A DNA stretch of 64,000 nucleotides from an uncultured Clostridia bacterium (GTDB taxonomy: Bacteria; Bacillota; Clostridia; Christensenellales; CAG-917). Both the position numbers and the translations under genes were made by a program. The notes below the pieces were generated by a model that was not told where the DNA came from, searched no databases, and worked only from the letters and a program-made list of their open reading frames with translations. The stretch is taken from contig CALABJ010000018.1 in assembly GCA_937885645.1 (NCBI GenBank), positions 72,203 to 136,202 of the forward strand. Direction: 5' to 3'. This document shows, piece by piece, positions 1 through 64,000 of this stretch; within the stretch, counting starts at the first letter, position 1, and the number at the start of each line of letters is the position of its first letter.

Positions 1-2079
1 TTTGGCTCAGTTGACGGTGACGGGGCGGCGGCTATGCGTTATACCGAAGCCCGTATGGCATCACTTGCCCTTGAACTTTTGAGGGATCTTGACAAAGATA
101 CCGTGTCTTGGACACCCAACTTTGACGACAGCCTTGAAGAGCCCACAACTCTCCCCGGCAGATTCCCCAACTTGCTGGTCAACGGCGCAAACGGCATTGC
201 AGTCGGCCTTGCCACAAACATCCCCACCCACAATATGGCAGAGAGCATTGACGCAGTGGTTGCAATGATTGACAATCCCTCAATCACCACGGCGGAACTT
301 CTCAAAGTGTTCAAAGGCCCCGATTTCCCCACAGGCGGATTTATCGTCCCTGTTGACAGCCTTGAATCAATCTATGAAACAGGCAAGGGCAGAATCAAAA
401 TTCGTTCACGCCTGCACGTTGAAGACGAGGACAACGGCAAGAAGAATATCGTCATCACCGAACTTCCTTATCAAGTCAACAAGGCGGAATTGCTCACCAA
501 GATTGCAGACTTGAGAGAAACCAACAAGGAATTGCTTTCAGGCATCAGCGACATCGTTGACGAAAGTGACAAGTCTGGTATGCGCGCGGTCATCAAATTG
601 AAGAAGGACGCACCTGTTGACAAGATTGTGGCTTTCCTCATGAAAAAGTCCAACCTTGAAATCGGCTACTCAGTCAACATCGTTGCAATCGCAGGGGGCA
701 AACCCGAGCAACTTGGGCTCAAAGACATACTGAAATATTACATCGCATATCAAAGAGAAATCATCGTCAAGCGCACGACCTTTGACCTTAAAGCCGCAAA
801 GGCAAGAGCAGAAATCGTCAAAGGCTTGCTCATTGCAATAGCCAACATTGACGAGGTCATCCAAATCATCAAGACCAGCGAAACCACCGCAAAGGCAAAG
901 GCAACACTCCGTGAAAGATTTGACCTCAGTGACGAGCAAGCACAAGCAATCCTTGATATGCGCCTCAAAGCCCTTGCACGTCTTGAAGTTGGCAAACTGG
1001 AAGAAGAACTTGCAAAGCTTGAAAAACTCATTTCAAAACTCAGTGCAATCCTTGCCAGCAAGGCAAAGCAATATGCAGTCATCAAGGATGAAATCCTTGA
1101 AATCAAAAAGAACAATCCTTCTCCTCGTCTTTCAGTCATATTGGGCGCAGAGGAAGGTGACAAGGTTGAAATCCCCACCGCAGAGGAGTCTGTTGCATAT
1201 CGTGAGGGCGTGTTTGTGTTGAACGATGCAGGCACAATAAGATTTATGTCACAAAAGAGCTATTCATTGGCGCTCAAGGATATGTCCGCTTATGGTGAAA
1301 ACGAACTCCCCAAACAAGTCCTGCACGTCAACAACAATGGCGCGCTGTACGCCTTCACTTCAAAGGGCAATCTTGTGAAGATTGACGTCACCACTCTCCC
1401 CGAAAAGAGATGGAGAGAGAAGGGCGTCACCATCGGCTCACTAAATCCTGAAGTGACCGCAGGCGAATACGTGGTCAAAGCCTTCTTCTTTGGCTCAACT
1501 CCCGTTGGCGAATTCCTCTTCTTCACAAAGCAAGGCATGGTCAAGCGCACCGACGTCAACGAGTATGCAGGCAGCAAGTCCTTTATGAACGCAGTCATTT
1601 TGGGGGACAATGACACACTCCTCAACGTAGAACTTGTTGACGATGAAAAGAACGTCTTTGAAGTGACCGCAGACGGACAATGCTTGCTCTACAATCCTCT
1701 TGAAGTGCCCCTCCAAGGCAGAAAGGCAGGGGGTGTCAAGGGTGTCAAGTTGAACGAAGGGGACAGCATCGTATTCGGCGGACTCATTGAAGAGGAAGGA
1801 GAAGTGGTCATCGTCACCACCACAGGCTACACAAAACGCGTCATATCCTCAACTCTTGAACTGTCTTCAAGGTACTTGAAGGGTGTCAAGATTGTTGACC
1901 TTGACAAGAGCAAAGTCAAGTACGTAGGCATGGTGAAAGAGCCCTATGACATAGCAATCGTCACCGGCGGAAAGACTTATATTGTCAACACTGAGGATAT
2001 CCGCATTGACACAAGAACAACCAAAGGCAAACAACTGTACAAAACACCTGTGACCTTAGTCACAAAAGTGAGCGAATAA
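1..2079 (+). CDS. Type IIA DNA topoisomerase subunit A (GyrA/ParC family), 5'-truncated by window edge; ParC-like
   Basis: Frame 1 is open from nt 1. Translation begins FGSVDGDGAAAMRYTEARM, a conserved GyrA/ParC motif. It continues through a coiled-coil region into C-terminal beta-pinwheel-type repeats (e.g. GRKAGGVKGVKL). I found no GyrA-box (QRRGGKG-like), so ParC type is favoured, not proven. Confidence 0.85.
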   Translation, partial: FGSVDGDGAAAMRYTEARMASLALELLRDLDKDTVSWTPNFDDSLEEPTTLPGRFPNLLVNGANGIAVGLATNIPTHNMAESIDAVVAMIDNPSITTAELLKVFKGPDFPTGGFIVPVDSLESIYETGKGRIKIRSRLHVEDEDNGKKNIVITELPYQVNKAELLTKIADLRETNKELLSGISDIVDESDKSGMRAVIKLKKDAPVDKIVAFLMKKSNLEIGYSVNIVAIAGGKPEQLGLKDILKYYIAYQREIIVKRTTFDLKAAKARAEIVKGLLIAIANIDEVIQIIKTSETTAKAKATLRERFDLSDEQAQAILDMRLKALARLEVGKLEEELAKLEKLISKLSAILASKAKQYAVIKDEILEIKKNNPSPRLSVILGAEEGDKVEIPTAEESVAYREGVFVLNDAGTIRFMSQKSYSLALKDMSAYGENELPKQVLHVNNNGALYAFTSKGNLVKIDVTTLPEKRWREKGVTIGSLNPEVTAGEYVVKAFFFGSTPVGEFLFFTKQGMVKRTDVNEYAGSKSFMNAVILGDNDTLLNVELVDDEKNVFEVTADGQCLLYNPLEVPLQGRKAGGVKGVKLNEGDSIVFGGLIEEEGEVVIVTTTGYTKRVISSTLELSSRYLKGVKIVDLDKSKVKYVGMVKEPYDIAIVTGGKTYIVNTEDIRIDTRTTKGKQLYKTPVTLVTKVSE

Positions 2080-2091
2080 AAGGACGACATT

Positions 2092-3579
2092 ATGAACAGA
2101 ATCGGATTTGACAAAGACCTTTATATGCAAAAGCAATCGGAGCATATTCTTGAAAGAATCAATCTTTTTGACAAGCTCTATCTTGAATTTGGCGGAAAAC
2201 TTTTCGACGATTTGCACGCAACAAGAGTTTTGCCCGGCTTTGACAAGGCGGCAAAAATCAAACTGCTCAAAAACTTGAAAGACGAAGCGGAACTTATCAT
2301 TTGCATAAACGCAAACGACATTGAACGAAACAAAATCCGCGCCGACTACGGCATCACTTACGGCAGTGAAGTGGAACGTATGATTGACAACATTTCCTCA
2401 ATGGGGATATATATCAACTGCGTTGTCATCACAATGTTCCAAGAGCAACCTGCCGCCCTTGCTTTCAAGTATAAACTTGAAAATCGTGGCGTAAAGGTCT
2501 ATGTCCATCGTCCTACAAAGGGCTATCCCAACGACATTGATGTCATCGTTTCAGATGAAGGATACGGCGCAAACCCCTACATTGAAACCACAAGACGCCT
2601 CGTTGTCTGCACAGCCCCCGGCCCCGGCAGTGGAAAACTTGCCACCTGCCTCAGCCAACTCTATCACGACCAAAAGAAGGGCATCAAAGGCGGATATGCA
2701 AAGTTTGAAACTTTCCCCATTTGGAATTTGCCCTTGACACACCCCGTCAACATTGCCTATGAGGCAGCAACCGCAGACCTTAAAGACGTCAACAAGATTG
2801 ACCACTTCCACCTTGAAGCCTATGGCAAGATGGCAGTCAACTACAATCGTGACATCGAGGTCTTCCCCTTGGTGAAGAATATCCTCACCAAAATTTCTGG
2901 GGGAGAGTTTGTCTATAACTCACCCACGGATATGGGTGTCAATATGGCAGGATATTGCATCATAGACAACGACGCTTGCGAAGAAGCATCAAAGCAAGAA
3001 GTTCTCCGCAGATACTACAAGGCAAGATGCGACTACAAAAACGGTCAAGGCACAAAGGGCACAATCGAGCGCCTTCGCGTGCTTATGTCCAAGCTTCAAG
3101 TGTCCGCAAATGACAGAAAGGTCATTGCATCAGCCCTCATCAAAAACCAAATTGCAGACGGAAAGGGTGCAGTGGCAATCGAGCTCCCTGACGGACAAAT
3201 CGTCACGGGCAGAAACACAAAACTTATGTCCGCAGCAGCGGCAGCAGTGTTCAACGCAGTGAAGACAATAGGCAAAATTGACGACGACATTGACCTCATC
3301 GCCCCTGTTGTCATCGAGCCTATCATCTCATTGAAATCTAAGGTCCTTCACGAAAAGCACACTCCTCTTTCACTTGAAGAAGCACTCCTTGCTTTGTCAG
3401 TGTGCGCAGCCACCAACCCCCTTGCAGCCAAGGCAGTGAAGAAACTTGAAATGCTTGCAGGCTGTGAAGCCCACTCATCACACATGCTTTTCAAGGCGGA
3501 CGAAAACCCTATGCGCAAACTTGGTTTGCACCTGACCTGTGAACCTGAGTTTTTGGACAACAATCTCTTCATCAACTAA
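2092..3579 (+). CDS. DUF1846 (UPF0371) family protein
   Basis: 495-aa ORF 12 nt after the upstream stop. The N-terminus MNRIGFDKDLYMQKQSEHILERI...LEFGGKLFDDLHATRVLPGF matches my memory of the UPF0371/DUF1846 family. Confidence 0.65.
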   Translation: MNRIGFDKDLYMQKQSEHILERINLFDKLYLEFGGKLFDDLHATRVLPGFDKAAKIKLLKNLKDEAELIICINANDIERNKIRADYGITYGSEVERMIDNISSMGIYINCVVITMFQEQPAALAFKYKLENRGVKVYVHRPTKGYPNDIDVIVSDEGYGANPYIETTRRLVVCTAPGPGSGKLATCLSQLYHDQKKGIKGGYAKFETFPIWNLPLTHPVNIAYEAATADLKDVNKIDHFHLEAYGKMAVNYNRDIEVFPLVKNILTKISGGEFVYNSPTDMGVNMAGYCIIDNDACEEASKQEVLRRYYKARCDYKNGQGTKGTIERLRVLMSKLQVSANDRKVIASALIKNQIADGKGAVAIELPDGQIVTGRNTKLMSAAAAAVFNAVKTIGKIDDDIDLIAPVVIEPIISLKSKVLHEKHTPLSLEEALLALSVCAATNPLAAKAVKKLEMLAGCEAHSSHMLFKADENPMRKLGLHLTCEPEFLDNNLFIN

Positions 3580-3671
3580 AACAGCACTTTTTCCTGCGGA
3601 AATGATAGGATAAAGTGGCATTTTGAAAAAACAAGTAATCAACGGTAAACCCGAAACATAGTGAGGTAAAT

Positions 3672-5450
3672 ATGCAAGTCAAACAAAGAAATGAAATCGA
3701 ACAAAAGTACAAGTGGCACCTTGAGGACATCTTTGAAAGCAACGATGCTTGGGAAGAAGCATTTTTTGCAACCGAAGAGATGATCCCCAGCATCGCAAAG
3801 TTCAACGGCAAGCTCAACGATGATGACAATATCCTTGAATGCCTTACTCTCACCACAAAGATTGGTCACGAACTGTCAAGACTTTATCAATATGCACGTA
3901 TGCGCCGTGACGAGGATTCTCGTGAAAGTGTCTATCAAGGCATGACTGACAGAGCAGAAATGCTCATGGTAAAGTTTGGCTCATTGTCATCATACATTTC
4001 ACCTGAACTGACCGAACTTCCCACCGAAAAACTTGAAGCACTGAAAAAGGACAAGAGATTTGCTGATTACGACGTCAGCATCGATGAACTCATCCGTGAC
4101 AAGAGCATCACCCTCTCAAAGAAGGAAGAAAAACTCCTCAGCGAAATGCGCTTGTTCAGTGGCAACAGCGGTGAAGTCTTCACAATGTTTGACAACGCAG
4201 ACGTCAAGTTTGACCCCATTGAAGACGAAGAGGGCAACAAGATTGAAATGAGCCACGGCGTCTATTCAATGATGATGCAAAACCCCAATCAAGAGATGAG
4301 AAGAAAGGCATTTGAAAGCATGTTCAACGCCTACAAAAACTACGTCAACACCCTTGCAGTCAACTACGGCGGAAACGTGAAGAAAAACTGGTTCTTTGCA
4401 AAGATACGTGGTTTCAACACCGCACTTGACTACTCAATGTACAATGAAAACGTGCCTTCAACTTGCTACAAGAAACTTCTTGAAGCAGTGGACAAAGGCA
4501 CAGCACCTCTTCATAGATATATCGCTCTCCGCAAGCGCATTTTGGGCATTGACCTCAACATGTACGACCTGCATGTGCCCATCATCAAAGCACAAAACCT
4601 TGCTTTGCCCTATGAAGAAGCAGTGGAAACCGTGAAAGAAGCATTGAAGGTTATGGGCAAGGAATACAGCGACATTTTGGCATCAGCATTCACCGACGGC
4701 TGGATTGACGTCTATGAAAACAAGGGAAAGAGAAGTGGCGCATACAGCTGGGGTTGCTATGGTGTTCACCCCTTCGTCCTCCTCAACTATCACGAAACAA
4801 CCCACGATATTTTCACCATTGCCCACGAACTTGGCCACGCATTGCACTCCTATTATTCAAATGCAAACCAATGTGAAGAAAAGGCAGGCTACAAGATTTT
4901 CGTTGCAGAAATCGCATCAACCGTCAACGAAGTGCTCCTTCTCAAACACCTTTTGAAGACAGCCACCGGCGAGTTTAGGAAATATCTCCTTTCATATTAT
5001 CTTGATATGTTCCGCACAACCCTGTTCCGTCAAACAATGTTCTCAGAGTTTGAAGTGGCAGCCCACACAATGGTTGAAAGTGGAGTGCCTGTCACCGCAG
5101 ACGCACTGTCCAATGCCTACTATGAACTGAACAAGAAGTATTATGGCGAAGCAGTCAACCACAACGACCTTATCCGCTATGAATGGGCAAGAATCCCTCA
5201 CTTCTACAGAAGCTACTACGTTTATAAGTACGCAACCGGCATCACCACCGCAGTGACCATCGCCAACAATATCCTCACCTATGGTGAAGAATATTTCAAC
5301 AAATATCGCAAATTCCTCAGCGCAGGCGGATCACTTGCCCCTCTTGACATCATCCGTCTTGCTGACGTAGACCTTGAAACTTCCGCACCCTTTGAAAAGG
5401 CTATGGAAGAATTTGACAAAACCCTCAAAGAACTTGAAGAACTTGTCTAA
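3672..5450 (+). CDS. pepF: Oligoendopeptidase F (M3B metallopeptidase)
   Basis: 592-aa ORF with the HEXXH zinc motif in TIAHELGHALH. Length and layout are typical of PepF. GTGAGG lies upstream of the ATG. Confidence 0.9.
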   Translation: MQVKQRNEIEQKYKWHLEDIFESNDAWEEAFFATEEMIPSIAKFNGKLNDDDNILECLTLTTKIGHELSRLYQYARMRRDEDSRESVYQGMTDRAEMLMVKFGSLSSYISPELTELPTEKLEALKKDKRFADYDVSIDELIRDKSITLSKKEEKLLSEMRLFSGNSGEVFTMFDNADVKFDPIEDEEGNKIEMSHGVYSMMMQNPNQEMRRKAFESMFNAYKNYVNTLAVNYGGNVKKNWFFAKIRGFNTALDYSMYNENVPSTCYKKLLEAVDKGTAPLHRYIALRKRILGIDLNMYDLHVPIIKAQNLALPYEEAVETVKEALKVMGKEYSDILASAFTDGWIDVYENKGKRSGAYSWGCYGVHPFVLLNYHETTHDIFTIAHELGHALHSYYSNANQCEEKAGYKIFVAEIASTVNEVLLLKHLLKTATGEFRKYLLSYYLDMFRTTLFRQTMFSEFEVAAHTMVESGVPVTADALSNAYYELNKKYYGEAVNHNDLIRYEWARIPHFYRSYYVYKYATGITTAVTIANNILTYGEEYFNKYRKFLSAGGSLAPLDIIRLADVDLETSAPFEKAMEEFDKTLKELEELV

Positions 5451-6021
5451 AATTGCAATAATAATCTTGCTCCTTTTGGTAGGTTTGGTGGCGGTAGGTT
5501 GCAACAGCACCGACACCGCTCCTGCCACCTACGGAGTGTACGTCAAGTCAGTCACTGTGGAGGAGGACGTTTGCACAGTCCGTCTTTCCCGTTCGGGAAA
5601 GGGAGAGTCCCTTCAAGACTCGGTGATTGCAGTTGAAGAGGTGGGTGGAAGCTTTTTTGACACCTACATTTACACCGTGTCCTTTGACGGCGGGGCAACA
5701 TTTAGTGCCGTCAACCATCTTCTCACCCAAGATGTCACAATCTTGGAAGGGAAGGAATATTCCACTTTGAAAATAGTCTATGACTATGATACAATCTACA
5801 AATCAATAAAAAGTGACGGAGTCCACACCAAATCAGGTAGAACTCACACCCACTCTTTTGAGGTGGTGGAAGGACCTTTTCAAGTGACCTTGACAAGGGA
5901 AGTGCCCAACCAATCAGTGTGGTACGCCGTTGCAATCGGTGGGACAGTTGCGTTGCTTCTGGTGGCAGTTGTCACACTGAAAGTGGTCAGAGGAAAGTAT
6001 GGCAGAAAAGAAGAAAACTGA
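5443..6021 (+). CDS. Hypothetical lipoprotein with C-terminal membrane anchor
   Basis: The tracked ORF (5374) overlaps pepF by 77 nt. An in-frame TTG at 5443 gives (M)SKIAIIILLLLVGLVAVGC, a lipoprotein-type signal peptide. A hydrophobic helix lies near the C-terminus (WYAVAIGGTVALLLVAVVTL). The start codon is uncertain. Confidence 0.5.
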   Translation: MSKIAIIILLLLVGLVAVGCNSTDTAPATYGVYVKSVTVEEDVCTVRLSRSGKGESLQDSVIAVEEVGGSFFDTYIYTVSFDGGATFSAVNHLLTQDVTILEGKEYSTLKIVYDYDTIYKSIKSDGVHTKSGRTHTHSFEVVEGPFQVTLTREVPNQSVWYAVAIGGTVALLLVAVVTLKVVRGKYGRKEEN

Positions 6022-7537
6022 AAGAAAAAACCTGCGCGCAATGCCCAACAACGTTGAGGCAGAGCAAAACGTCTTGGGCGCATTGCTCATTGACGACAAA
6101 ATGGCAGACGTCATTATGCCCACTCTCGCAGTGGAGGACTTTTTCGTAAGTCAAAACCGCATAATCTACTCCGCTATGCGTGAACTTGTTGAGCGCAGTT
6201 CCCCCATTGACACCGTGTCAGTGGCAGACAAGCTGGAACTTCAAGGCAAACTTGACGAAGTGGGAAGCATTGACTATCTCAACTCACTTGCAATGGGAGT
6301 TGTCAGCAGTGCCAACGCAAAATACTACGCCGACATCATCAAGCGTGACTCTTTGACACGCAAGGTCATCTCTGCCGGCAACGACATTTTGGAATATGCC
6401 TACACTTGCGAAGACGGCGCAGACGCCCTTGGCAAAGCAGAGCAACTTGTGTTCAAGATTGCAGAAGAAAAAACTGACAAAGCACTGACCCACGCAAAAG
6501 AAGCCCTTGCCACCGCTTTCCAAAACATACAAGACGCACAAGCAGGCAACACCCCTAGCAACCTTATCTTCACAGGGTTCACCAACCTTGACAGAAAGAC
6601 AAAAGGTTTGAAGCCCGGTGACTTTGTCATCCTCGCCGCTCGTCCCGGTGTTGGTAAAACAGCTCTTGCACTGAACATTGCCGTCAACTGCTTGCTGAAA
6701 AACAAGACCGTTGCAGTGTTCAATATGGAAATGACCGCACCCTCACTTGTCAAACGTATGCTTGCATATCTTTCAGGCGTCACCTTTGAAAGCATGGACG
6801 TCCGCGGACAACTGAGCGACTCTGACATAGCCAAACTCTACAACGCATACACAACCCTTCTTGGCAAGGAACTTTACATAGACGACTACTCAATGAATCA
6901 CCCCAGTGATATCCTTTCAAAGTGCCGTAGATTGAAACGTGAAAAAGGTCTTGACCTTGTCATTGTCGACTATCTCCAACTTATGGAAGCGGACAGCAAG
7001 GGCAGAGCATCTGAGTCAAGACAAAATGACGTCAGCACAATGTCACGTCAACTGAAAGTCTATGCAAAGGAACTGGGCGTGCCCATCCTTGCACTGTCAC
7101 AAATGAGCCGTGGCGCAGAAAAGGAAGGCAGAGCACCTCAACTGAGTGACCTTCGTGACTCAGGCGCAATCGAGCAAGATGCTGACGTCGTCATGTTCTT
7201 GCACGATCCTAGCAAGGTTGATGAAAATCTTCCTAAGGATGAAATCCTACTTCTCCTCCGCAAAAACAGAAGCGGTTCAATTGGTGAAATGAAACTCCAC
7301 TGGGACGGCAACACCACCACTTTCCGTGATATTGATGAAAGTGGTGCAGTGAGAGAGCCTGAAACCCCAGTCATCCAAGGTGACGTCACCCGTCTTGAAG
7401 AGGTTGAAACCAACGGCAATCCCATGCCTTTCCAAGAGTTGGCAGGGGACTTTGAAGAAGTTGTCACCGCAGAAGTGTTGCCCTTTGACGACGACGATAT
7501 GGAATACGTTGACGAAGGAGATGACCTTCCTTTCTAA
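5999..7537 (+). CDS. dnaB: Replicative DNA helicase DnaB with a 66-aa acidic C-terminal extension
   Basis: N-terminal NVEAEQNVLGALLID, Walker A ARPGVGKTALAL, and IVDYLQLM...LSQMSRG motifs. AGAGGAAAG lies upstream of the ATG. The canonical end (...WDGNTTTFRDID) is followed by an extra tail ending DEGDDLPF. Confidence 0.95.
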   Translation: MAEKKKTERKNLRAMPNNVEAEQNVLGALLIDDKMADVIMPTLAVEDFFVSQNRIIYSAMRELVERSSPIDTVSVADKLELQGKLDEVGSIDYLNSLAMGVVSSANAKYYADIIKRDSLTRKVISAGNDILEYAYTCEDGADALGKAEQLVFKIAEEKTDKALTHAKEALATAFQNIQDAQAGNTPSNLIFTGFTNLDRKTKGLKPGDFVILAARPGVGKTALALNIAVNCLLKNKTVAVFNMEMTAPSLVKRMLAYLSGVTFESMDVRGQLSDSDIAKLYNAYTTLLGKELYIDDYSMNHPSDILSKCRRLKREKGLDLVIVDYLQLMEADSKGRASESRQNDVSTMSRQLKVYAKELGVPILALSQMSRGAEKEGRAPQLSDLRDSGAIEQDADVVMFLHDPSKVDENLPKDEILLLLRKNRSGSIGEMKLHWDGNTTTFRDIDESGAVREPETPVIQGDVTRLEEVETNGNPMPFQELAGDFEEVVTAEVLPFDDDDMEYVDEGDDLPF

Positions 7538-7562
7538 AATCTAGCACAAATGAAATGAAAAG

Positions 7563-7591
7563 AGGACAGAGAAATCTGTCCTTTTTATTTT
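7563..7591 (+). terminator. Rho-independent terminator after dnaB
   Basis: aggacaga-gaaa-tctgtcct stem-loop followed by a T-run. Confidence 0.6.
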
Positions 7592-7645
7592 GCCCACAAA
7601 AAGGTTTGTCCTCATACTCCTCACGCGCGCGACATATATTAAAGT

Positions 7646-7894
7646 ATGTTTTTTGACGAGTTGAAATTGAAACTAAATCTTGAAGACGTAGTCCACTTTT
7701 CGGTGACAATATTAGGAAGAAATGCCCTTGTCATCGAGGGTGTAAAAAACGTTGTTTTTTCAAACGAAAATCAGCTTAAAGCAAGGGTGAAAAAGTGTGT
7801 TGTTTCAGTCAGCGGTGAGAGGCTCAAAATCAAGGAAATAGGTGACGGAAACATCCTCATTTCAGGAGTTATAAACGGGGTGCAATATGAGTGA
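7646..7894 (+). CDS. yqfC: Sporulation protein YqfC (YabP family)
   Basis: 82-aa ORF with YabP/YqfC-like sequence (VTILGRNALVIEGVKNV...LKIKEIGDGNILISG). It sits directly before yqfD and phoH, as in the Bacillus yqfC-yqfD-phoH order. Confidence 0.75.
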   Translation: MFFDELKLKLNLEDVVHFSVTILGRNALVIEGVKNVVFSNENQLKARVKKCVVSVSGERLKIKEIGDGNILISGVINGVQYE

Positions 7895-9209
7895 AAACAG
7901 AGTATCTAAACGGACAAAATCCAAAATTACACCAAAAATCACTGACAGCAAAAAGCCCTTGAAATTTAGGAAAAATGAAGTGGATAGTGTCACTGAAAAA
8001 CCCCGCAAAATAAAAGAGAGAAACCACGAAAGGAAAGAGAGCAAAACCGTCACCGAAAATAGGGTTGAAACACCCGTTGAAGTCAAGAGGGAAACCATAT
8101 CAAAACTCAGCCTTTTGATGAGGAAAATTGAGGACAAACTTGCCCCCTTCGGCACGGATATTCACAGGGTGGAAACCCCCACTTTTTCACGGCTTTTGAA
8201 CGAACTTTCTCGTGTTGCACACTTCAAAAAAGTGGAGCACAAAGAGGGTGTTTTGACCTTTTACGCCCCAAGAAAAGAAAGACGCGAAATTATTGCAATA
8301 ATAAATAACTTATGTTATACTCATACTATTGTAGGCACAAAAGGCTTTCCCTACGCTCTTCTTTCCGTCCTAAAAAGGACGGGGTTGGTGGTTGGGTTGT
8401 TTTGTGCTGTATGCACTTTTATCATTTATCCCCACTTTGTTTTCAAGGTGGAATACGGCGGAAATGACAGGAGTGTTTTGGACGTCCTCGACGCCTACGG
8501 CATTGAGGAAGGGGCACTGATTTTTGGCTTTGACGACAAGGCGGTTGAAAGAGCCTTGTTAGGTCTTGACGGAGTGTCCTTTGCGTCTGTGGAGAAACTT
8601 GGCACGCGCGTGTATGTGAGTGTGGTGCGTGAGCTTGCCCGTGACGAGTACGTAGGTGGAGGCGCGCCCCCGACGGCACTGAAAAGTGGAGTTGTCACAA
8701 GAGTGATTGTCTTTTCAGGCACGGCGGAAGTGCAGGTAGGCGATGAGGTCAATGTAGGTCAAATCCTCATCGGCGACTATTATCTCAAAGGTGAGGACAA
8801 AATCCCTGCCGTTGCCAACGGATACGTGTATGGTGAGAGAGTGGTGACGGTGTCGCGGTTTTATCCCGACAGAGTTATGACCGAAAGCGGACGGACAAAG
8901 ACAAAAACCGTCATAGGTCTGTTTCGTGGGAGCAAAACTCCAAAACCGCCCTTTGACAACTACACTGTGAAAAAGACGGTGACAAAAAACGACTTTCTCA
9001 TCCCTTTCACGGTGTACGAGTGGACCTATCACGAAGTGGTGGAAGTGGATTTCACCGCCAGTGATGAGGAGCTGAAGCAAATCGCCTATGGCGAAGTGAT
9101 AGACAAAAACCAATTTGAAAAGGTGAGTTCGTGGCAAGCCCAAGTCGAAAGAGTTGACGGCGGACGGCTTGTGACACTGACTTTGACAGTGGAGGAAAGG
9201 CTCAATTGA
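7887..9209 (+). CDS. yqfD: Sporulation protein YqfD with Lys-rich N-terminal extension
   Basis: 440-aa ORF whose ATG overlaps the yqfC stop. It has a central hydrophobic segment (GLVVGLFCAVCTFIIYPHFVF). Its position between yqfC and phoH also fits. The first ~90 aa are K/E/R-rich low complexity. Confidence 0.7.
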   Translation: MSENRVSKRTKSKITPKITDSKKPLKFRKNEVDSVTEKPRKIKERNHERKESKTVTENRVETPVEVKRETISKLSLLMRKIEDKLAPFGTDIHRVETPTFSRLLNELSRVAHFKKVEHKEGVLTFYAPRKERREIIAIINNLCYTHTIVGTKGFPYALLSVLKRTGLVVGLFCAVCTFIIYPHFVFKVEYGGNDRSVLDVLDAYGIEEGALIFGFDDKAVERALLGLDGVSFASVEKLGTRVYVSVVRELARDEYVGGGAPPTALKSGVVTRVIVFSGTAEVQVGDEVNVGQILIGDYYLKGEDKIPAVANGYVYGERVVTVSRFYPDRVMTESGRTKTKTVIGLFRGSKTPKPPFDNYTVKKTVTKNDFLIPFTVYEWTYHEVVEVDFTASDEELKQIAYGEVIDKNQFEKVSSWQAQVERVDGGRLVTLTLTVEERLN

Positions 9210-10198
9210 AGATTTCAAGAGACAAGCATTTTGATGATTATGACACATTAGTCATGCTTTTTGGCGGACTTGACGGCAACGTAGAACGCATTGAAGACGC
9301 TTTCAACGTCAAGATTTTCACAGGCAGTTCAGTGATGAAGATCACTGGTGAAGAAAAGGACGTCCTTGACGCCATATCCGCAATAGACGCCATAGCAACC
9401 CTTTCAAAAAAGGACACCTTGACCACAACCCAAATTTGTATGGTCATTGATATGGTCAAAAGCGGACAAGTGGCTTCTCTTAATGATTTGATGGGCACTG
9501 TGGCAATCACCGCAAAGGGCAAAGTCATACGTCCCAAATCACTTGGACAAAAGGAATACGTTGATGCCATCCGCAAAAACAAGATTGTTTTTGGCATAGG
9601 ACCTGCCGGCACAGGCAAGACCTATCTTGCAGTGGCCCTTGCAGTGTATGCACTGAAAAACCACGACGTAGAAAGGATAATTTTGACACGTCCTGCCGTT
9701 GAAGCCGGCGAAAAACTTGGTTTCCTCCCCGGCGACCTTGCTGAAAAGGTTGATCCCTATCTTCGCCCCATATACGATGCTCTTCAAGACACGATGGGTG
9801 GGGATAGTTATCTCAAAGCCATTGAGCGCGGAAGCATAGAAATCGCACCCCTCGCTTACATGCGCGGGCGTACGTTGTCCAACAGTTTCATCATTCTTGA
9901 CGAGGCGCAAAACACCACAAGAGAGCAGATGAAGATGTTTTTGACACGTATGGGTGAAGGAAGCAAAATCGTGGTGACTGGGGATATAACACAAATTGAC
10001 CTGCCTCACCACGTCACAAGCGGTATGAAAGATGCAGTCAGTGTCCTTGAAGGCCTTGACGACATAAAGGTTATCCGCTTTGACCACAGAGACGTTGTCC
10101 GTCATGAACTTGTATCTCGCATAATACGCGCCTACGAGAAAGCGGACAAGGAAAGAGAACAAAAGAGAAAGGAAAACACTGAAAACGGGGACAAATAA
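9206..10198 (+). CDS. phoH: PhoH-like ATPase
   Basis: Walker A GPAGTGKTYLA and Walker B ILDEAQN. TTG start preceded by GGAGGAAAGG, overlapping the yqfD stop. Confidence 0.9.
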   Translation: MKISRDKHFDDYDTLVMLFGGLDGNVERIEDAFNVKIFTGSSVMKITGEEKDVLDAISAIDAIATLSKKDTLTTTQICMVIDMVKSGQVASLNDLMGTVAITAKGKVIRPKSLGQKEYVDAIRKNKIVFGIGPAGTGKTYLAVALAVYALKNHDVERIILTRPAVEAGEKLGFLPGDLAEKVDPYLRPIYDALQDTMGGDSYLKAIERGSIEIAPLAYMRGRTLSNSFIILDEAQNTTREQMKMFLTRMGEGSKIVVTGDITQIDLPHHVTSGMKDAVSVLEGLDDIKVIRFDHRDVVRHELVSRIIRAYEKADKEREQKRKENTENGDK

Positions 10199-10214
10199 CC
10201 CGTGAGAGAAAGTT

Positions 10215-11687
10215 ATGATAGACGATATTAAAGATTTGAGTTTGATTCAAAAACAAAAGCAGTTGAAGCGCAGAAGCCTAGGCTCTGCCTTTGGCAAAAC
10301 CTTCCCCCTGACATTTATTGCAGCGGAAGGTATGGCGCTTTTTGGCATTATGATAACAGGGGATTTCCTCAACGCATTCACCGTTGAAAACGCCTTTGAA
10401 ACCGCAGGCAGACTTGCAATATATCTCTTTTTGATGATTGCAATGTTCTTTGCTGTGCACTCCTTTGCCCACGAGGAAAAGTTCCTTGCAAGAAACTTCA
10501 CTCTTGTGACAATCGTTGTGGCGGCAACCTACGTTGTCTGCATGGCCACAGTGCACTATTTCAACACCTATCTTATGCCAATATCATTGGTGTCACTGAT
10601 TCTTTTGGTGCTGACCAACCGCAGGACAAGTCTTATTGCAACCTCTTGCACCGCACTCTTCTTGATGACGTCGTTCATATCCACGGATATGCTTGAAAAC
10701 AACATTGACGTCTATCAAGTCATTGCATCAATAGTGTGCAACTTGGTGGCGGCAATCTGCGTCAACTCACTGGCATCAAGACACTACACCCGCTTGAAAT
10801 TCTTGATGATGAGTGCCCTTGCAGCCTTTGTTTCAGTCCCTCTCGTTGTCATATCCACAATGGCAATCGGCGACGTGTCAATGGAGATTTTGTTCAACAT
10901 TGCTTGGTCATACGGCGGAAACCTTGCCGCAGTCATCGTGTCACTGCCTTTCTGTGCAATCTTTGAAGGAATCTTCAACATTGCAGACGACTTCAAACTG
11001 AACGAACTGACCGCACTTTCGCACCCCCTCTTGAAGCGACTTGCCAGTGAAGCCCCCGGCACCTTCAACCACTCACTTGTTGTTGGAAACTTGGCAGAAG
11101 CCTGCGCAGAAGCAATCGGTGAAAACCCTCACCTTGCAAGATGCGCCGCATATTATCACGACGTAGGCAAACTGAAAGCCCCTGTGTATTTTTCTGAAAA
11201 CCAATCAACCTACAACCCCCACGACGAGCTTATCCCTGAAGTCAGCGTCAGTATGATAACTTCACACACTCTCTTTGGTGAAATCCTTGCAAAGCAATAT
11301 CGTCTTCCTAAGGAAATCATCGCAATTTGCAGAGAGCATCACGGCACAACTCCTGTTGGATATTTCTATCGTAAGGCACTGTCCCTCACCGAAGAAGGTG
11401 AACTTCCCACAGTGGACTACACCTATTCAGGTCCTAAACCCCAATCAAAGGTGGGGGCAATCATTATGATTGCAGACACCATCGAGGCGGCTTGCAGATC
11501 ATATATGCCTGACACCAAAGAGGAATTTGTGGCGCGCATCAACAAGCTTGTTGATGAAAAGCTGGCTCTCGGTCAATTTGACGAATGCCCCATTACAATC
11601 AAGGACATCAACACCATCAAGGAAACAATCATTGACGTGCTTCCCAGCATCCACCACAGCAGAGTTTCATACGAAAAGAGAAAATGA
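10215..11687 (+). CDS. pgpH: 7TM-HD membrane phosphohydrolase (PgpH/YqfF-like)
   Basis: Multiple N-terminal TM helices, then an HD domain (YYHDVGK, CREHHGTT). Syntenic with B. subtilis yqfF. It seems to lack the long extracellular N-domain of longer homologues. Confidence 0.8.
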   Translation: MIDDIKDLSLIQKQKQLKRRSLGSAFGKTFPLTFIAAEGMALFGIMITGDFLNAFTVENAFETAGRLAIYLFLMIAMFFAVHSFAHEEKFLARNFTLVTIVVAATYVVCMATVHYFNTYLMPISLVSLILLVLTNRRTSLIATSCTALFLMTSFISTDMLENNIDVYQVIASIVCNLVAAICVNSLASRHYTRLKFLMMSALAAFVSVPLVVISTMAIGDVSMEILFNIAWSYGGNLAAVIVSLPFCAIFEGIFNIADDFKLNELTALSHPLLKRLASEAPGTFNHSLVVGNLAEACAEAIGENPHLARCAAYYHDVGKLKAPVYFSENQSTYNPHDELIPEVSVSMITSHTLFGEILAKQYRLPKEIIAICREHHGTTPVGYFYRKALSLTEEGELPTVDYTYSGPKPQSKVGAIIMIADTIEAACRSYMPDTKEEFVARINKLVDEKLALGQFDECPITIKDINTIKETIIDVLPSIHHSRVSYEKRK

Positions 11688-12154
11688 TAAACTTCACCTA
11701 CGCAAAACTGAAAGAAAAGGCACTTATGAAAAATGTGGAGAAGGCAGTCTTTGACCACCTTGGACAAGACAACTTTTTCGTCACCGACATAGCCGTTGTG
11801 GACGAAGACACCATAAGAGCGTATAATCTTGAAACCCGCGGAGTTGACGGCGTCACCGACGTGCTCAGTTTCCCTTATTTTGAAGGACTGAAACTGCCTG
11901 CAAAAAGAGAGGACTTCACCGATGCAGACGGTGTCAGTGGCAAGGTGTGTCTTGGCAGCATTATGATTTGCCGTAAAAGAGCAAAGGAGCAAGCCAAGGA
12001 ATACGGCCACTCAATGGAAAGAGAAATGGGCTTTCTCACCTGCCACGGACTATTGCATCTTTTGGGCTATGACCACGTTATCCCCGAAGACGAAAAGATT
12101 ATGTTCCCCCTTCAAAACCAAATTATGAACAAAGTAGGCTTGAAAAGGGATTGA
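11684..12154 (+). CDS. ybeY: rRNA maturation endoribonuclease YbeY
   Basis: HGLLHLLGYDH zinc-binding motif. The start overlaps the upstream stop by 4 nt. Confidence 0.9.
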   Translation: MINFTYAKLKEKALMKNVEKAVFDHLGQDNFFVTDIAVVDEDTIRAYNLETRGVDGVTDVLSFPYFEGLKLPAKREDFTDADGVSGKVCLGSIMICRKRAKEQAKEYGHSMEREMGFLTCHGLLHLLGYDHVIPEDEKIMFPLQNQIMNKVGLKRD

Positions 12155-12254
12155 TGGAATTTGTCTAGACAACTAAACAACACAAAAACAAAACAATTCA
12201 AAACGTAAACAATCAAATCGACATAGCAACTCATAGGGTTGGAACGGAAAACAG

Positions 12255-13166
12255 ATGAAATCAGGATTTATTTGTATCACAGGCCTTGCAAACGCAGGCA
12301 AATCAACACTTATCAATTCACTTGTAGGGGAGAAGGTGGCAATCGTCTCTTGGCGTCCCCAAACCACAAGAAACAAAATTCTCGGCATAGTCAACGGCAC
12401 GGACGAAAGTGGCGAGGACTATCAAGTCGTATTCATTGACACCCCCGGCATACACAGCGCAAAAAACCATCTTGGTGACTATATGATGAAGTCAGTGGAA
12501 GTTGGTCTTAAAGACGTGGACGGCATACTCTACGTTGTTGACACCGCAAAAGGACTTCAAAAAGAGGACTATGAATTCATCGAAAAACACGCAGAGGGCA
12601 AACCCCTCATCGTTGTGCTCAACAAGGAAGATGCAGTCACCAAGACCACAATGCTTGACGTCCTTCAAAAACTGACCGCTTTCCCTCAAATCAAAGCGGT
12701 TGTGCCCGCATCTGCAAAGAAGGGTGAAAACCTTGAACCAATTATGAACGAACTGCTTGCGCTCCTCCCCGAGGGTGTGCAAATGTTCCCCGAAGATATG
12801 TTCACAGACAGCAGTATGCGTTTTATGGCGGCGGAAATCATCCGCGAAAAGGGACTTTATCTCCTTGACAAGGAAATCCCTTACGGAATCGGCGTATATA
12901 TCAACAAGTTTGAAATGAGAGAGGACAAGCCCATCTATGAGATAGATGCAGACATCGTTGTTGAAAAGCAATCTCACAAAGCCATCGTCATCGGCAAGGG
13001 CGGAAGCACCTTGAAGCAAATCGCATCCGCAGCAAGAAAGGACCTTGAAGAAATGACCGGTGAGCAAGTTTTCCTCACTCTGTACGTGAAAGCAAAACCC
13101 GACTGGCGCAACAGCGACTATCTCATGAGAGAGTTGGGCTACGACATCAAAGATTTGAAAAAATAG
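12255..13166 (+). CDS. era: GTPase Era
   Basis: G1 GLANAGKST, G3 DTPG and G4 NKED motifs, plus a C-terminal KH-like region (IVIGKGGSTLKQI). Confidence 0.95.
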   Translation: MKSGFICITGLANAGKSTLINSLVGEKVAIVSWRPQTTRNKILGIVNGTDESGEDYQVVFIDTPGIHSAKNHLGDYMMKSVEVGLKDVDGILYVVDTAKGLQKEDYEFIEKHAEGKPLIVVLNKEDAVTKTTMLDVLQKLTAFPQIKAVVPASAKKGENLEPIMNELLALLPEGVQMFPEDMFTDSSMRFMAAEIIREKGLYLLDKEIPYGIGVYINKFEMREDKPIYEIDADIVVEKQSHKAIVIGKGGSTLKQIASAARKDLEEMTGEQVFLTLYVKAKPDWRNSDYLMRELGYDIKDLKK

Positions 13167-13167
13167 T

Positions 13168-13866
13168 ATGGATGCAAAAAAAGTCACCGCAATAGTCACA
13201 AGGGCAGTGCCCTATGGTGATACGGATATGATTGTCACCCTCGTGTCAATAGAGGAGGGCAAACTGACCGTCACCGCCAAGGGATGCTTGAAGCCTAAGG
13301 CAAAACTGCGCTATGCCACCGAACCTATGAATTTCGGTGAGTATATGCTTGCAGGCAAGCCCGAAAGGTTGGTCCTTGCAGACTGCTCGCAGATTGACAG
13401 TTTTTCACCCATAACACTTGACATAGAAAAGTACTATGCTGCCGCCCTTATCCTTGAAGGGTTGCAGAAGTTGTCCCCTGAAAGCCAACCCACCCTCTTT
13501 ATGCACGCCATAGAGGTGTTGAAGGGCATGGCATATGAAGGGAAGAGCGCAGAGGACAGTGTCACCAAGTTTTTGACTTACGCCCTCACCGACAACGGCT
13601 ACGAAGTGGATTTTTCCACTTGCAACCTGTGCAAATGCATTCTTGATGGCGACGCAGTATTTTCTGAAAAAGACGGCATCGTTTGCCCCCATTGCGCGGA
13701 TTACACGGGCACGGGCATAGACGCCATAACACGGGCGTATCTCGCAGGTGAAAACCTTGATATCCCCACCCACCTCAAAAACAATGCCAACATGGTCCTT
13801 GCTGACCTTATAGGTCAAGTCCTTGGACTTCGTCTTGGCAAGCACTATTTTACGGAGCTTTTATGA
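13168..13866 (+). CDS. recO: DNA repair protein RecO
   Basis: 232-aa ORF directly after era. OB-fold-like N-terminus and a Cys4 zinc motif (CNLCKC...CPHC). Confidence 0.85.
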   Translation: MDAKKVTAIVTRAVPYGDTDMIVTLVSIEEGKLTVTAKGCLKPKAKLRYATEPMNFGEYMLAGKPERLVLADCSQIDSFSPITLDIEKYYAAALILEGLQKLSPESQPTLFMHAIEVLKGMAYEGKSAEDSVTKFLTYALTDNGYEVDFSTCNLCKCILDGDAVFSEKDGIVCPHCADYTGTGIDAITRAYLAGENLDIPTHLKNNANMVLADLIGQVLGLRLGKHYFTELL

Positions 13867-15680
13867 AAAGAACAATCAAGACAGTTGCATTAGTGACGTT
13901 GCTTGCATTGAGCAGTGTTTGTTTCTTTGCTTGCAATCCCGACGTGAACGACTACAGCGATTTCACAACCGTGTACGAAAACCACACCTCAACAGGGGAG
14001 TTCACTTCTTGCGAAGTGGCAATCGAGTCAATCCCTGCAGGCTGGTCACTCTATTCACCCACAACCACTTCAAGCGAGTACAAAAACTCGAACAGTGGCT
14101 ACGTCAGTGACCTTGACGCATTTGTGGTGAAAAAGACGTTGGGCTCAAACACCTATCTCAGCATCATCAAGTGTGGCACAACAGAGCTTATGTTCCAAGA
14201 AAATTTGGCAATCACCGCCCTTAGAGTGTCAAACGGCCTCATCGTTTTGAAGAGCGCAAATGGTGTTATGTTCGTCACAGACTATAATGGCAAAATTGTC
14301 ATCCCTCAAGGTGTCATCACCGGCACAAACAACGTGACCATTGACAACACCGTCAAGGTCCTTGACAACGAACTTATTGCAGTCAACCCCAACTACGACC
14401 AAAACGCAACTGACAACAAGTCATACACCTGCATTTATCGTGTTTCAACAGGCAAAATTGCTTGCCGTGTGAAAAACGCCGGTGCAAGCCTTGCATCACT
14501 TCAAGGATTTGACGGCAACTACGTCGTGTCCACAGGCACAACCGAAGACGGCACTGACGTCAGCCGTGTTTTTTCAATCCCTCGTGGAGGTGACGTAGTC
14601 AACAACAACGGCACGGAGTATGGCTCCTACTACGACAACGGCGAAGACGACTACTACAACGAAATCACCTATATGGGAGAGGGCAAGTTCTTCATCCACG
14701 AGGACTGGACGGTTGAAAAGGAAGAGGGCTACACCTACCACTACAACGACGAATACGTCAAGGTGTCACGTTTCATCTACGATGCCACCACCGATAGCAG
14801 AAAAGTGTTCACCAGCGACTACTATTTCTTGAACCTTGCCAACCACTATTATGGCAGTGACCGCACAGGCATCGCAACCAAGAATATCTTGAAGGAAGGA
14901 TATTATTACGCCACCTACTGCATAACCGTTGAAGGGGACAAGGAAGGATATTATGATCAATTCATCCTTGATGAAAATCTCAACGTCATTTATTCATTGT
15001 CAGGAAACCTCGGTGCATCCCGTGACAAGCTTCTTGAAGTTGACGAAGTGTCATATTTTGACCTTGCACTTCTCTTTGTTGACAACGTGGGCATAGTACC
15101 CCTGCCTTCAACAAGCCTCAGAGTCATTGACAACAAGGGCAATATTCTTTTCACAGTCAACAAAACAGTCACCTCTGCCGCCTACAACAACGGTATGGTC
15201 ATCGCAACTGCACTCAACTCAAAAGGACAAACAATCTACGCCGTGTACGATTTGACTGGCAAGGAAATCGTGCCTTTCTCAAAGGGCTTCACTGAAATCA
15301 ATCCTTTCCTTGGCTACTACACCCTTGCAAAACTTGACGGCAAGTCAGTGCTTTTGTCAAAGGACGGCAACGTGGTTGAAAAGATGAGCGACAACGAGAC
15401 AGTGCCTTTTGCCGACATTGCACAAACCTCATCAAAGAGCGACATCTACAAGCTTGGCTCATACATGTTTGCAGAAACCAGAGTCAGTGACGTGACCGGT
15501 GAAAACGTCAAATACTACGGCATCAAGAATTTCTCAACCGATGTAAATAACAACGTTATCATCCCTGCAAATATGGTGTCAGGCAGTCTTATGTACGCAC
15601 CCACCTCAACCCCTGACAAAGTGTTTGTCTTTGCAAAATTCGAGGGCAGTGACAACTTTGTCGTGTACAGACTGATTTAA
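13863..15680 (+). CDS. Hypothetical secreted lipoprotein (beta-rich, repeated DxxGKxVIP-type segments)
   Basis: The start overlaps the recO stop in an ATGA arrangement. Signal peptide MKRTIKTVALVTLLALSSVCFFAC. No family recognised with confidence. Confidence 0.55.
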   Translation: MKRTIKTVALVTLLALSSVCFFACNPDVNDYSDFTTVYENHTSTGEFTSCEVAIESIPAGWSLYSPTTTSSEYKNSNSGYVSDLDAFVVKKTLGSNTYLSIIKCGTTELMFQENLAITALRVSNGLIVLKSANGVMFVTDYNGKIVIPQGVITGTNNVTIDNTVKVLDNELIAVNPNYDQNATDNKSYTCIYRVSTGKIACRVKNAGASLASLQGFDGNYVVSTGTTEDGTDVSRVFSIPRGGDVVNNNGTEYGSYYDNGEDDYYNEITYMGEGKFFIHEDWTVEKEEGYTYHYNDEYVKVSRFIYDATTDSRKVFTSDYYFLNLANHYYGSDRTGIATKNILKEGYYYATYCITVEGDKEGYYDQFILDENLNVIYSLSGNLGASRDKLLEVDEVSYFDLALLFVDNVGIVPLPSTSLRVIDNKGNILFTVNKTVTSAAYNNGMVIATALNSKGQTIYAVYDLTGKEIVPFSKGFTEINPFLGYYTLAKLDGKSVLLSKDGNVVEKMSDNETVPFADIAQTSSKSDIYKLGSYMFAETRVSDVTGENVKYYGIKNFSTDVNNNVIIPANMVSGSLMYAPTSTPDKVFVFAKFEGSDNFVVYRLI

Positions 15681-15738
15681 GAAAAAAAGCGAAAGAAACA
15701 GTTTATCTTGCGGAAATTTGCGGATAAACAACCGAATT

Positions 15739-16725
15739 ATGAAAGAAACCAAAATCCTCAGCGGCACAAAAGCAATAGAAGAAGGCGCACGGCTCATCCT
15801 CAGTGGTGAGCTTGTTGTCTTTCCCACCGAAACCGTATATGGCCTCGGTGCTGACGCCTTCAATGAAAAGGCAGTTGGGGACATTTTCAAGGCAAAGGGC
15901 AGACCTCAGGACAATCCTCTCATCGTCCATATTGCGTCCATCGACCAAGTGAAGGACGTGGCAAAGGACGTGCCCGAAGCCTTTTATGCCATTGCAGAAA
16001 AGTTTATGCCCGGCCCTATCTCCGTCGTTTTGAAGAAGGGTGACAAAGTGCCTTACGTGGTCACCGCAGGAGGAGAAACCGTGGCAGTCCGTATGCCCGA
16101 AAACAAGGTGGCAAGGGCGCTTATATCCGCCTCAGCCCCTCTTGCAGCCCCATCAGCCAACAAGTCAAAGCACGTGTCACCAACAACGGCAGAGCACGTC
16201 TATGACGACTTAAAGGGTGAGGTTGCCCTCATCATAGACGACGGCCCTTGCAAAGTGGGCATTGAAAGCACAGTCCTTGACCTTACCACAGATATCCCCA
16301 CAGTGTTGCGCCCCGGTGCAGTCACAGTTGAAATGCTCAGCGAAGTTTTAGGTGAAGTTGTGTCAAGTGGCAAAGTCATCAAGATTGCCAAATCCCCCGG
16401 AATGAAATACACCCACTACGCACCCAAAGTGAAGACAGTCGTTGCAGTCAGCCCTCAACACGCAGTTGAGGAATACGACAGGTGTGTGAGAGAAGGTGGC
16501 AACCCCGTTTTGGTGTATCGCAACATTTACAAAGACGTGACAGGAGATAGACGCATCATTGACCTAGGGGTCAGCCCTGAGGACTATGCAAGAAGGGTCT
16601 ATTCCGCCCTCCGTGAAGGAGAGCAAATTGCCGATGAAATCATCATAGAGGAACTCCACGGCGGTGGCATTGAGTATTCTGTTATGAACAGGGTATATAA
16701 ATCCGCAGGAGACAAGTTGGTGTAG
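15739..16725 (+). CDS. tsaC: L-threonylcarbamoyladenylate synthase (Sua5/YwlC type)
   Basis: VVFPTETVYGLGADAF and APSANKS motifs plus a C-terminal Sua5 domain. The ATG at 15739 is preferred over the tracked TTG at 15718, but this is uncertain. Confidence 0.85.
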   Translation: MKETKILSGTKAIEEGARLILSGELVVFPTETVYGLGADAFNEKAVGDIFKAKGRPQDNPLIVHIASIDQVKDVAKDVPEAFYAIAEKFMPGPISVVLKKGDKVPYVVTAGGETVAVRMPENKVARALISASAPLAAPSANKSKHVSPTTAEHVYDDLKGEVALIIDDGPCKVGIESTVLDLTTDIPTVLRPGAVTVEMLSEVLGEVVSSGKVIKIAKSPGMKYTHYAPKVKTVVAVSPQHAVEEYDRCVREGGNPVLVYRNIYKDVTGDRRIIDLGVSPEDYARRVYSALREGEQIADEIIIEELHGGGIEYSVMNRVYKSAGDKLV

Positions 16726-16726
16726 T

Positions 16727-17167
16727 ATGAAAGTGACTTTTGTGTGCGTTGGAAACACTTGTCGCTCACCCCTTCTTAAAGGGCTTTTTTCCCACTATGC
16801 TATGGCACAAGGAGTGGAGTGTGAAGTGGAAAGCGCAGGGCTTTATGTCACTGACGGAAAAATCTCTCCCGAAACTGAAAAGATGCTGTTAGATTGCGGA
16901 ATTTCGGTGGAAAATCAAAATCCCACCACCTTGAACAAAAACCTCGTTGACAGCAGTGATTTGATTGTTGCAGTAAGCAGTGAAATTGCCGAAATGATTA
17001 TGAAACTAGGTTGCGAAAACAAGGTCTATTCCTTGTCAAGCCCCTTGCTTCTCGGTGAAGATATGCTTGACCCTTATCACAAAGGAGAGGAAGCCTACAA
17101 GCAGGTTTTTGACCAAGCCTTACGCGCCCTCCCCAAGGTGATGAGCCTTCTTCAAATGGTCAAATAG
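16727..17167 (+). CDS. Low-molecular-weight protein phosphatase (YwlE-like)
   Basis: CX5R(S) P-loop in VCVGNTCRSP and a DPY motif near the C-terminus. Adjacent to sua5, as in Bacillus ywlC-ywlE. Confidence 0.8.
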   Translation: MKVTFVCVGNTCRSPLLKGLFSHYAMAQGVECEVESAGLYVTDGKISPETEKMLLDCGISVENQNPTTLNKNLVDSSDLIVAVSSEIAEMIMKLGCENKVYSLSSPLLLGEDMLDPYHKGEEAYKQVFDQALRALPKVMSLLQMVK

Positions 17168-17639
17168 AGGAGAGAAACTCTTTGAACAATTTGACGTGGA
17201 TTTCCTCATCCAAGATTATCCGCTCAATAAGGTTTTTCACAGAGTCCTGCGACAGGTTGAGTATGGCACGCTCGTAGCCTAAAATGGCGTTTTCCTCAGC
17301 CAAAATGTTTTGTCGCAAAAATCGTTTTGGGTCTAGGGTGTAGTTGACGTAGCTCCCACTCCAATATGCTCTGCCACCAATGACGGGATAACCTCCTAGG
17401 GCGGTGATTGCATTGCCAAGGAGGTCCACGTGCTTCATCTCGGCAATAGACACTCCCTCGAGCATTTCCTTCAAGGCTTCGTCCTCTGCAACAAAGTGCT
17501 GATAGGTGTAAGTCATGACGGCAGTGATTTCACCTTGCACCCCGCCGTAAACAGGCATAAGGATTTTGCTATCGTGCAGGTTTTTCTCAACTTGCAAAGT
17601 GGGGTAATGAAGGTCACTTGAATAGGTTTTCAGGTCCAT
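17160..17639 (-). CDS. Ferritin-like / Mn-catalase (CotJC-like) family protein
   Basis: ATG at 17639 preceded by AAAGGAG; the tracked longer start adds only hydrophobic junk. The pattern YGGVQGEITAVMTYTYQ...EMKHVDLLGNAITALGG...EEIH resembles di-metal ferritin-like/CotJC proteins. Confidence 0.6.
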   Translation of the reverse strand: MDLKTYSSDLHYPTLQVEKNLHDSKILMPVYGGVQGEITAVMTYTYQHFVAEDEALKEMLEGVSIAEMKHVDLLGNAITALGGYPVIGGRAYWSGSYVNYTLDPKRFLRQNILAEENAILGYERAILNLSQDSVKNLIERIILDEEIHVKLFKEFLSSI

Positions 17640-17795
17640 AAAACACTCCTTTTCAGTGACAAATATATTCTGAGACCACTGAAAGTGTGAAAAATAAAGA
17701 AAAATCAATAGAAAATATATATCTTTGCTGTATTTTGCTTGCCAAATCATTTTGACTATGCTAAAATCACATAGATAATTTTTGGAGGTAAAAAA

Positions 17796-18122
17796 ATGCT
17801 GAACTCAATTTTCAACACACTTCTTGCAGCATCAGACTTCATCAGCAACCCCGGTGGATCAATTGATGCAACAGTAAGAAACAATGTTGTTATGGCATTT
17901 ATGATATTGATGATGATCGCAGCAATCGCAATGATCGTCGTCGTTTTGATGCAAAAAGGTACAAACGATAACGTGGGAGTCATCACCGGCGTTTCAGACA
18001 CATACTATGGCAAGAACAAGGAAAAGACCAAGGCTGGCATCTTGAAGAAAGTCACCTTCGCACTCTTTGCTTTCATCATTGTTTGTGCAATCATCTGCTT
18101 CGTCGTTGCAACAGTGGCATAA
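17796..18122 (+). CDS. secG: Preprotein translocase subunit SecG (probable)
   Basis: 108-aa protein with two TM helices and LMQKGTNDNVG (similar to the SecG LLQ.GKG.G motif). It lies upstream of smpB, as in many Firmicutes. Confidence 0.6.
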   Translation: MLNSIFNTLLAASDFISNPGGSIDATVRNNVVMAFMILMMIAAIAMIVVVLMQKGTNDNVGVITGVSDTYYGKNKEKTKAGILKKVTFALFAFIIVCAIICFVVATVA

Positions 18123-18137
18123 TTCAATTGAAACCAA

Positions 18138-18169
18138 GACGACTCCGACAACTCGGAGTCGTTTTTTTT
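18138..18169 (+). terminator. Rho-independent terminator after secG
   Basis: gacgactccg-acaact-cggagtcgt stem followed by an 8-T run. Confidence 0.7.
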
Positions 18170-18375
18170 ATCCAAAATCTTGAAAGTGGATTGCGAGAGT
18201 GCTGTTGTTTTGGTTTGATTGAGTTTTGTTTAGGGACAGAAAATTTTGATAAACATTGAGACGCATTTCAATCCCATTGAAAAGACAATAGGCAAATCAG
18301 TGCAGTTTTTGTCTATTTTAGACAAAAAATCTATTTTGCTTGAAAGAGAGATAAAAGTAAGATATAATAAAGTTT

Positions 18376-18828
18376 ATGAAATTGATTGCAGAAAACAGAA
18401 AAGCCCGCCACGATTATTTTGTGGAGGACACCTATGAAGCCGGCATAGTGCTGGTGGGTTGCGAGGTCAAGTCCATACGTCAAGGACAGGTCAACCTTCG
18501 TGACAGTTTTGCCATAATCAAAAATGGCGAGGTCTTTGCTGTTGGTATGCACATTGCTCCCTATCAAATGGGCAGTTATTTCAATCACGACCCAAGACGC
18601 AATCGTAAACTCCTTCTCAACAAGGCTGAGATACGCAAGCTCAAAGCCAAAGTAGAGCAAAAGGGCTACACCCTCGTCCCCCTCAAAATCTATTTTAAGG
18701 ACGCTCTAGTCAAGGTTGAGCTTGGTCTTTGCAAGGGCAAGGAAACCCACGACAAACGTGAATCAATCAAGCGTAGAGAAGAAGACAGAAAGATTGACAG
18801 AATCAAAAAGGAATACAACGTAAGATAA
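18376..18828 (+). CDS. smpB: SsrA-binding protein SmpB
   Basis: KLIAENRKARHDYF... and a basic C-terminal tail. A TTGAAA-17-TATAAT promoter-like sequence lies just upstream. Confidence 0.95.
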   Translation: MKLIAENRKARHDYFVEDTYEAGIVLVGCEVKSIRQGQVNLRDSFAIIKNGEVFAVGMHIAPYQMGSYFNHDPRRNRKLLLNKAEIRKLKAKVEQKGYTLVPLKIYFKDALVKVELGLCKGKETHDKRESIKRREEDRKIDRIKKEYNVR

Positions 18829-18842
18829 CTTATAGGTGAAAT

Positions 18843-20123
18843 ATGAAAAACATTGACACAATTTGCGTGCAAGGTGGCTACACCCCAAAAAACGGCGAGC
18901 CTAGACAAATCCCCATCGTCCAAAGCACAACTTTCAAATATGACACCAGCGAGGATATGGGCAAACTCTTTGACCTTGAAGCAAGCGGATATTTTTATAC
19001 CCGTCTGCAAAACCCCACCAATGACTACGTAGCGGCAAAACTGACCGAAATGGAAGGTGGCACGGCAGGTATGTTGACCTCATCAGGTCAAGCAGCCAAC
19101 TTCTTTGCAGTGTTCAACATTGCCACCAGCGGTGACCACGTTGTGTCCAGTGCAAACATCTATGGTGGCACTTTCAACCTATTTTCTGTCACAATGAAGA
19201 AGATGGGCATTGATTTCACCTTCATCTCACCTGACAGCACCGAGGAAGAAATCGAGGCAGCAATGCGCCCCAACACCAAAGCAGTGTTTGGCGAGACCGT
19301 TGCCAACCCTTCACTTGCAGTCCTTGACATCGAGCGCTTTGCAAAGGTGGCACACCGCCACGGAGTGCCTCTCATCATTGACAACACCTTTGCCACTCCT
19401 GTAAATTGCAGACCTATCGAGTGGGGCGCAGACATCGTCACCCACTCCACAACCAAGTATATTGACGGACACGGAGTGTCCGTTGGTGGTGCAATCATTG
19501 ACAGTGGCAAGTTTGACTGGATGGCACACGCCGACAAATTCCCTGGTCTTTGCACCCCCGACGACAGTTATCACGGAATCACCTACGCCACCAAGTTTGG
19601 CAAGGAAGGTGCTTTCATCACAAAGGCAACCGCCCAACTTATGCGCGACTTTGGTGCAATCCAATCACCTCAACACGCATTCTATATCAACCTCGGCCTT
19701 GAAAGTCTTCACGTACGTATGGCACGTCACGTTGAAAACGGCAAGAGAGTTGCAGAGTTTTTGAAAAATCATCCTCTTGTTGACTGGGTGACCTATCCCG
19801 ACCTTGAAGGGGACAAATATTACGACCTTGCCAAAAAGTATTGTCCCAACGGCACTTGTGGCGTTGTCAGTTTCGGCGTAAAGGGCGGAAGAAAGGGAGC
19901 AGAGCAATTTATGAAGAGCCTGCGCCTTATTGCCATTGAAACCCACGTGGCAGATGCAAGAAGTTGCTGTCTGCACCCTGCCAACGCAACCCATCGTCAA
20001 ATGACCGATGACGAGCTTGTTTCCGCAGGCATCACCCCCGACCTTGTCCGTCTCAGTTGCGGACTTGAAAGCGCAGATGACCTCATCGCAGACCTTAGTC
20101 AAGCCCTTGACACAGTGAGATAA
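18843..20123 (+). CDS. metY: O-acetylhomoserine sulfhydrylase (PLP-dependent, Cys/Met metabolism family)
   Basis: 426 aa. Motifs YTRLQNPT and the PLP-lysine region HSTTKYIDGHG. Confidence 0.85.
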   Translation: MKNIDTICVQGGYTPKNGEPRQIPIVQSTTFKYDTSEDMGKLFDLEASGYFYTRLQNPTNDYVAAKLTEMEGGTAGMLTSSGQAANFFAVFNIATSGDHVVSSANIYGGTFNLFSVTMKKMGIDFTFISPDSTEEEIEAAMRPNTKAVFGETVANPSLAVLDIERFAKVAHRHGVPLIIDNTFATPVNCRPIEWGADIVTHSTTKYIDGHGVSVGGAIIDSGKFDWMAHADKFPGLCTPDDSYHGITYATKFGKEGAFITKATAQLMRDFGAIQSPQHAFYINLGLESLHVRMARHVENGKRVAEFLKNHPLVDWVTYPDLEGDKYYDLAKKYCPNGTCGVVSFGVKGGRKGAEQFMKSLRLIAIETHVADARSCCLHPANATHRQMTDDELVSAGITPDLVRLSCGLESADDLIADLSQALDTVR

Positions 20124-20125
20124 TT

Positions 20126-21043
20126 ATGCCCATTATTATTCCAAAAGAGTTGCCCGCCTACAAGGTGTTGGCAAAAGAAAAAATCTTCGTTATGGACAGC
20201 GACAGGGCAGGCAAGCAGGACATCCGTCCTATTGAGATTGCCATAGTCAACTTGATGCCCACAAAGGAAGTGACCGAGGCGCAAATCGTGCGTCTTCTTT
20301 CCAACAGCCCTTTGCAGATCAACATCACTCTCATCAAGACCGCAAGCTACACAAGCACCCACGCATCAACCGACCATATGGGCAAATTCTATTGCACCAT
20401 AGAGGAAGCCAAAAAGAAGAAGTTTGACGGCATGATAGTGACAGGCGCACCCGTTGAAAACATCCCCTTTGAAGAGGTCAAATACTGGAACGAATTGACT
20501 GATATTATGGACTTTGCCGAAACCAACGTCACCAGCACCATATTTATCTGTTGGGGAGCACAAGCGGCACTTTATCATCAATACGGCATCAATAAACACC
20601 CTCTTCCTGAAAAATTGTTTGGAGTGTTTGAAACAAAAGCGGTTGTTGAAAACGATATGCTTCTTAAAGGCATGAACGACACTTTCAACATTCCTCACTC
20701 CCGCCACACCGCCATTGACGAAAAGGCTGTGTATGAGTGCAAGGACTTGAAGGTTTTGGCAGTCAGTGACAAGGCAGGCATTTGCATTTTGAAACGTCAC
20801 AACAACAGAAGTTTTTATTTCACTGGCCACGCCGAATATGACCGCGAAACCCTCCTCACTGAGTACGAAAGAGATCTTGCAAAAGGCGAGCCCATCAAAG
20901 CCCCCGAAAACTATTTTGTTGACGAAGAGAAGAGAGAAATCAGGATGACTTGGCGCTCAACCGCAAATCTTCTTTTCTACAACTGGCTGAACTATTACGT
21001 GTATCAAATCACGCCCTTTGACATTAACGATATTAAGAAATAA
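20126..21043 (+). CDS. metA: Homoserine O-acyltransferase MetA
   Basis: 305 aa starting MPIIIPKELPAYKVL. MetA-family layout, 2 nt after the metY stop. Confidence 0.85.
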   Translation: MPIIIPKELPAYKVLAKEKIFVMDSDRAGKQDIRPIEIAIVNLMPTKEVTEAQIVRLLSNSPLQINITLIKTASYTSTHASTDHMGKFYCTIEEAKKKKFDGMIVTGAPVENIPFEEVKYWNELTDIMDFAETNVTSTIFICWGAQAALYHQYGINKHPLPEKLFGVFETKAVVENDMLLKGMNDTFNIPHSRHTAIDEKAVYECKDLKVLAVSDKAGICILKRHNNRSFYFTGHAEYDRETLLTEYERDLAKGEPIKAPENYFVDEEKREIRMTWRSTANLLFYNWLNYYVYQITPFDINDIKK

Positions 21044-21075
21044 AAACGCGCTATTTGGCGAATAACTTCAAAAAA

Positions 21076-21101
21076 GGCACTCCGTTTGGAGTGCTTTTTT
21101 A
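21076..21101 (+). terminator. Terminator after metA
   Basis: ggcactcc-gttt-ggagtgc stem followed by a T-run. Confidence 0.65.
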
Positions 21102-21494
21102 TAATTTTAGTGCGTAATCCCCTAAGCGCATGTCCCCCTTCCTCACGTGTTTCCCCCTTCTGCCATATGGCAGAGCCCTTCGGGCAGGGCAACACTCGGC
21201 TCTCGCACATTAAGCGACGCCGCCTCATTATGCCACTCGTTGCGTTGGTGCAAAAAGATCACAGCGCACCCGCAACTTCGTACTCTTGTCTGGTGCTCGG
21301 CGCTCCCTTCCTCGTCGCCGCTGCTCCTCGCGTTCCGTCACGCAACATGTGAGTGTTTGTTTAAGAACGCTCCATACAGACTTTTCACCGCAACTCACCG
21401 CAGGTGAATATCACGCACGAAGTGCATATAACTCACGAAGTGAATATAACTTTGCAAAGCAAAATATAACTTGTCTTGCAACGCAAGACAAATA

Positions 21495-21526
21495 AAAAAG
21501 ACACTCAATCGAGTGCCTTTTTTGTT
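21495..21526 (-). terminator. Bidirectional-looking terminator downstream of the MFS gene
   Basis: A-run, then gacactc-aatc-gagtgcc, then a T-run. The hairpin includes one G-U pair. Confidence 0.5.
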
Positions 21527-21540
21527 TCATTTTTCATTTT

Positions 21541-23046
21541 TTAGTCTTCATTTTCATCAGGGAAGGGACATGCTCCTTCACAGTCAACACCACAGGTGCA
21601 GACGGGTTCAAGCTCTTCACCGACAGGTGCTTCTTCCATTGTTTCTTCAACCATTTCTTCTGCGGTTTCTGCGGCTGCCACTTCTTCTGCTTGTTGCTCT
21701 GCAAGTTTTTCTTCCATCTTACGCTTGCGGAGTTTGTCTGCATCAATCATGACAAACACGATAGGAATGATTGCAAGCACTGCGATGATTGCTGCTGCAA
21801 GGAAGATTTCAAAGGGAGGCATATAGTCCACTGATTGATCGTCCATCTTCATAAGGTTGATGATCATTGTGATGAGAGGACCGATGAGCATAGGGAGAAG
21901 CACTGTGAAGCACATTCTCACACCTTGGAATCTGCCTTCGCCACCCTTGGGGATATAGTCTTGGAAGGTTGACATCAAAGCGCCACCGCCTGCAAGAAGT
22001 GCGCCAAGCATAAATGTGCCTGCCACCACAAGGACGTAAACGTAGACGTTTTGAGGCATAAACTTCATAAGGTAGATGACGATTGTTGCTGCGATGACCA
22101 CAAGGACAAGGGGGAGATAGAAGAACTTTCTGCCGTATTTGTCATAGAGGATACCTGTCACAGCGGTGAGGACACCAGCAAGCACGATGACGATTGCAAG
22201 GGGAACGATGAAGTCCTTGACGCCAAGGGTGTTGGTGATGAAGTTGATGAGGTATGAGAAGAAAGTTTGTTGTGAGATGCCAAGGATACAGCTTGCGGTG
22301 AGGCAAACGTAGAGCATCTTATTGTTTTTTATGACGGAAGGACGGAAGCCGTAGAAGGTTTCCTTCCAGTAGTTGGGGTTGCTGTTTTTGATGATGTTGG
22401 GGCTATCCTTCATTGTGAAGATTGCCACAATACCAGCCACAATAGGCAGCACACCGAGGACGATGAAGAATGCCACTGTGTTGCCTGCGTCATAGGTGAG
22501 CATGCCAAGGACAAACACGATGACGAAAGCAAGGATAGAGAAGATTGACATGACGCTGTTGACCTTACCGCGGTTGGTTGTGTCGGTGACGTCAGTGATC
22601 CAAGTGTTGAATGCGGCGTCGTTTGCAGTTGAGCCAAAGAAGGTCATGATGCAGTCGAAGATGACGAGGAATGCTGCAACAATGCCCAAGGTGTTGGCAG
22701 TAGGGGACATAGGGATTGCTGCAAAGAGCATAATGGTGACGCCCCATGCGATATAGCCGTATGCCACAAAGGGTTTACGTTTGCCCACTTTGTCAATGAG
22801 TCCGCCTGCAAAGATAGTGGTTGCGGTTGCGGCGATTGCGCTGAGCCAAATCATCAAAGTGCTGACGATAGTGCCCCAGTCCACGTTGCCCACGTTTGCG
22901 CCGATGTCTTGCGCCATCTTTGCAAAGTACATGTTTTCAACCGACCAAGCAATTTGACCAATCAAGCCGAAGAGGATAGCAGAGAGCCAAACTTTTCCGC
23001 TGAGCTTAGTTGTTTTCACAGTTTGAGTTGTAGGAATATTGCTCAT
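21541..23046 (-). CDS. MFS-type transporter (GPH/sugar-like) with acidic, Cys-containing C-terminal tail
   Basis: 501-aa polytopic protein with about 12 hydrophobic segments. It ends ...EELEPVCTCGVDCEGACPFPDENED. Confidence 0.75.
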   Translation of the reverse strand: MSNIPTTQTVKTTKLSGKVWLSAILFGLIGQIAWSVENMYFAKMAQDIGANVGNVDWGTIVSTLMIWLSAIAATATTIFAGGLIDKVGKRKPFVAYGYIAWGVTIMLFAAIPMSPTANTLGIVAAFLVIFDCIMTFFGSTANDAAFNTWITDVTDTTNRGKVNSVMSIFSILAFVIVFVLGMLTYDAGNTVAFFIVLGVLPIVAGIVAIFTMKDSPNIIKNSNPNYWKETFYGFRPSVIKNNKMLYVCLTASCILGISQQTFFSYLINFITNTLGVKDFIVPLAIVIVLAGVLTAVTGILYDKYGRKFFYLPLVLVVIAATIVIYLMKFMPQNVYVYVLVVAGTFMLGALLAGGGALMSTFQDYIPKGGEGRFQGVRMCFTVLLPMLIGPLITMIINLMKMDDQSVDYMPPFEIFLAAAIIAVLAIIPIVFVMIDADKLRKRKMEEKLAEQQAEEVAAAETAEEMVEETMEEAPVGEELEPVCTCGVDCEGACPFPDENED

Positions 23047-23110
23047 AAGTTTCTCCTAAAATTGTCTTAACACAATAATTTTAGCACAATACTGGGATAT
23101 GTCAATATAG

Positions 23111-23135
23111 AAAAACCACTCAACTGAGTGGTTTT
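23111..23135 (-). terminator. Terminator after tcdA
   Basis: On the minus strand: aaccactc-agtt-gagtggtt followed by a T-run. Confidence 0.6.
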
Positions 23136-23171
23136 CAATCAAATTCGGTAGAATTATCCGCCTATTTTGGT

Positions 23172-23870
23172 CTAGTCAATGAGGACTCTTATCACGTATC
23201 CTGCCAGTTTCAGTCCCGCAATGGCAGGAGGGTAGGATATGCTTGCAGGGATATGCCTGCCTTTTTCTTCCACTTGATACTTAGGTGAAACAGGTGTTTC
23301 CTTTGAGTACACCACGGTGAGAGAGTTTATCCCACGGGCTTTAAGCTCCTTTCTCATCACCTTTGCAAGGGGGCAGACAGATGTCTTTTTTATGTCCGCA
23401 ATCTCAAAATCATCCCCAAGTTTGTTGCCTGTGCCCATTGAACTGACGATATTTATGCCAAGGGCTTTTGCACGGACAATGAGTTCAAGCTTTGCAGACA
23501 CTGTGTCCACTGCATCCACTATGAAATCATAGTTTTCAAGGGGAATAGAGTCCGCATTTTCAGGCAAATAGAAAGTGTCATAGACGTCCACGACGCACTG
23601 TGGATTGATGGACAAAATACGCTCCTTTGCCACCTCAACCTTCTTTTTGCCAATGGTGGAAGTGGTCGCCAAAATTTGGCGATTTAGGTTGCTTTCGTGG
23701 ATGCAGTCATTGTCAAGGACACCAATACGTCCAACACCGGCACGGGCCAGTGCTTCAACAACGTATCCCCCAACACCTCCAACACCAGCCACAAGGACTT
23801 TGGCGTTTTTGAGAGCGGAAAGAGCATCACAGCCTATGAGCATTTCAGTGCGAGAAAAGTTTGTTTCCAT
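23172..23870 (-). CDS. tcdA: tRNA threonylcarbamoyladenosine dehydratase (ThiF/MoeB-like, TcdA)
   Basis: VLVAGVGGVGGYVVEALARAGVGRIGVLDNDCIHESNLNRQ nucleotide-binding region. The start is ambiguous: ATG at 23870 or GTG at 23927, neither with a clear RBS. Confidence 0.75.
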   Translation of the reverse strand: METNFSRTEMLIGCDALSALKNAKVLVAGVGGVGGYVVEALARAGVGRIGVLDNDCIHESNLNRQILATTSTIGKKKVEVAKERILSINPQCVVDVYDTFYLPENADSIPLENYDFIVDAVDTVSAKLELIVRAKALGINIVSSMGTGNKLGDDFEIADIKKTSVCPLAKVMRKELKARGINSLTVVYSKETPVSPKYQVEEKGRHIPASISYPPAIAGLKLAGYVIRVLID

Positions 23871-23947
23871 AGTTTTTACACTTTGTGTAAAGTTTTTTAC
23901 AAAAGAAACTTGCGGTGGGGTTGCCACCGCAAGTGTTTCGTTGATGA

Positions 23948-25639
23948 TTATTCTGCGTCAGTTGCAGGTGCTTCGTCTGCTGCTACTTCTTCAAACACCT
24001 CTTCTGCGGGTGCTTCTGAGTGGCAGGAGCAAGTGCAAGTTTCGTCGCAGTTTTCGTCACAGTCACAGGTGCATTCACCGTCTGCGCAGTCACAACCGCA
24101 GTCGCAAGTGCATTCACTGAGTTCTGCACCGCTGTCACGGAGTCTGATTTCTTCACAGATTCTGTCGTATTCCACTTCATCGATCTTGAACTTCTTCATA
24201 TAGAGGATGAATGATGAAAGGATGAAGAGGATGGGGAATACTGCCATACAAACAATAACCCACTGTGCGGTGTCAGGGTTTGCTGTGCCGAGAATGCCGT
24301 TGATGTTTTCAAGCATAACTTCTTCACTGATATGACCTGTTGCGTTGAGTTGTGTTTGCTCAGAGATTTGTTTTGCAAGGAGGTCGATGCCGAGAGCGAT
24401 GAGAGCCACGGTTTCAATTGCCTTGACGATTGATGAGCCCATCTTTGCCATGAAGGGACGGACTGCGAAGATAATGCCTTCGTCACGACGGCCAGTCTTG
24501 ATGTCGTTGTATTCGATGGTGTTTGAAACTGAGATAGTGAGCACTTGATAGTAGAGTGCTTGACCAAATGATGCGATTGCACCGCAAAGACCGATGAACA
24601 CAAATGAAACCATGCTTTCTCTTGCGCCGTCAAATGCGCCGGTGACAAGGGCGAGGATGAGCATAAGTGCATATCCAGCCACAACCGTTGACACGCAAAT
24701 CTTTGCAAGTTGTTTTCTGGTCAGTTTCTTTGACAGGATAGGGTAGAACACGATGATTGCCATTGAAATACCGGTGAGGATTGAGAAGATGGTGCAAAGT
24801 GTGCCCTTATAGCCAAAGCGGAGATACACCCAGTAGGTGTAGAGTGAGTTCATGATTGCACTGCCAACGTTGTAGAGGAGCATTGAGCCTGCGGTGACAA
24901 GAAGTTGGTCGTTTTTGAGGACGACTTTGAACATTGCACCAAGACCACGCTTGTCTTTGTTTTCTGCAGTGACAGGGGGGAGGGGTTTTTCCTTGACAAC
25001 ACAGCAAGTCATAACTTGGCATGCAGCAAAGAGGACGCAAACCACACAAGCAATGATTTGATATGCAGTTTGAGTGTTGCCACCGAGAGCGGTTTCACCT
25101 GCTGTAAGTGTGGGGATAAGGATGACGCAAAGACCTGCACCAATACCAGCACCAACGTTTGCGATGGTGGACAGATTGTTTCTGTCGGTGGGATGTGAGG
25201 TGAGCGAAGGCATCATGCCCCAGTAAGAGATGTCGTTCATCGTGTAGGTGACGCCCCAGAGGAGATAACCAAATGCGAAGAAGATGACGTAGCTTGAGCC
25301 TTGGAGAGGCACGAAGAACAGGAGCAAAATGATTACGATGTTAGAGAAGCATCCTGCCAAAATCCAAGGTTTGAACTTGCCGATCTTGGTGCGAGTTTTT
25401 TCGATGAGCATGCCCATGAAGGGGTCGTTGCATCCGTCGAAAATTCTGCACACGATGAAGATGATGCCCACTGCTGCGTATTCTGCAGTGGTCAATCCTT
25501 TTGTGAAGAGGATAAACAGGGTGAGGTAGGTGTTGACAAGAGTATAGGTCATGTCACGGCCGATACCACCGAGTGAATATCCCCAAAGGTTGCGCTTTGA
25601 AAGTCTTTCGACTCCAGGTGAGGCTGTAAGTGTTGCCAT
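23948..25639 (-). CDS. Glycoside-pentoside-hexuronide (MelB-like) cation symporter with Cys-rich C-terminal tail
   Basis: 563 aa. GPH-like N-terminus (LSKRNLWGYSLGGIGRDM..., DGCNDPFMG) and about 12 TM segments. The tail contains CTCDCGCDCADGECTCDCDENCDETCTCSCH. Confidence 0.8.
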   Translation of the reverse strand: MATLTASPGVERLSKRNLWGYSLGGIGRDMTYTLVNTYLTLFILFTKGLTTAEYAAVGIIFIVCRIFDGCNDPFMGMLIEKTRTKIGKFKPWILAGCFSNIVIILLLFFVPLQGSSYVIFFAFGYLLWGVTYTMNDISYWGMMPSLTSHPTDRNNLSTIANVGAGIGAGLCVILIPTLTAGETALGGNTQTAYQIIACVVCVLFAACQVMTCCVVKEKPLPPVTAENKDKRGLGAMFKVVLKNDQLLVTAGSMLLYNVGSAIMNSLYTYWVYLRFGYKGTLCTIFSILTGISMAIIVFYPILSKKLTRKQLAKICVSTVVAGYALMLILALVTGAFDGARESMVSFVFIGLCGAIASFGQALYYQVLTISVSNTIEYNDIKTGRRDEGIIFAVRPFMAKMGSSIVKAIETVALIALGIDLLAKQISEQTQLNATGHISEEVMLENINGILGTANPDTAQWVIVCMAVFPILFILSSFILYMKKFKIDEVEYDRICEEIRLRDSGAELSECTCDCGCDCADGECTCDCDENCDETCTCSCHSEAPAEEVFEEVAADEAPATDAE

Positions 25640-25757
25640 AGTTTTCTCCCTTTAAGGTTTTATTTTCATTTTATTGATACAATTTGACGTTGAAGCAACG
25701 ATTTTTCATAGACAAGGGTTTATATGTCTGTTTTCGGCACATAAACCATCATTTTCG

Positions 25758-26201
25758 TTAGCACTCAAACACAAAGGATAAAGGACCGTCTTGCTGTTGT
25801 TCGATGTACATATGTGCGCCAAAGACGCCGTTTTTCACTGTGACGCCTTGCTCGCGGATTTTCTCGGTGACGTATTCGTAGAGTTGTTTTGCTCTCACCG
25901 GCTCTTCTGCCTTGCCAAAGTCGGGGCGGTTGCCACTGCCTTTTCCAAGAGTGCCTGCAAGAGAAAATTGTGACACAAGAAGTATCTCTCCACCTGCTTG
26001 CAAAATGTTCAAATTCATCTTTTCATTTTCATCACGGAAGACACGGAGCTTTGCCATTTTGCCTGCAAAGTAGTCCGCCTGCGCCTCGGTGTCACCCTTT
26101 TCAATGCCAAGAAAAATGGTGAGACCTGAGGGTATCTCGCTGATGAGTTTGCCGTCCACGTAGAGGGCGGAATGAAATGTTCTTTGAATCACTGCTCGCA
26201 T
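25758..26201 (-). CDS. dtd: D-aminoacyl-tRNA deacylase
   Basis: 147 aa starting MRAVIQR..., with SQFSLAG (SQFTL-like) and a GPxTxxxE-like end. Confidence 0.9.
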   Translation of the reverse strand: MRAVIQRTFHSALYVDGKLISEIPSGLTIFLGIEKGDTEAQADYFAGKMAKLRVFRDENEKMNLNILQAGGEILLVSQFSLAGTLGKGSGNRPDFGKAEEPVRAKQLYEYVTEKIREQGVTVKNGVFGAHMYIEQQQDGPLSFVFEC

Positions 26202-26230
26202 AGTAGTATTTGTCTTGTTTTTGAAGTTTG

Positions 26231-27412
26231 TTATCTAAGCAACCTAGGGTTTTTATGCACCTCGTCAAAACGCATTTTGGGAGGCTTGCCAAGATATTGA
26301 TATAGGTTGCACTCAAGTTCACTGTTGTAGAGTTTTCTTGTCTTTGTTGCCTTTTTGCCGAAGTATTTTTCAAAGGCCATATATGAGGTGATGACGTAGG
26401 CGCACCACTCATCAAGTGAGTTGAACACCTTGCCAAAGTCACGATATAGTTCTCTCAGTTCATCTTCCTTCATCAGTCTTTCGCCGTAAGGGGGATTGGT
26501 GACGATGACGCCGTGAGAGAATCTTGAAGACAGATTTCTCATATCCGCCACTTGCAGATGAATCTTGTCGCGTACACCTGCCTTTTCTGCGTGGCGCAGG
26601 GCAAGTTTTATGGCCTCGGGGTTTATGTCAAATCCGCTTATGCGGATTTCTCTGTCGCGGTTCACCAGTTGCTCAGCTTCCTCTTGAACGACACCACGAA
26701 CAGACGGCGCGTTTGAAAAGTGCTCGCAACTGAATTCTCTTTGTATGCCGGGGGCAATATTCAGTCCAATCAGTGCAGCTTCAATGGGGATTGTACCGCT
26801 TCCGCAGAAAGGGTCAATGAGAGGGCGGTCGGGATTCCACACCGACAGTTGAATTATGGCAGATGCCAAAGTTTCACGGATAGGTGCTTCACCAAGCCAA
26901 GTGCGGTAGCCACGTTTGTGAAGGCCAGCCCCAGAGGTGTCAAGGGTAAGGCGGACGGTGTCGTTGATGATTGATGCCTCAACAGAGTATTCCGCACCGC
27001 TTTCACTGAGCTTGTTCACTTTGTGAACACGGCACAACTTTGTGACTATGGCTTTTTTGACTATGCTTTGAATGTTACTTAAAGCAAACAACTTGCTTTT
27101 GATGCTTTTTGCAGTCACCAGAATTTTGCCGTCAAGGGGGATAATATCTTGCCAATCAACAGACTCAGTACCGTCAAAGAGAGCATCAAAGTCGGTGGCA
27201 TCAAAAGTGCCCACAAGCACTCTCACTCTGCCTGCTGTACGGAGAAACATGTTTGCCCTCAGCACATCGGTCCAGTCGCCCTCGAAAAGAATACGACCAT
27301 ATTCAGCACCGCCGGGGGTGTAGCCCAGTGACGTGATTTCTCGTTTTGTCACCGCTTCAATACCGCTTGCGGATGAAACCTCAATATTCAGTTTTCCGTC
27401 AAAAATGCTCAT
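26231..27412 (-). CDS. THUMP-domain class I SAM-dependent RNA methyltransferase
   Basis: N-terminal THUMP-like region, SAM motif I DPFCGSGTI and catalytic NPPYGERL. Confidence 0.85.
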   Translation of the reverse strand: MSIFDGKLNIEVSSASGIEAVTKREITSLGYTPGGAEYGRILFEGDWTDVLRANMFLRTAGRVRVLVGTFDATDFDALFDGTESVDWQDIIPLDGKILVTAKSIKSKLFALSNIQSIVKKAIVTKLCRVHKVNKLSESGAEYSVEASIINDTVRLTLDTSGAGLHKRGYRTWLGEAPIRETLASAIIQLSVWNPDRPLIDPFCGSGTIPIEAALIGLNIAPGIQREFSCEHFSNAPSVRGVVQEEAEQLVNRDREIRISGFDINPEAIKLALRHAEKAGVRDKIHLQVADMRNLSSRFSHGVIVTNPPYGERLMKEDELRELYRDFGKVFNSLDEWCAYVITSYMAFEKYFGKKATKTRKLYNSELECNLYQYLGKPPKMRFDEVHKNPRLLR

Positions 27413-27655
27413 ACAATCTTATTATACTTATAAATAAGTATTAAGTCAATACGCAAAATTCACGGTTTTTTAATACAAACAGGCTAAAAGTGTTGTGTAG
27501 AAACCCCGAATTCAATAAAAATTCACGGATTATAAGATTAAGAAAGGTCTAACGGTCGTGTCAAATCAAAAAAATACTATTGACGGATATGGGCGAAGAA
27601 TATATAATCAAAGCATAAAAAGAAAGGAAACTATGTTTCCTTGAAGCGAGTGACT

Positions 27656-28192
27656 ATGAATTTTAATGAACTTGTAGAAAAGAGAGAAAGTTGTCGTGCA
27701 TACACAGGCGCACCCGTAAAGAGAGAAGACCTAGACACCATAGTCCACGCAGGACGTATGGCACCCTCTGCCAAAAACACTCAACCTTGGAAGTTTTACG
27801 TGGTCAGCGGTGAAAAACTTGAAGATATGGCAGAAGCGGTCAAGGTCATGGGGTTTAACAAATTTGTGGACAACGCAGGGGCTTTTATTGCCATCGTTGC
27901 AGACAAAAGCACCACCCTTGACAAGATGATGAAAACCATCACAAGCCGTGATTTTGTTGAAAACGACATAGGCATCGCAGTGGCATCAATGACCTATCAA
28001 GCAGCGGACATGGGACTTGGCAGTTGCATACTTGGTGCATTCAGTGGTAAGGCTGTCGCAAAGGTCATCGGCATTGATGAATCAAGGGCAAAAGACGTCA
28101 AACTTGTCCTTGCCATCGGCAAGCGCGAAAACCCAGAAACAAGGGTTAAAAGGCGCAAAGAGCTCAATGAAACCGTGTTTTATGTTGATTGA
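27656..28192 (+). CDS. Nitroreductase family protein
   Basis: RESCRAY and SAKNTQPWKFYVV motifs. The ATG at 27656 is preferred to the tracked TTG at 27641. Confidence 0.8.
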   Translation: MNFNELVEKRESCRAYTGAPVKREDLDTIVHAGRMAPSAKNTQPWKFYVVSGEKLEDMAEAVKVMGFNKFVDNAGAFIAIVADKSTTLDKMMKTITSRDFVENDIGIAVASMTYQAADMGLGSCILGAFSGKAVAKVIGIDESRAKDVKLVLAIGKRENPETRVKRRKELNETVFYVD

Positions 28193-28250
28193 CGGATTTT
28201 GTGCGAATAATTTAGACATAATTCTACACTATAAATTCAGGTAAATACAA

Positions 28251-28988
28251 ATGAGAAATAGCATTTTTGGAGAGCCGATTGAAATCAAAAATCGGAAAGC
28301 AAAAGAGATCGCTCTTATCCTTTTGACCTTCATTGTTGTGCCCATAGTCAGCGTTCTCATTATATGCAGTGGCAAGCAATCCGCCCTGTACAATTCATTG
28401 TCCCGTTTGGCATGGCCCGAGGGGCTTTTGTGGCTTGTCTACATTTGGGGCATATTCAATATGGGCAACTTCTTCTTTGCTATGAAGATGGCCCTTGATG
28501 ACGGTGGCTACACAAAGAAATGGCGCAAACTTTTCTTTGCACTTTTTGGTGTCAGCGTCTTTTTGCTCACTGCTGGAGTGTCAATCCCTGCCTACGTTGA
28601 CAGAGGCCCTGTGCATGAAGCAATGCGCACCGCCCACACTGCAATTTCAACGGTTGGTTTCTTTGGCTTCTACTTTATTGAGATATTCCTTATCCTCACC
28701 ACGGTGAAACGCAATCACAAACAATTTTTGATAGGAATGGCCCTTGTTGGATTCACTCTTATCCTTGGGGTATTTTCACTGACAAGCATATTTGATCCCA
28801 GCAGTTATTGTGTAGTGTCCGCCCCCGCGCAGATGATATTGTTTATGCTTTACAATATAGGAGTCACCTATCTTTACACCTCAATGTCATTCTTCAAAAA
28901 CGAGCACCCAGTCGCAGTCGGTGCTGACTCTTGCTCTCAACTGACGGAAGATGATGAAGACGACAACGAGGCGGTGGAGGCAAACTGA
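28251..28988 (+). CDS. Hypothetical polytopic membrane protein with acidic C-terminus
   Basis: 245 aa with about 6 hydrophobic helices, ending EDDEDDNEAVEAN. No family recognised. Confidence 0.55.
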   Translation: MRNSIFGEPIEIKNRKAKEIALILLTFIVVPIVSVLIICSGKQSALYNSLSRLAWPEGLLWLVYIWGIFNMGNFFFAMKMALDDGGYTKKWRKLFFALFGVSVFLLTAGVSIPAYVDRGPVHEAMRTAHTAISTVGFFGFYFIEIFLILTTVKRNHKQFLIGMALVGFTLILGVFSLTSIFDPSSYCVVSAPAQMILFMLYNIGVTYLYTSMSFFKNEHPVAVGADSCSQLTEDDEDDNEAVEAN

Positions 28989-29047
28989 CCACAGCAAATC
29001 ATAGGTTGCAGTCAAGGAAGAAGCAACCTAAAACTCAAACCCAAAAG

Positions 29048-29076
29048 GCACGACCATGCGTCGTGCTTTTTCTTTT
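29048..29076 (+). terminator. Terminator after membrane-protein gene
   Basis: gcacgac-catgc-gtcgtgc stem followed by a T-run. Confidence 0.6.
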
Positions 29077-29139
29077 GTTGAAAGTCAGCGCGTTTGACAA
29101 AAATGAAAGCGTATGTTTTAATTGTTCATAGGAGGGCGT

Positions 29140-29619
29140 ATGTCAAAGGATAGAAAATTGAAAATAATGTTTGTTTGTCTTGGCAATATTTGCCGTTCAC
29201 CTATGGCAGAGTTTGTCATGCGTGATGAACTGAGCCGTCGTCACCTTGACCATCTCATTGAGGTGTCCTCAGGGGCAACCAGTTATGAAGAGTACGGCAA
29301 CCCTGTCTATCCTCCTGCGGTGCAAAAGATGAAGAAGGAAGGTGTCACCATCTATCCTCACCGCGCCACACCCATCGTGAAAGAGGACTATGACCGCTAC
29401 GATATGTTTATCGGCATGGAGGACTACAACCTTCGCCGTATGAGAAACATATTCGGCGGAGACAAGGATAACAAGATTTCAAAACTCTTGGACTACACTT
29501 CCCGTGGCGGTGACATTGCAGACCCTTGGTACAGTGGCAACTTTGACGAAACCTACCGAGACGTAGTTGAAGGCGTGGACGGGCTTATCAAGCACCTTAC
29601 CGAAAGCAATCTTATATAA
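29140..29619 (+). CDS. Low-molecular-weight phosphotyrosine protein phosphatase
   Basis: P-loop in VCLGNICRSPMAE and a DPWY motif. The ATG at 29140 is preceded by GGAGGG. Confidence 0.85.
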   Translation: MSKDRKLKIMFVCLGNICRSPMAEFVMRDELSRRHLDHLIEVSSGATSYEEYGNPVYPPAVQKMKKEGVTIYPHRATPIVKEDYDRYDMFIGMEDYNLRRMRNIFGGDKDNKISKLLDYTSRGGDIADPWYSGNFDETYRDVVEGVDGLIKHLTESNLI

Positions 29620-29811
29620 GTGTTTGCAAAATAAAACAACATGGGGGCTAGCTCTAAATATGGGACAGCAAATCAATCTTAAACCAATCCCAAAAACCGC
29701 AATCAACTCAAGCCCAGACTACAATTACCGCAATCAACTATAATTTTAGAAAAAAATCTCAATGACGTCAGCAAATATGTTGGCGTTTTTCTTTTGCTTG
29801 TTTTTGAAAAT

Positions 29812-29914
29812 AATACACGATAAGTGTTTTGACTGTTGCAGATAAGTACACGATATGTGTTATAAATGGCGAAAAATAGGCAAAAATCCAAAAATATAAC
29901 ACGTATCGTGTATT
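29812..29914. promoter_or_regulatory. Three copies of a 17-bp palindromic motif AATACACGATAHGTGTT (operator/iteron-like)
   Basis: Copies at 29812-29828 (aatacacgataagtgtt), 29845-29861 (agtacacgatatgtgtt) and, inverted, 29898-29914 (reverse complement aatacacgatacgtgtt). Each has ACAC...GTGT arms. Confidence 0.4.
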
Positions 29915-30491
29915 TTGGTGTTTGAACACACTATTTCTTAAAACCAAAAGTTGAAAAGCATTTGAGCAATACAAAGAGGGCGAAGAAGCGCTGACGTAAG
30001 CACTTCACCACTATATTTTCTTGGTTTTTCGTTGCGACGAAATGCAATTTGCATAGGGCAGTATCCTAGATTGCATAATTGTTTTTGCAACTTTGTTTAA
30101 ATTTTAGTTTTTTGTGGCTACGAAAATAAAATTTTTCGGTGAAATTTTAGATTGTCTCTTGGATTTAACTGATTTTCAAACCGACAGCTGTATCGTTAAC
30201 AGCCAGTTGTGCAGTCAAAATCGACAAAATTCGACCATTAAACGGACAAGTGTTTTAATAAAGGCAACATTTTTGCCAAAAATTGTCGGGATAAAAAAAG
30301 TAGTAGGCAAATTCGTTTTGATGTGGTATAATATCAAAGATGTATGACAGCGCGTTGTAATATTTATATAAACAGAGGGCGGTTTCAACCGAAAATAATC
30401 CGCCGTCCAAACAACAAAATCATCGTTTCAGCACTAGTAGGCTACAACCGCTTGTCCAACTGCATCACAATCTAAATAAGGAAGACAGTTT

Positions 30492-33293
30492 ATGCTTAAA
30501 CTTTTGAATATAACCAAAGAGTATCGCATTGACGATAATGACGTTACTCTTGCCCTCAATAACGTATCAATCGAATTTAGACAAAACGAATTTGTTTCAA
30601 TATTAGGCCCTTCGGGCTGTGGCAAAACCACACTTCTTAATATCGTTGGCGGACTTGATCGCTACACCAGTGGCGACATCCAAGTTGACGGCGTTTCCAC
30701 AAAGGAATTTGACGACGTTGACTGGGACACTTACCGCAACCAACGTATCGGCTTTGTTTTCCAATCCTACAACCTTATCCCTCATATGAACATTCTAAAG
30801 AATGTTGCTCTTTGTCTTACCCTTGCAGGTGTGTCAAAAGAGGAACGTATTGAGAGAGCCATGGAAGCACTCCGCAAGGTTGGCCTTGCAGACCAAGCCA
30901 AGAAGCGTCCCAACCAACTTTCTGGCGGACAAGCACAACGTGTAGCAATCGCTCGCGCCCTTGTCAACAATCCTGATATCATCCTTGCAGACGAGCCCAC
31001 CGGCGCACTTGACACCGAAAGTGGTCTTCAAGTTATGGAACTTTTGAAGGAAGTTGCCAGCGATCGTCTTGTGGTTATGGTCACACACAACCCTCAACTT
31101 GCCGAGGAATACAGCACACGCATCGTGTACTTGAAGGACGGCGAAGTTGTTGGCGACACAATGCCTTATGATGGCACGGCTGAAGAGGCAGAAGAAGTCG
31201 CAGTTGTTGAAACAGTTGAAGAAGCACAAGCAGAAACCCCTGCACCTAAAAAGACATCTTTCAAGGACAAGATGAAGAAATTGTCCGAAAAGATTGAAAA
31301 GTTCAAAAAGCACGACAAAGCATCAATGAAGTTGTCCACAGCAATCTCTTTGTCCTGGAACAACCTCATCAGCAAGAAGGGTAGGACTTTCCTCACCTCA
31401 GTTGCAGGCTCAATCGGCATCATCGGCATAATTTTGGTTTTGGCACTGTCATCAGGTGCAAGTGCATTTATTGCATCAATGGAAGAGGATGCACTGTCCA
31501 CCTATCCTCTCACCGTCAACAAGAGCAGTCTTCAAATCGACGAGGTCATGTCCAAGCTTATGTCAGGTGGCGAAGTGTGCGAGGAACACGTTGACGCAAA
31601 CGCAGACGGATATTGCGATAAATGCAACATCGACATCGATGCAGGCTATGACGTCACAGTCCTTTCAGTGCTTGGTGAATTGATCCCCGGCTTTGTGGCG
31701 GGCGAGTTTGGCTCAGAAAACGACTTGCACTCTTTCAAGAAGTACATAGAAGAAAACTTTGACGATGCAATCGCCACCGTCAAGTATGACTACGGCACAA
31801 CCTTCAACGTGTACGCCGAAGACCCCAAAAACAACGAAAGACCTGCCGACGAGCAAATCTATATGAAGATAAACCCCTACGTGGAAGCAATGTTCATCGT
31901 CCTTGAACAAATGCGTGACAATCCCATGATAGGCGCAATTATGGACACCAAGTTCAATATCTTCGGCATGGAAATCACTATGAACGAGGCTCTGCCTCTT
32001 ATGGGCAGTATGCTTGGTGACAGTTGGGCAGAGATGTCTTCAAACCAAGAACTCCTTGACAGTCAATACGATGTCAAGGCAGGCAGATGGCCCACGTCAA
32101 AAGATGAAGTCGTCGTTGTGCTGACCAGAGACGGCAAACTTATTGACTTCCAACTCTTTATGCTTGGCTTGAAGTCACAAGACGACGTCATGCAAGCACT
32201 TATGGACGGAAAAACCTTCAGTTCAACTGGTTTCAAATATGAGGACCTCCTTGGCAAACCCTACAAAATTCTTACCAACGCAGACTACCTCGTTCCCAAC
32301 GTAGATGCAGATGGCAATCCCATCCTTTCAGCAGACGGCGGTCCTACTTGGACACATATGCCCAAGAGCACTCTTGACAAGGAATTTGTTGAAGGAGAAA
32401 ACGCCAACGCAATGGACGTGAAGATTGTCGGCGTTGTCCAACCCAAGGAAGGCGCAAACTCATTGTCAATCAACGGTGTCGTTGGCTACACCAAGGAACT
32501 TGGTGACTACCTCCTTGAAAAAGCAAGTTCTCACGAAGCAGTCCAAGCCCAAATCGCCGCATACGAAAAGGCAGTGGCAGAGGGCAAAAATAGTTATAAG
32601 AGCGTGCTTTCATACACCATCAACAGCGGTGACAGCACTGATGAATTGAAGGTGGGTGGCACAATCAACATCAAGACAAAGGATCGTCACGACGTCATCC
32701 TCCGTGCTCTCGGCGTTGCTGACCTTGACTATCCTCTTGCAATCGAGTTCTACTGTTCATCCTTCGATTCAAAGGATGACGTGGAGGCGTTCATCAAGGA
32801 ATACAACGAACAAGTCGACACAGACAAGCAAATTCAATACAGCGACTCACTGTCATCAATGATGTCGTTTGTCAACACAATGGCAGAGGTCATCACAGGC
32901 GTTCTGGTTGCATTTGCCGCAATCTCACTGGTTGTTTCAACAATTATGATTGCAATCATCATCTACACCTCAGTCCTTGAAAGACGAAAGGAAATCGGTG
33001 TGCTCAGAAGTATCGGCGCAAGAAAGAAAGACGTTGCCCGTGTCTTCCTTGCAGAAAGTGCAATCCTCGGCGGATACAGTGGCGTCATCGGTGTGGTGGT
33101 CAGTTGCCTCATATCCCTTGCAGGCAGTGCAATACTGAAATCAGTGTTTGGCATCGCCGACATTATGCAAGTGGAGTGGTGGCACGCAGTTATGATGCTT
33201 GGCATATCAGTGCTTCTCAGCATGCTTGCAGGCTTCGTACCTTCAAGAGTTGCCGCCAAGAAAGACCCTGCAATCGCCCTCCGCAGCGAATAA
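30492..33293 (+). CDS. Fused ABC transporter ATP-binding protein/permease (MacB/FtsX type) with large extracytoplasmic domain
   Basis: Walker [10 protein letters not shown], signature LSGGQAQRV and Walker B ILADEPT. An acidic linker and a TM helix follow, then a ~480-aa extracellular region. The C-terminus is FtsX-like ([11 protein letters not shown] plus 3 TM helices). Confidence 0.85.
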
Positions 33294-33321
33294 CAGAGCA
33301 GAGCACCTCATCTCAATCAAC

Positions 33322-33386
33322 CAAAAAACCGAGAGCAATCTCGGTTTTTTTATTAAAAGAAAAAACGGACTTGTTTGTCCGTTTTT
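33322..33386. repeat. Double-hairpin terminator cassette, left copy (inverted repeat partner of 44064-44129)
   Basis: aaaaaaccgagagcaatctcggttttttt followed by aaaaaacggacttgtttgtccgttttt, lying between convergent genes. By my manual alignment it matches the reverse complement of 44064-44129 except for a 1-nt T-run indel and 3 loop positions. Confidence 0.7.
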
Positions 33387-33400
33387 GTTTTGCACTTCCT

Positions 33401-33994
33401 CTATTCTTGAATGTACGTAGGATAAGTGGTTTTGTCCTCATCGGTGATTTCTCGCAGAGCCCTGCAGGGCACTCCAACTGCCACCACACCACTGGGGATA
33501 TCTTTTGTCACCACACTGCCCGCACCTATGACAGAGTCGTCGCCGATTGTCACACCAGCAAGAATTGTGCTATGCGCTCCTATCCAAACGTTGTTGCCAA
33601 TGGTTATAGGTTTTGCAATCTCCACTCCTGCCTTGCGCATTTCAGGGTCTATAGCATGCTCGGCGGTTGTGATGCAACAGTATGGCGCGATGAAAACGTT
33701 GTTGCCAAAAGTCACTTTTGCGCCGTCTGTGATGACAAGACCATGGTTTGAATAAAAGTTGTCACCAACGGATATGTTGTAGCCATAGTCGCACCAAAAA
33801 GGAGGGGTGATGATGACGTCACTGCCCATATTTCCAAGCAAAGTTTTCAAGATTTCAGTTTGCTCTATCCTGTCGTTTGGCGACAGTTGGTTGAAACGGA
33901 AACACTTGTCCTTGCCTTTTTTGATCTCCTCTTCATATTGCGGGTTGTAGCACCCCTGAAAAAACTGATATGTTGGCACAATAGGCTTTTCCAT
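33401..33994 (-). CDS. Sugar O-acetyltransferase (maltose/galactoside acetyltransferase family, hexapeptide repeats)
   Basis: 197 aa with a Maa-like N-terminus and left-handed beta-helix repeats (IGNNVWIGAHSTILAGVTIGDDSVIGAGSVV). Confidence 0.85.
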   Translation of the reverse strand: MEKPIVPTYQFFQGCYNPQYEEEIKKGKDKCFRFNQLSPNDRIEQTEILKTLLGNMGSDVIITPPFWCDYGYNISVGDNFYSNHGLVITDGAKVTFGNNVFIAPYCCITTAEHAIDPEMRKAGVEIAKPITIGNNVWIGAHSTILAGVTIGDDSVIGAGSVVTKDIPSGVVAVGVPCRALREITDEDKTTYPTYIQE

Positions 33995-34064
33995 AAGACT
34001 CTCCTTTTCATAATAATATCACCCTTTCCACACAATTTCAATATCAAAATTAAGCATCAAACTC

Positions 34065-34092
34065 TTGCAAATTGAAAATAATATGTTATAAT
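34065..34092 (+). promoter_or_regulatory. Putative sigma-A promoter of ssrA
   Basis: TTGCAA (34065-34070), 16-nt spacer, TGtTATAAT (-10 at 34087-34092). About 17 nt upstream of the mature tmRNA 5' end. Confidence 0.5.
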
Positions 34093-34108
34093 ACGACTAC
34101 ACTCTTTT

Positions 34109-34474
34109 GGGGGTGTACTGGATTCGACTACTGGTTGGAGTCGGGATAAGCATGTCGCAGGCTCGTCTGCGTTAAAACGGAAAGCTAAAATTAAATGCAA
34201 AAAACAATACTATGAGATCCTCAAACATGGGTCTCGCCCTCGCTGCATAATTTAGTCAGCGTGTCGCCCCGAGGTTTTCTGTTCCCTTGGCAAGCGGCAT
34301 CAGAAAAACAGACAACGCCAGCCCAGTGTCCTGTAAGTTGGTTGTCATGAAGGACTCATCAATCTGCGGTTCGCCCACGTACCAAAGTGCGAAAAATCTA
34401 AACGTGAGATAAACATGTAGAAAGTCGCGGTGAAGGCTTTTAGGACCGGGGTTCAACTCCCCGCATCTCCACCA
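34109..34474 (+). ncRNA. ssrA: tmRNA (SsrA)
   Basis: 5' GGGGGTGTACTGGATTCGAC. The 3' T-arm is cGGGGTTCAACTCCCCg plus CATCTCCACCA. The acceptor stem pairs, including a G3:U pair. The internal tag ORF gca aaa aac aat act atg aga tcc tca aac atg ggt ctc gcc ctc gct gca taa encodes AKNNTMRSSNMGLALAA*. Confidence 0.9.
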
Positions 34475-34475
34475 A
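34454..34475 (+). repeat. attL-side 22-bp direct repeat (3' end of ssrA)
   Basis: caactccccgcatctccaccaa is identical to 44039-44060. Confidence 0.85.
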
Positions 34476-34476
34476 T

Positions 34477-34520
34477 GACAACCATATTCGAACTCTGTTC
34501 GAGACTGGTTGTCTTTTTCT
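34477..34520 (+). terminator. Element-supplied terminator for ssrA
   Basis: gacaacca...tggttgtc stem (34477-34513) followed by ttttt, immediately after the tmRNA CCA end. Confidence 0.6.
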
Positions 34521-34700
34521 TTATCAATGAATTATAGCACAATGCTTTATGCCGCGAAAGGTTCTTTACATGAGTAGGAACGTGTTAGGCTATTTGCCAA
34601 GGCAAAACAAAAGCCCCTTGGGCGGTGGTGTTGGCTTCTTTGCCATCATACCACGTTCCGAAGAGGCTCGTGTCAAGAGCACCGTGGAATAAACATTGCA

Positions 34701-36224
34701 CTATCCAATTATCATCTCTATATCTATGTCAAATAGATATGGCTCCTTCTTGCTCTCAATATAGACTGGCATCACCAGTTTTTCTTTGTAAAATAAAAAG
34801 CCCTGACTTATCTCAGGACTTGTTGTTATTGGGCTGTTTAGATATATTTCAATTTTGTCGTTGAAAACTATGATCTCTTTTATTAAAGTTCCAATCAGCA
34901 TTTGTGCATCCAGCCTTAATGCCTTTTCGTAAAATGATTTTATTTGCACCTCATTCAAACAGATTATCGTCTTGCATTTCTCAATGCTTATTTCCTTTTC
35001 TAGCTCAATTTGTCTGGTTTCAAGTTCATGCAATCGCTTATTTGTTGTGTTAGACATTATACCTCTTTCAAGCGCAGCAACCAAGTTATTTAAAGAAGTT
35101 TCTACCTGCCTTAATTCTCGTTGTAGTGAGCCAAGCCGAGGATTGTCTTTAAGCAACTTATTCTGCAAAGCCATAACATTTTTAATTAAGCCATTCATCG
35201 TTGTAGGTTCACATAATTTTGAAATGATAATATCTATGATAAAATTCTCAAAATCATCCTTCCGAATAGTTGTTTTTTGGCAACCATTTCTATATGTTTT
35301 TCTGCCACGACATTTGTAGTAATGGACTTTTTTGCCCGTCTTAGATGTTCCACTTTCTGCGCTAAAAGGTTTGCCACAATAACCACATTTTACCTTATCT
35401 CTCAGCAGATAAACGGCATTAAGACTTCGTGTTCCTCTAAAATTAGTACTCAAGATTTGTTGGACTTGTTGATAGACCTCTACATCAACTATTTTAGGAT
35501 ATATGTTGTCAAACACCTCTCCATTATGCCTATATATCCCCGTGTATTTTTCCTTTCTCAAAATATTGTAAAGCATGTTCATATTGAAAGGCTTTCCTCT
35601 GTAAAGAACACCCTTTTCGGTGAGCGACTTAATAATTTGTGGCACGTATACACCAACGGCATATTGTGAGAAAATATACCTTACAATTTCTGCCTCGCCC
35701 TCGTTGATAACAATCTTCTTATCAACCACCTTGTATCCGTAGGGGACACCTCCACCACAATATAATCCTTTCTTTCGATTTTCATCTTGTCCACGGCGTA
35801 TCTTTTGTGACATTTCAGCTGAGTAATATTCAGCGATACCAATATAGACGTTTTCAAGCAGTATGCCATCTAGGTTTTTTGTGCCATCAATATTCTCGGA
35901 TGTTCGTTGCGTTGCAGAGATAAGAATCTTGCCATTATCGGTCAATTTCTTCTTGTTGAGTATGACCTCAGTTGAGTTTCTTCCAAATCGATCTATGGCA
36001 TAAACAAGAACGATTTCCCATGGTGCATTTTTGCTATCTGACAGCATTTGTTGGAATGCTGCTCGGTTATCATTGGTGCCTGTCATGGCACGATCTATGT
36101 ATGTGTTGACAATAAGCAAGTTGTTATCTCTTGCATATTTTTCACACACTGTAAGTTGACCTTCAATAGATTGTTCGGTCTGTGCATTGCTAGAGTATCT
36201 AGCATAGATTACTGCAGATTTCAT
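34701..36224 (-). CDS. Large serine recombinase (integrase)
   Basis: N-terminal resolvase catalytic domain AVIYARYSSNAQTEQSIEGQ. Then a recombinase domain, a zinc-ribbon (CGYCGKPFS...YYKCRGRK) and a coiled-coil-like region. 507 aa. Confidence 0.9.
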   Translation of the reverse strand: MKSAVIYARYSSNAQTEQSIEGQLTVCEKYARDNNLLIVNTYIDRAMTGTNDNRAAFQQMLSDSKNAPWEIVLVYAIDRFGRNSTEVILNKKKLTDNGKILISATQRTSENIDGTKNLDGILLENVYIGIAEYYSAEMSQKIRRGQDENRKKGLYCGGGVPYGYKVVDKKIVINEGEAEIVRYIFSQYAVGVYVPQIIKSLTEKGVLYRGKPFNMNMLYNILRKEKYTGIYRHNGEVFDNIYPKIVDVEVYQQVQQILSTNFRGTRSLNAVYLLRDKVKCGYCGKPFSAESGTSKTGKKVHYYKCRGRKTYRNGCQKTTIRKDDFENFIIDIIISKLCEPTTMNGLIKNVMALQNKLLKDNPRLGSLQRELRQVETSLNNLVAALERGIMSNTTNKRLHELETRQIELEKEISIEKCKTIICLNEVQIKSFYEKALRLDAQMLIGTLIKEIIVFNDKIEIYLNSPITTSPEISQGFLFYKEKLVMPVYIESKKEPYLFDIDIEMIIG

Positions 36225-36411
36225 ATTTTATCCTCCTATTTTGTATTAATAAAATTTGTCTTTCGACAGGAGCAAAGAAAACGGAACGGCGTTAAGCTGC
36301 TCGCTTTTCTTTTGAGTTCATCTGCTTTTATACAAGGGTTGAGTATCAATGCACCTTGCCCTTGTATAAAAGAGTCGTTCCGTTTATGCTCCACAAAAGG
36401 CGAAAGAAAAA

Positions 36412-37293
36412 CTAGTTCGCCTTTCTCATTTGTGCTATTACTTCGGGGCTAACTTTTCCCATATAACAACCCTCATCTAAGCATTGAAAGTCGTCAAAAA
36501 GTATTAGTTTAATTCCTTTCTTTTCGTCCATGCTGCACGCCACATCTTCATCCAAAATGTCCGAAATAAAATAGGTCGGCGTGCCTTTGGAATACACTAC
36601 TCTCTCACCGGATTTTTCTAGGTATTTCATCAAGTATCTTTTGGCATCTTGTATTGCATCCATATTGCTTTGGATAGGGCTGAAATCAGACCTTCCAAAC
36701 CTTTCATTGAAATATGTGTTTTGCGTTGTAGTTTGCCTTTTATGAGTGTTGAAACTGTAATCGGTCACTTCTATTAACTCACCAACCATTGCGCCCTCAG
36801 GGATGTTAAAAATGCCGTGGAAGTGCAATCTGTTCTTTTCTGGACTACGTTCCCAAACGCCGATATATACCCAACCTTTTCTATGACTCATTTTCTTCAA
36901 GCAATTGGATAGTTTCTTTTTGAAACTTTCTTCATCGTGTAATTTGTCGTCATAGGTGAATGTGCAAAAGTAGTTCCATCTTCCAATATTAATTTTCCTA
37001 GACAATCTCTTTCTTCGTTCAATAAGGTTTCTTTGTCGCTTTTCCATATATTCATCTGCAAATTGTTTTGCCTCATTTTCATCTTCAAAATATCCTTTCA
37101 ATTCCCTTATCAATTCTTCTTTCTTCTCAACCTTTTTCTTGCCTTTGTTTTCCTCAAATACTTTGTCCGCTTTTTCTTTTAATTCAATGTCATCTTTGCT
37201 TATTTTCTTTCGTTTCTTCGTAGGTCTTGTTGTCTTTGGTATGGCAATATAATGACTGCCGTCTGAGTAAATTTTTGTCTCTTCGTAAAACAT
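36412..37293 (-). CDS. Rolling-circle replication initiator (HUH endonuclease, Rep)
   Basis: Motif I WNYFCTFTYD, motif II (HUH) RLHFHGIFN and motif III AKRYLMKYLEKS (catalytic Tyr). Lys-rich N-terminus. Confidence 0.75.
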   Translation of the reverse strand: MFYEETKIYSDGSHYIAIPKTTRPTKKRKKISKDDIELKEKADKVFEENKGKKKVEKKEELIRELKGYFEDENEAKQFADEYMEKRQRNLIERRKRLSRKINIGRWNYFCTFTYDDKLHDEESFKKKLSNCLKKMSHRKGWVYIGVWERSPEKNRLHFHGIFNIPEGAMVGELIEVTDYSFNTHKRQTTTQNTYFNERFGRSDFSPIQSNMDAIQDAKRYLMKYLEKSGERVVYSKGTPTYFISDILDEDVACSMDEKKGIKLILFDDFQCLDEGCYMGKVSPEVIAQMRKAN

Positions 37294-37296
37294 GTT

Positions 37297-37446
37297 TTAA
37301 TCCTCCTTTTCGTTTTCTAGTTGCTCTTTGTGAAGCGACAAAACTCGTGCTAGCAGTGTGGCATAAATTGCCTTCTGCTGTTGTTCACTAAGGCTATTGA
37401 CATCTATGTTTCCGCGCACAATAACCTCAATTCCATTTTTGTCCAT
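37297..37446 (-). CDS. Small hypothetical protein (49 aa) translationally coupled to Rep
   Basis: Not in the ORF track because it is under 60 aa. AAAAGGAGG lies 7 nt upstream of the ATG at 37446. Translation: MDKNGIEVIVRGNIDVNSLSEQQQKAIYATLLARVLSLHKEQLENEKED. The stop lies 3 nt before the rep ATG. Confidence 0.5.
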   Translation of the reverse strand: MDKNGIEVIVRGNIDVNSLSEQQQKAIYATLLARVLSLHKEQLENEKED

Positions 37447-37769
37447 AGCGACACCTCCTTTTGTTTTATTTCAAAAGGTATGAAAAAAACGCAATACGAA
37501 AACGTATTACGCCATTCCATTAAGTGCACCATCCGATACTAGCCCTCGGACGACGGGTTTGCGCCTTTTTTATTCGGCAATCTTTACATTAGGCTTGCCA
37601 CCTTGAATGCGATTTCAGTCCTTTTTTATTCAACTTGATTTTATCTTATTTTGTTTTGAGGGTGTGAGTCTTTTGCCGTTAAGATATCCACACTTTCCGT
37701 TATGAAAATATAGGAAAACGATACTTTTAGGTAAGTTAGTGATGTCTGAATTTGTGGCAAAGAAAAAGT

Positions 37770-37884
37770 CCCCCCAATATATAGCCACGAAAAACGCAAA
37801 ATTTAACGGTCTAAACGAAAAATTCTTGAAAAAATTTTTATCCCCTCAATATATATACCTTGAGAACAGGCAAAATATAACGGT
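37770..37884. repeat. Two ~45-bp imperfect direct repeats in the element's non-coding region (iteron-like)
   Basis: ccccccaatatatagcc...gcaaaatttaacggt (37770-37810) versus cccctcaatatatatacc...gcaaaatataacggt (37842-37884). Confidence 0.5.
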
Positions 37885-37935
37885 TTTTTGAAAAAAGTTA
37901 AAAAAAATTTAATTGCCTTTGAAAAGATAAAGAAT

Positions 37936-37999
37936 CCAGCCAGAGGGATAGGCGAAAGATTGCACAAGCGGGCTAGCGTGCAACTTCGCCCCCTGCTGG
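37936..37999. other. Long imperfect hairpin (candidate single-strand origin or structured RNA)
   Basis: Three nested stems: CCAGC(c)AG(a)GG / CCCTGCTGG, GGCGAA / TTCGCC and TTGCAC / GTGCAA. About 22 bp over 64 nt. Confidence 0.45.
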
Positions 38000-38038
38000 C
38001 TTTATCTCAAAGCAATTTAGTTTTGTTTTTACACAACC

Positions 38039-38093
38039 GTGTGCTTGTCTATGGCGGAGCGAAGCGACGCCACTTGTATCAAGACAAGCACAC
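38039..38093 (-). other. Hairpin carrying a CTTGATA nick-site-like motif (candidate double-strand origin for the HUH Rep)
   Basis: Perfect 12-bp outer stem gtgtgcttgtct / agacaagcacac and inner stem tggcg / cgcca. The minus strand (the rep-coding strand) reads gtgtgcttgTCTTGATACaag at 38077-38083. Confidence 0.5.
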
Positions 38094-38204
38094 GTCTCAG
38101 TGCCATTCCATCGTAAATTTTGAAAAAAGATTGATTTTTTAATTAATTTGTGTTAAACTAATAATGTTCCACGGGACGAACAATATAACTTGGAGATTTT
38201 GTTA

Positions 38205-38393
38205 ATGAATGACGAATTTATTACCGCAAATCAAGCAGCAAAAAGATGGAACATTACGCAACGAAGAGTGCAAATCTTATGCGCTAAAGGGCGAATTGAC
38301 GGAGTCTTTAAATTGGGCGAAAGCTGGGTGATTCCTGCAAATGCCAAAAAACCAATCGACAGAAGAATTAAAAAGGAAAAAGAAAATGTTTAA
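38205..38393 (+). CDS. Small helix-turn-helix DNA-binding protein (excisionase/MerR-like HTH; controller or RDF candidate)
   Basis: 62 aa. ITANQAAKRWNITQRRVQILCAKGRIDGVFKLGESWVIP resembles excisionase-type HTH proteins. GGAG lies 9 nt upstream. Its 3' end overlaps the first methyltransferase start by 8 nt. Confidence 0.6.
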   Translation: MNDEFITANQAAKRWNITQRRVQILCAKGRIDGVFKLGESWVIPANAKKPIDRRIKKEKENV

Positions 38394-39429
38394 TGTATTA
38401 GATTTGTTTTGTGGATGCGGTGGATTGTCTTATGGATTTAAATCTGCAGGATATAATGTAGTTTTAGGTATTGACAATGATAAAAATGCCCTGGAAACAT
38501 TCGAATTTAACCATAAAAATTCAAAGTCAATATGTGGTGATATTACTACCATACGCGCAGAAGATATAAGTCGTATTGTTGGTGGAAAACAAATTGACGT
38601 TATCATTGGTGGACCGCCTTGCCAAGGAATGTCTTTATCCGGTCCTAGAAGATTCGATGATCCAAGAAATAAACTGTATTTATCTTATATTCGCCTTGTT
38701 GAAGAACTTCAACCTAAAGCGTTTGTTATAGAAAATGTTCCTGGATTAGTGTCGTTATTTAACGGACAAATTAAGGAAAGCATTGTCGAAAGATTAACAG
38801 CCTTAGGTTATAATGTGCAATACAAAATTTTGTGTTCGGCTGATTATGGTGTTCCCCAAAGTCGCAGAAGAGTTGTTTTTGTTGGATTAAAAACGGGCGA
38901 ATTTGTATACCCTGAAATTAATAATAATCAAGTAACTTGTGAAATGGCGTTGAGTGATTTGCCCCCCTTGATAGATTGTTTAGGGGAAGAAAATCAAGAA
39001 TATGCTACCAGAGCCACTTGCGATTATCAAAAACTGATGAGAAAACGTTCTAATGTAGTGAAAAATCATATAGCAGCAACTCATTCTGATAAAGTAAAAA
39101 ACATTATTTCTATGGTTCCCGATGGTGGTAATTATAAAAACCTCCCCGAACCCTATCGCAGCAGTCGAAATTTTCACGTGGCATGGACGCGTTTTAATAG
39201 TCAAAAGCCTGCTCCCACTATTGATACGGGGCATCGACATCATTTCCATTATAAGTATGATAGAGTTCCTACGGTTAGAGAATGTGCGAGGTTGCAATCA
39301 TTTCCCGATGACTTTATCTTCTTGGGAAACAAAACACAGCAATTCAGACAGGTTGGCAATGCTGTTCCACCATTAATGGCACAGGCGATTGCTGAACAGT
39401 TACTGCAATTTATTACTAAGGGGAACTAA
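38386..39429 (+). CDS. DNA (cytosine-5)-methyltransferase 1
   Basis: Motif I DLFCGCGG, IV GGPPCQGMS, VI ENVPGL, VIII QSRRRV and X GNAVPP. The start is taken at MFNVLDLF. Confidence 0.9.
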   Translation: MFNVLDLFCGCGGLSYGFKSAGYNVVLGIDNDKNALETFEFNHKNSKSICGDITTIRAEDISRIVGGKQIDVIIGGPPCQGMSLSGPRRFDDPRNKLYLSYIRLVEELQPKAFVIENVPGLVSLFNGQIKESIVERLTALGYNVQYKILCSADYGVPQSRRRVVFVGLKTGEFVYPEINNNQVTCEMALSDLPPLIDCLGEENQEYATRATCDYQKLMRKRSNVVKNHIAATHSDKVKNIISMVPDGGNYKNLPEPYRSSRNFHVAWTRFNSQKPAPTIDTGHRHHFHYKYDRVPTVRECARLQSFPDDFIFLGNKTQQFRQVGNAVPPLMAQAIAEQLLQFITKGN

Positions 39430-39430
39430 T

Positions 39431-40840
39431 ATGTATAAGGTTCCTGAAGAATATTATTTTAGAATACACCACGTTCGTCCGCGCTTTAAAGGCGATATTG
39501 AAAATGTTTTATTATTTATGGCGACAGAAATTTCCAAAATGGAAGAAATGCCTGACAAAGATTTTGCTAACGAATTAAACAATGCCATTAGAAGATATCC
39601 TGGCAATGGTATAAGAGAAATTAAAACAATTAACAATTGGAGAACGGAAATATCTGCTTTATTTGGTTATTTCATTGTGGAAAATGGAATAACTCGCGCT
39701 GGTAAGCGCGCTATTGAATTGGCTCAAAAGGAGGATTTGGTAGAAGCGTTTAAGACTTTCCTTTATACTTTCCAATATCCAGGCGCACATATTAAAACTC
39801 ACGAAGTATTAAAGCAAATTGAAAAAGGTGTTCATTTTAAGCCTGCACAGTACATACTACAAGTACTAGATGAGGCGGAAAAGGATGCGAATGGTAGAGT
39901 TGGATTAACCAAAGAAGAAGTTTGCCATTGTATTTTTAACGATTTGAGAGCAACGGCGCAATTAGAAACCCCGTTGGATACTTGGAAAAGGATAAAACAT
40001 AATCGCGATTTGGAAATGGAATATGATTCTACAGGAGATGTCGTTCGATATGCTGGTGATATCGTGGATTATATGGAAATTGCAAACTTATTAGTTTCCC
40101 ACGATTGTCGTTGTTATTACAAAAACAAGCTTGAAAGTGAAACAATATTAAAGTTTATTAATTCATCCGAGTGGTATAGTGCTTATGATAAACTAATTCA
40201 AAAGAAAAGCGCAACGCTTGAAAATATCAAAGATTGCGTAGTTGGTTGGTTTAAGTATGTAAATAAGGATTTGGCGGATACTGACTTCACTACGGATATT
40301 TTAGCGTTTATTGCAAACGATACGGACGAATATAAAGACCTTCAAAAAAGTAAAGATGATATTTTTGAGAAGTTGTTGGGTGGAGAAGATATTAAGACTA
40401 AGGATATTGGAGATATCGGAGAAAGTCTTGTTCATTCTCACGAATGTCAGAGAATTAAAATTGGTGGACGTGGAGACCTTATTCATTTAATTAAACGAAT
40501 CCCTACTCAATTTGCCGTGGGTTATGATATACAGTCCGTTGAAATTGATGAAAGAAAGAGATACATTGAAGTAAAAACTACAATTAGCTCAAAACCTTTA
40601 CATTTCAATAAAATTCATCTTACTCCAAATGAATGGAGCACAGCAACTACAACTCGTGACCGTTATTTTGTTTATAGGCTTATGATAAGCAAGGTGGATA
40701 AAAAGTTGTATGTCATTCAAGACCCTGTTGGTTTGTATAAAAATGATATAATTGAAATGATACCTAAAAATGGTGCGGAGATTACGTTAAACGTAGATAC
40801 CGCAGGACAATATGAGGAGTTATTATCGTGGGCAAATTAA
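39431..40840 (+). CDS. Putative restriction endonuclease (C-terminal PD-(D/E)xK, DUF3883-like domain)
   Basis: 469-aa ORF squeezed between two m5C methyltransferase genes: 1-nt gap upstream, 13-nt overlap downstream. The C-terminus has GYDIQS...YIEVKTT (D...ExK) and ...RDRYFVYRL..., resembling DUF3883. The N-terminal ~330 aa are unrecognised. Confidence 0.55.
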   Translation: MYKVPEEYYFRIHHVRPRFKGDIENVLLFMATEISKMEEMPDKDFANELNNAIRRYPGNGIREIKTINNWRTEISALFGYFIVENGITRAGKRAIELAQKEDLVEAFKTFLYTFQYPGAHIKTHEVLKQIEKGVHFKPAQYILQVLDEAEKDANGRVGLTKEEVCHCIFNDLRATAQLETPLDTWKRIKHNRDLEMEYDSTGDVVRYAGDIVDYMEIANLLVSHDCRCYYKNKLESETILKFINSSEWYSAYDKLIQKKSATLENIKDCVVGWFKYVNKDLADTDFTTDILAFIANDTDEYKDLQKSKDDIFEKLLGGEDIKTKDIGDIGESLVHSHECQRIKIGGRGDLIHLIKRIPTQFAVGYDIQSVEIDERKRYIEVKTTISSKPLHFNKIHLTPNEWSTATTTRDRYFVYRLMISKVDKKLYVIQDPVGLYKNDIIEMIPKNGAEITLNVDTAGQYEELLSWAN

Positions 40841-41793
40841 AAGTAGCATCATTATTTTGTGGTTGTGGCGGTACTGATGTTGGTTTGTTAGGCGGATTTG
40901 ACTTTTTAGGCAAGAATTATCCTAATAATCCCGTAAAAATTGTATATGCGAACGACATTGACGATAATGCTTGTCGCATATTTGAAGAAAATTTTGGTAT
41001 TACGCCTGATAATCGTGATATTAGAGAAATAAAATCAGAAGAACTTCCCAATTTTGATATTTTGACAGGTGGTTTTCCTTGTCAATCGTTTTCTATTGTC
41101 GCTCAAAATCCTAAACGCTTAGGCGTTAAAGACGATAGAGGCAAGTTGTTTTTTGAAATGTGTCGCATTTTAAGAGATAAAAAGCCAAAATGTTTTATAG
41201 CAGAAAATGTAAAAGGCATTTTGTCCGCTAATGAAAAAAATGCATTTCCGTTAATTACTAAAGAATTTGAAGATAGCGGCTATAATGTATCTTATAAACT
41301 TCTCAATGCGGTTAACTTTGGCGTTCCACAAAAGAGAGAAAGAGTTATTATTGTCGGCATAAGAAAAGATTTAGGTTTCACATTCGACTTTAACGGTTTG
41401 CCGCAAGAAGGCGATTTCCCTATTGCTTCACTCTCTCAAGTAATAGAAAATAGTGTTCCTGAAAAATACTTCTTTAGTCAAAAAGCCGTTGACGGAATGA
41501 TGAGAAAAAGAGAAACTATGAACAAAGGTCGTGCTCAAGACATCACTCAACCTTGCAATACGGTTGGAGCACACCTTGCAAAAGTTTCGTTGAATAGTAC
41601 TGACCCCGTTTTAATGGTCGGAGAAAGATATAGAAGATTTACTCCGAGAGAAGTTGCTCGCATTCAGTCTTTCCCGGAAACTTTCAAATTGGTAGGTTCG
41701 GAATCGGCTCAATATAAGGCTTTAGGCAATGCTATTGCACCTGTTATGTTTTGGCATGTAGCAAATTCTGTATTAAAACGCTTAAAAGACTAA
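40828..41793 (+). CDS. DNA (cytosine-5)-methyltransferase 2
   Basis: GTG start. Motif I SLFCGCGG, IV GGFPCQSFS, VI ENVKG, VIII QKRERV and X GNAIAPV. Confidence 0.9.
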   Translation: MGKLKVASLFCGCGGTDVGLLGGFDFLGKNYPNNPVKIVYANDIDDNACRIFEENFGITPDNRDIREIKSEELPNFDILTGGFPCQSFSIVAQNPKRLGVKDDRGKLFFEMCRILRDKKPKCFIAENVKGILSANEKNAFPLITKEFEDSGYNVSYKLLNAVNFGVPQKRERVIIVGIRKDLGFTFDFNGLPQEGDFPIASLSQVIENSVPEKYFFSQKAVDGMMRKRETMNKGRAQDITQPCNTVGAHLAKVSLNSTDPVLMVGERYRRFTPREVARIQSFPETFKLVGSESAQYKALGNAIAPVMFWHVANSVLKRLKD

Positions 41794-41806
41794 AAAAGGA
41801 GGAATT

Positions 41807-42940
41807 ATGGAATATATTAATAAGGAAAGCAAAAAAGACATATTGGTGGAAAAAGAAGAAAGTGAACTTTTGCCAACAGTAAACATTCGGGATTATAAGT
41901 TTACAACTATGGGTGGTGACATCCAAATTAGACAGTTTGTTGACCAGCTTAATGAAGGAGATATTGAGATTCCCGATATACAACGCCATTACGTTTGGCC
42001 GCACCTTCAGGCCAGTCGTTTTATAGAGTCAGCATTGCTTGATTTGCCTTTACCTAGTGTTTTTTTATGCAAACAAAAAAATGGCAAATATTTAATCGTA
42101 GACGGGTTGCAAAGGCTTAGCACTCTAAAAATGTTTTTAAATATGGAAACAATTAATGGTAAAATATTTAAACTCAGCAATTCAAAAGAGATTTATGAAG
42201 ATTGGAGAGGTAAAACATTCGGAGAGCTATCTGTTGATGACAAACGAAAATTGAAAAATAAAACGATACACGCTATTATAGTTGAACAGCAAAACCCTGA
42301 AAATTATGATGGTTTATTCTTAATATTTGAAAGAATAAACTCGGGAGGGGTGCAATTAAATCAACAAGAGATCCGAAATGCTATATATCAGACGGATTAC
42401 AATAGCTTATTGGCAACAATAAATGAAGACCCACTATGGAGATCGTTTTTTGGAGATAAAAATTCTCACAAACGAATGAAAGATGTAGAGATGATTTTGC
42501 GCTTTTTTGCGTTGGTGGATCATCCTATTAAAAACACTGACACGGGAACAACTTCTTTTGTAGCACTCTTAAATAAACAGATGAACGAAAATAAGGATGT
42601 CACCCAAGAAAAAATGGAAGCATCAAAAGATAGATTTTTGGCAACTCTTAACAAGCTTCGAGACTTTTTCAATACTGATATTTTTAGAATGAACATTTCG
42701 GATAAAAATAAAGTTACAAAGAAGTTCTACGCTACCTTGTTTGATTCAATTATGATAGCCACGGATTATGCTCTTTTAAAGGACCCGAATATACATTCCA
42801 ATACAAGCAAACTGGAAGAATTGTTTAAAAATGATTTGTTCAAAGGATTTATAAATTCTCATACATCAGAAAACAAGTCGATCTTTGGGAGAATAAATTT
42901 GGCGTGTCAAATTTTGTACGGAATGAACTATGCAAGATGA
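41807..42940 (+). CDS. DUF262 (ParB-like/GmrSD N-terminal) domain protein
   Basis: IEIPDIQRHYVW and YLIVDGLQRLSTL motifs typical of DUF262. I saw no DUF1524/HNH-type C-terminal motif. Confidence 0.75.
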   Translation: MEYINKESKKDILVEKEESELLPTVNIRDYKFTTMGGDIQIRQFVDQLNEGDIEIPDIQRHYVWPHLQASRFIESALLDLPLPSVFLCKQKNGKYLIVDGLQRLSTLKMFLNMETINGKIFKLSNSKEIYEDWRGKTFGELSVDDKRKLKNKTIHAIIVEQQNPENYDGLFLIFERINSGGVQLNQQEIRNAIYQTDYNSLLATINEDPLWRSFFGDKNSHKRMKDVEMILRFFALVDHPIKNTDTGTTSFVALLNKQMNENKDVTQEKMEASKDRFLATLNKLRDFFNTDIFRMNISDKNKVTKKFYATLFDSIMIATDYALLKDPNIHSNTSKLEELFKNDLFKGFINSHTSENKSIFGRINLACQILYGMNYAR

Positions 42941-43490
42941 TTATGTAAATAAAATAAATGCTACATTAAAAGAGTTGCTTAGGATACGGAAAAAAATCAA
43001 TAAATTTCAAAGCTCGCCTCATTCTATCAATATGCTTCCTGATATAAATGTATATAAAAACTATGCTGTGATTTTAGCATACGGATGTATAGAAAATATA
43101 TCTAAAAATATTATTGCTGATTATTATAAAATTTCAACAATGCCTATGCGATGCCAAGAGTTTGCAGCACGATTATTGGGCGATAAGTATTCTCTGTCCG
43201 TTGACAAAGAGAGCTTTAAGAATTTCCTCAAAAAAGAATGTAGTAGCGAATGGTTTGAAGAGATGAAACGCCGAGAAAAAGCTGATTTGTTAGATAAGCG
43301 CTATAAAAGATGCAGATATTCGAAGATGTGGATGGCATTAAATTTTATCTTTCAAGAAAGGTGTAATTTTGCGCATGGCAAATCTTCTTATCAAGGGACA
43401 ATTAAGGAGCTGATTGATAATTTTTATTCTGCTAGATCGTGGTTGTATGAATTAGATAACATCGTTTCCTCGTCCAAATTGAATGGATAA
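42930..43490 (+). CDS. HEPN-like protein (Rx4H motif; MAE_28990/MAE_18760-like)
   Basis: 186-aa ORF overlapping the DUF262 gene by 11 nt. It contains QERCNFAHGK (R-x4-H), the HEPN catalytic signature. The family assignment is from memory. Confidence 0.5.
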   Translation: MQDDYVNKINATLKELLRIRKKINKFQSSPHSINMLPDINVYKNYAVILAYGCIENISKNIIADYYKISTMPMRCQEFAARLLGDKYSLSVDKESFKNFLKKECSSEWFEEMKRREKADLLDKRYKRCRYSKMWMALNFIFQERCNFAHGKSSYQGTIKELIDNFYSARSWLYELDNIVSSSKLNG

Positions 43491-43531
43491 ATACATCGGG
43501 CTATAGATATGAAAATCGGAGGGGGTAATTT

Positions 43532-43666
43532 ATGAACTGCAATTGTGCCATTTGTAATAACAATAGTCCATTTGACATGCCTAAAGAAATAGTAGAAGCG
43601 GCCGTAATGCTGCAATGGCTAAGAGCTTCCCTTTTGTATATTTGCCAAATTCAGGGCAAAATCTAA
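43532..43666 (+). CDS. Small Cys-containing ORF (44 aa), possibly 5' part of a frameshifted gene
   Basis: GGAGGGGG lies 7 nt upstream of the ATG. Translation: MNCNCAICNNNSPFDMPKEIVEAAVMLQWLRASLLYICQIQGKI. It overlaps the +1-frame ORF 43615-43797. Confidence 0.3.
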   Translation: MNCNCAICNNNSPFDMPKEIVEAAVMLQWLRASLLYICQIQGKI

Positions 43667-43865
43667 ACAATTTAAAGGCTTATAATCGTGAGTTGGCAAT
43701 GGCATCTTCAAAAAACAAACAATATCATAAAGCCGCAAAGATAATTGTTAATAAGTGCTGTGGTGAAGATATTATAGTACATCATCCACCCTATTAATGC
43801 CGTGGAATTGATATAAACAATCATCTATTAGACATTGACTTAATGTTCGAATATCTTTGATATTG

Positions 43866-43911
43866 CTCCACCAAAAGGACAAAACGGACAAACAAGTCCG
43901 TTTTTTCTTTT
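43866..43911 (+). repeat. Partial third copy of the ssrA 3' tip plus its downstream terminator
   Basis: ctccaccaaaaggacaaaacggacaaacaagtccgttttttctttt versus 44052-44097 ctccaccaaaagtacaaaacggacaatttagtccgttttttctttt. The 46-nt alignment has 4 mismatches, 3 of them in the hairpin loop. Confidence 0.7.
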
Positions 43912-44038
43912 GGCAGAGTGTGGGGATACACAACTACGTTGTGTGCAACTTTGTTGCTATGAACCACGGGGCCGGGCTGGCGCTCATTCGCCTGTGCAAG
44001 CACGCTCATTTCACTATTACAGCGCGCGGACGCGCCTA

Positions 44039-44060
44039 CAACTCCCCGCATCTCCACCAA
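44039..44060 (+). repeat. attR-side 22-bp direct repeat
   Basis: caactccccgcatctccaccaa is identical to 34454-34475. Confidence 0.85.
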
Positions 44061-44063
44061 AAG

Positions 44064-44129
44064 TACAAAACGGACAATTTAGTCCGTTTTTTCTTTTAAT
44101 AAAAAACCGAGATTGCTCTCGGTTTTTTG
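44064..44129. repeat. Double-hairpin terminator cassette, right copy (probable native ssrA terminator + terminator of the lipoprotein gene)
   Basis: acaaaacggacaatttagtccgtttttt followed by aaaaaaccgagattgctctcggtttttt. Inverted-repeat partner of 33322-33386. Confidence 0.7.
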
Positions 44130-44146
44130 TTTGAGATTAGGATTTG

Positions 44147-46822
44147 TTAGATTGTTTTTGTGAAGGTGATTGTGGCGGTGTCGCCGTTGATTGAGTCCAC
44201 AACAAAGTTGTAAACAAGAGCATTTCCGCTGTCGTCTGTGACTGCACCCATTGTGTCACCTGCGATATAGGTGAAAGTGTCGTTTGATGACTTTATATAC
44301 TCAATAAGGTTGTTTAAAGTACCGTATTGGTCAGATGAGTGGGTATTGTTGTTGTAGACGTCATAGTACGTTTCACCGTCATAAACCTCACGATAGAGGG
44401 AAGCATTGACGTGATAGACCACCACGCCGTCACGGGAGAAATAGCCGTAGTCATCACCTGCGTTGAGGCCTGTGTTGGTGTAGTACATAAGGACGTAATA
44501 TTCTTGATATGCACCAAGGTCATCAGACCAGTTGTTTGCGATGATGATGGTGTCACCTGTCTTGCCGAAATCGGTGAGAGTGAGGGTGACAGAGTCCTCC
44601 GCCACAACAAGGCGAGAGGGGGTAATCCAGCCGTAGTTGAACTTGGTGTAGGGGTTGTGGTCGCCGAACATAGCGTCCATCATATCTTTGCCGTCGAGGA
44701 GCAAATCCTCATTGACGTAAGCGGTGTCGTAGTAGTCGTCTGCACCGAGGACGTGGGCAAATTCGTGGACGTATGTGTAGGTGTTGAAGGCGGTGGTGCC
44801 GGTGTAGTCAACGTTGCCGTCCTCGTCGTAGGACTCATGCATAAATTGATATGACGCCCAGAGATAGTCGTTGGCACTGACACCGTCGTATTCGTAGTAA
44901 TATCCGTCCTCGTCCACGTGGGTGTTCCAATATCTATATGCCCAGTAGAAGTCGGCGGAGTCATCTATGTCGAGAGTGTGGATGATGACAACTGCATCAA
45001 TAATGGAGTTGCCGTCGCTGTCGAACTCGCTGAGATCCATAGTGGTGGCAAGATATTGAAGAGCCTCGTCAATGATCAGTTGATCGCCGTTCATACCGCC
45101 TTCAGCGTCAGTAGAGTTGGCGTAATATGTGCTGTTGTTTTCAGGTCTAAACCAACTGTCAAGGACGGTGAAGTCCAACGTCAATTGACCATAGCTTGAA
45201 ATGTTGAAATATTCATAGACAGAGTAGAATCCGTCAGTTGAATCATTGCTTTCAAATGCCTTTTTGATGAGGTCGATATCGTATCCTTTGCTTGATGCCG
45301 TCACGTCAGCAAAGTCCACGGGAATGACAAGCACCTTAGGTGTGCCAGTTGTGGGGCATCCGTCAAGATAATATCCTTGGTCGTGGACGTTTTTCACATT
45401 GGTTGCTTTGGAGAAGTCAATGTTATATACACCATTTGTGCCTGAGGGGAGACCAAGTCCGTTGTTGGTGATGAGGTCAACATCATCAGTGTTGCCACCG
45501 CCGGTGTTTCCGCCAGTATTTCCGCTGTCACCACTGCCGTCACCCTCGGTGTAGAGATAGACATAAAGATCAACCACATATCCGTCTTCGGTGTTGTAGT
45601 ATGCCACGTCAATGCAGATGTCGCCCTTGTCGTAGAAATACCAAGTGTCACCGTATTCATCTACGTCACTGCCAGAGAGCACGTATCCTGCGCTGACAAG
45701 AGCGGAGCGATATGCATTGTATTCCGCCTCGGTATTGCCGTAGGTGTAGAAGTTGACGCCGTTTTCACCTTCAAGGGTATATTCGTCAACGTAATATTCG
45801 TTGTTTGAGAGGAAGGGGATAGTTTCACCCACTTTTGCAATTATCGTTTGATTTTCAGATGCAGTGAAAGCGGTGTAGGTCTTTGTGTCACCAGTGTTTC
45901 CGCCAGTATTTCCGTTATCACCACTGCCGTCATCTTCGGTGTAAAGATAGACGTATGAGTCCACCACGTACTCGCCTTCATAATAGTAGAATGAGATGTC
46001 AATGCAGACGTCGCCTTTTTCGTAATAATACCAAGTGTCGCCATATTCATCTTCGCCGTCACCCACAAGGGTATAGCCTACGCTGACGATAGTTGTGCAG
46101 TATGCGTCAAATTCCGCTTTGGTATTGCCGAAGGTGTAGAAAGCGATGTATGTGCCGTATTCATCACTGCCCACCTCAACGTAGTATTCGTCGTTGGGGA
46201 GGAAGGGGATAGTCTCACCAACCAAGTTTGTCAGCATATCAACTTCACCAGAAGTGAAAGAGGTGTAGGTTTTGCCTGAGGGAGTATCACCGTCACTAGG
46301 GGTATCTCCGCCAGAGGGAGTATCATCGCCTCCGGGATTGTCACCGCCGGGAGTATCACCACCGCCGGGGGTATCTTCGGGGATAATGCGAAGTGTTGCA
46401 ACGGCGGTGATTGTGCCGTTTGAGTATGACATTTCAACACGGATGACATTTTTGTCCGCAAGTTCTTTTTCATAGATGTGCCAAGTCTTGCCACCGATAT
46501 CATCTATGTAGGCATCTTTATATTCATATCCTGTCATAAGACTGCGATATGTGATAAAATCGTCAACCTCCGCACCATTGATGGTGTAGGTGACTGCTTC
46601 AGCATTTCCCACAACAGAATACTCATTGCAGGGCAGGAAGGGGATAGTCTCACCGACCAAATCCACAAACGCCGCTTTTTCTTCATCGGTGAAATCGGTG
46701 TAGAGGTATGTAGGTGTGCCGTCAGCAGGATTGTCGTCTATTGGTTCGTCAACGGGGCTACAAGCCACAAAAAGGGACAAACCAATGAGGAATACAAGGA
46801 TAAGTGCAAGCAGTTTTTTCAT
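44147..46822 (-). CDS. Secreted lipoprotein: three tandem ~130-aa repeats plus C-terminal M6 (InhA-like) zinc metalloprotease domain
   Basis: ATG at 46822 preceded by GAGGTG. Signal peptide MKKLLALILVFLIGLSLFVAC. KVLVIPVDFAD and the HEXXH motif in VHEFAHVLGADDYYD (nt 44753-44767) resemble M6 peptidases. Confidence 0.7.
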   Translation of the reverse strand: MKKLLALILVFLIGLSLFVACSPVDEPIDDNPADGTPTYLYTDFTDEEKAAFVDLVGETIPFLPCNEYSVVGNAEAVTYTINGAEVDDFITYRSLMTGYEYKDAYIDDIGGKTWHIYEKELADKNVIRVEMSYSNGTITAVATLRIIPEDTPGGGDTPGGDNPGGDDTPSGGDTPSDGDTPSGKTYTSFTSGEVDMLTNLVGETIPFLPNDEYYVEVGSDEYGTYIAFYTFGNTKAEFDAYCTTIVSVGYTLVGDGEDEYGDTWYYYEKGDVCIDISFYYYEGEYVVDSYVYLYTEDDGSGDNGNTGGNTGDTKTYTAFTASENQTIIAKVGETIPFLSNNEYYVDEYTLEGENGVNFYTYGNTEAEYNAYRSALVSAGYVLSGSDVDEYGDTWYFYDKGDICIDVAYYNTEDGYVVDLYVYLYTEGDGSGDSGNTGGNTGGGNTDDVDLITNNGLGLPSGTNGVYNIDFSKATNVKNVHDQGYYLDGCPTTGTPKVLVIPVDFADVTASSKGYDIDLIKKAFESNDSTDGFYSVYEYFNISSYGQLTLDFTVLDSWFRPENNSTYYANSTDAEGGMNGDQLIIDEALQYLATTMDLSEFDSDGNSIIDAVVIIHTLDIDDSADFYWAYRYWNTHVDEDGYYYEYDGVSANDYLWASYQFMHESYDEDGNVDYTGTTAFNTYTYVHEFAHVLGADDYYDTAYVNEDLLLDGKDMMDAMFGDHNPYTKFNYGWITPSRLVVAEDSVTLTLTDFGKTGDTIIIANNWSDDLGAYQEYYVLMYYTNTGLNAGDDYGYFSRDGVVVYHVNASLYREVYDGETYYDVYNNNTHSSDQYGTLNNLIEYIKSSNDTFTYIAGDTMGAVTDDSGNALVYNFVVDSINGDTATITFTKTI
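45485..46714 (-). repeat. Intragenic tandem repeats (3 units) in the lipoprotein gene
   Basis: The units start (P/K)TY..FT...LVGETIPFL(P/S). Units 2 (45884-46273) and 3 (45485-45883) are clearly similar at protein level and each ends in GSGD(N/S)GNTGGNTG. Unit 1 is diverged and ends in a TPGGGDTPGGDNPGGDDTPSGGDTPSDGDTPSG linker. Confidence 0.8.
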
Positions 46823-47027
46823 AATGCACCTCATTTGTTTTTTTATATTGTAGCACAAATGAAGAAATATGGAAATATTTTTTTATCTTAGCGCGTACCA
46901 CCTGCGCGCGCAAAACATTATTCAAAAATTGAACCTACAATAGTGGAGAGTTTTATCTTCAAAACAGGGGATAAACCACTGAAAATGTTATATAAACCCA
47001 CAAAAACGATGAATAAAATTCATAATG

Positions 47028-47056
47028 TTGACAAAGCGGATATTTGGTTTTATAAT
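47028..47056 (+). promoter_or_regulatory. Consensus sigma-A promoter upstream of the ECF-S-like gene
   Basis: TTGACA (47028-47033), exactly 17-nt spacer, TATAAT (47051-47056). AAGGTG RBS before the ATG at 47084. Confidence 0.6.
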
Positions 47057-47083
47057 TTATCTATACTTTAAGAAGGTGATTTT

Positions 47084-47896
47084 ATGGCAAAGTCAACTGC
47101 AAGAAACAAAATGGGAAGGACAAAACTGATTGCACTCTTGGCACTCATGCTTGCTCTCACCATAATTTTCTGCTTCGTGCCCATCCAGTTTGGCCCGATA
47201 ACTTTGGCATTGATGATATTGCCCACCCTTATCCTTGCCCAAGTTTGTGACTTCAAGATTTCCTTGTTTATGGGTCTTATGATGGGGCTCATCAACTATA
47301 TTGCATGGTTCACAACAAAAGCCGCAAGCCCCATTGCACCTATCTTCCAAAATCCTTTGGTGTGCATTCTGCCTAGAGTGCTCATTGCAGTGGTGGCATA
47401 TTGGTCTCGTATAGGTCTTGAAAAACTCCTCCTTGAAAAGTGGCTAGGCATCAACTTGAAACCTGAAAAAGTAGTTGTAGAAGAGGATGACGAAGAGGAA
47501 GCACAACTTGACGGAATTGCCGATGTTATGACCGATGAGGTGACAGAGGATATCGCACCTCAAGAGAAAATCACCGCAACTGATGACGTCATCGTAGATG
47601 ACGAAGTTGAGGAAAATGAACTCACCGACAAGGAAAAGAAAGCCAAAAAGGCAAAGGAAATTGCCGTAAGACAAGTGGTTCACTTGGTGTCAACCGCTCT
47701 CGGTGTCATCACCAACACCGTGTTTGTGGCAATCTTCACCCTGATCTTCTTCAACAACACCTCTCTTGGCAACACAATCATCAACGTGGAATATATCCTT
47801 GCTTGGTTCAGTTTGAACTTTGGCATAGAGGTTGTGGCATTCAGCCTTATCACACCGCCTATCGCCACTGCAATCCGTGCTGCAAAACTGGTTTAG
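47084..47896 (+). CDS. ECF-transporter S-component-like membrane protein with a long acidic insertion
   Basis: The TM pattern and sequence (FVPIQFGPITLALMILPTLILAQ...) resemble ECF substrate-capture subunits. Residues ~111-196 are an E/D-rich insert (VVVEEDDEEEAQLDG...DDEVEENELTDKEKKAKKAK). Confidence 0.5.
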   Translation: MAKSTARNKMGRTKLIALLALMLALTIIFCFVPIQFGPITLALMILPTLILAQVCDFKISLFMGLMMGLINYIAWFTTKAASPIAPIFQNPLVCILPRVLIAVVAYWSRIGLEKLLLEKWLGINLKPEKVVVEEDDEEEAQLDGIADVMTDEVTEDIAPQEKITATDDVIVDDEVEENELTDKEKKAKKAKEIAVRQVVHLVSTALGVITNTVFVAIFTLIFFNNTSLGNTIINVEYILAWFSLNFGIEVVAFSLITPPIATAIRAAKLV

Positions 47897-47966
47897 TTGA
47901 CAGAATAATGCAACGATGATACAATGAAAATGGTATGCAAAGCATATCATTTTTTTTGGAGAAATT

Positions 47967-48602
47967 ATGCCCTGGATAGTCCAAAGTTTGCTCATATCCG
48001 TGTCCTTGTCAATGGACGCATTTGCAGTCAGTTTGTCAAACGGCTTGACCGCAAAAAAGATGCCTGTGAAATATATGATTCTCACAGCCCTTTCCTTTGG
48101 ACTTTTTCAAGGAATTATGCCCCTCATAGGCTATCTTCTAGGCAGTCTATTTGAAAAGTGGATTGAGGTGGCAGTGCCCATAATCGGCTTCTGCATCCTG
48201 TTCCTTTTGGGCGCAAAAATGATATTTGATTCCGTCCGCGACATAATGAAGGAAAAGAAGGCAAAAGAGAAGGAAACCGACAATCTATCCTGCCCGAATT
48301 GCCTTGACAATAAAGAGGAAAAGCCCTACAAGTTTGGGGTGAAAACCCTCATTATTCAGTCTGTGGCGACCTCAATTGATGCTCTCACCGTTGGGCTTGT
48401 CTATATAGGCAAATCACCTCTTGAAACCTATGTCACCTTTGCGCTTATTGCAGTGATAACATTCGGCATTTGCGTAGGCGGAGTATTCATCGGTCAAAAG
48501 TTTGGAGACAAGCTGAAATCAAAGTCCGGGATACTTGGCGGACTTATCCTCATAGCAATCGGTCTTAAACTGCTCATTGAGTTTTTGATTGAAAGATTTT
48601 AG
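47967..48602 (+). CDS. mntP: Manganese efflux pump MntP family
   Basis: Two DUF204-like halves (SVSLSMDAFAVSLSNG and QSVATSIDALTVG). The central loop has a KEKKAKEKETDNLSCPNCLDNKEE insert. Confidence 0.8.
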   Translation: MPWIVQSLLISVSLSMDAFAVSLSNGLTAKKMPVKYMILTALSFGLFQGIMPLIGYLLGSLFEKWIEVAVPIIGFCILFLLGAKMIFDSVRDIMKEKKAKEKETDNLSCPNCLDNKEEKPYKFGVKTLIIQSVATSIDALTVGLVYIGKSPLETYVTFALIAVITFGICVGGVFIGQKFGDKLKSKSGILGGLILIAIGLKLLIEFLIERF

Positions 48603-48746
48603 GCGGTTCGAAATTGAAAAACTCTTTTGTTTAACAACGTCACACGTCAAAATTGTCGTCGCCAAGACCACAACAATAGCTAGACAGCAAGCAAGATGTG
48701 TCTATTGAGCACATTGCAACAACAAAAACAACAAAAAACGCCAATT

Positions 48747-48776
48747 CAAAAAGCACTGTGATAGTGCTTTTTGTTT
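48747..48776 (+). terminator. Terminator downstream of mntP
   Basis: agcact-gtgat-agtgct stem followed by a T-run. Confidence 0.5.
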
Positions 48777-48856
48777 TATTTTTATTATTTTTATGGCATT
48801 TTCTGCGGTTTTTGCAAGTTTTTTCATCTCAAACGGACACAAATCAAAATTGGGTA

Positions 48857-48885
48857 TTGTGAAATTGGCGGTTTTAGTGTATAAT
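48857..48885 (+). promoter_or_regulatory. Putative promoter of the nucleoside cluster
   Basis: TTGTGA, 17-nt spacer, TATAAT (48880-48885). About 40 nt upstream of the pdp ATG. Confidence 0.45.
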
Positions 48886-48924
48886 GTATTGGCTAAAAGC
48901 CAATATCCCTTTTGGAGGAATATT

Positions 48925-50226
48925 ATGAGAATGTACGACATTATCAAAAAGAAGCGTGACGGCGGTGAATTGACCCCCAAGGAAATTCACTTTTTCGTGG
49001 ATGGATACGTCAAGGGTGAAATCCCCGATTATCAAGCCTCCGCTTTTTTGATGGCAGTTTACTACAAGGGTATGACAATAAACGAAACCCGTGAGCTGAC
49101 TTTTGCAGTTCGTGACAGCGGTGTCACCCTTGACTTTTCAGTGATAGACGGCATCCGTGTTGACAAGCACTCAACTGGCGGTGTTGGTGACAAAACAAGC
49201 CTTGTCGTTGCACCTATCGTTGCTTCCCTTGGTGTCAAAGTTGCAAAGATGAGCGGTAGAGGCCTGGGTCACACCGGTGGCACAATAGACAAACTGGAGT
49301 CAATCCCCGGCTTCAAAACCGACCTTAGTGAAGAGGAATTCATCTCAATCGTCAACGACTTGGGTGTGGCAATCGTAGGTCAATCTCACGAACTTGCTCC
49401 CGCAGACAAAAAGTTGTACGCCCTCCGCGATGTCACTGCAACGGTGGACTGTTTGCCCCTCATAGTGTCCAGCATTATGGGCAAAAAGTTGGCGGCAGAC
49501 GATGACTGCATAGTCCTTGACGTCAAGACAGGCAGTGGCGCATTTGCAAAGACTGTTGAAGAAAGTGTCCGTCTTGCAGAGGTTATGGTGGACATCGGTA
49601 AGAGCGCCGGCAAAAAGATGCTCGCCCTCATCACTGATATGGACAGACCTCTCGGCGCAAACATAGGCAACAGCCTTGAAGTGATTGAAGCCATTGAAAC
49701 CCTCAAAGGCAACGGCCCTGAGGACTTCACCGAGGTGTGCGTGATTCTTGCCACAAATATGCTTTATCTTGCAGGCAAAGGCAGTATGGCGGAGTGCGAA
49801 GATATGGTCAAAAAGGCAATTGCAGACGGCACCGCCCTTGAAACCCTTGCCAAAATGGTCAAAGCCCAACACGGTGACGACTCAGTCATCTACAACCCCG
49901 ACCTATTTGAAAAGGCAAAATTCAGCCGTGAAGTCAAGGCGGAAAAGAGCGGATATATCGTCCGTGTTGACACCGAGGGCTACGGCATAGCATCACTTAT
50001 GCTTGGCGCAGGCAGAAACACCAAGGAAGAAGAAATTGACTACTCAGCCGGCATCACCCTGGTGAAAAAGACAGGTGACAAGGTTGAAAAGGGAGAGGTC
50101 ATTGCGGTGATGTACACCAATGACGAAGCTCGATTTGACGGCGCTGTGGCAAGATTTAATAACTCAACAACAATCAAAGATGAAAAACCTCAGGAAAGAC
50201 CTTTGGTCTTTGCTAGGGTAGAATAG
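48925..50226 (+). CDS. pdp: Pyrimidine-nucleoside (thymidine) phosphorylase
   Basis: MRMYDIIKKKRDGGELT...DKHSTGGVGDK motifs. The ATG at 48925 is preceded by GGAGGA; the tracked longer start adds an implausible hydrophobic leader. Confidence 0.9.
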   Translation: MRMYDIIKKKRDGGELTPKEIHFFVDGYVKGEIPDYQASAFLMAVYYKGMTINETRELTFAVRDSGVTLDFSVIDGIRVDKHSTGGVGDKTSLVVAPIVASLGVKVAKMSGRGLGHTGGTIDKLESIPGFKTDLSEEEFISIVNDLGVAIVGQSHELAPADKKLYALRDVTATVDCLPLIVSSIMGKKLAADDDCIVLDVKTGSGAFAKTVEESVRLAEVMVDIGKSAGKKMLALITDMDRPLGANIGNSLEVIEAIETLKGNGPEDFTEVCVILATNMLYLAGKGSMAECEDMVKKAIADGTALETLAKMVKAQHGDDSVIYNPDLFEKAKFSREVKAEKSGYIVRVDTEGYGIASLMLGAGRNTKEEEIDYSAGITLVKKTGDKVEKGEVIAVMYTNDEARFDGAVARFNNSTTIKDEKPQERPLVFARVE

Positions 50227-50233
50227 GTGAAAA

Positions 50234-50830
50234 ATGGCAAAACTTTATTTCAAGTTTGGGGCAATGGGTTGCTCCAAAACAGCACAAGCACTGATAACCA
50301 AATTCAACTATGAAGAAAGAGGGATGAAAGTCCTTCTTGTGAAGCCCTCCACCGACAATCGTGACGGCGCAACCACAGTGCGCTCACGTATCGGTCTTCA
50401 TGCAGAGGCAATCACCGTCCCCGAAAGTGTGGACCTCTATGACCTCTACAAGGACGAAAACAGCGACTGCAATGTCATCATCGTGGACGAGTGCCAATTC
50501 CTGCACCCCGACCAAGTTGACCAACTGAGCAGAGTGGTTATGGACTTTGACATCCCCGTTCTGTGCTTTGGTCTGTCCACTGACTTTCTCACCCACCTTT
50601 TCCCCGGAAGCAGACGCCTTTTTGAAATTGCAGACTCAATCCAAGAAATCAAGTCCGTTTGCAAATGCGGTGACAAAGCCACAGTCAACGCCCGCCTTGA
50701 CGACGACGGCAACGTTGTTTTCAGCGGTGACCAACTGTGCTTGGGGGGCAATGAAAGATACGTGGCAATGTGCAAAAAGTGCTGGTTGAAAGCAAGACGC
50801 GATCAAGAAGCACGTGGCATTTTCACCTAA
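50234..50830 (+). CDS. tdk: Thymidine kinase
   Basis: P-loop GAMGCSKT, VIIVDECQF, and a C-terminal zinc motif (CKCG...CKKC). Confidence 0.9.
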   Translation: MAKLYFKFGAMGCSKTAQALITKFNYEERGMKVLLVKPSTDNRDGATTVRSRIGLHAEAITVPESVDLYDLYKDENSDCNVIIVDECQFLHPDQVDQLSRVVMDFDIPVLCFGLSTDFLTHLFPGSRRLFEIADSIQEIKSVCKCGDKATVNARLDDDGNVVFSGDQLCLGGNERYVAMCKKCWLKARRDQEARGIFT

Positions 50831-50963
50831 GACCATACTGGCACAGCGTGTCAACTGGCTTGTATCTCAATGAGAAAAACAAAATAGTCAACAAAACACA
50901 GAAAGTACAACACTCACAGCAAACGACAACTTAAAATACAAAAGCAAAATCACACGGAAAGAT

Positions 50964-51584
50964 ATGGAACGCTTGATTATAGGATTTTGTGGTGGCACAG
51001 GCTCAGGCAAAACCACCCTTGCAAAAAGAGTAATTGACGCAGTAGGTGGAGACGGTGTCCTCGTCAGCATGGACTGTTACTACACCGACCACAGAGAAAT
51101 GCCCTTTGAAGAAAGAGCAAAAATCAACTACGACCACCCCAATGCATTTGACACCGACCTTCTCATCTCACATTTGAAAGATTTGAAGGCAGGCAAGAGC
51201 ATTATGCACCCCACCTATGACTTCTCAAACCACGTCCGCGGTGAAGAGTGGTTGAAGCTTGACAGCGCAAAGGTCATAGTGGTTGAAGGCATTTTGCTCT
51301 TTGAAAACCAAGACCTTGTTGATATGCTTGACATCAAAATCTTTGTGGACACAGATGCAGACGTACGCATACTTCGTCGTCTTGTCCGTGACGTCAAGGA
51401 GAGAGGCAGAAATCTTGACAGCGTAGTCAAGCAATATCTCACCACAGTCAAGCCTATGCACGAAAGATTTGTTGAGCCCTCAAAACGCCTTGCAGACGTC
51501 ATCGTTCCCGTAGGCGGACACAATGACGTGGCGTTCAATATGATAATAAACACCATCAAGAGAAAAATCGCAGAGCAGGAGTAA
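50964..51584 (+). CDS. udk: Uridine kinase
   Basis: P-loop GGTGSGKTT, INYDHPNAFD and RRLVRDVKERGR motifs. Confidence 0.9.
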   Translation: MERLIIGFCGGTGSGKTTLAKRVIDAVGGDGVLVSMDCYYTDHREMPFEERAKINYDHPNAFDTDLLISHLKDLKAGKSIMHPTYDFSNHVRGEEWLKLDSAKVIVVEGILLFENQDLVDMLDIKIFVDTDADVRILRRLVRDVKERGRNLDSVVKQYLTTVKPMHERFVEPSKRLADVIVPVGGHNDVAFNMIINTIKRKIAEQE

Positions 51585-51645
51585 TCCCCAATCGAAGCGA
51601 CGAAACAGCCGACGAAATAGACGAAATAAAAGAACAGGAAAAGTT

Positions 51646-52557
51646 ATGAAAATCAAAGTAGCCGAAGAAGTAAAAAAGGCCCTAGCCGAAGGCAAAGCCG
51701 TTGTGGCGTTGGAATCCACAATCATATCTCACGGTATGCCTTACCCTCAAAACGTAGAAACCGCATTGAGAGTTGAAGAGGAAGTGAGAAAGAGCGGCGC
51801 AGTGCCTGCAACCATTGCAATCATTGACGGCGTGCCCACAGTTGGATGCAATCGTGAAGAGATTGAAAAGCTGGGAAAGGCAGGTCTCACCGTCACCAAG
51901 GTGTCAAGAAGGGATATCCCCATCGTCATAGCAAAGGGGCTCAACGGCGCAACCACAGTTGCAAGCACAATGATTTTTGCTGAAAAGGCAGGAGTCAAGA
52001 TTTTTGCCACAGGTGGCATAGGCGGAGTGCATAGAGGGGCAGAAAAAACAATGGATATTTCCGCTGACCTTGATGAACTATCCAAGACCAACGTGACCGT
52101 TGTCTCAGCAGGTGCAAAGAGCATACTTGACCTCAATCTCACCATGGAATATCTTGAAACAAAGGGTGTTGCAGTCATAGGCTACGGCACAGATGAACTT
52201 CCTGCCTTCTTCACAAGAGAAAGCGGAATCAAGGTTGGTTATCGTATGGACACACCAAAGGAAATTGCAAAGTCAATGAAGGCAAAAGAGGATATGGGGC
52301 TTGAAGGCGCAATGCTTGTCACCAACCCTATCCCCGAAGAGTATTCAATGGACGCTAAGGTCATCGGTGAGGCAATTGACAAGGCAGTGAAAGAGGCAGA
52401 AGAAAAGGGCGTCAAGGGCAAGGACATCACCCCGTTCCTTCTTGACAAAATCCAAAAGATAACAGGAGGCGACAGCCTTGCAAGCAACATTCAACTTGTA
52501 CTCAACAACGCCCGTCTTGCATCACAAATCGCAGTTGAACTGTCAAAACTCGGCTGA
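51646..52557 (+). CDS. psuG: Pseudouridine-5'-phosphate glycosidase
   Basis: ALESTIISHGMPYPQN and GGIGGVHRG motifs (indigoidine synthase A-like family). Confidence 0.85.
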   Translation: MKIKVAEEVKKALAEGKAVVALESTIISHGMPYPQNVETALRVEEEVRKSGAVPATIAIIDGVPTVGCNREEIEKLGKAGLTVTKVSRRDIPIVIAKGLNGATTVASTMIFAEKAGVKIFATGGIGGVHRGAEKTMDISADLDELSKTNVTVVSAGAKSILDLNLTMEYLETKGVAVIGYGTDELPAFFTRESGIKVGYRMDTPKEIAKSMKAKEDMGLEGAMLVTNPIPEEYSMDAKVIGEAIDKAVKEAEEKGVKGKDITPFLLDKIQKITGGDSLASNIQLVLNNARLASQIAVELSKLG

Positions 52558-52666
52558 TAAACCCTCGATTTTGTAAACAAACAAAAAATAAACTCAGTGA
52601 AAACAACGTGGAATATGCGTGGCATATCCCACCAAAAATAGTAATAAAATTTAGGAGAAATAAATT

Positions 52667-53335
52667 ATGGACATCAAAGACATTCTCGCAAAATGCGACC
52701 ACACTTTGCTTGGTCAAACAGCAACTTGGGACGAAATCAAAGGCATCTGTGATGACGGCATCAAATATTCAACCGCATCAGTTTGCATCCCTCCCAGTTT
52801 TGTGAAAAGAGCAAAGGACTACGTAGGAGACAAGCTTGCAATCTGCACAGTCATCGGCTTCCCCAACGGCTATAACACAACTGCCTGCAAGGAGTTTGAA
52901 ACCATTGATGCACTGAAAAACGGCGCAGATGAAATTGATATGGTCATCAACATTGGTGAGCTGAAAGCAGGCAACTATGACTACGTCCTCAACGAAATCA
53001 AAACCTTGAAAAAGGCATGTGGTGACAACATCCTCAAAGTCATCATTGAAACCTGCCTCCTCACCGATGAAGAAAAGGTGAAGATGTGTCAACTTGTCAC
53101 CGAAGCCGGTGCAGACTACATCAAGACCTCAACAGGTTTTTCAAAAGCAGGCGCAACTTTCAGCGACATCGCACTCTTTGCAGCCAACATTGGAGCAGAT
53201 GTCAAGATGAAGGCCGCAGGTGGCATCTCATCAATTGAAGACGCAGAAGAATTCGTCCGCCTTGGCGCAAGCCGTCTTGGCACGTCACGCATTGTCAAAA
53301 TCGTCAAAGCACAGGACGACGGCAGTGCATATTAA
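52667..53335 (+). CDS. deoC: Deoxyribose-phosphate aldolase
   Basis: [14 protein letters not shown] and DYIKTSTGF (Schiff-base Lys) motifs. Confidence 0.9.
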
Positions 53336-53345
53336 GGAGGAAACT

Positions 53346-54053
53346 ATGCCTATCCCTACACCACACATCACAGCAAAAGCAGGTGACTTTGCCGATACAG
53401 TGCTTATGCCCGGCGATCCCTTGAGAGCAAAATTTATCGCAGAAAACTTCCTTGAAGACGCAGTCCTTGTCAACAACGTCCGTGGCGTCAACGGCTACAC
53501 AGGCTACTACAAGGGCAAGAGAGTTTCCGTCATGGCATCAGGCATGGGACAACCCTCAATCGGCATCTACTCATACGAACTTTTCAACTTCTACGACGTG
53601 AAGACCATCATCCGCATTGGCTCATGTGGATCATTCCACAAGGATTTGCACGCAAGAGACATCATCGTTGCAATGGGCGCATGCACCAACGGCAACTATG
53701 CAATGCAGTATAACCTCCCCGGCACTTATGCACCTATCGCAGACTTTGACCTTGTCCGTAGAGCCGCCGAACTTTGTGAAAAGGCAGGAGTCAACTACAA
53801 GGTGGGCAACATTTTCTCATCAGACATTTTCTATGACGAAGCCAACTCCGGCATGGAATGGGCAAAGATGGGTGTCCTCGGTGTTGAAATGGAGTCAGCA
53901 GCCCTTTACTGCAACGCAGCAAGAGCAGGCAAGAAAGCCCTCTGCATCTGCACCGTCAGCGACTCTTTCATCTATCCCGAAGAAAACACAACAGCGGAGG
54001 AGAGACAAAATTCCTTCACAAAGATGATGGAAATTGCTCTTGAACTTGCATGA
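53346..54053 (+). CDS. deoD: Purine nucleoside phosphorylase, DeoD type
   Basis: MPIPTPHITAKAGDFADTVLMPGDPLRAKF... and GVEMESAALY. The ATG at 53346 is preceded by AAGGAGG. The tracked longer start overlaps deoC. Confidence 0.9.
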   Translation: MPIPTPHITAKAGDFADTVLMPGDPLRAKFIAENFLEDAVLVNNVRGVNGYTGYYKGKRVSVMASGMGQPSIGIYSYELFNFYDVKTIIRIGSCGSFHKDLHARDIIVAMGACTNGNYAMQYNLPGTYAPIADFDLVRRAAELCEKAGVNYKVGNIFSSDIFYDEANSGMEWAKMGVLGVEMESAALYCNAARAGKKALCICTVSDSFIYPEENTTAEERQNSFTKMMEIALELA

Positions 54054-55213
54054 TGAAAAGAGCTTTTATTATCGTACTTGACAGTTGCGGAATAGGGGCA
54101 CTTCCTGACGCACACCTTTGGGGTGACGAAGGAAGCAACACCCTTGGCGCAATCCGCAATCACGAAAACTTCAACTGCCCAAACCTTGTCAATATGGGTC
54201 TTTTCAACGTGGAAACAGTTGGTGGGGGAGTGGCTCATCCCACCGGCAGTTTTGCTCGTCTTGGTGAACTTTCAAAGGGCAAGGACACAACCATAGGACA
54301 CTGGGAGATTGCAGGCATTGTGTCACCCACACCTCTCCCCACCTATCCCAACGGCTTCCCCAAGGAAGTGATTGAGGAGTTTGAAAGACGCACAGGCAGA
54401 AAGGCAATCTGCAATCTGCCATATTCAGGCACCGAAGTCATCAAGGACTACGGCAAAGAGCATATTGAAACAGGCGCGCTCATCGTCTATACCTCAGCGG
54501 ACAGCGTTTTCCAAATCGCAGCCCACGAGGACTACGTGCCCGTGCCCGAACTTTATAGATATTGTGAAATCGCAAGAGACCTTCTCCAAGGTGAGCACGG
54601 CGTAGGCAGAGTTATTGCCCGTCCTTTCAACGGCGAATATCCCTACACAAGGACAGCCAACCGCCACGACTATTCACTGCTCCCCGTAGGCACAACAATG
54701 CTTGACCTTCTTATGGAAAAGGGTCTTGCCACCATATCAGTGGGCAAGATATACGACATCTTTGCAGGCAAGTCAGTGAGCGAAAGCAATCGCACCACCT
54801 CAAACCACCACGGCATGGAAGTGACTCTTGACATCCAAAAGAGAGATTTTGAGGGGCTGTGCTTTGTCAACCTTGTGGACTTTGACATGAAATATGGTCA
54901 CCGCAACGACGTAGCAGGCTATGCTGCCGCCATGACAGACTTTGACAACCAACTTGGTGAATTTATGGCAAATATGCGTGAAGATGACCTTCTCATCATC
55001 ACCGCAGACCACGGCTGTGACCCCTCAACCCCCTCAACAGACCACTCCCGTGAATACGTGCCTATGCTGGTCTACGGCAATGGCGTAAAGGGCGGAGTTG
55101 ACCTTGGCACACGTGACTCATTTGCAGACGTTTCAGCCACAATCCTTGACTTCTTTGGAGTTGACAAAAAGGACACCAACGGACACAGCTTCCTTGGCGA
55201 AGTGGCAAAATAA
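54050..55213 (+). CDS. deoB: Phosphopentomutase
   Basis: IIVLDSCGIGALPDA..., NLVDFDMKYGHRND and TADHGCDP motifs. Confidence 0.9.
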   Translation: MMKRAFIIVLDSCGIGALPDAHLWGDEGSNTLGAIRNHENFNCPNLVNMGLFNVETVGGGVAHPTGSFARLGELSKGKDTTIGHWEIAGIVSPTPLPTYPNGFPKEVIEEFERRTGRKAICNLPYSGTEVIKDYGKEHIETGALIVYTSADSVFQIAAHEDYVPVPELYRYCEIARDLLQGEHGVGRVIARPFNGEYPYTRTANRHDYSLLPVGTTMLDLLMEKGLATISVGKIYDIFAGKSVSESNRTTSNHHGMEVTLDIQKRDFEGLCFVNLVDFDMKYGHRNDVAGYAAAMTDFDNQLGEFMANMREDDLLIITADHGCDPSTPSTDHSREYVPMLVYGNGVKGGVDLGTRDSFADVSATILDFFGVDKKDTNGHSFLGEVAK

Positions 55214-55259
55214 CCCCAGTTCATCTTAAAAATTTGAGTAGAGATGAAAGGAGAAAACT

Positions 55260-55661
55260 ATGAAAAAGCAACTCATTGAAACCGCAGTGAAGGCAAGAGA
55301 AATGGCTTATGCCCCCTACTCACACTACAAAGTAGGGGCGGCACTTCTTGCCAAAAGCGGAAAAATCTACACCGGTTGCAACGTTGAAAACGCATCTTTC
55401 ACCCCCACCAACTGCGCAGAAAGAACAGCCTTTTTCAAGGCGATAAGCGAGGGTGACAGAGAGTTTGAAATGATAGCAATCGTGGCAGGAAAGGACGGAG
55501 AAGAGTTGTCCAAAAACTGCACTCCTTGCGGAGTTTGCCGTCAGGTGATGACAGAGTTTTGCGACAAGGATTTCAAGATTATCCTTGGCACACCCGATGA
55601 CTTCAAGGTGTTGACTCTTGAAGAAATCATGCCTTATTCCTTCTCTGCAACTGAACTGTAA
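55260..55661 (+). CDS. cdd: Cytidine deaminase
   Basis: CAERTA and PCGVCRQ zinc-binding motifs. 133 aa. Confidence 0.9.
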   Translation: MKKQLIETAVKAREMAYAPYSHYKVGAALLAKSGKIYTGCNVENASFTPTNCAERTAFFKAISEGDREFEMIAIVAGKDGEELSKNCTPCGVCRQVMTEFCDKDFKIILGTPDDFKVLTLEEIMPYSFSATEL

Positions 55662-55735
55662 AAAATCTACTAAACAGCAGAAAGTGGTGTTTATCTTGCG
55701 TATATGACAGGATAAACATCGCTTTTGGCTTTATT

Positions 55736-55945
55736 ATGAATTATTTTGATGATGACAAAAATTTGAATAAAGACCTCTTCCGTGACGTGGATATTTGCAC
55801 TTGCGGTGCTCACACTGGGGTGTACGTATGCCGTGAAGAAGACGGGTGGTATTATCGTTGCAACGATTGCGACCTTCCAATAAAAGACAGTTTCCACCGC
55901 CACGAGCCTAGGCGCACAAGATACGTTGACGAATACGATGACTGA
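55736..55945 (+). CDS. Small hypothetical Cys-rich protein (zinc-ribbon-like)
   Basis: 69 aa with CTCG...C...CNDC spacing and an acidic N- and C-terminus. No family recognised. Confidence 0.35.
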   Translation: MNYFDDDKNLNKDLFRDVDICTCGAHTGVYVCREEDGWYYRCNDCDLPIKDSFHRHEPRRTRYVDEYDD

Positions 55946-55998
55946 ATAGAACCTTTCCTTTTGCACACAATAGTGTCAAAACCAAAAAGGAGGTTTCT

Positions 55999-56241
55999 AT
56001 GGACAACGAAAAAATCTTGCTGAAAAAAGTGGCAGAACTTTCAAACATCAATATGATGATTCTTGCACTTCTCGTTGCAGTCATCGCACTGTCAGTGGGC
56101 CTTGCGTTTTTCTTCCTAGTGCCCGGCTCAGTTGGATACGGCATCGGCGTGGCAATGTTTATTGTGGCAGGTCTTATCTTCGTCATCGGTGAAATGACCT
56201 ATCTTGTCAAGATGAGCAAAATCAGACGACAAGAAGACTAA
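55999..56241 (+). CDS. Small hypothetical membrane protein
   Basis: 80 aa with two hydrophobic helices. GGAGG-like aaaggagg lies upstream of the ATG. Confidence 0.45.
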   Translation: MDNEKILLKKVAELSNINMMILALLVAVIALSVGLAFFFLVPGSVGYGIGVAMFIVAGLIFVIGEMTYLVKMSKIRRQED

Positions 56242-56302
56242 CAAATTTTTGAGGGAAGAAAATAAACCTTAACCCTCAACCCAAAAAAGACCAAAACAAA
56301 AA

Positions 56303-56326
56303 ACCGAGCACACCGCTCGGTTTTTT
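56303..56326. terminator. Bidirectional terminator between convergent genes
   Basis: A-run, then accgagc-acacc-gctcggt, then a T-run. Confidence 0.6.
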
Positions 56327-56344
56327 CATTGTGATTTGATAGGA

Positions 56345-57301
56345 CTAAATCAGGTTGTTTGTTTTGAGATAGTCAACGTAGTCGTTGTAGAGTTTTACGC
56401 TGTCGGGGTGTCCGCAGAATGAGGGGGAGTCCGCCGGATTCATTATGCCAAGATATTGATATGCGATGATTTTGTTGACGTAAGGTGACACGTTTTCAAT
56501 CTGTCGTTTGACACGGTCAAAACTTGCAGGGAGAAGGGCACTGTCATAGACAACTCCTTCAAACTTGAACACCTCAACCTCTGCCCAAAGTTCGGCGCGA
56601 CCTGCCTCGTCATGGACACGCTTCAACTTTTCGTATAGTTTTACGGTGCGGTGGACGGGAGTCTTTTGCACACCCACCTCGTCTTGATACACAATGTAGT
56701 CAAGGTCCATAGACACAAGGTCGCGGATATATCTGTCGTTTGTCAAGGTGACGTTTGTGCCGTAGGGAGCAATCAATGTCTTTTTGCCCGGGGTGAGTTC
56801 ATGAGCAACCTTTGACGCCCTGTTGACGTAGGACACGAAAGCACGGGGGAAGTGGAGTTTGATGAAGCACTCGTCAGGGTAATACCAACCATAGAAACTG
56901 GGGTGATGACCGTATAGTGCGGTGATTTCCTCCATAGCCTTGAAGGACATGTTGACGATATCTTCCGTCTTTATGTTGTGATGAGCCCTGCGCCAGTTGC
57001 CGAAAAATCCGTTGCCAAGAAAGACTTTCAGCCCCAACTTGTCCGCTTCGTCAAGGACTTCATCAATGGGGTCTGCTGTTTTCATATCCGCGGAGGGGAA
57101 GATTTTGGATTGATAGAAGCACCTTTCATAAAGTGCAGTCGCCATAATCATCACGTACTCCATGCCAAGGGCGTGGATTTCACGGATTTTATTGCGCCAG
57201 TCAATGCCTTCAAATTCCTTCAAGGCAGGATTCCAGTATTTACCCTCAGCGGTGTTGTGATGTCTAAACTCAAAAAAAGTTCCGTCAAGTTTACGAAGCA
57301 T
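56345..57301 (-). CDS. Glycoside-hydrolase-like TIM-barrel protein (DUF4434-like)
   Basis: ATG at 57301 preceded by GGAGGAGGGAG. 318 aa. The sequence (GTFFEFRHHN...YWNP...) recalls DUF4434, from memory only. Confidence 0.45.
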   Translation of the reverse strand: MLRKLDGTFFEFRHHNTAEGKYWNPALKEFEGIDWRNKIREIHALGMEYVMIMATALYERCFYQSKIFPSADMKTADPIDEVLDEADKLGLKVFLGNGFFGNWRRAHHNIKTEDIVNMSFKAMEEITALYGHHPSFYGWYYPDECFIKLHFPRAFVSYVNRASKVAHELTPGKKTLIAPYGTNVTLTNDRYIRDLVSMDLDYIVYQDEVGVQKTPVHRTVKLYEKLKRVHDEAGRAELWAEVEVFKFEGVVYDSALLPASFDRVKRQIENVSPYVNKIIAYQYLGIMNPADSPSFCGHPDSVKLYNDYVDYLKTNNLI

Positions 57302-57449
57302 AATTCTCCCTCCTCCACAAAGTATAACCCATACAACAGCGAAAGGCAATAGTGGATTTCGGCGGTTAGAGGGGCGAAAAACTCAAAAAATTCACACTTT
57401 TCAAAAAACAGTTGCGAAATGACAACAGTTGTGATATATTATCACTTGC

Positions 57450-57537
57450 GCCGGTGTGGTGAAATTGGCAGACGCGCTGGACTCAAAATCCTGTGGACTA
57501 ATCCTCCGTGACGGTTCGAGTCCGTCCACCGGCACCA
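57450..57537 (+). tRNA. tRNA-Leu (anticodon CAA), CCA encoded
   Basis: Acceptor GCCGGTG...CACCGGC-A-CCA, anticodon loop CT-CAA-AA, long variable arm (class II) and T-arm GGTTCGAGTCC. Confidence 0.9.
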
Positions 57538-57543
57538 ACACAG

Positions 57544-57571
57544 CCCTACGAAATCGTGGGGTTGTTTTTTT
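57544..57571 (+). terminator. Terminator after tRNA-Leu
   Basis: ccctacg-aaat-cgtgggg stem followed by ttgttttttt. Confidence 0.6.
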
Positions 57572-57662
57572 ATACTGTCCTTTGCGTTTTCTTTGAAAAC
57601 GTGAATTTTCTTCATATTTTTGAAAAATGTGTGCTAGAATATGAGAAAAGTGAAGTCCGCTA

Positions 57663-57691
57663 TTGACTTTACGCCCGTGCGAGCGTATAAT
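57663..57691 (+). promoter_or_regulatory. Putative promoter of the M20 peptidase gene
   Basis: TTGACT, 17-nt spacer, TATAAT (57686-57691). It lies inside the tracked longer ORF, which argues for the downstream ATG. Confidence 0.5.
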
Positions 57692-57718
57692 GTTCCCATA
57701 AGTTTTTTGGGGGTTAAT

Positions 57719-59053
57719 ATGTCAAATCAATTTGAAAAATATTCAAACACCTTTGCAAAAATGATTCAATGCCCCACCGTGTCAAGCAGCGGAGCAGAGT
57801 ATTTTGACAAATTCCAACAAGTGCTGAAAGAGGAGTTCCCCCTTGTTTTCAGCAATCTTGAAGTGTTCTATCCCGGCAAGGACAAGGACAGTGAGTCGCG
57901 AGCAATCCTTCTCAAATGGAAAGGCAAATCAGACCGCCGTCCTATGGTGCTTATGGCACACCAAGACGTAGTGCCCGCCTCACCCGAAAACTGGAAGTAT
58001 GACCCTTACGGTGGCACTCTTGAAGACGGCAAGATTTGGGGACGTGGCGCAATGGACTGCAAAAACACCCTTTTCATCACAATCAACGCAGTTGAGGAAC
58101 TGATTGCAGAAGGTTTTGTCCCTGAACACGACGTCTATCTTTCATATTCAGACTGCGAAGAAAACAGCGGTATGGGCGCACCCTACGCCGTGGAGTGGTT
58201 CAAAGAACACGACGTACACCCTGTTGTGGCAGTTGACGAAGGTGGCGCAATTGTTGAAAATGCTTTCCCCGGTATGAAGATGCCCTTTGCAATGGTTGGC
58301 ATTATGGAAAAGGGCTATGCAGACATCCGTTTCACCGCACACAGTAAGGGCGGACACAGCAGTTCACCTCCGAACAATACACCTCTTGCACGACTTGGTG
58401 CATTCATCGACTACTGCGAAAACCACGTTCTTTTCAAACGCAGTATGTCAAAGCCTGCATTACAAATGCTGAAAGGCGTGTCAACAGGCCTTGGCGGACC
58501 TTTGAAGTTCATCACCAAACACGCAAAAGGTTTTGCCCCTCTCATCGTCAAGGCACTGCCTATGATTACACCCTTTGGCAAAGCACTTCTTGGCACAACA
58601 ATGGTTTTCACAATGGCACAGGCTTCAGATGCCCCCAACGTGATTCCTCAATCCGCCTCAGTGGTGGCAAATCTACGATTTGGCCCCGGTGATAAGAGTG
58701 CAGATTGCATTGCAAAACTCACCGACCTTGCAAAGAAATACGACCTTGAGGTTGAAGTCCTCACCTGCCGTGAGCACAGCGCATTTGTTGACACAGAGTG
58801 TGATGAATACAAACACTTTGTGGACACAATGAGAGAGTGTTTCCCTGAAATCGGCATTTCACCCTATCTTATGTTTGGTGGCACAGATTGCAGACATATG
58901 CAGACCATCGTGCCCTGCGCAATAAGATGCACTCCTTGCCGTCTTAATCCTCAACAGCTGGCATCAATGCACGCAAGTGATGAAAACATTGACGTACAAT
59001 CCCTCATTGACGGCACGGCATTCTTCAAGAAATTCATCAGCAACTTTAAATAG
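57719..59053 (+). CDS. M20 family metallopeptidase
   Basis: MAHQDVVP, WGRGAMDCK and SDCEENSG motifs. 444 aa from the ATG at 57719. Confidence 0.8.
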   Translation: MSNQFEKYSNTFAKMIQCPTVSSSGAEYFDKFQQVLKEEFPLVFSNLEVFYPGKDKDSESRAILLKWKGKSDRRPMVLMAHQDVVPASPENWKYDPYGGTLEDGKIWGRGAMDCKNTLFITINAVEELIAEGFVPEHDVYLSYSDCEENSGMGAPYAVEWFKEHDVHPVVAVDEGGAIVENAFPGMKMPFAMVGIMEKGYADIRFTAHSKGGHSSSPPNNTPLARLGAFIDYCENHVLFKRSMSKPALQMLKGVSTGLGGPLKFITKHAKGFAPLIVKALPMITPFGKALLGTTMVFTMAQASDAPNVIPQSASVVANLRFGPGDKSADCIAKLTDLAKKYDLEVEVLTCREHSAFVDTECDEYKHFVDTMRECFPEIGISPYLMFGGTDCRHMQTIVPCAIRCTPCRLNPQQLASMHASDENIDVQSLIDGTAFFKKFISNFK

Positions 59054-59102
59054 ACAAACACAGACAAAACATAGTTTTGTAATTCAACAATAGGAGACAG
59101 AT

Positions 59103-59636
59103 ATGAGCATTTGGCATGACGTTGACCCTAGTCGCATTACACCCACAGATTTTCTGGCTGTAATCGAAATTTCAAAGGGTTGCAAAAACAAATACGAACT
59201 TGACAAGGAAACTGGCGTCCTCATTCTTGACAGAGTTCTGCACACGTCCACCCACTATCCTGCAAACTACGGATTTATCCCCCGCACTTTCAGTGACGAC
59301 AACGATCCTCTTGACGTGCTGGTCCTTTGCAGTGAAGCAATCGTGCCTATGGCAATGGTGCGTTGCTATCCCATCGGTGTGATGATGATGCAAGACGGCG
59401 GAGATATGGACTACAAGATCATCGCAATTCCTTTCAAAGATCCCAACTGGAGCATATACAAGGAAGTGGAAGAACTCCCTCCCCACATTATGCAAGAAAT
59501 GGCCCACTTCTTCCGCGTCTATAAGCAACTGGAAGAGAAAGAAACAACAGTATTCCAAGTGAAGGACAGAGCCTTTGCGGAACTTATCATCAAAGACAAT
59601 ATCCATCAATACAAGAAGAAATTTAACGTGAAATAA
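59103..59636 (+). CDS. ppa: Inorganic pyrophosphatase (family I)
   Basis: EISKGCKNKYELD, YPANYGFIP and DGDPLDVLV-like (DDNDPLDVLV) motifs. Confidence 0.9.
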   Translation: MSIWHDVDPSRITPTDFLAVIEISKGCKNKYELDKETGVLILDRVLHTSTHYPANYGFIPRTFSDDNDPLDVLVLCSEAIVPMAMVRCYPIGVMMMQDGGDMDYKIIAIPFKDPNWSIYKEVEELPPHIMQEMAHFFRVYKQLEEKETTVFQVKDRAFAELIIKDNIHQYKKKFNVK

Positions 59637-59663
59637 GGCGGGGGAAACCCCGAGAGGGATATT

Positions 59664-61094
59664 ATGAAAACATACGATTGTATAGTTATTGGCGGTGGCG
59701 TAGTCGGCACGGCAGTCTTAGACAGGCTTGCTTTCCACGACTTGGCCACCTTACTTTTGGAAAAAGATGACGACGTATCGGTCGGCGCATCTCGTGCAAA
59801 CAGTGGTATAGTCCACGCAGGATATGACTGCAAGCCAGGCACTTTGAAGGCAAAATTCAACGTTCGTGGCAATCATCTTATGTGGAGTTTGGTTGACGAC
59901 CTTGATGTGCCTCACTTGAAGTGCGGTTCACTTGTCGTAGCAGACAAGGACAACAAAGCAGGCATAGACGAACTCTATGACAAGGGCGTGAAAAACGGCG
60001 TTGAAGTGGAAGTCTGGGACAAGCAAAAGACTATGTCTTTTGAGCCAAACCTTTCAGACAACATCGAGTGGTCGTTGTACGCAAAAGAAGCAGGCATCGT
60101 GTCACCCTATCAGCTGGCAATAGCCTTAGCCGACAGAGCGGTCCTCAACGGGGCGGAAATCCACCTTGAAGAAGGGGTCACCGCCCTTGAAAGAAAGGAC
60201 GGACTTTGGATTGTCACCACCGAGAAGAGCCAATATCTTGCAAAAACAGTTGTCAACTGCGCAGGGGCATACGGCGCAGACGTAAACGACATTGCTGGAG
60301 CAGAGCATTATGAAACCTCTTTCCGCAAAGGCGAGTATTATGTCCTTGACAACACCGAAAGACAAAACGTTGAAACAGTCATATTCCCTCTGCCCACCAA
60401 AGCAGGCAAAGGCATTTTGGTAGCCCCCACAGCAGACGGCAACGTCATCTACGGCCCTACCTCACACCTTTGTGACCTTGATGATACGTCAGTCACCCTT
60501 GACGGACTTCAAGACATCCGCGCAAACGTGGCAAAGACCTACAAGAATCCTGTCGTGCGCAAGTGCATACGCACGTATGCCGGCGTGCGCACCATTATAG
60601 GAGACGACTTTGTCATCGGCTCATCAAAAGTGGTGGATGACTTCTATATGGCAATCGGCATTTGCTCACCGGGGCTTTCCTCAGCACCTGCCATTGCAGA
60701 GCATCTTGAAAACCTCATCGCAGGTGACGTAGCATTGAAAGACAACGTTGTCACCCGTTTGCCTAGAGTGAAACGTTTGAGCGAGCTTGACGGTGATGAA
60801 CTCAACACCCTCATCAAAGAAGACAAGGCTTGGGGACGTATCGTCTGCAGATGTGAAAAGGTCAGTGAAGCAGAAATAGTCAAAGCAATCCACTCACCTC
60901 TTCCTGCAGTCACCGTTGACGCAGTAAAGCGCAGAGTCCGTGCAGGTATGGGAAGATGCCAAGGCGGTTTCTGTGCCACAAGAGTTATGGAAATCATCTC
61001 TCGTGAAACAGGCAAAGACATCACCGAAATAAGAAAGGGCAAAAAAGGCTCAAACATTGCTCTTTACTCCGTAAAGGAGGTGCCCAATGATTAA
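59664..61094 (+). CDS. FAD-dependent oxidoreductase (GlpA/glycerol-3-phosphate dehydrogenase-like) with BFD-like [2Fe-2S] domain
   Basis: N-terminal DCIVIGGGVVGTAV. C-terminal CRCEKVSEAEIVKAI...GMGRCQGGFC. Confidence 0.75.
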   Translation: MKTYDCIVIGGGVVGTAVLDRLAFHDLATLLLEKDDDVSVGASRANSGIVHAGYDCKPGTLKAKFNVRGNHLMWSLVDDLDVPHLKCGSLVVADKDNKAGIDELYDKGVKNGVEVEVWDKQKTMSFEPNLSDNIEWSLYAKEAGIVSPYQLAIALADRAVLNGAEIHLEEGVTALERKDGLWIVTTEKSQYLAKTVVNCAGAYGADVNDIAGAEHYETSFRKGEYYVLDNTERQNVETVIFPLPTKAGKGILVAPTADGNVIYGPTSHLCDLDDTSVTLDGLQDIRANVAKTYKNPVVRKCIRTYAGVRTIIGDDFVIGSSKVVDDFYMAIGICSPGLSSAPAIAEHLENLIAGDVALKDNVVTRLPRVKRLSELDGDELNTLIKEDKAWGRIVCRCEKVSEAEIVKAIHSPLPAVTVDAVKRRVRAGMGRCQGGFCATRVMEIISRETGKDITEIRKGKKGSNIALYSVKEVPND

Positions 61095-62319
61095 GAAATA
61101 TGACGTTGTAGTTATAGGCGGTGGCCCTGCAGGTATGGCGGCGGCACTTAGCGCACTGAAAAAGGGTGCAAAAGTCCTCGTGGTTGAAAGAGACGTCCGT
61201 CTTGGCGGAATCCTCAATCAATGCATTCACAACGGATTTGGACTCCACTATTTTGGTGAGGAGTTGACAGGCCCCGAATATGCAAATAGATTTGCAAAGT
61301 TGGTGGAAAGTGAGGATATTGACGTCATGCTTGAAAGCATGGTGTTGCGCCTCACTCCCGACAAGAAGGTGGAAATCCTTTCCCCCGAAGGCTACATAAC
61401 AGTTGAAGCAGGGGCAGTGGTCCTTGCAATGGGTTGCAGAGAGCGTACAGCTGGGGCAATCGCAGTGCCCGGCACCCGTCCTGCAGGCGTATATACCGCA
61501 GGTATGGCACAAAAACTCTGCAATATGAAGGGATACCTCGTAGGCAAAAAGGTTGTCATTTTGGGCAGTGGTGACATCGGGCTCATTATGGCAAGACGTA
61601 TGACCCTTGAAGGGGCAAAGGTGGAACTTGTCCTTGAACTTATGCCTTATTCAAGCGGTTTGAAGCGCAATATTGTCCAATGCCTCAACGACTTTGACAT
61701 CCCCATCAAGTACGCACATACAATCACTCGTCTTGAAGGAAGCCCCCGTCTTACTGGGCTTTACTACGCACCCGTTGACGAAAACAGGAATCCTATCCTT
61801 GAAAAGGAAGAATACGTCTCTTGCGACACCTTGCTTTTGTCAGTTGGTCTTATTCCCGAAAACGACCTTCTCTCAGGCATGAACGTTGAAATGTCCCCCA
61901 TCACCTCAGGGGCAGTGGTTGACGAAAATCGTATGACCTCAATCCCCGGCGTATTCTCTTGCGGAAACGTCCTTCACGTCCACGACCTTGTGGACAACGT
62001 ATCTCGTGAGGCAGAGATTGCAGGGGTCGCAGCCGCAGACTATGCTCTCGGAAACGTGACGGCAGGCGACACCGTGAGTGTCCGCGCCACAGACGGCGTA
62101 AGATATGCTCTCCCTCAAAAGATAACAAAGGGCGGAGAAGGCAAGGTTGACGTCTTCTTCCGCGTAGGCGATGTGTACACAAAGAAACGCATCGTAGTTG
62201 AAGTGGACGGCAATGAAATCTATTCAAGAAAGACAATGATTCTCGCCCCCGGCGAAATGGAAAAAATCACTCTTGCACGTCAAGATTTGGTTGGTGACGT
62301 GATTGTGAGGTTGAAATGA
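61087..62319 (+). CDS. FAD/NAD(P)-binding pyridine nucleotide-disulfide oxidoreductase family protein
   Basis: DVVVIGGGPAGMAAA plus a second dinucleotide fold VVILGSGDIGL. Overlaps the upstream gene by 8 nt. Confidence 0.75.
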   Translation: MIKKYDVVVIGGGPAGMAAALSALKKGAKVLVVERDVRLGGILNQCIHNGFGLHYFGEELTGPEYANRFAKLVESEDIDVMLESMVLRLTPDKKVEILSPEGYITVEAGAVVLAMGCRERTAGAIAVPGTRPAGVYTAGMAQKLCNMKGYLVGKKVVILGSGDIGLIMARRMTLEGAKVELVLELMPYSSGLKRNIVQCLNDFDIPIKYAHTITRLEGSPRLTGLYYAPVDENRNPILEKEEYVSCDTLLLSVGLIPENDLLSGMNVEMSPITSGAVVDENRMTSIPGVFSCGNVLHVHDLVDNVSREAEIAGVAAADYALGNVTAGDTVSVRATDGVRYALPQKITKGGEGKVDVFFRVGDVYTKKRIVVEVDGNEIYSRKTMILAPGEMEKITLARQDLVGDVIVRLK

Positions 62320-62657
62320 TGAACACAATCTGCATTATGTGTCCTATGGGATGCCCCCTTACAATAGAAGAAAAGGACGGTGTCATCACTGTCCAAGGCA
62401 ACACTTGCCCTCGTGGCAAAAAGTATGGTGAGCAAGAGTATTCCGCCCCTGTCCGCACCTTGACAACCCTCATCAAGCGTGCAGACGGCGGTATGGCATC
62501 TGCCAAAACCTCAGCCCCTATCCCCAAAGACAAAATCCGTGAAGCCGCCGAATACGTTGGCAAACTGACTGTTTCCACCGACAGCAAAATCGGTGACGTT
62601 GTTGAAGAAAATTTCTTTGCAGACGGCGTAAATTTGGTGATCACAGGTATCGCCTAA
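62316..62657 (+). CDS. DUF1667 domain protein
   Basis: CIMCPMGCPL...GNTCPRGKKYG is typical of DUF1667. Third gene of the conserved oxidoreductase trio. Confidence 0.7.
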   Translation: MMNTICIMCPMGCPLTIEEKDGVITVQGNTCPRGKKYGEQEYSAPVRTLTTLIKRADGGMASAKTSAPIPKDKIREAAEYVGKLTVSTDSKIGDVVEENFFADGVNLVITGIA

Positions 62658-62658
62658 G

Positions 62659-64000
62659 ATGAAGACCAAGAGGCTTTTCAACTACCGTCCTTTGTGCTTT
62701 GTCGCACTATTTCTTGTGGCAGGCATATTGACGGCGGAGTGCCTCTATCCCGTCCACAAACTTTACGTTTTGATTCCAGCAGTTCTATCTCTCGCAGTAG
62801 GGATAGGGCTGTTTTTATTTTCAAAAACCCGCCGTTTTACCTATATGGCAGTGTTCTTCCTCATAGGTCTTATTGCCATGTTTTCAGCCAACGCCGTCTA
62901 TGATGGACGATATGTGGAAAGCGGTTTCACAGCCATTCAAGGCAAGGTGGACAGTGAGATAGTCATAGAAGAAGGCAAAACAATATTCTATGTCAAGGAT
63001 ATAGTCCTTGACGGCGAGGAACTCAGTGGCAGGGCATATGTCAGGTTAGAAAGCGATGACAGACCTGACTTCCGTGCAGGGGATATTGTTGTCATCTACG
63101 GCAACTTTGGTTTCAATGAACACAAGTGGTTTGACACCTTTTATCCGGTTAACGTCAACGAGCAATCCTACTATTATTTGTGGGGCAAAAGTGTCACTAG
63201 GGTGGCTGACGGCAAGCCCTCTTTCCCCTTGAATTTGCAACTGAGCATCAAGCAAATGTTCTATGACCATTTGGATGAGGACACAGCAATGATTTGTCAA
63301 GCTCTAGTGCTCGGTGACAAGTTTGGCATTGAAGACAACCTCTATGAGGGCATAAAGGAAAGCGGTCTTGCTCACGTACTTGCAGTCAGCGGACTTCATG
63401 TCACCGCCCTTGCCAGTGCCTTGATGTATCTTCTCAAAAAGACCAAGTTGAAGCCATGGTTGTCCTTCATTATAGTGGCAGTCATCACTTTCTTCTACGT
63501 TATGCTTTGTGGCTTCACCGCCTCGTCAATAAGAGCATTCATTATGACCGCCGTCCTCAACTTCGGTGTGATGATGGGGTTCAAATACGACAAAATGTCC
63601 TCACTCAGTCTTGCCGGAGCAATCTTGCTCATCACCCGTCCTCAGAGCATTATGGACGCAGGATTCCTCCTCAGTATGTTTTCTGTGCTTGGCATATTCA
63701 CCTACTACAAGACCTTCAAAAACACGGTGGAGAAGGTGCGGTTGAAACTTGGTTTTGGCAACAAGAAAAGGGAAGACGGCAATGGTATTTTCCTCTTGGA
63801 CAAAGGCTTCACCAAGTGCTACAACAAGGTAGGTGACGTGGTGTCAGTGAGCCTATCCGCCAACTTGATGACCACGCCACTTGTTGCGTATTTCTTCAAA
63901 TCCGTGCCCGTTTTGTTTATCCTGTCAAACATCATCATTTTACCGTATTTGATGTTTATCTATCTGATTTTGCTGATTATCACCATGTTTTGTCAGTTGA
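62659..64000 (+). CDS. comEC: ComEC/Rec2 family competence protein, 3'-truncated by window edge
   Basis: Not in the ORF track because there is no stop in the window. My manual translation from the ATG at 62659 is open to nt 64000. It is polytopic and contains GLAHVLAVSGLHV and TASSIRAF motifs. Confidence 0.8.
   Translation, partial: MKTKRLFNYRPLCFVALFLVAGILTAECLYPVHKLYVLIPAVLSLAVGIGLFLFSKTRRFTYMAVFFLIGLIAMFSANAVYDGRYVESGFTAIQGKVDSEIVIEEGKTIFYVKDIVLDGEELSGRAYVRLESDDRPDFRAGDIVVIYGNFGFNEHKWFDTFYPVNVNEQSYYYLWGKSVTRVADGKPSFPLNLQLSIKQMFYDHLDEDTAMICQALVLGDKFGIEDNLYEGIKESGLAHVLAVSGLHVTALASALMYLLKKTKLKPWLSFIIVAVITFFYVMLCGFTASSIRAFIMTAVLNFGVMMGFKYDKMSSLSLAGAILLITRPQSIMDAGFLLSMFSVLGIFTYYKTFKNTVEKVRLKLGFGNKKREDGNGIFLLDKGFTKCYNKVGDVVSVSLSANLMTTPLVAYFFKSVPVLFILSNIIILPYLMFIYLILLIITMFCQL

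Follow-up and report, generated by a model that had tools for sequence, protein, structure and literature searches.

A BpuJI-family restriction-modification operon in an uncultured Clostridia bacterium and a conserved promoter element that contains the BpuJI recognition sequence

The window analysed here, 64,000 nucleotides of contig CALABJ010000018.1 from an uncultured Clostridia bacterium (assembly GCA_937885645.1), contains a small helix-turn-helix (HTH) gene followed by two 5-methylcytosine (m5C) methyltransferase genes, M1 and M2, with a gene for a 469-aa protein, R, between them. The original prediction, made from the sequence, read these genes as a restriction-modification (R-M) operon with an unrecognised nuclease. 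We ask what kind of nuclease this is, which site the system recognizes, and what controls its expression. We find an intact but ordinary cassette of the BpuJI family of Type IIS systems, a family that has already been characterised. The region very probably represents a complete BpuJI-family operon HTH-M1-R-M2, with CCCGT as the most likely target and the HTH protein as its own regulator. What is new here is a conserved promoter element, TTCG-N7-GAA, that contains the recognition sequence of BpuJI.

Table 1. Features of the operon and its surroundings (window positions).
Feature	Positions	Strand	Basis or remark
tmRNA gene	34109-34474		ARAGORN, Rfam
Low-GC island, ~9.6 kb	34475-44060		at 3' end of tmRNA gene
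Large serine recombinase	34701-36224	minus	domain match
Rep-like gene	36412-37293	minus	domain match
Putative sigma-70-type promoter, TTGATT, 17-nt spacer, TAAACT	38131-38159	+	read from the sequence
Operator-like element TGTTC-CACGGGA-CGAACA	38165-38182		conserved upstream of HTH gene
HTH, 62-aa HTH_17/excisionase-like DNA-binding protein, probable cassette controller	38205-38393	+	Pfam match below gathering score, PHROG match
M1, m5C DNA methyltransferase, 347 aa, ATG 38386	38386-39429	+	PF00145, PADLOC
R, 469-aa BpuJI-family Type IIS restriction endonuclease	39431-40840	+	Pfam, PDB, PADLOC and Foldseek matches
R, N-terminal DNA-recognition domain, residues 2-274	39434-40252	+	two winged-helix subdomains by BpuJI homology
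R, C-terminal PD-(D/E)XK nuclease domain (NOV_C/DUF3883), residues 332-428	40424-40714	+	
R, catalytic codon D366	40526-40528	+	
R, catalytic codon E380	40568-40570	+	
R, catalytic codon K382	40574-40576	+	
M2, m5C DNA methyltransferase, 321 aa, GTG start	40828-41793	+	PF00145
PD-T4-2-like two-gene module, outside the R-M cassette	41807-43490	+	
DUF262/GmrSD_N protein	41807-42940	+	PF03235, E 4.3e-30
RiboL-PSP HEPN protein	42930-43490	+	PF18735, E 3.4e-7

The four predicted ORFs are present between 38205 and 41793 on the plus strand; all are full length, and their domain matches are full-profile. The genes are packed as one unit, with exactly the junctions that had been claimed: the HTH stop (38393) and the ATG of M1 (38386) overlap by 8 nt, the M1 stop (39429) and the ATG of R (39431) are separated by 1 nt, and the R stop (40840) and the GTG of M2 (40828) overlap by 13 nt. 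A Shine-Dalgarno-like sequence precedes every start. Both methyltransferases are complete m5C enzymes, as predicted. PF00145 matches them across the full profile (E 1.1e-81 for M1 and 1.2e-75 for M2), TIGR00675 (dcm) matches both over essentially the whole profile, PADLOC MTase_II matches M1 (E 1.8e-121), and the full motif sets can be read from the translations (FCGCGG, PPCQGMS, IENVPG, QSRRRV and GNAV in M1; FCGCGG, FPCQSFS, AENVKG, QKRERV and GNAI in M2). M1 and M2 are only 28% identical to each other, and the 18% identity of their variable regions is consistent with two different strand specificities.

The nuclease is where the original prediction has to be revised. Its N-terminal ~330 aa were said to match nothing and its family to be uncharacterised, but residues 2-274 align with the entire Pfam profile PF11564 (BpuJI_N; positions 1-278 of 278) at E 8.5e-100 and 334 bits, where the gathering score is 25. 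A phmmer sequence search of PDB finds the BpuJI entries 2VLA/5HLT (E 1.4e-14), and PADLOC REase_II covers the full length of R (E 2e-27). The AF2 model of R (mean pLDDT 79.9) has 2vla_A and 5hnf_A as its best Foldseek matches (E ~1e-14, target-normalised TM 0.84-0.85); it superposes on the BpuJI recognition domain 2vla_A with E 3.8e-14, target-normalised TM 0.85 and rmsd 3.1 Å. Below BpuJI, Foldseek ranks Nt.BspD6I and then PD-(D/E)XK nucleases. The predicted D...ExK core in a DUF3883-like context was correct: the catalytic motif reads GYD(366)IQS ... IE(380)VK(382)TT within the NOV_C/DUF3883 match (E 1.6e-13), and D366, E380 and K382 do not vary across a 35-sequence alignment that includes both clades and BpuJI-proximal members. 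The active-site motif of BpuJI is YD348...E367VK369, and its alanine mutants D348A, E367A and K369A lose cleavage and keep binding (PMC1874659). By Pfam, PDB and Foldseek alike, R is a member of the biochemically and structurally characterised BpuJI family.

The recognition domain of R is only ~22-26% identical to that of BpuJI, so its specificity could have drifted. BpuJI requires N67 and Q208 for DNA binding (PMC9240713). N67 is conserved in R (TINNWRTEI compared with TLDNHRTEI in BpuJI), and the alignment is gapped around Q208, the second DNA-reading segment, which has no alignable counterpart in R.

Homologues of the BpuJI family number more than 2,600 and come largely from gut Clostridia. 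The order HTH-M1-R-M2 recurs in ~90 fetched loci, being kept in ~20 of 24 genome loci and in most of 80 metagenome loci, and Acetoanaerobium sticklandii shares the order M1-R-M2 down to the 13-nt R/M2 overlap. In the BpuJI system the R gene likewise lies between two m5C methyltransferase genes (PMC1874659). Signs of degradation are visible in some relatives (L021 has a truncated R match, M2 is split into two ORFs in L028, and L050 is partial) and the database holds many BpuJI_N-only proteins, as would suit a remnant in decay or domestication, its R no longer restricting and its methyltransferases acting as orphans. For the window cassette we regard such decay as highly improbable, given its four full-length ORFs with full-profile matches, an R of the same length (469 aa) as its 95%-identical homologue, intact catalytic residues and preserved coupled junctions.

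The R-M cassette rides on a small mobile island, with a GC content of 0.32-0.38 compared with 0.41-0.51 in the remaining window, and with a direct repeat (34443-34475 and 44028-44060) of 85% identity whose last 22 nt are identical. The HTH protein is excisionase-type and not Xre-type, as the original prediction had it: it matches phrog_2655 'excisionase' (E 6e-9) and, below the gathering score of 27, PF12728 HTH_17 (E 8e-5, 23.3 bits), with HTH_59 also among its best Pfam matches. The Pfam search gave no match to HTH_3, the Xre-type fold of C-proteins, and the NCBIfam and PDB sequence searches gave no matches. These best families, together with the large serine recombinase on the same island, are what one would expect of an island excisionase, a directionality factor of the recombinase with no part in R-M regulation. 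The genomic context makes such a role very unlikely. The HTH gene lies directly upstream of M1, mostly overlapping or abutting it, in ~100 loci (~20 of the 24 genome loci, and also in the 80 metagenome loci), whereas a serine-recombinase relative occurs within the 6-kb flanks in only 2 of the 24 genome loci. In L055, L077 and L107 the HTH gene stands at the head of another kind of two-methyltransferase cassette, and the gene has a conserved element in its own promoter. The HTH thus goes with the cassette and not with the recombinase of the island. In one close relative (L019), the cassette shares 88% DNA identity with that of L017 from the M1 start on; upstream of this start, an Xre-type HTH replaces the HTH precisely at the M1 boundary, and there is no CCCGT. 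Because an Xre-type regulator occupies exactly its place, the HTH probably acts as a controller. Like C-proteins, it is encoded at the head of an R-M operon and has a conserved element in the promoter of its gene, and it is probably the cassette's own regulator, a functional analogue of a C-protein.

The putative promoter of the window operon was too weak to be listed by a consensus promoter scan, and in close relatives a clear TTGACT-17-TATAAT occupies the equivalent place. The operator-like element of the window fits TTC-N7-CGAA, which is the reverse orientation of TTCG-N7-GAA, and its ACGGG at 38171-38175 is CCCGT on the minus strand. Essentially all loci with the HTH gene have the element upstream of it. 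In 80 of 89 BpuJI-family cassettes the core reads CCCGT, i.e., in 69 of 72 in the window clade, where the orientation is reversed, and in 11 of 17 BpuJI-proximal ones, and the CCCGT element also occurs in cassettes whose R shares 43-52% identity with a near-BpuJI protein. Both the orientation of the element and its position relative to the -10 box differ among loci, and the positions beside the core vary (C/T/A before, G/A/C after). The probability of finding CCCGT or ACGGG in a random window of these loci is 0.002 for 7 nt, the length of the core, and 0.011 for 20 nt, which spans the element. Some apparently intact BpuJI-family cassettes have other cores (CCCAT five times, CCCTT twice, CCAAT and CCTGC once each), so the site in the operator is not indispensable. 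A sibling cassette type has the core CCTGT, one base away from CCCGT; its nuclease has an unknown N-terminal domain. The recurrent one-base core variants in both cassette types are G4 to A (CCCAT and CCTAT), which would be the change expected upon deamination of a sole bottom-strand m5C. As RNA the element forms a weak hairpin (-4.2 kcal/mol, z +0.61).

BpuJI of Bacillus pumilus RFL1458 is a Type IIS enzyme with the site 5'-CCCGT, and its system needs two m5C methyltransferases for the asymmetric target, one per strand (PMC1874659). The idea of an asymmetric site with strand-specific methylation matches this arrangement, and the window cassette would have two m5C enzymes for the same reason. 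M1 and the first methyltransferase of BpuJI-proximal cassettes are orthologous, with 53% identity overall and 49% in their variable regions. A Sporolactobacillus R has a recognition domain 82% identical to that of BpuJI, and the methyltransferase downstream of this R shares 51% identity with M2 (46% in the variable region). M1 and M2 are ~50% identical, variable regions included, to methyltransferases of cassettes with R 43-82% identical to BpuJI. The earlier view of the specificity as uncharacterised holds only in a narrow sense, for this clade; the evidence points to the known BpuJI site, and the sequence comparisons suggest 5'-CCCGT as the most likely target of the window system.

The main rival to this assignment is a BpuJI-family system with a site other than CCCGT, in which the promoter CCCGT is a part of the HTH binding site and matches the BpuJI site by coincidence. 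We judge it unlikely, although several observations speak for it. Besides the low identity of R to BpuJI (~25%) and the unalignable Q208 region, the HTH and the element always occur together, and where a cassette lacks this HTH, the 700 nt upstream of M1 contain no CCCGT. The cores of all loci are compatible with a loose CCYGT consensus, which the sibling core CCTGT also fits, and the core may be a CCYGT-like HTH binding site passed on along with the HTH; since operator and cassette are co-inherited, the correlation between them is not independent evidence. The host part of the window shows no avoidance of CCCGT either (53 observed, 57 expected). Against coincidence stand the low chance probabilities given above, the invariance of the pentamer despite its variable flanks, changing orientation and changing position, its presence in cassettes with R closer to BpuJI, the ~50% identity of M1 and M2 to the methyltransferases of BpuJI-proximal cassettes, and the recurrent G4 to A variants, which would fit deamination of the only bottom-strand m5C.

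The following scheme can be proposed. The N-terminal double winged-helix domain of R would read the asymmetric site, and the C-terminal resolvase-like PD-(D/E)XK nuclease would use D366, E380 and K382. BpuJI is a Mg2+-dependent dimer that is activated by cognate DNA, cuts at variable positions and acts optimally on two sites (PMC1874659). By analogy, the nuclease of R would stay auto-inhibited as long as the N-terminal domain has not bound its site, would then cut at variable positions near it, and would require Mg2+ and work best when bound to two sites. M1 and M2 would each protect one strand; in CCCGT the bottom strand, ACGGG, offers only one cytosine, on which one of the enzymes would have to act. 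The HTH protein probably binds the TTCG-N7-GAA element at the promoter, and since this element has CCCGT at its core, the methylation state of the system's own site may influence expression; the conserved core suggests such sensing. More tentatively, and with somewhat less than even confidence, we propose that the HTH and TTCG-N7-GAA together make up a controller module that can move between Type IIS m5C R-M cassettes and has not been described before. The core would be the cassette's own recognition site (CCCGT for the BpuJI type, probably CCTGT for the sibling cassette), and M1/M2 methylation would tune the binding of the HTH or of RNA polymerase as an epigenetic sensor of protection.

Compared with BpuJI, the window system has the same combination of a BpuJI_N recognition domain and a resolvase-like PD-(D/E)XK domain with the YD...EVK triad, the same gene order and a predicted fold that superposes on 2VLA, and it carries the BpuJI site in its own promoter; the hosts differ (gut Clostridia or Christensenellaceae-like compared with Bacillus). 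FokI and Nt.BspD6I also combine a winged-helix reader at the N-terminus with a PD-(D/E)XK cleavage domain at the C-terminus, and Nt.BspD6I is the next-best structural match, but the nuclease of R is of the resolvase/NOV_C type and not FokI-like, and no sequence similarity between R and either enzyme is detectable. On the regulatory side, C.PvuII, C.AhdI and C.Kpn2I share with the HTH a small HTH gene that heads the operon and is translationally coupled to the next gene. Unlike these Xre/HTH_3 proteins, the HTH is HTH_17/excisionase-like, it precedes a methyltransferase and hence the whole operon where C-proteins precede R alone, and its element is a single TTCG-N7-GAA unit in place of paired C-boxes. 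Methylation of their own promoters regulates CfrBI, AhdI and LlaDII (PMC12707154), and the LlaJI promoter contains two LlaJI sites (PMC1459862). The window cassette probably shares this placement of its own recognition site within its own promoter region, so modification by its own methyltransferase could feed back on transcription. It differs from these four in that the site lies within what is presumably the binding site of a dedicated HTH protein and in that the genes form a single co-directional operon.

For the enzyme itself little changes: a divergent clade from gut Clostridia is added to a family whose founder has been characterised biochemically and structurally since 2007-2008. As NCBI annotates these R proteins only as 'DUF3883/NO VEIN domain-containing', recognising them as BpuJI relatives helps to annotate them and to predict m5C motifs in gut methylomes. 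It is the regulation that merits further attention. According to a recent review, R-M systems rarely use promoter methylation to control their own genes (PMC12707154), and here a candidate for such control recurs in about a hundred loci, along with a controller protein of non-canonical type. The element gives a cheap, testable prediction of specificity, CCCGT, and if the portable-module proposal is true, the promoter of an uncharacterised cassette would directly reveal its specificity.

The island also carries a two-gene module next to the cassette. In PADLOC its DUF262 protein scores higher with NsnA (E 3.4e-66) than with PD-T4-2_A (E 7.5e-47), and its HEPN partner has no PADLOC match. The defence system PD-T4-2 pairs a DUF262 protein with a PF18735 HEPN protein (PMC10952713), and the same pairing is found at 41807-43490; among the genome loci, the PD-T4-2-like pair adjoins the cassette in L004 only.

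The four tightly packed open reading frames at 38205-41793, in which two m5C methyltransferase genes (M1 and M2) surround a nuclease gene (R) behind a gene for a small helix-turn-helix (HTH) protein, are a real feature of the window. Re-reading of the ORFs and their translations confirmed the coordinates, the junction arithmetic and the list of motifs in M1 and M2 (FxGxG, PCQ, ENV, QxRxR and GNA) put forward in the original prediction, and its interpretation as a restriction-modification operon for an asymmetric site is also right. Both methyltransferases match PF00145 and TIGR00675 over the full profile, and each of the four starts is preceded by a purine-rich sequence resembling a Shine-Dalgarno site.

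The central nuclease had been described as unrecognised and novel, which proved wrong, as R falls in the known family of BpuJI, a Type IIS enzyme of Bacillus pumilus. Residues 2-274 of R match the Pfam family PF11564 (restriction endonuclease BpuJI, N terminal) over positions 1-278 of the 278-position profile with an E-value of 8.5e-100 and 334 bits, against a gathering score of 25. The Pfam family NOV_C/DUF3883 is matched by residues 332-428, a sequence search of the PDB returns the BpuJI recognition domain (2VLA and 5HLT, E 1.4e-14), and the PADLOC Type II REase model PDLC03432 covers the entire protein. We also built an AlphaFold2 model of R from an alignment of 35 sequences (mean pLDDT 79.9). 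Its top PDB matches are four entries of the BpuJI recognition domain (E ~1e-14, target-normalised TM 0.84-0.85, rmsd ~3 A, 22% identity), followed by the Type IIS nickase Nt.BspD6I and then by assorted PD-(D/E)XK nucleases that match the C-terminal part.

BpuJI is a dimer that recognises the asymmetric sequence 5'-CCCGT; this site is bound by the N-terminal domain, in monomeric form, the nuclease domain at the C-terminus is of the resolvase-like PD-(D/E)XK type, and cleavage occurs at multiple positions near the site, optimally when two sites are bound (PMC1874659). The residues D348, E367 and K369 of its YD...EVK motif are required for cleavage and dispensable for binding (PMC1874659). R shares this motif (Y365-D366 ... 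E380-V381-K382), and D366, E380 and K382 are invariant among the 35 aligned relatives, including those from the BpuJI-proximal group of cassettes, which are only 22-26% identical to R. Since fold, active site and gene order all match BpuJI, the window cassette belongs to the BpuJI family. We conclude that the system is a new, divergent Type IIS member of this family carried on a tmRNA-targeting island.

Features of the island, the cassette and the sibling cassettes (window coordinates unless a locus is named)
Feature	Position	Strand	Remarks
tmRNA gene	34109-34474		tag peptide AKNNTMRSSNMGLALAA
Large serine recombinase	34701-36224	-	Resolvase, Recombinase and Zn-ribbon domains
Rep ORF2/G2P-like protein	36412-37293	-	domain match
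Promoter element	38165-38182		opposite orientation; ACGGG at 38171; from upstream alignment
HTH protein, 62 aa	ATG 38205, stop 38393	+	ORF read from sequence
M1	ATG 38386, stop 39429	+	8-nt overlap with HTH gene
R, 469 aa	ATG 39431, stop 40840	+	1-nt gap after M1
M2	GTG 40828, stop 41793	+	13-nt overlap with R
DUF262/GmrSD_N protein	41807-42940	+	best PADLOC match NsnA, then PD-T4-2_A
RiboL-PSP HEPN protein	42930-43490	+	11-nt overlap with DUF262 gene
Sibling cassette, L055	4498-8380		core CCTGT
Sibling cassette, L077	4498-8024		core CCTGT
Sibling cassette, L107	4486-8386		core CCTAT

The family is large, with more than 2,600 proteins that carry both domains of R at E <= 1e-5, most of them 469-473 aa long, and NCBI names these homologues only as DUF3883 or NO VEIN domain-containing proteins; no NCBIfam model matches R, the HTH protein, the DUF262 protein or the HEPN protein. 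A few homologues of R are fusions to an m5C methyltransferase, among them the database proteins P0025, P0046 and P0097 (816-819 aa, 63-75% identity to R). Many database proteins of 180-370 aa (P0122-P0178) have the BpuJI_N domain without the nuclease domain; some may be cut by contig ends and others may be stand-alone readers of CCCGT-type DNA. One BpuJI-proximal cassette, at locus L028, has its second methyltransferase split in two ORFs (3127-4084) and an R of 412 aa in which the segment matching the second DNA-reading helix of BpuJI is missing, with the CCCGT element kept, and this cassette may be a decaying copy.

No identical copy of R was found by exact look-up in public assemblies, and its genomic context was taken from homologues, the nearest of which (94% identity) lie in metagenome-assembled genomes of Christensenellaceae and other gut Clostridia. 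Searches with tblastn using the window proteins indicate that the order HTH-M1-R-M2 is kept in ~20 of 24 genome loci at R identities of 60-94%; Acetoanaerobium sticklandii has M1-R-M2 without the HTH gene, and there too R and M2 overlap by 13 nt. Used as a protein query, the 62-aa HTH sequence gave only 33 close relatives, owing to the word index, and the diversity of HTH loci comes from a metagenome scan with the HTH alignment, which added 80 loci. The HTH protein differs little between loci (consensus TASQAAKKWNISQRRVQILCxEGRIxGVFKLGExWAIP), profile matches bear out its earlier description as an HTH_17 or excisionase-like protein, and no sequence relative was found in the PDB. Its gene accompanies methyltransferase and nuclease genes, not a recombinase. 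The cassettes at loci L019 and L017 are 88% identical in DNA sequence from the M1 start codon on, and the homology ends exactly there, an Xre-type HTH gene (L019 4710-4922) standing in place of the HTH_17-like gene and its promoter. This is a natural swap of the regulator module at the M1 boundary, which marks the position upstream of M1 as a regulator slot. The most fitting role for the HTH protein is that of a non-canonical controller, a functional analogue of the C-proteins and not a member of their family.

Alignment of the sequences preceding the HTH genes brought out a conserved element, TT(G/A)TTCG-N-CCCGT-N-GAA(C/T)AA, located beside the -10 box or in the spacer that separates this box from the -35 box. 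The orientation of the element and its spacing to the start codon differ between clades. Its core is the exact recognition sequence of BpuJI in 69 of 72 window-clade and 11 of 17 BpuJI-proximal cassettes, counts that do not represent independent events because element and cassette are co-inherited; the latter set includes R proteins with 43-52% identity to a protein that shares 82% identity with BpuJI in the recognition domain. The nucleotide on each side of the pentamer varies freely across loci, and the chance of finding CCCGT on either strand in these loci is 0.002 per random 7-nt window and 0.011 per 20-nt window. Cassettes without this HTH gene have no CCCGT in the 700 nt upstream of M1. 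Beyond routine annotation, only two features are of note, the promoter element that holds the family recognition sequence and a controller of non-Xre type, and we offer their roles as hypotheses.

Nine BpuJI-family cassettes have the cores CCCAT, CCAAT, CCCTT or CCTGC. The change of G4 to A recurs in both cassette types (CCCAT, CCTAT) and fits deamination of the one m5C that the bottom strand can carry, which is suggestive and statistically not strong; a Vsr gene is present in several cassettes. At locus L068 the core is CCTGC and the HTH protein is closest to those of CCTGT-type loci, which fits another regulator swap.

At three loci (L055, L077 and L107) the HTH gene and a TTCG-N7-GAA element of the window type are followed by a different cassette with two m5C methyltransferases, after which comes a nuclease of ~357-360 aa with a NOV_C C-terminus; Vsr is found at L055 and L107. 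The N-terminal ~200 aa of this nuclease have no match in Pfam or the PDB, and the protein may be an uncharacterised enzyme of a Type IIS-like kind. The unrecognised reader domain that had been ascribed to R is a description that fits this sibling cassette instead.

There is moderate evidence that the window system also targets CCCGT, consisting of the element core and the orthology of the methyltransferases: M2 shares 51% identity (46% within the variable region) with the methyltransferase partner of a near-BpuJI R, and M1 shares 53% (49%) with its counterpart in BpuJI-proximal cassettes, compared with only 28% (18%) between M1 and M2. A passage of PMC9240713 gives, second-hand, N67 and Q208 as DNA-contact residues of BpuJI, and the Q208 region cannot be aligned with R. 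The literature on CCCGT methylomes yielded only a Staphylococcus xylosus table listing two CCCGT methyltransferases beside other Type II genes, among them a LlaJI-family endonuclease, and nothing informative for the window clade.

One possibility, by analogy, is that the cassette may sense methylation of its own site. Such sensing is documented for CfrBI, AhdI and LlaDII and has been called rarely used (PMC12707154), and the LlaJI promoter contains two LlaJI sites (PMC1459862); the window cassette resembles LlaJI in having a recognition sequence of its own type, here a predicted one, in the promoter region. Alternatively, the core could be part of a CCYGT-like binding site of the HTH protein, given that the sibling cassettes carry CCTGT, one base off CCCGT. 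An RNA hairpin was also considered, but the element folds at -4.2 kcal/mol (z +0.61), 140 of 200 shuffled sequences fold as well and the arms covary only partially; as the RNA folds no better than shuffles, a DNA site is the preferred reading. Neither the host part of the window (53 occurrences of CCCGT/ACGGG against 57 expected, rank 201 of 512) nor the island shows any shortage of the pentamer, a result that is uninformative given the 54 kb covered and the recent acquisition of the island. The same host part (1-34474 and 44061-64000) is strongly depleted in GCAGC, GCCGC and TCCGA and their reverse complements relative to Markov expectation (z ~-6.5 to -6.7), possibly reflecting other restriction systems of the host.

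The cassette lies in a low-GC island of ~9.6 kb (GC content 0.32-0.38, compared with 0.41-0.51 elsewhere in the window) inserted at the 3' end of the tmRNA gene. The island starts right after the gene and ends on the right in a second copy of the gene's 3' terminus (34443-34475 and 44028-44060, the last 22 nt, CAACTCCCCGCATCTCCACCAA, being identical). The recombinase and Rep-like genes suggest an integrative element, which may replicate after excision. Directly behind M2, at a gap of 13 nt, are the DUF262 and HEPN genes, which encode the same combination of domains as the PD-T4-2 defence system. The short gap would allow them to be part of the restriction-modification system, but L004 is the only one of the 24 genome loci where these two genes accompany the cassette, and they are read as a separate defence module of two genes, PD-T4-2-like in its domains. 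Near the island's right boundary, two copies of ~46 nt (43866-43911 and 44052-44097, 91% identical, 186 nt apart) each consist of CTCCACCAAAAG and a terminator hairpin, and a related terminator is present at 33347-33392; this duplication may have been left behind by an earlier, second insertion into the tmRNA site.

Follow-up and report, generated by a model that had tools for sequence, protein, structure and literature searches.

The described system closest to the locus considered here is PD-T4-2, a two-gene module annotated as 'DUF262, HEPN', whose components were assigned by HHpred to PF03235 and PF18735, the latter at 97.8% for PD-T4-2B (Vassallo et al. 2022, PMC9519451). It guards E. coli against T4, a phage with modified DNA on which the system was selected, in its native strain ECOR65 as well as after cloning into K-12 (PMC9519451); phage protection that requires the two genes together is known for this ECOR65 system only. 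An operonic link between the same protein types appears in the entry 'Ribo L-PSP-HEPN: operon with ParB' of Anantharaman et al. 2013 (PMC3710099). In GmrSD and SspE, DUF262 serves as the NTPase that senses modified DNA, and PD-T4-2 and Menshen have been handled as separate DUF262 systems in a study that describes these systems as ones that 'remain largely uncharacterized' (PMC12065111). In the literature searched, no published molecular mechanism for PD-T4-2 was found. The DUF262-HEPN pair is not described in the 'embedded defences' preprint, and the DARNA preprint was rejected as a source of mechanism because DARNA is a different, single-protein HEPN system.

In the window, that is, the whole stretch of 64,000 nucleotides analysed, a gene pair of this composition lies on the plus strand. 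The first gene (41807..42940; ORF list, Pfam and PADLOC) encodes a 377-aa PD-T4-2A-type DUF262 protein, and the second (42930..43490; ORF list and Pfam PF18735) encodes a 186-aa PD-T4-2B-type HEPN protein. Their 11-nt overlap on the same strand (42930..42940) places the ATG of the HEPN gene, at 42930, within the final DUF262 codons, with the DUF262 stop TGA at 42938-42940, an arrangement consistent with translational coupling. The identical overlap is found in related loci L001-L004, L010 and L011, and in the 78 loci where a HEPN ORF is present, that frame opens between -107 and +3 nt from the DUF262 stop. Related loci were found using the DUF262 alignment, the closest relative being a Christensenellaceae MAG; in every one of the 77 with enough downstream sequence, drawn from many phyla, an ORF matching the HEPN profile directly follows the DUF262 gene, and an ATPase occupies that position in none of them. 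Because the overlapping pair is found again in each of these 77 loci, its features lie far beyond chance. Both reading frames, including the ERCNFAH motif of the second, are present as the original prediction had described them, and its broader view of a coupled, conserved defence-type module at the end of a restriction-modification (R-M) operon is supported.

The DUF262 protein matches a single Pfam family, GmrSD_N, over residues 42-194 (E 4.3e-30). The QR..Y.W and DGLQR motifs that had been read as marks of a GmrSD-type N-domain are indeed found, and motifs I-III, namely QRxxxW (Q59-W64), DGxQR (D99-R103) and FxxxN (F174-N178), are invariant in 31 homologs. When the AF2 model of this protein (pLDDT 83.5) was searched with Foldseek, BrxU was the best structural match (8.7e-6), and the NTP-binding N-domains of SspE and ParB were recovered as well. 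The N-terminal part is a ParB/Srx-fold NTPase-like domain and the C-terminal domain is helical; we infer that the latter corresponds to the 'ParBDB' domain of PMC12065111. Since residues 195-377 give no Pfam match, to a nuclease or otherwise, even at E 10, and hold no conserved histidine among the 31 homologs, the DUF1524/HNH half is truly absent, as had been suspected, and a hidden nuclease in the C-terminal half was ruled out on the same grounds. The PADLOC model PD-T4-2_A matches the protein at full length (7.5e-47; residues 49-370 aligned to profile positions 48-361 of 363), and the counterpart encoded in a P2-like E. coli prophage is 39% identical over its full length. That prophage pair is itself recognized by PD-T4-2_A (1.8e-55) and PD-T4-2_B (1.4e-8).

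In the partner protein, ERCNFAH occupies residues 143-149 and constitutes the R144-x4-H149 signature that had led to its reading as a HEPN domain. The Pfam family HEPN_RiboL-PSP (PF18735) detects the protein at 30.8 bits, above the cut-off of 28.4. Among the 81 family partners, R144 is conserved in 80, H149 in 79 and E55 in all, with the consensus RNxFAHG; the partners that break the R/H motif are one truncated and one degenerate ORF. R144 and H149 are accordingly regarded as putative catalytic residues. No direct match to the PADLOC PD-T4-2_B models was obtained for this protein, which represents a longer subtype of 183-186 aa, ~163 aa being usual in the family; these models match 58/81 family partners. 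With hhalign, a window-type HEPN profile was linked to the PD-T4-2_B-positive partners at 98.9% probability (E 2.3e-17), a comparison that needed profiles on both sides, as the same profile reached only 9% when set against the E. coli partner as a lone sequence; by BLASTP, the window protein and the P2-prophage partner are 28% identical (E 1e-4). The AF2 model is confident and all-helical (pLDDT 93.8). Foldseek returned no significant match for it (best E 0.34 in PDB and 0.21 among viral models in BFVD), and HEPN proteins, including HEPN toxins and a HEPN_MAE_28990-like phage protein, lead both lists at only E 0.2-1 and TM 0.3-0.55. A sequence profile search of PDB with the HEPN protein gave spurious matches only.

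Collectively, the gene pair is almost certainly an anti-phage module, and it is probably, with good confidence, a member of the PD-T4-2 family that combines a DUF262 sensor or regulator with a HEPN RNase effector supplied in trans. The PD-T4-2 gene order, with A followed by B, adjacent, on the same strand and without a third obligatory gene, holds for the window pair. The original prediction had called the pair uncharacterised and not studied experimentally, a view that does not stand, since its composition, gene order and protein families are those of PD-T4-2, which has been tested against T4 (PMC9519451). The pair is thus a fresh example of an already described, phage-tested system and reveals no new kind of immunity.

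A mechanism can be proposed for such a module. The DUF262 protein, comprising a ParB-like NTPase and a helical, probably DNA-binding domain, would serve as the sensor or regulator, and the small RiboL-PSP-type HEPN ribonuclease would be the effector. With the genes apparently coupled in translation, the two proteins would be synthesised jointly and most likely assemble into a complex. Upon infection, the DUF262 protein might detect a feature of the phage DNA, either modified bases as in GmrSD, BrxU and SspE or another DNA state, and nucleotide binding or hydrolysis at the DGxQR centre may then release or activate a HEPN dimer. We infer that this dimer would cut RNA through R144/H149, so that phage production stops, perhaps at the infected cell's expense.

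The pair closes a series of six plus-strand genes separated by overlaps or tiny gaps. These begin with an HTH controller-like protein (38190-38393; Pfam HTH_17), followed by a first C5-methyltransferase (38341/38386-39429), a BpuJI-like restriction endonuclease (39389/39431-40840; Pfam BpuJI_N, 9e-100, and NOV_C) and a second C5-methyltransferase, M2 (40828-41793); the pair of methyltransferases matches Pfam DNA_methylase at 1e-81 and 1e-75. The R-M operon is BpuJI-like type IIS, and its four HTH-M-R-M genes (38190..41793) are context, lying outside the PD-T4-2 module proper. The ATG of the DUF262 gene at 41807 comes 13 nt past the M2 stop at 41793, as originally stated, and the plus-strand spacer (41794..41806) contains the ribosome-binding site AAAGGAGG; no terminator was found in it. 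The sole plus-strand terminator-like site within the block is a weak one with 3 G-C pairs inside the M2 coding sequence (41062-41085), and the first clear hairpin detected by the terminator scan lies 3' of the HEPN gene on the plus strand (43881..43904) and is the probable end of the transcription unit. The gene order HTH-M-R-M-DUF262-HEPN is as the original prediction gave it.

A serine-recombinase island of 9.6 kb carries these six genes as a single mobile cassette. As indicated by the GC profile and the att duplication, the island, approximately 9.6 kb in length and low in GC, is inserted in the tmRNA gene (ssrA, 34109..34474, plus strand; ARAGORN). Its left attachment site is the ssrA 3' end (34454-34475, from the repeat and alignment), and its right border is a duplicated ssrA 3' end on the plus strand (44028..44060), which is 85% identical to 34443-34475 and in which CAACTCCCCGCATCTCCACCAA is exact. 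The mobility genes of the island lie on its minus strand (34701..37293): at 34701-36224 a large serine recombinase that matches Pfam Resolvase, Recombinase and Zn_ribbon_recom, and at 36412-37293 a Rep-like protein (Pfam REP_ORF2-G2P). The HEPN gene is followed by the island end; the small ORFs 3' of it could not be assigned to any family and show no conservation with L010.

Mobile settings are also seen elsewhere in the family, with related pairs carried on integrative elements and prophages, and in E. coli the pair is the sole cargo of 3.9-kb plasmids (one of 3.96 kb). Such settings would suit a module that is primarily a toxin-antitoxin-like addiction system, in which a HEPN toxin held by the DUF262 protein stabilises the island or plasmid, and the regulator-first order, small second toxin and gene overlap resemble type II toxin-antitoxin operons. 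HEPN toxins of HEPN-MNT systems also lead the Foldseek list of the HEPN model, although no MNT nucleotidyltransferase antitoxin was found as the HEPN partner, which is a DUF262 protein instead. We nevertheless consider this reading unlikely, if compatible with abortive-infection defence: the anti-phage phenotype of PD-T4-2 has been demonstrated (PMC9519451), invariant NTPase motifs would be superfluous in a simple antitoxin, and the pair is also found in stable chromosomal housekeeping contexts such as that of Methylotenera (L008).

A different role would follow if, in the window lineage, the pair were functionally joined to the BpuJI-like R-M system, either as a second-line HEPN RNase guard that fires when restriction fails or is inhibited, as PrrC does with EcoprrI, or through a DUF262 sensor that reads the m5C status imposed by the two methyltransferases of the operon, the six genes then forming an integrated two-layer defence cassette. 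The 13-nt spacing without a terminator is in keeping with such a union, as is the block at 38131-43490, which is colinear with locus L010 at 85.8% nucleotide identity. Locus L005 likewise combines an HTH gene, two C5-methyltransferases, two unknown genes and the pair, and, in neighbourhoods that otherwise vary across loci, R-M-type genes are the commonest immediate neighbours. Precisely at the M2/DUF262 junction, however, nucleotide identity falls to ~0.79 from ~0.93, suggesting that the two sides differ in history or in selective constraint. A C5-methyltransferase occurs within 6 kb of the pair in only 10 of the 80 loci and directly upstream of it in L010 and L055 only, and in the close relatives L011 and L001 the pair is present but the BpuJI-like R-M is not. 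Moreover, PD-T4-2 protects when cloned alone (PMC9519451). Functional integration with the R-M system is thus quite improbable. The R-M linkage is specific to the window lineage and is not a family property, and the functional tie to cytosine methylation put forward in the original prediction is not a family trait, given these counts and the occurrence of the pair alone on a plasmid and in a prophage.

It might also be supposed that the module acts as a type IV-like restriction system, in which modified phage DNA, and not RNA, would be cut by the HEPN protein or by the ParB-like DUF262 domain. DUF262 proteins of the GmrSD/BrxU/SspE group target DNA, the partner is termed a 'ParB nuclease' in the relevant entry of Anantharaman et al. 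(PMC3710099), and PD-T4-2 was selected on a phage whose DNA is modified. However, GmrSD, BrxU and SspE cleave DNA by means of DUF1524, which is absent from the window pair, and conservation of catalytic-type residues in the pair falls on the NTPase motifs and on the HEPN R/H. To our knowledge, characterised HEPN domains with Rx4-6H are RNases, and DNA cleavage is accordingly regarded as very improbable. Finally, that the pair might be a remnant or variant of NsnABC, its NsnA having lost NsnB and NsnC, is suggested by the best PADLOC score of the DUF262 protein, a full-length match to Menshen NsnA (3.4e-66) exceeding that to PD-T4-2_A, but this assignment is hardly credible and was rejected, because neither the NsnB ABC-ATPase nor NsnC occurs here or in the 77 related loci, where a HEPN gene is always downstream, because the NsnA model also outscores PD-T4-2_A on PD-T4-2-type proteins from E. 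coli and is thus simply the broader of the two, and because PMC12065111 keeps the two systems apart.

Placement in the PD-T4-2 family gives the locus a broader value. PD-T4-2 is validated yet mechanistically unexplained, and diverged members help to separate essential from non-essential features; comparison across the family yields a list of invariant residues, namely DUF262 motifs I-III and HEPN E55, R144 and H149, in two genes that are strictly linked across phyla. About one in four partner proteins, the window HEPN protein among them, escapes the current PADLOC models, so that defence-system censuses count too few members of the family. Furthermore, the fusion with an R-M operon on a tmRNA-integrated mini-island provides an example of how defence cassettes are assembled and moved as units.

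Several known systems share individual features with the window pair. In PrrC-EcoprrI, a type I R-M locus harbours the anticodon nuclease PrrC, a single ABC-ATPase-nuclease protein that is regulated by the R-M complex. This arrangement resembles that of the window pair in that an RNase-type abortive-infection effector would lie physically within an R-M operon, whereas there is no sign here of regulation by the R-M proteins, and the PD-T4-2-type family usually occurs without R-M. GmrSD, BrxU and SspE have in common with the window protein a DUF262 NTPase-like domain bearing QRxxxW, DGxQR and FxxxN, but in each of them a single polypeptide unites DUF262 with the DUF1524 His-Me DNA nuclease that it controls; the window pair lacks DUF1524, and its presumed effector is a HEPN RNase on a separate polypeptide. 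Menshen NsnA, like the window DUF262 protein, joins DUF262 to a helical C-terminal domain, and an RNase effector is the presumed end point of both systems, yet Menshen requires the NsnB ABC-ATPase and the NsnC effector (an inactive PIN domain plus a nuclease), while in the window the HEPN gene follows directly.

The closest resemblance is to PD-T4-2, even though the window proteins are distant from the E. coli family member (39% identity for A and 28% for B), the HEPN protein is longer (186 versus ~163 aa) and escapes the PADLOC PD-T4-2_B models, its host is apparently a gut Firmicute, and the pair is joined to the end of an R-M operon, whereas PD-T4-2 stands alone in a prophage. In both cases, two co-directional, overlapping genes are carried on mobile elements, the first encoding a DUF262/ParB protein of ~360-385 aa without DUF1524 and the second a small PF18735 RiboL-PSP-type HEPN protein with RxxxxH; protein A matches the PD-T4-2_A model over its full length, and protein B is homologous to its counterpart by profile-profile comparison.

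The gene pair forms the 3' end of a tightly packed plus-strand block and consists of a DUF262 gene (41807-42940, +, 377 aa) and a HEPN gene (42930-43490, +, 186 aa), the ATG of the latter lying 11 nt ahead of the end of the former. The stop codon of the second C5-methyltransferase gene (M2, 40828-41793) is separated from the DUF262 ATG by a 13-nt spacer containing AAAGGAGG. In the 377-aa protein, GmrSD_N/DUF262 at residues 42-194 (4.3e-30) is the sole Pfam assignment, and the published DUF262 motifs QRxxxW, DGxQR, and FxxxN (PMC12065111) are located at Q59-W64, D99-R103, and F174-N178, invariant across 31 homologs. Its C-terminal half gave no nuclease match up to E = 10 and contains no histidine conserved among these homologs; therefore, the DUF1524/His-Me nuclease is truly absent. 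The 186-aa protein scores 30.8 bits against HEPN_RiboL-PSP (PF18735) in Pfam, narrowly exceeding the curated cut-off of 28.4 bits. Its R-x4-H signature, ERCNFAH (residues 143-149), is well conserved in an 81-sequence alignment of HEPN partners (R144 in 80/81, H149 in 79/81, and E55 in 81/81; consensus RNxFAHG), the R144/H149 exceptions being one truncated and one degenerate ORF. HEPN domains with an Rx4-6H motif are typically RNases. All of these features, from the coordinates, overlap, and spacing to the motifs and the missing nuclease half, agree with the original prediction.

Structure prediction yielded a DUF262 model (pLDDT 83.5) in which the N-domain is mixed alpha/beta and the C-domain helical; its top PDB matches are BrxU (8.7e-6), pNOB8 ParB-N, SspE, and CTP-binding ParB proteins. 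For HEPN, prediction gave a confident model of seven helices (pLDDT 93.8, pTM 0.89). Foldseek returned no significant match for it, the lists being headed at just E 0.2-1 by the HEPN toxins 8xdj, 8xeh, 7bxo, 5yep, and 4nqf and a phage HEPN_MAE_28990-like protein, and a sequence search of the PDB found no solved structure for any relative. The HEPN assignment is therefore grounded in sequence-profile matches and the motif rather than in structural comparison; of the checks proposed initially, the HMM search supported it.

Upstream of the pair, the block encodes a BpuJI-like R-M system (38190-41793, +), in which a small HTH protein is followed by two C5-methyltransferases around an endonuclease that combines BpuJI_N (9e-100) with a C-terminal domain of NOV_C type. 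The R-M start codons are ambiguous, with the longest ORFs overlapping by 53, 41, and 13 nt, and the true starts are probably the shorter ones at 38386 and 39431. Within the block, a single weak plus-strand terminator-like site was detected (41062-41085, inside the M2 CDS), and the first clear hairpin terminator (43881-43904) lies 3' of the HEPN gene, consistent with the predicted HTH-M-R-M-DUF262-HEPN unit. Positions 38131-43490 are colinear with 2324-7687 of L010, a related locus in a Christensenellaceae MAG, at 85.8% nucleotide identity, the boundary falling exactly at the HEPN stop. Because the block is conserved while the flanking serine recombinases are just 35% identical and the flanks otherwise unrelated, the six genes form a cassette that moves as a unit. 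Nucleotide identity to L010 drops stepwise at the gene junction, from ~0.93 in M2 to ~0.79 in the pair (protein identity: R-M 93-96%, DUF262 85%, and HEPN 79%), which suggests that the pair has evolved faster than the R-M genes or has recombined separately from them.

The cassette resides on an island of ~9.6 kb (~34476-44060) whose insertion site is the 3' end of ssrA, the tmRNA gene (34109-34474); the island's GC content is 0.32-0.41 versus 0.45-0.50 in the surroundings. CAACTCCCCGCATCTCCACCAA is duplicated (34454-34475 and 44039-44060), placing the last 22 nt of ssrA at the right border (44028-44060). The six defence genes share the island with two minus-strand genes, one for a large serine recombinase (34701-36224) and one for a Rep-like PF23343 protein (36412-37293). 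At 186 nt before the right border, the end of ssrA recurs as a third, partial copy (GCTCCACCAAAAG) together with a near-identical hairpin terminator (43866-43911 vs 44052-44097, 91% identity), perhaps a scar left by an earlier or a second insertion; the same hairpin, inverted, occurs with a second terminator upstream of ssrA (33317-33392). Two small ORFs in the interval from the HEPN gene to the island border, 43532-43666 (44 aa, cysteine-rich, with a good ribosome-binding site) and 43615-43797 (60 aa), have no family match, are not conserved in L010, and may represent a frameshifted remnant. Just beyond the island, 44147-46858 (-) encodes a 903-aa predicted secreted/lipoprotein-type protein with a metalloprotease-like HEFAH motif at the C-terminus and three ~130-aa internal repeats (…GETIPFLPN.EYYV…).

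With each GTDB species represented by one genome, a scan identified 80 DUF262 loci (36-85% identity) spanning Bacillota, Bacteroidota, Proteobacteria, Verrucomicrobia, Actinomycetes, and one archaeal MAG. The same pair in the latter, an uncultured archaeon MAG (L023, CAZYHQ010000003.1), points to transfer between domains or to faulty binning. DNA queries derived from gammaproteobacterial homologs located PD-T4-2-type pairs in 14/5,426 complete E. coli genomes, for example within a P2-like prophage, flanked by the CI repressor and the integrase (L090, NZ_CP025859.1) and as the sole recognisable cargo of 3.9-kb plasmids (e.g., L091, NZ_AP027804.1). Peduovirus P24B2 (L092, NC_049387.1 30104-31979) encodes a DUF262 protein of ~29% identity followed by a 239-aa hypothetical protein, adjoining the P2 replication-endonuclease gene, and may harbor another DUF262-plus-effector variant. 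The presence of the pair on small plasmids and mobile elements makes a toxin-antitoxin-like addiction role plausible, which would be compatible with defence. A lineage-specific, PrrC-like functional coupling to the R-M system would be an improbable reading, physical linkage being the one observation in its favour. R-M linkage does not characterise the family: of 80 loci, 10 have a C5-methyltransferase within 6 kb, and only L010 and L055 have one immediately upstream. Immediate neighbours vary; those that recur function in restriction, defence, or mobility (ResIII, Vsr, EcoEI_R_C, MmeI, Eco57I, Methylase_S, SLFN_AlbA_2, and integrases).

The pair had been considered uncharacterised, which proved incorrect: PMC3710099 recorded the operon association 'Ribo L-PSP-HEPN: operon with ParB' in 2013, and in 2022 the DUF262-HEPN combination was shown to be an anti-phage system, PD-T4-2 (PMC9519451). 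Defence had been rightly inferred as the kind of function. In K-12, PD-T4-2 expressed from its own promoter lowered T4 plaquing, and in ECOR65 deletion of the system restored it (PMC9519451); T4-selected systems were generally protective against other T-even phages too. A 2025 analysis terms PD-T4-2 'largely uncharacterized' (PMC12065111), and no mechanistic paper on it was found in the literature searched. In GmrSD and SspE, DUF262 senses modified DNA and uses its NTPase activity to activate the attached nuclease (PMC12065111). In the present pair, the co-translated proteins would form a complex: the DUF262 protein, bound to DNA and nucleotide, would signal a DNA feature specific to infection, whereupon the HEPN dimer would be released or activated and cut RNA, thereby blocking phage production.

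Among PADLOC models, the DUF262 protein matched NsnA (Menshen, 3.4e-66) and PD-T4-2_A (7.5e-47) over its full length, and the 186-aa protein matched none. Five DUF262 homologs with 42-68% identity, sampled from pig-gut contigs, a Firmicute MAG, Clostridium estertheticum, and Methylotenera, each overlap a downstream PF18735 gene of 165-186 aa and lie in unrelated surroundings. Where 550 nt or more of downstream sequence was available, 77/77 loci have a HEPN-profile ORF that opens -107 to +3 nt from the DUF262 stop and 77/77 lack the NsnB ATPase, indicating a strictly two-gene module, not Menshen; a Menshen remnant is contradicted by the missing NsnB and NsnC. NsnA outscores PD-T4-2_A on all PD-T4-2-type DUF262 proteins tested, including those of E. 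coli, and is therefore the broader model. A DNA-cutting type IV system, which the GmrSD-type domain might evoke, is contradicted by the missing DUF1524.

PD-T4-2 is listed by Vassallo et al. as 'DUF262, HEPN' (PMC9519451), the ECOR65 system comprising two CDSs across 1,540 bp, the second without a database ID, with HHpred assignments of PF03235 (A, 99.7%) and PF18735 (B, 97.8%) (PMC9519451 supplement). HEPN partners of orthologous DUF262 genes match PD-T4-2_B at 6e-10 to 1e-4, as do remote matches of the window-HEPN profile, and profile-profile comparison aligned window-type HEPN proteins with PD-T4-2_B-positive partners over the full length (98.9% probability, E 2.3e-17) with superposed RxxFAHG motifs. 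The E. coli P2-like prophage pair, named 'GmrSD restriction endonuclease domain-containing protein' and 'HEPN domain-containing protein' by PGAP, matches PD-T4-2_A (1.8e-55) and PD-T4-2_B (1.4e-8), and its proteins share 39% (A; E 1e-89, full length) and 28% (B; E 1e-4) identity with those of the window. PADLOC v2 PD-T4-2_B models detect 58/81 HEPN partners (alignment A9) and miss the window's longer subtype (183-186 aa vs ~163 aa); given the higher NsnA score, automated annotation would leave the system uncalled or point wrongly to Menshen. Overall, the locus belongs to PD-T4-2 as a diverged representative of Firmicute type that has become joined to an R-M cassette, the whole lying on an island integrated at the tmRNA gene.
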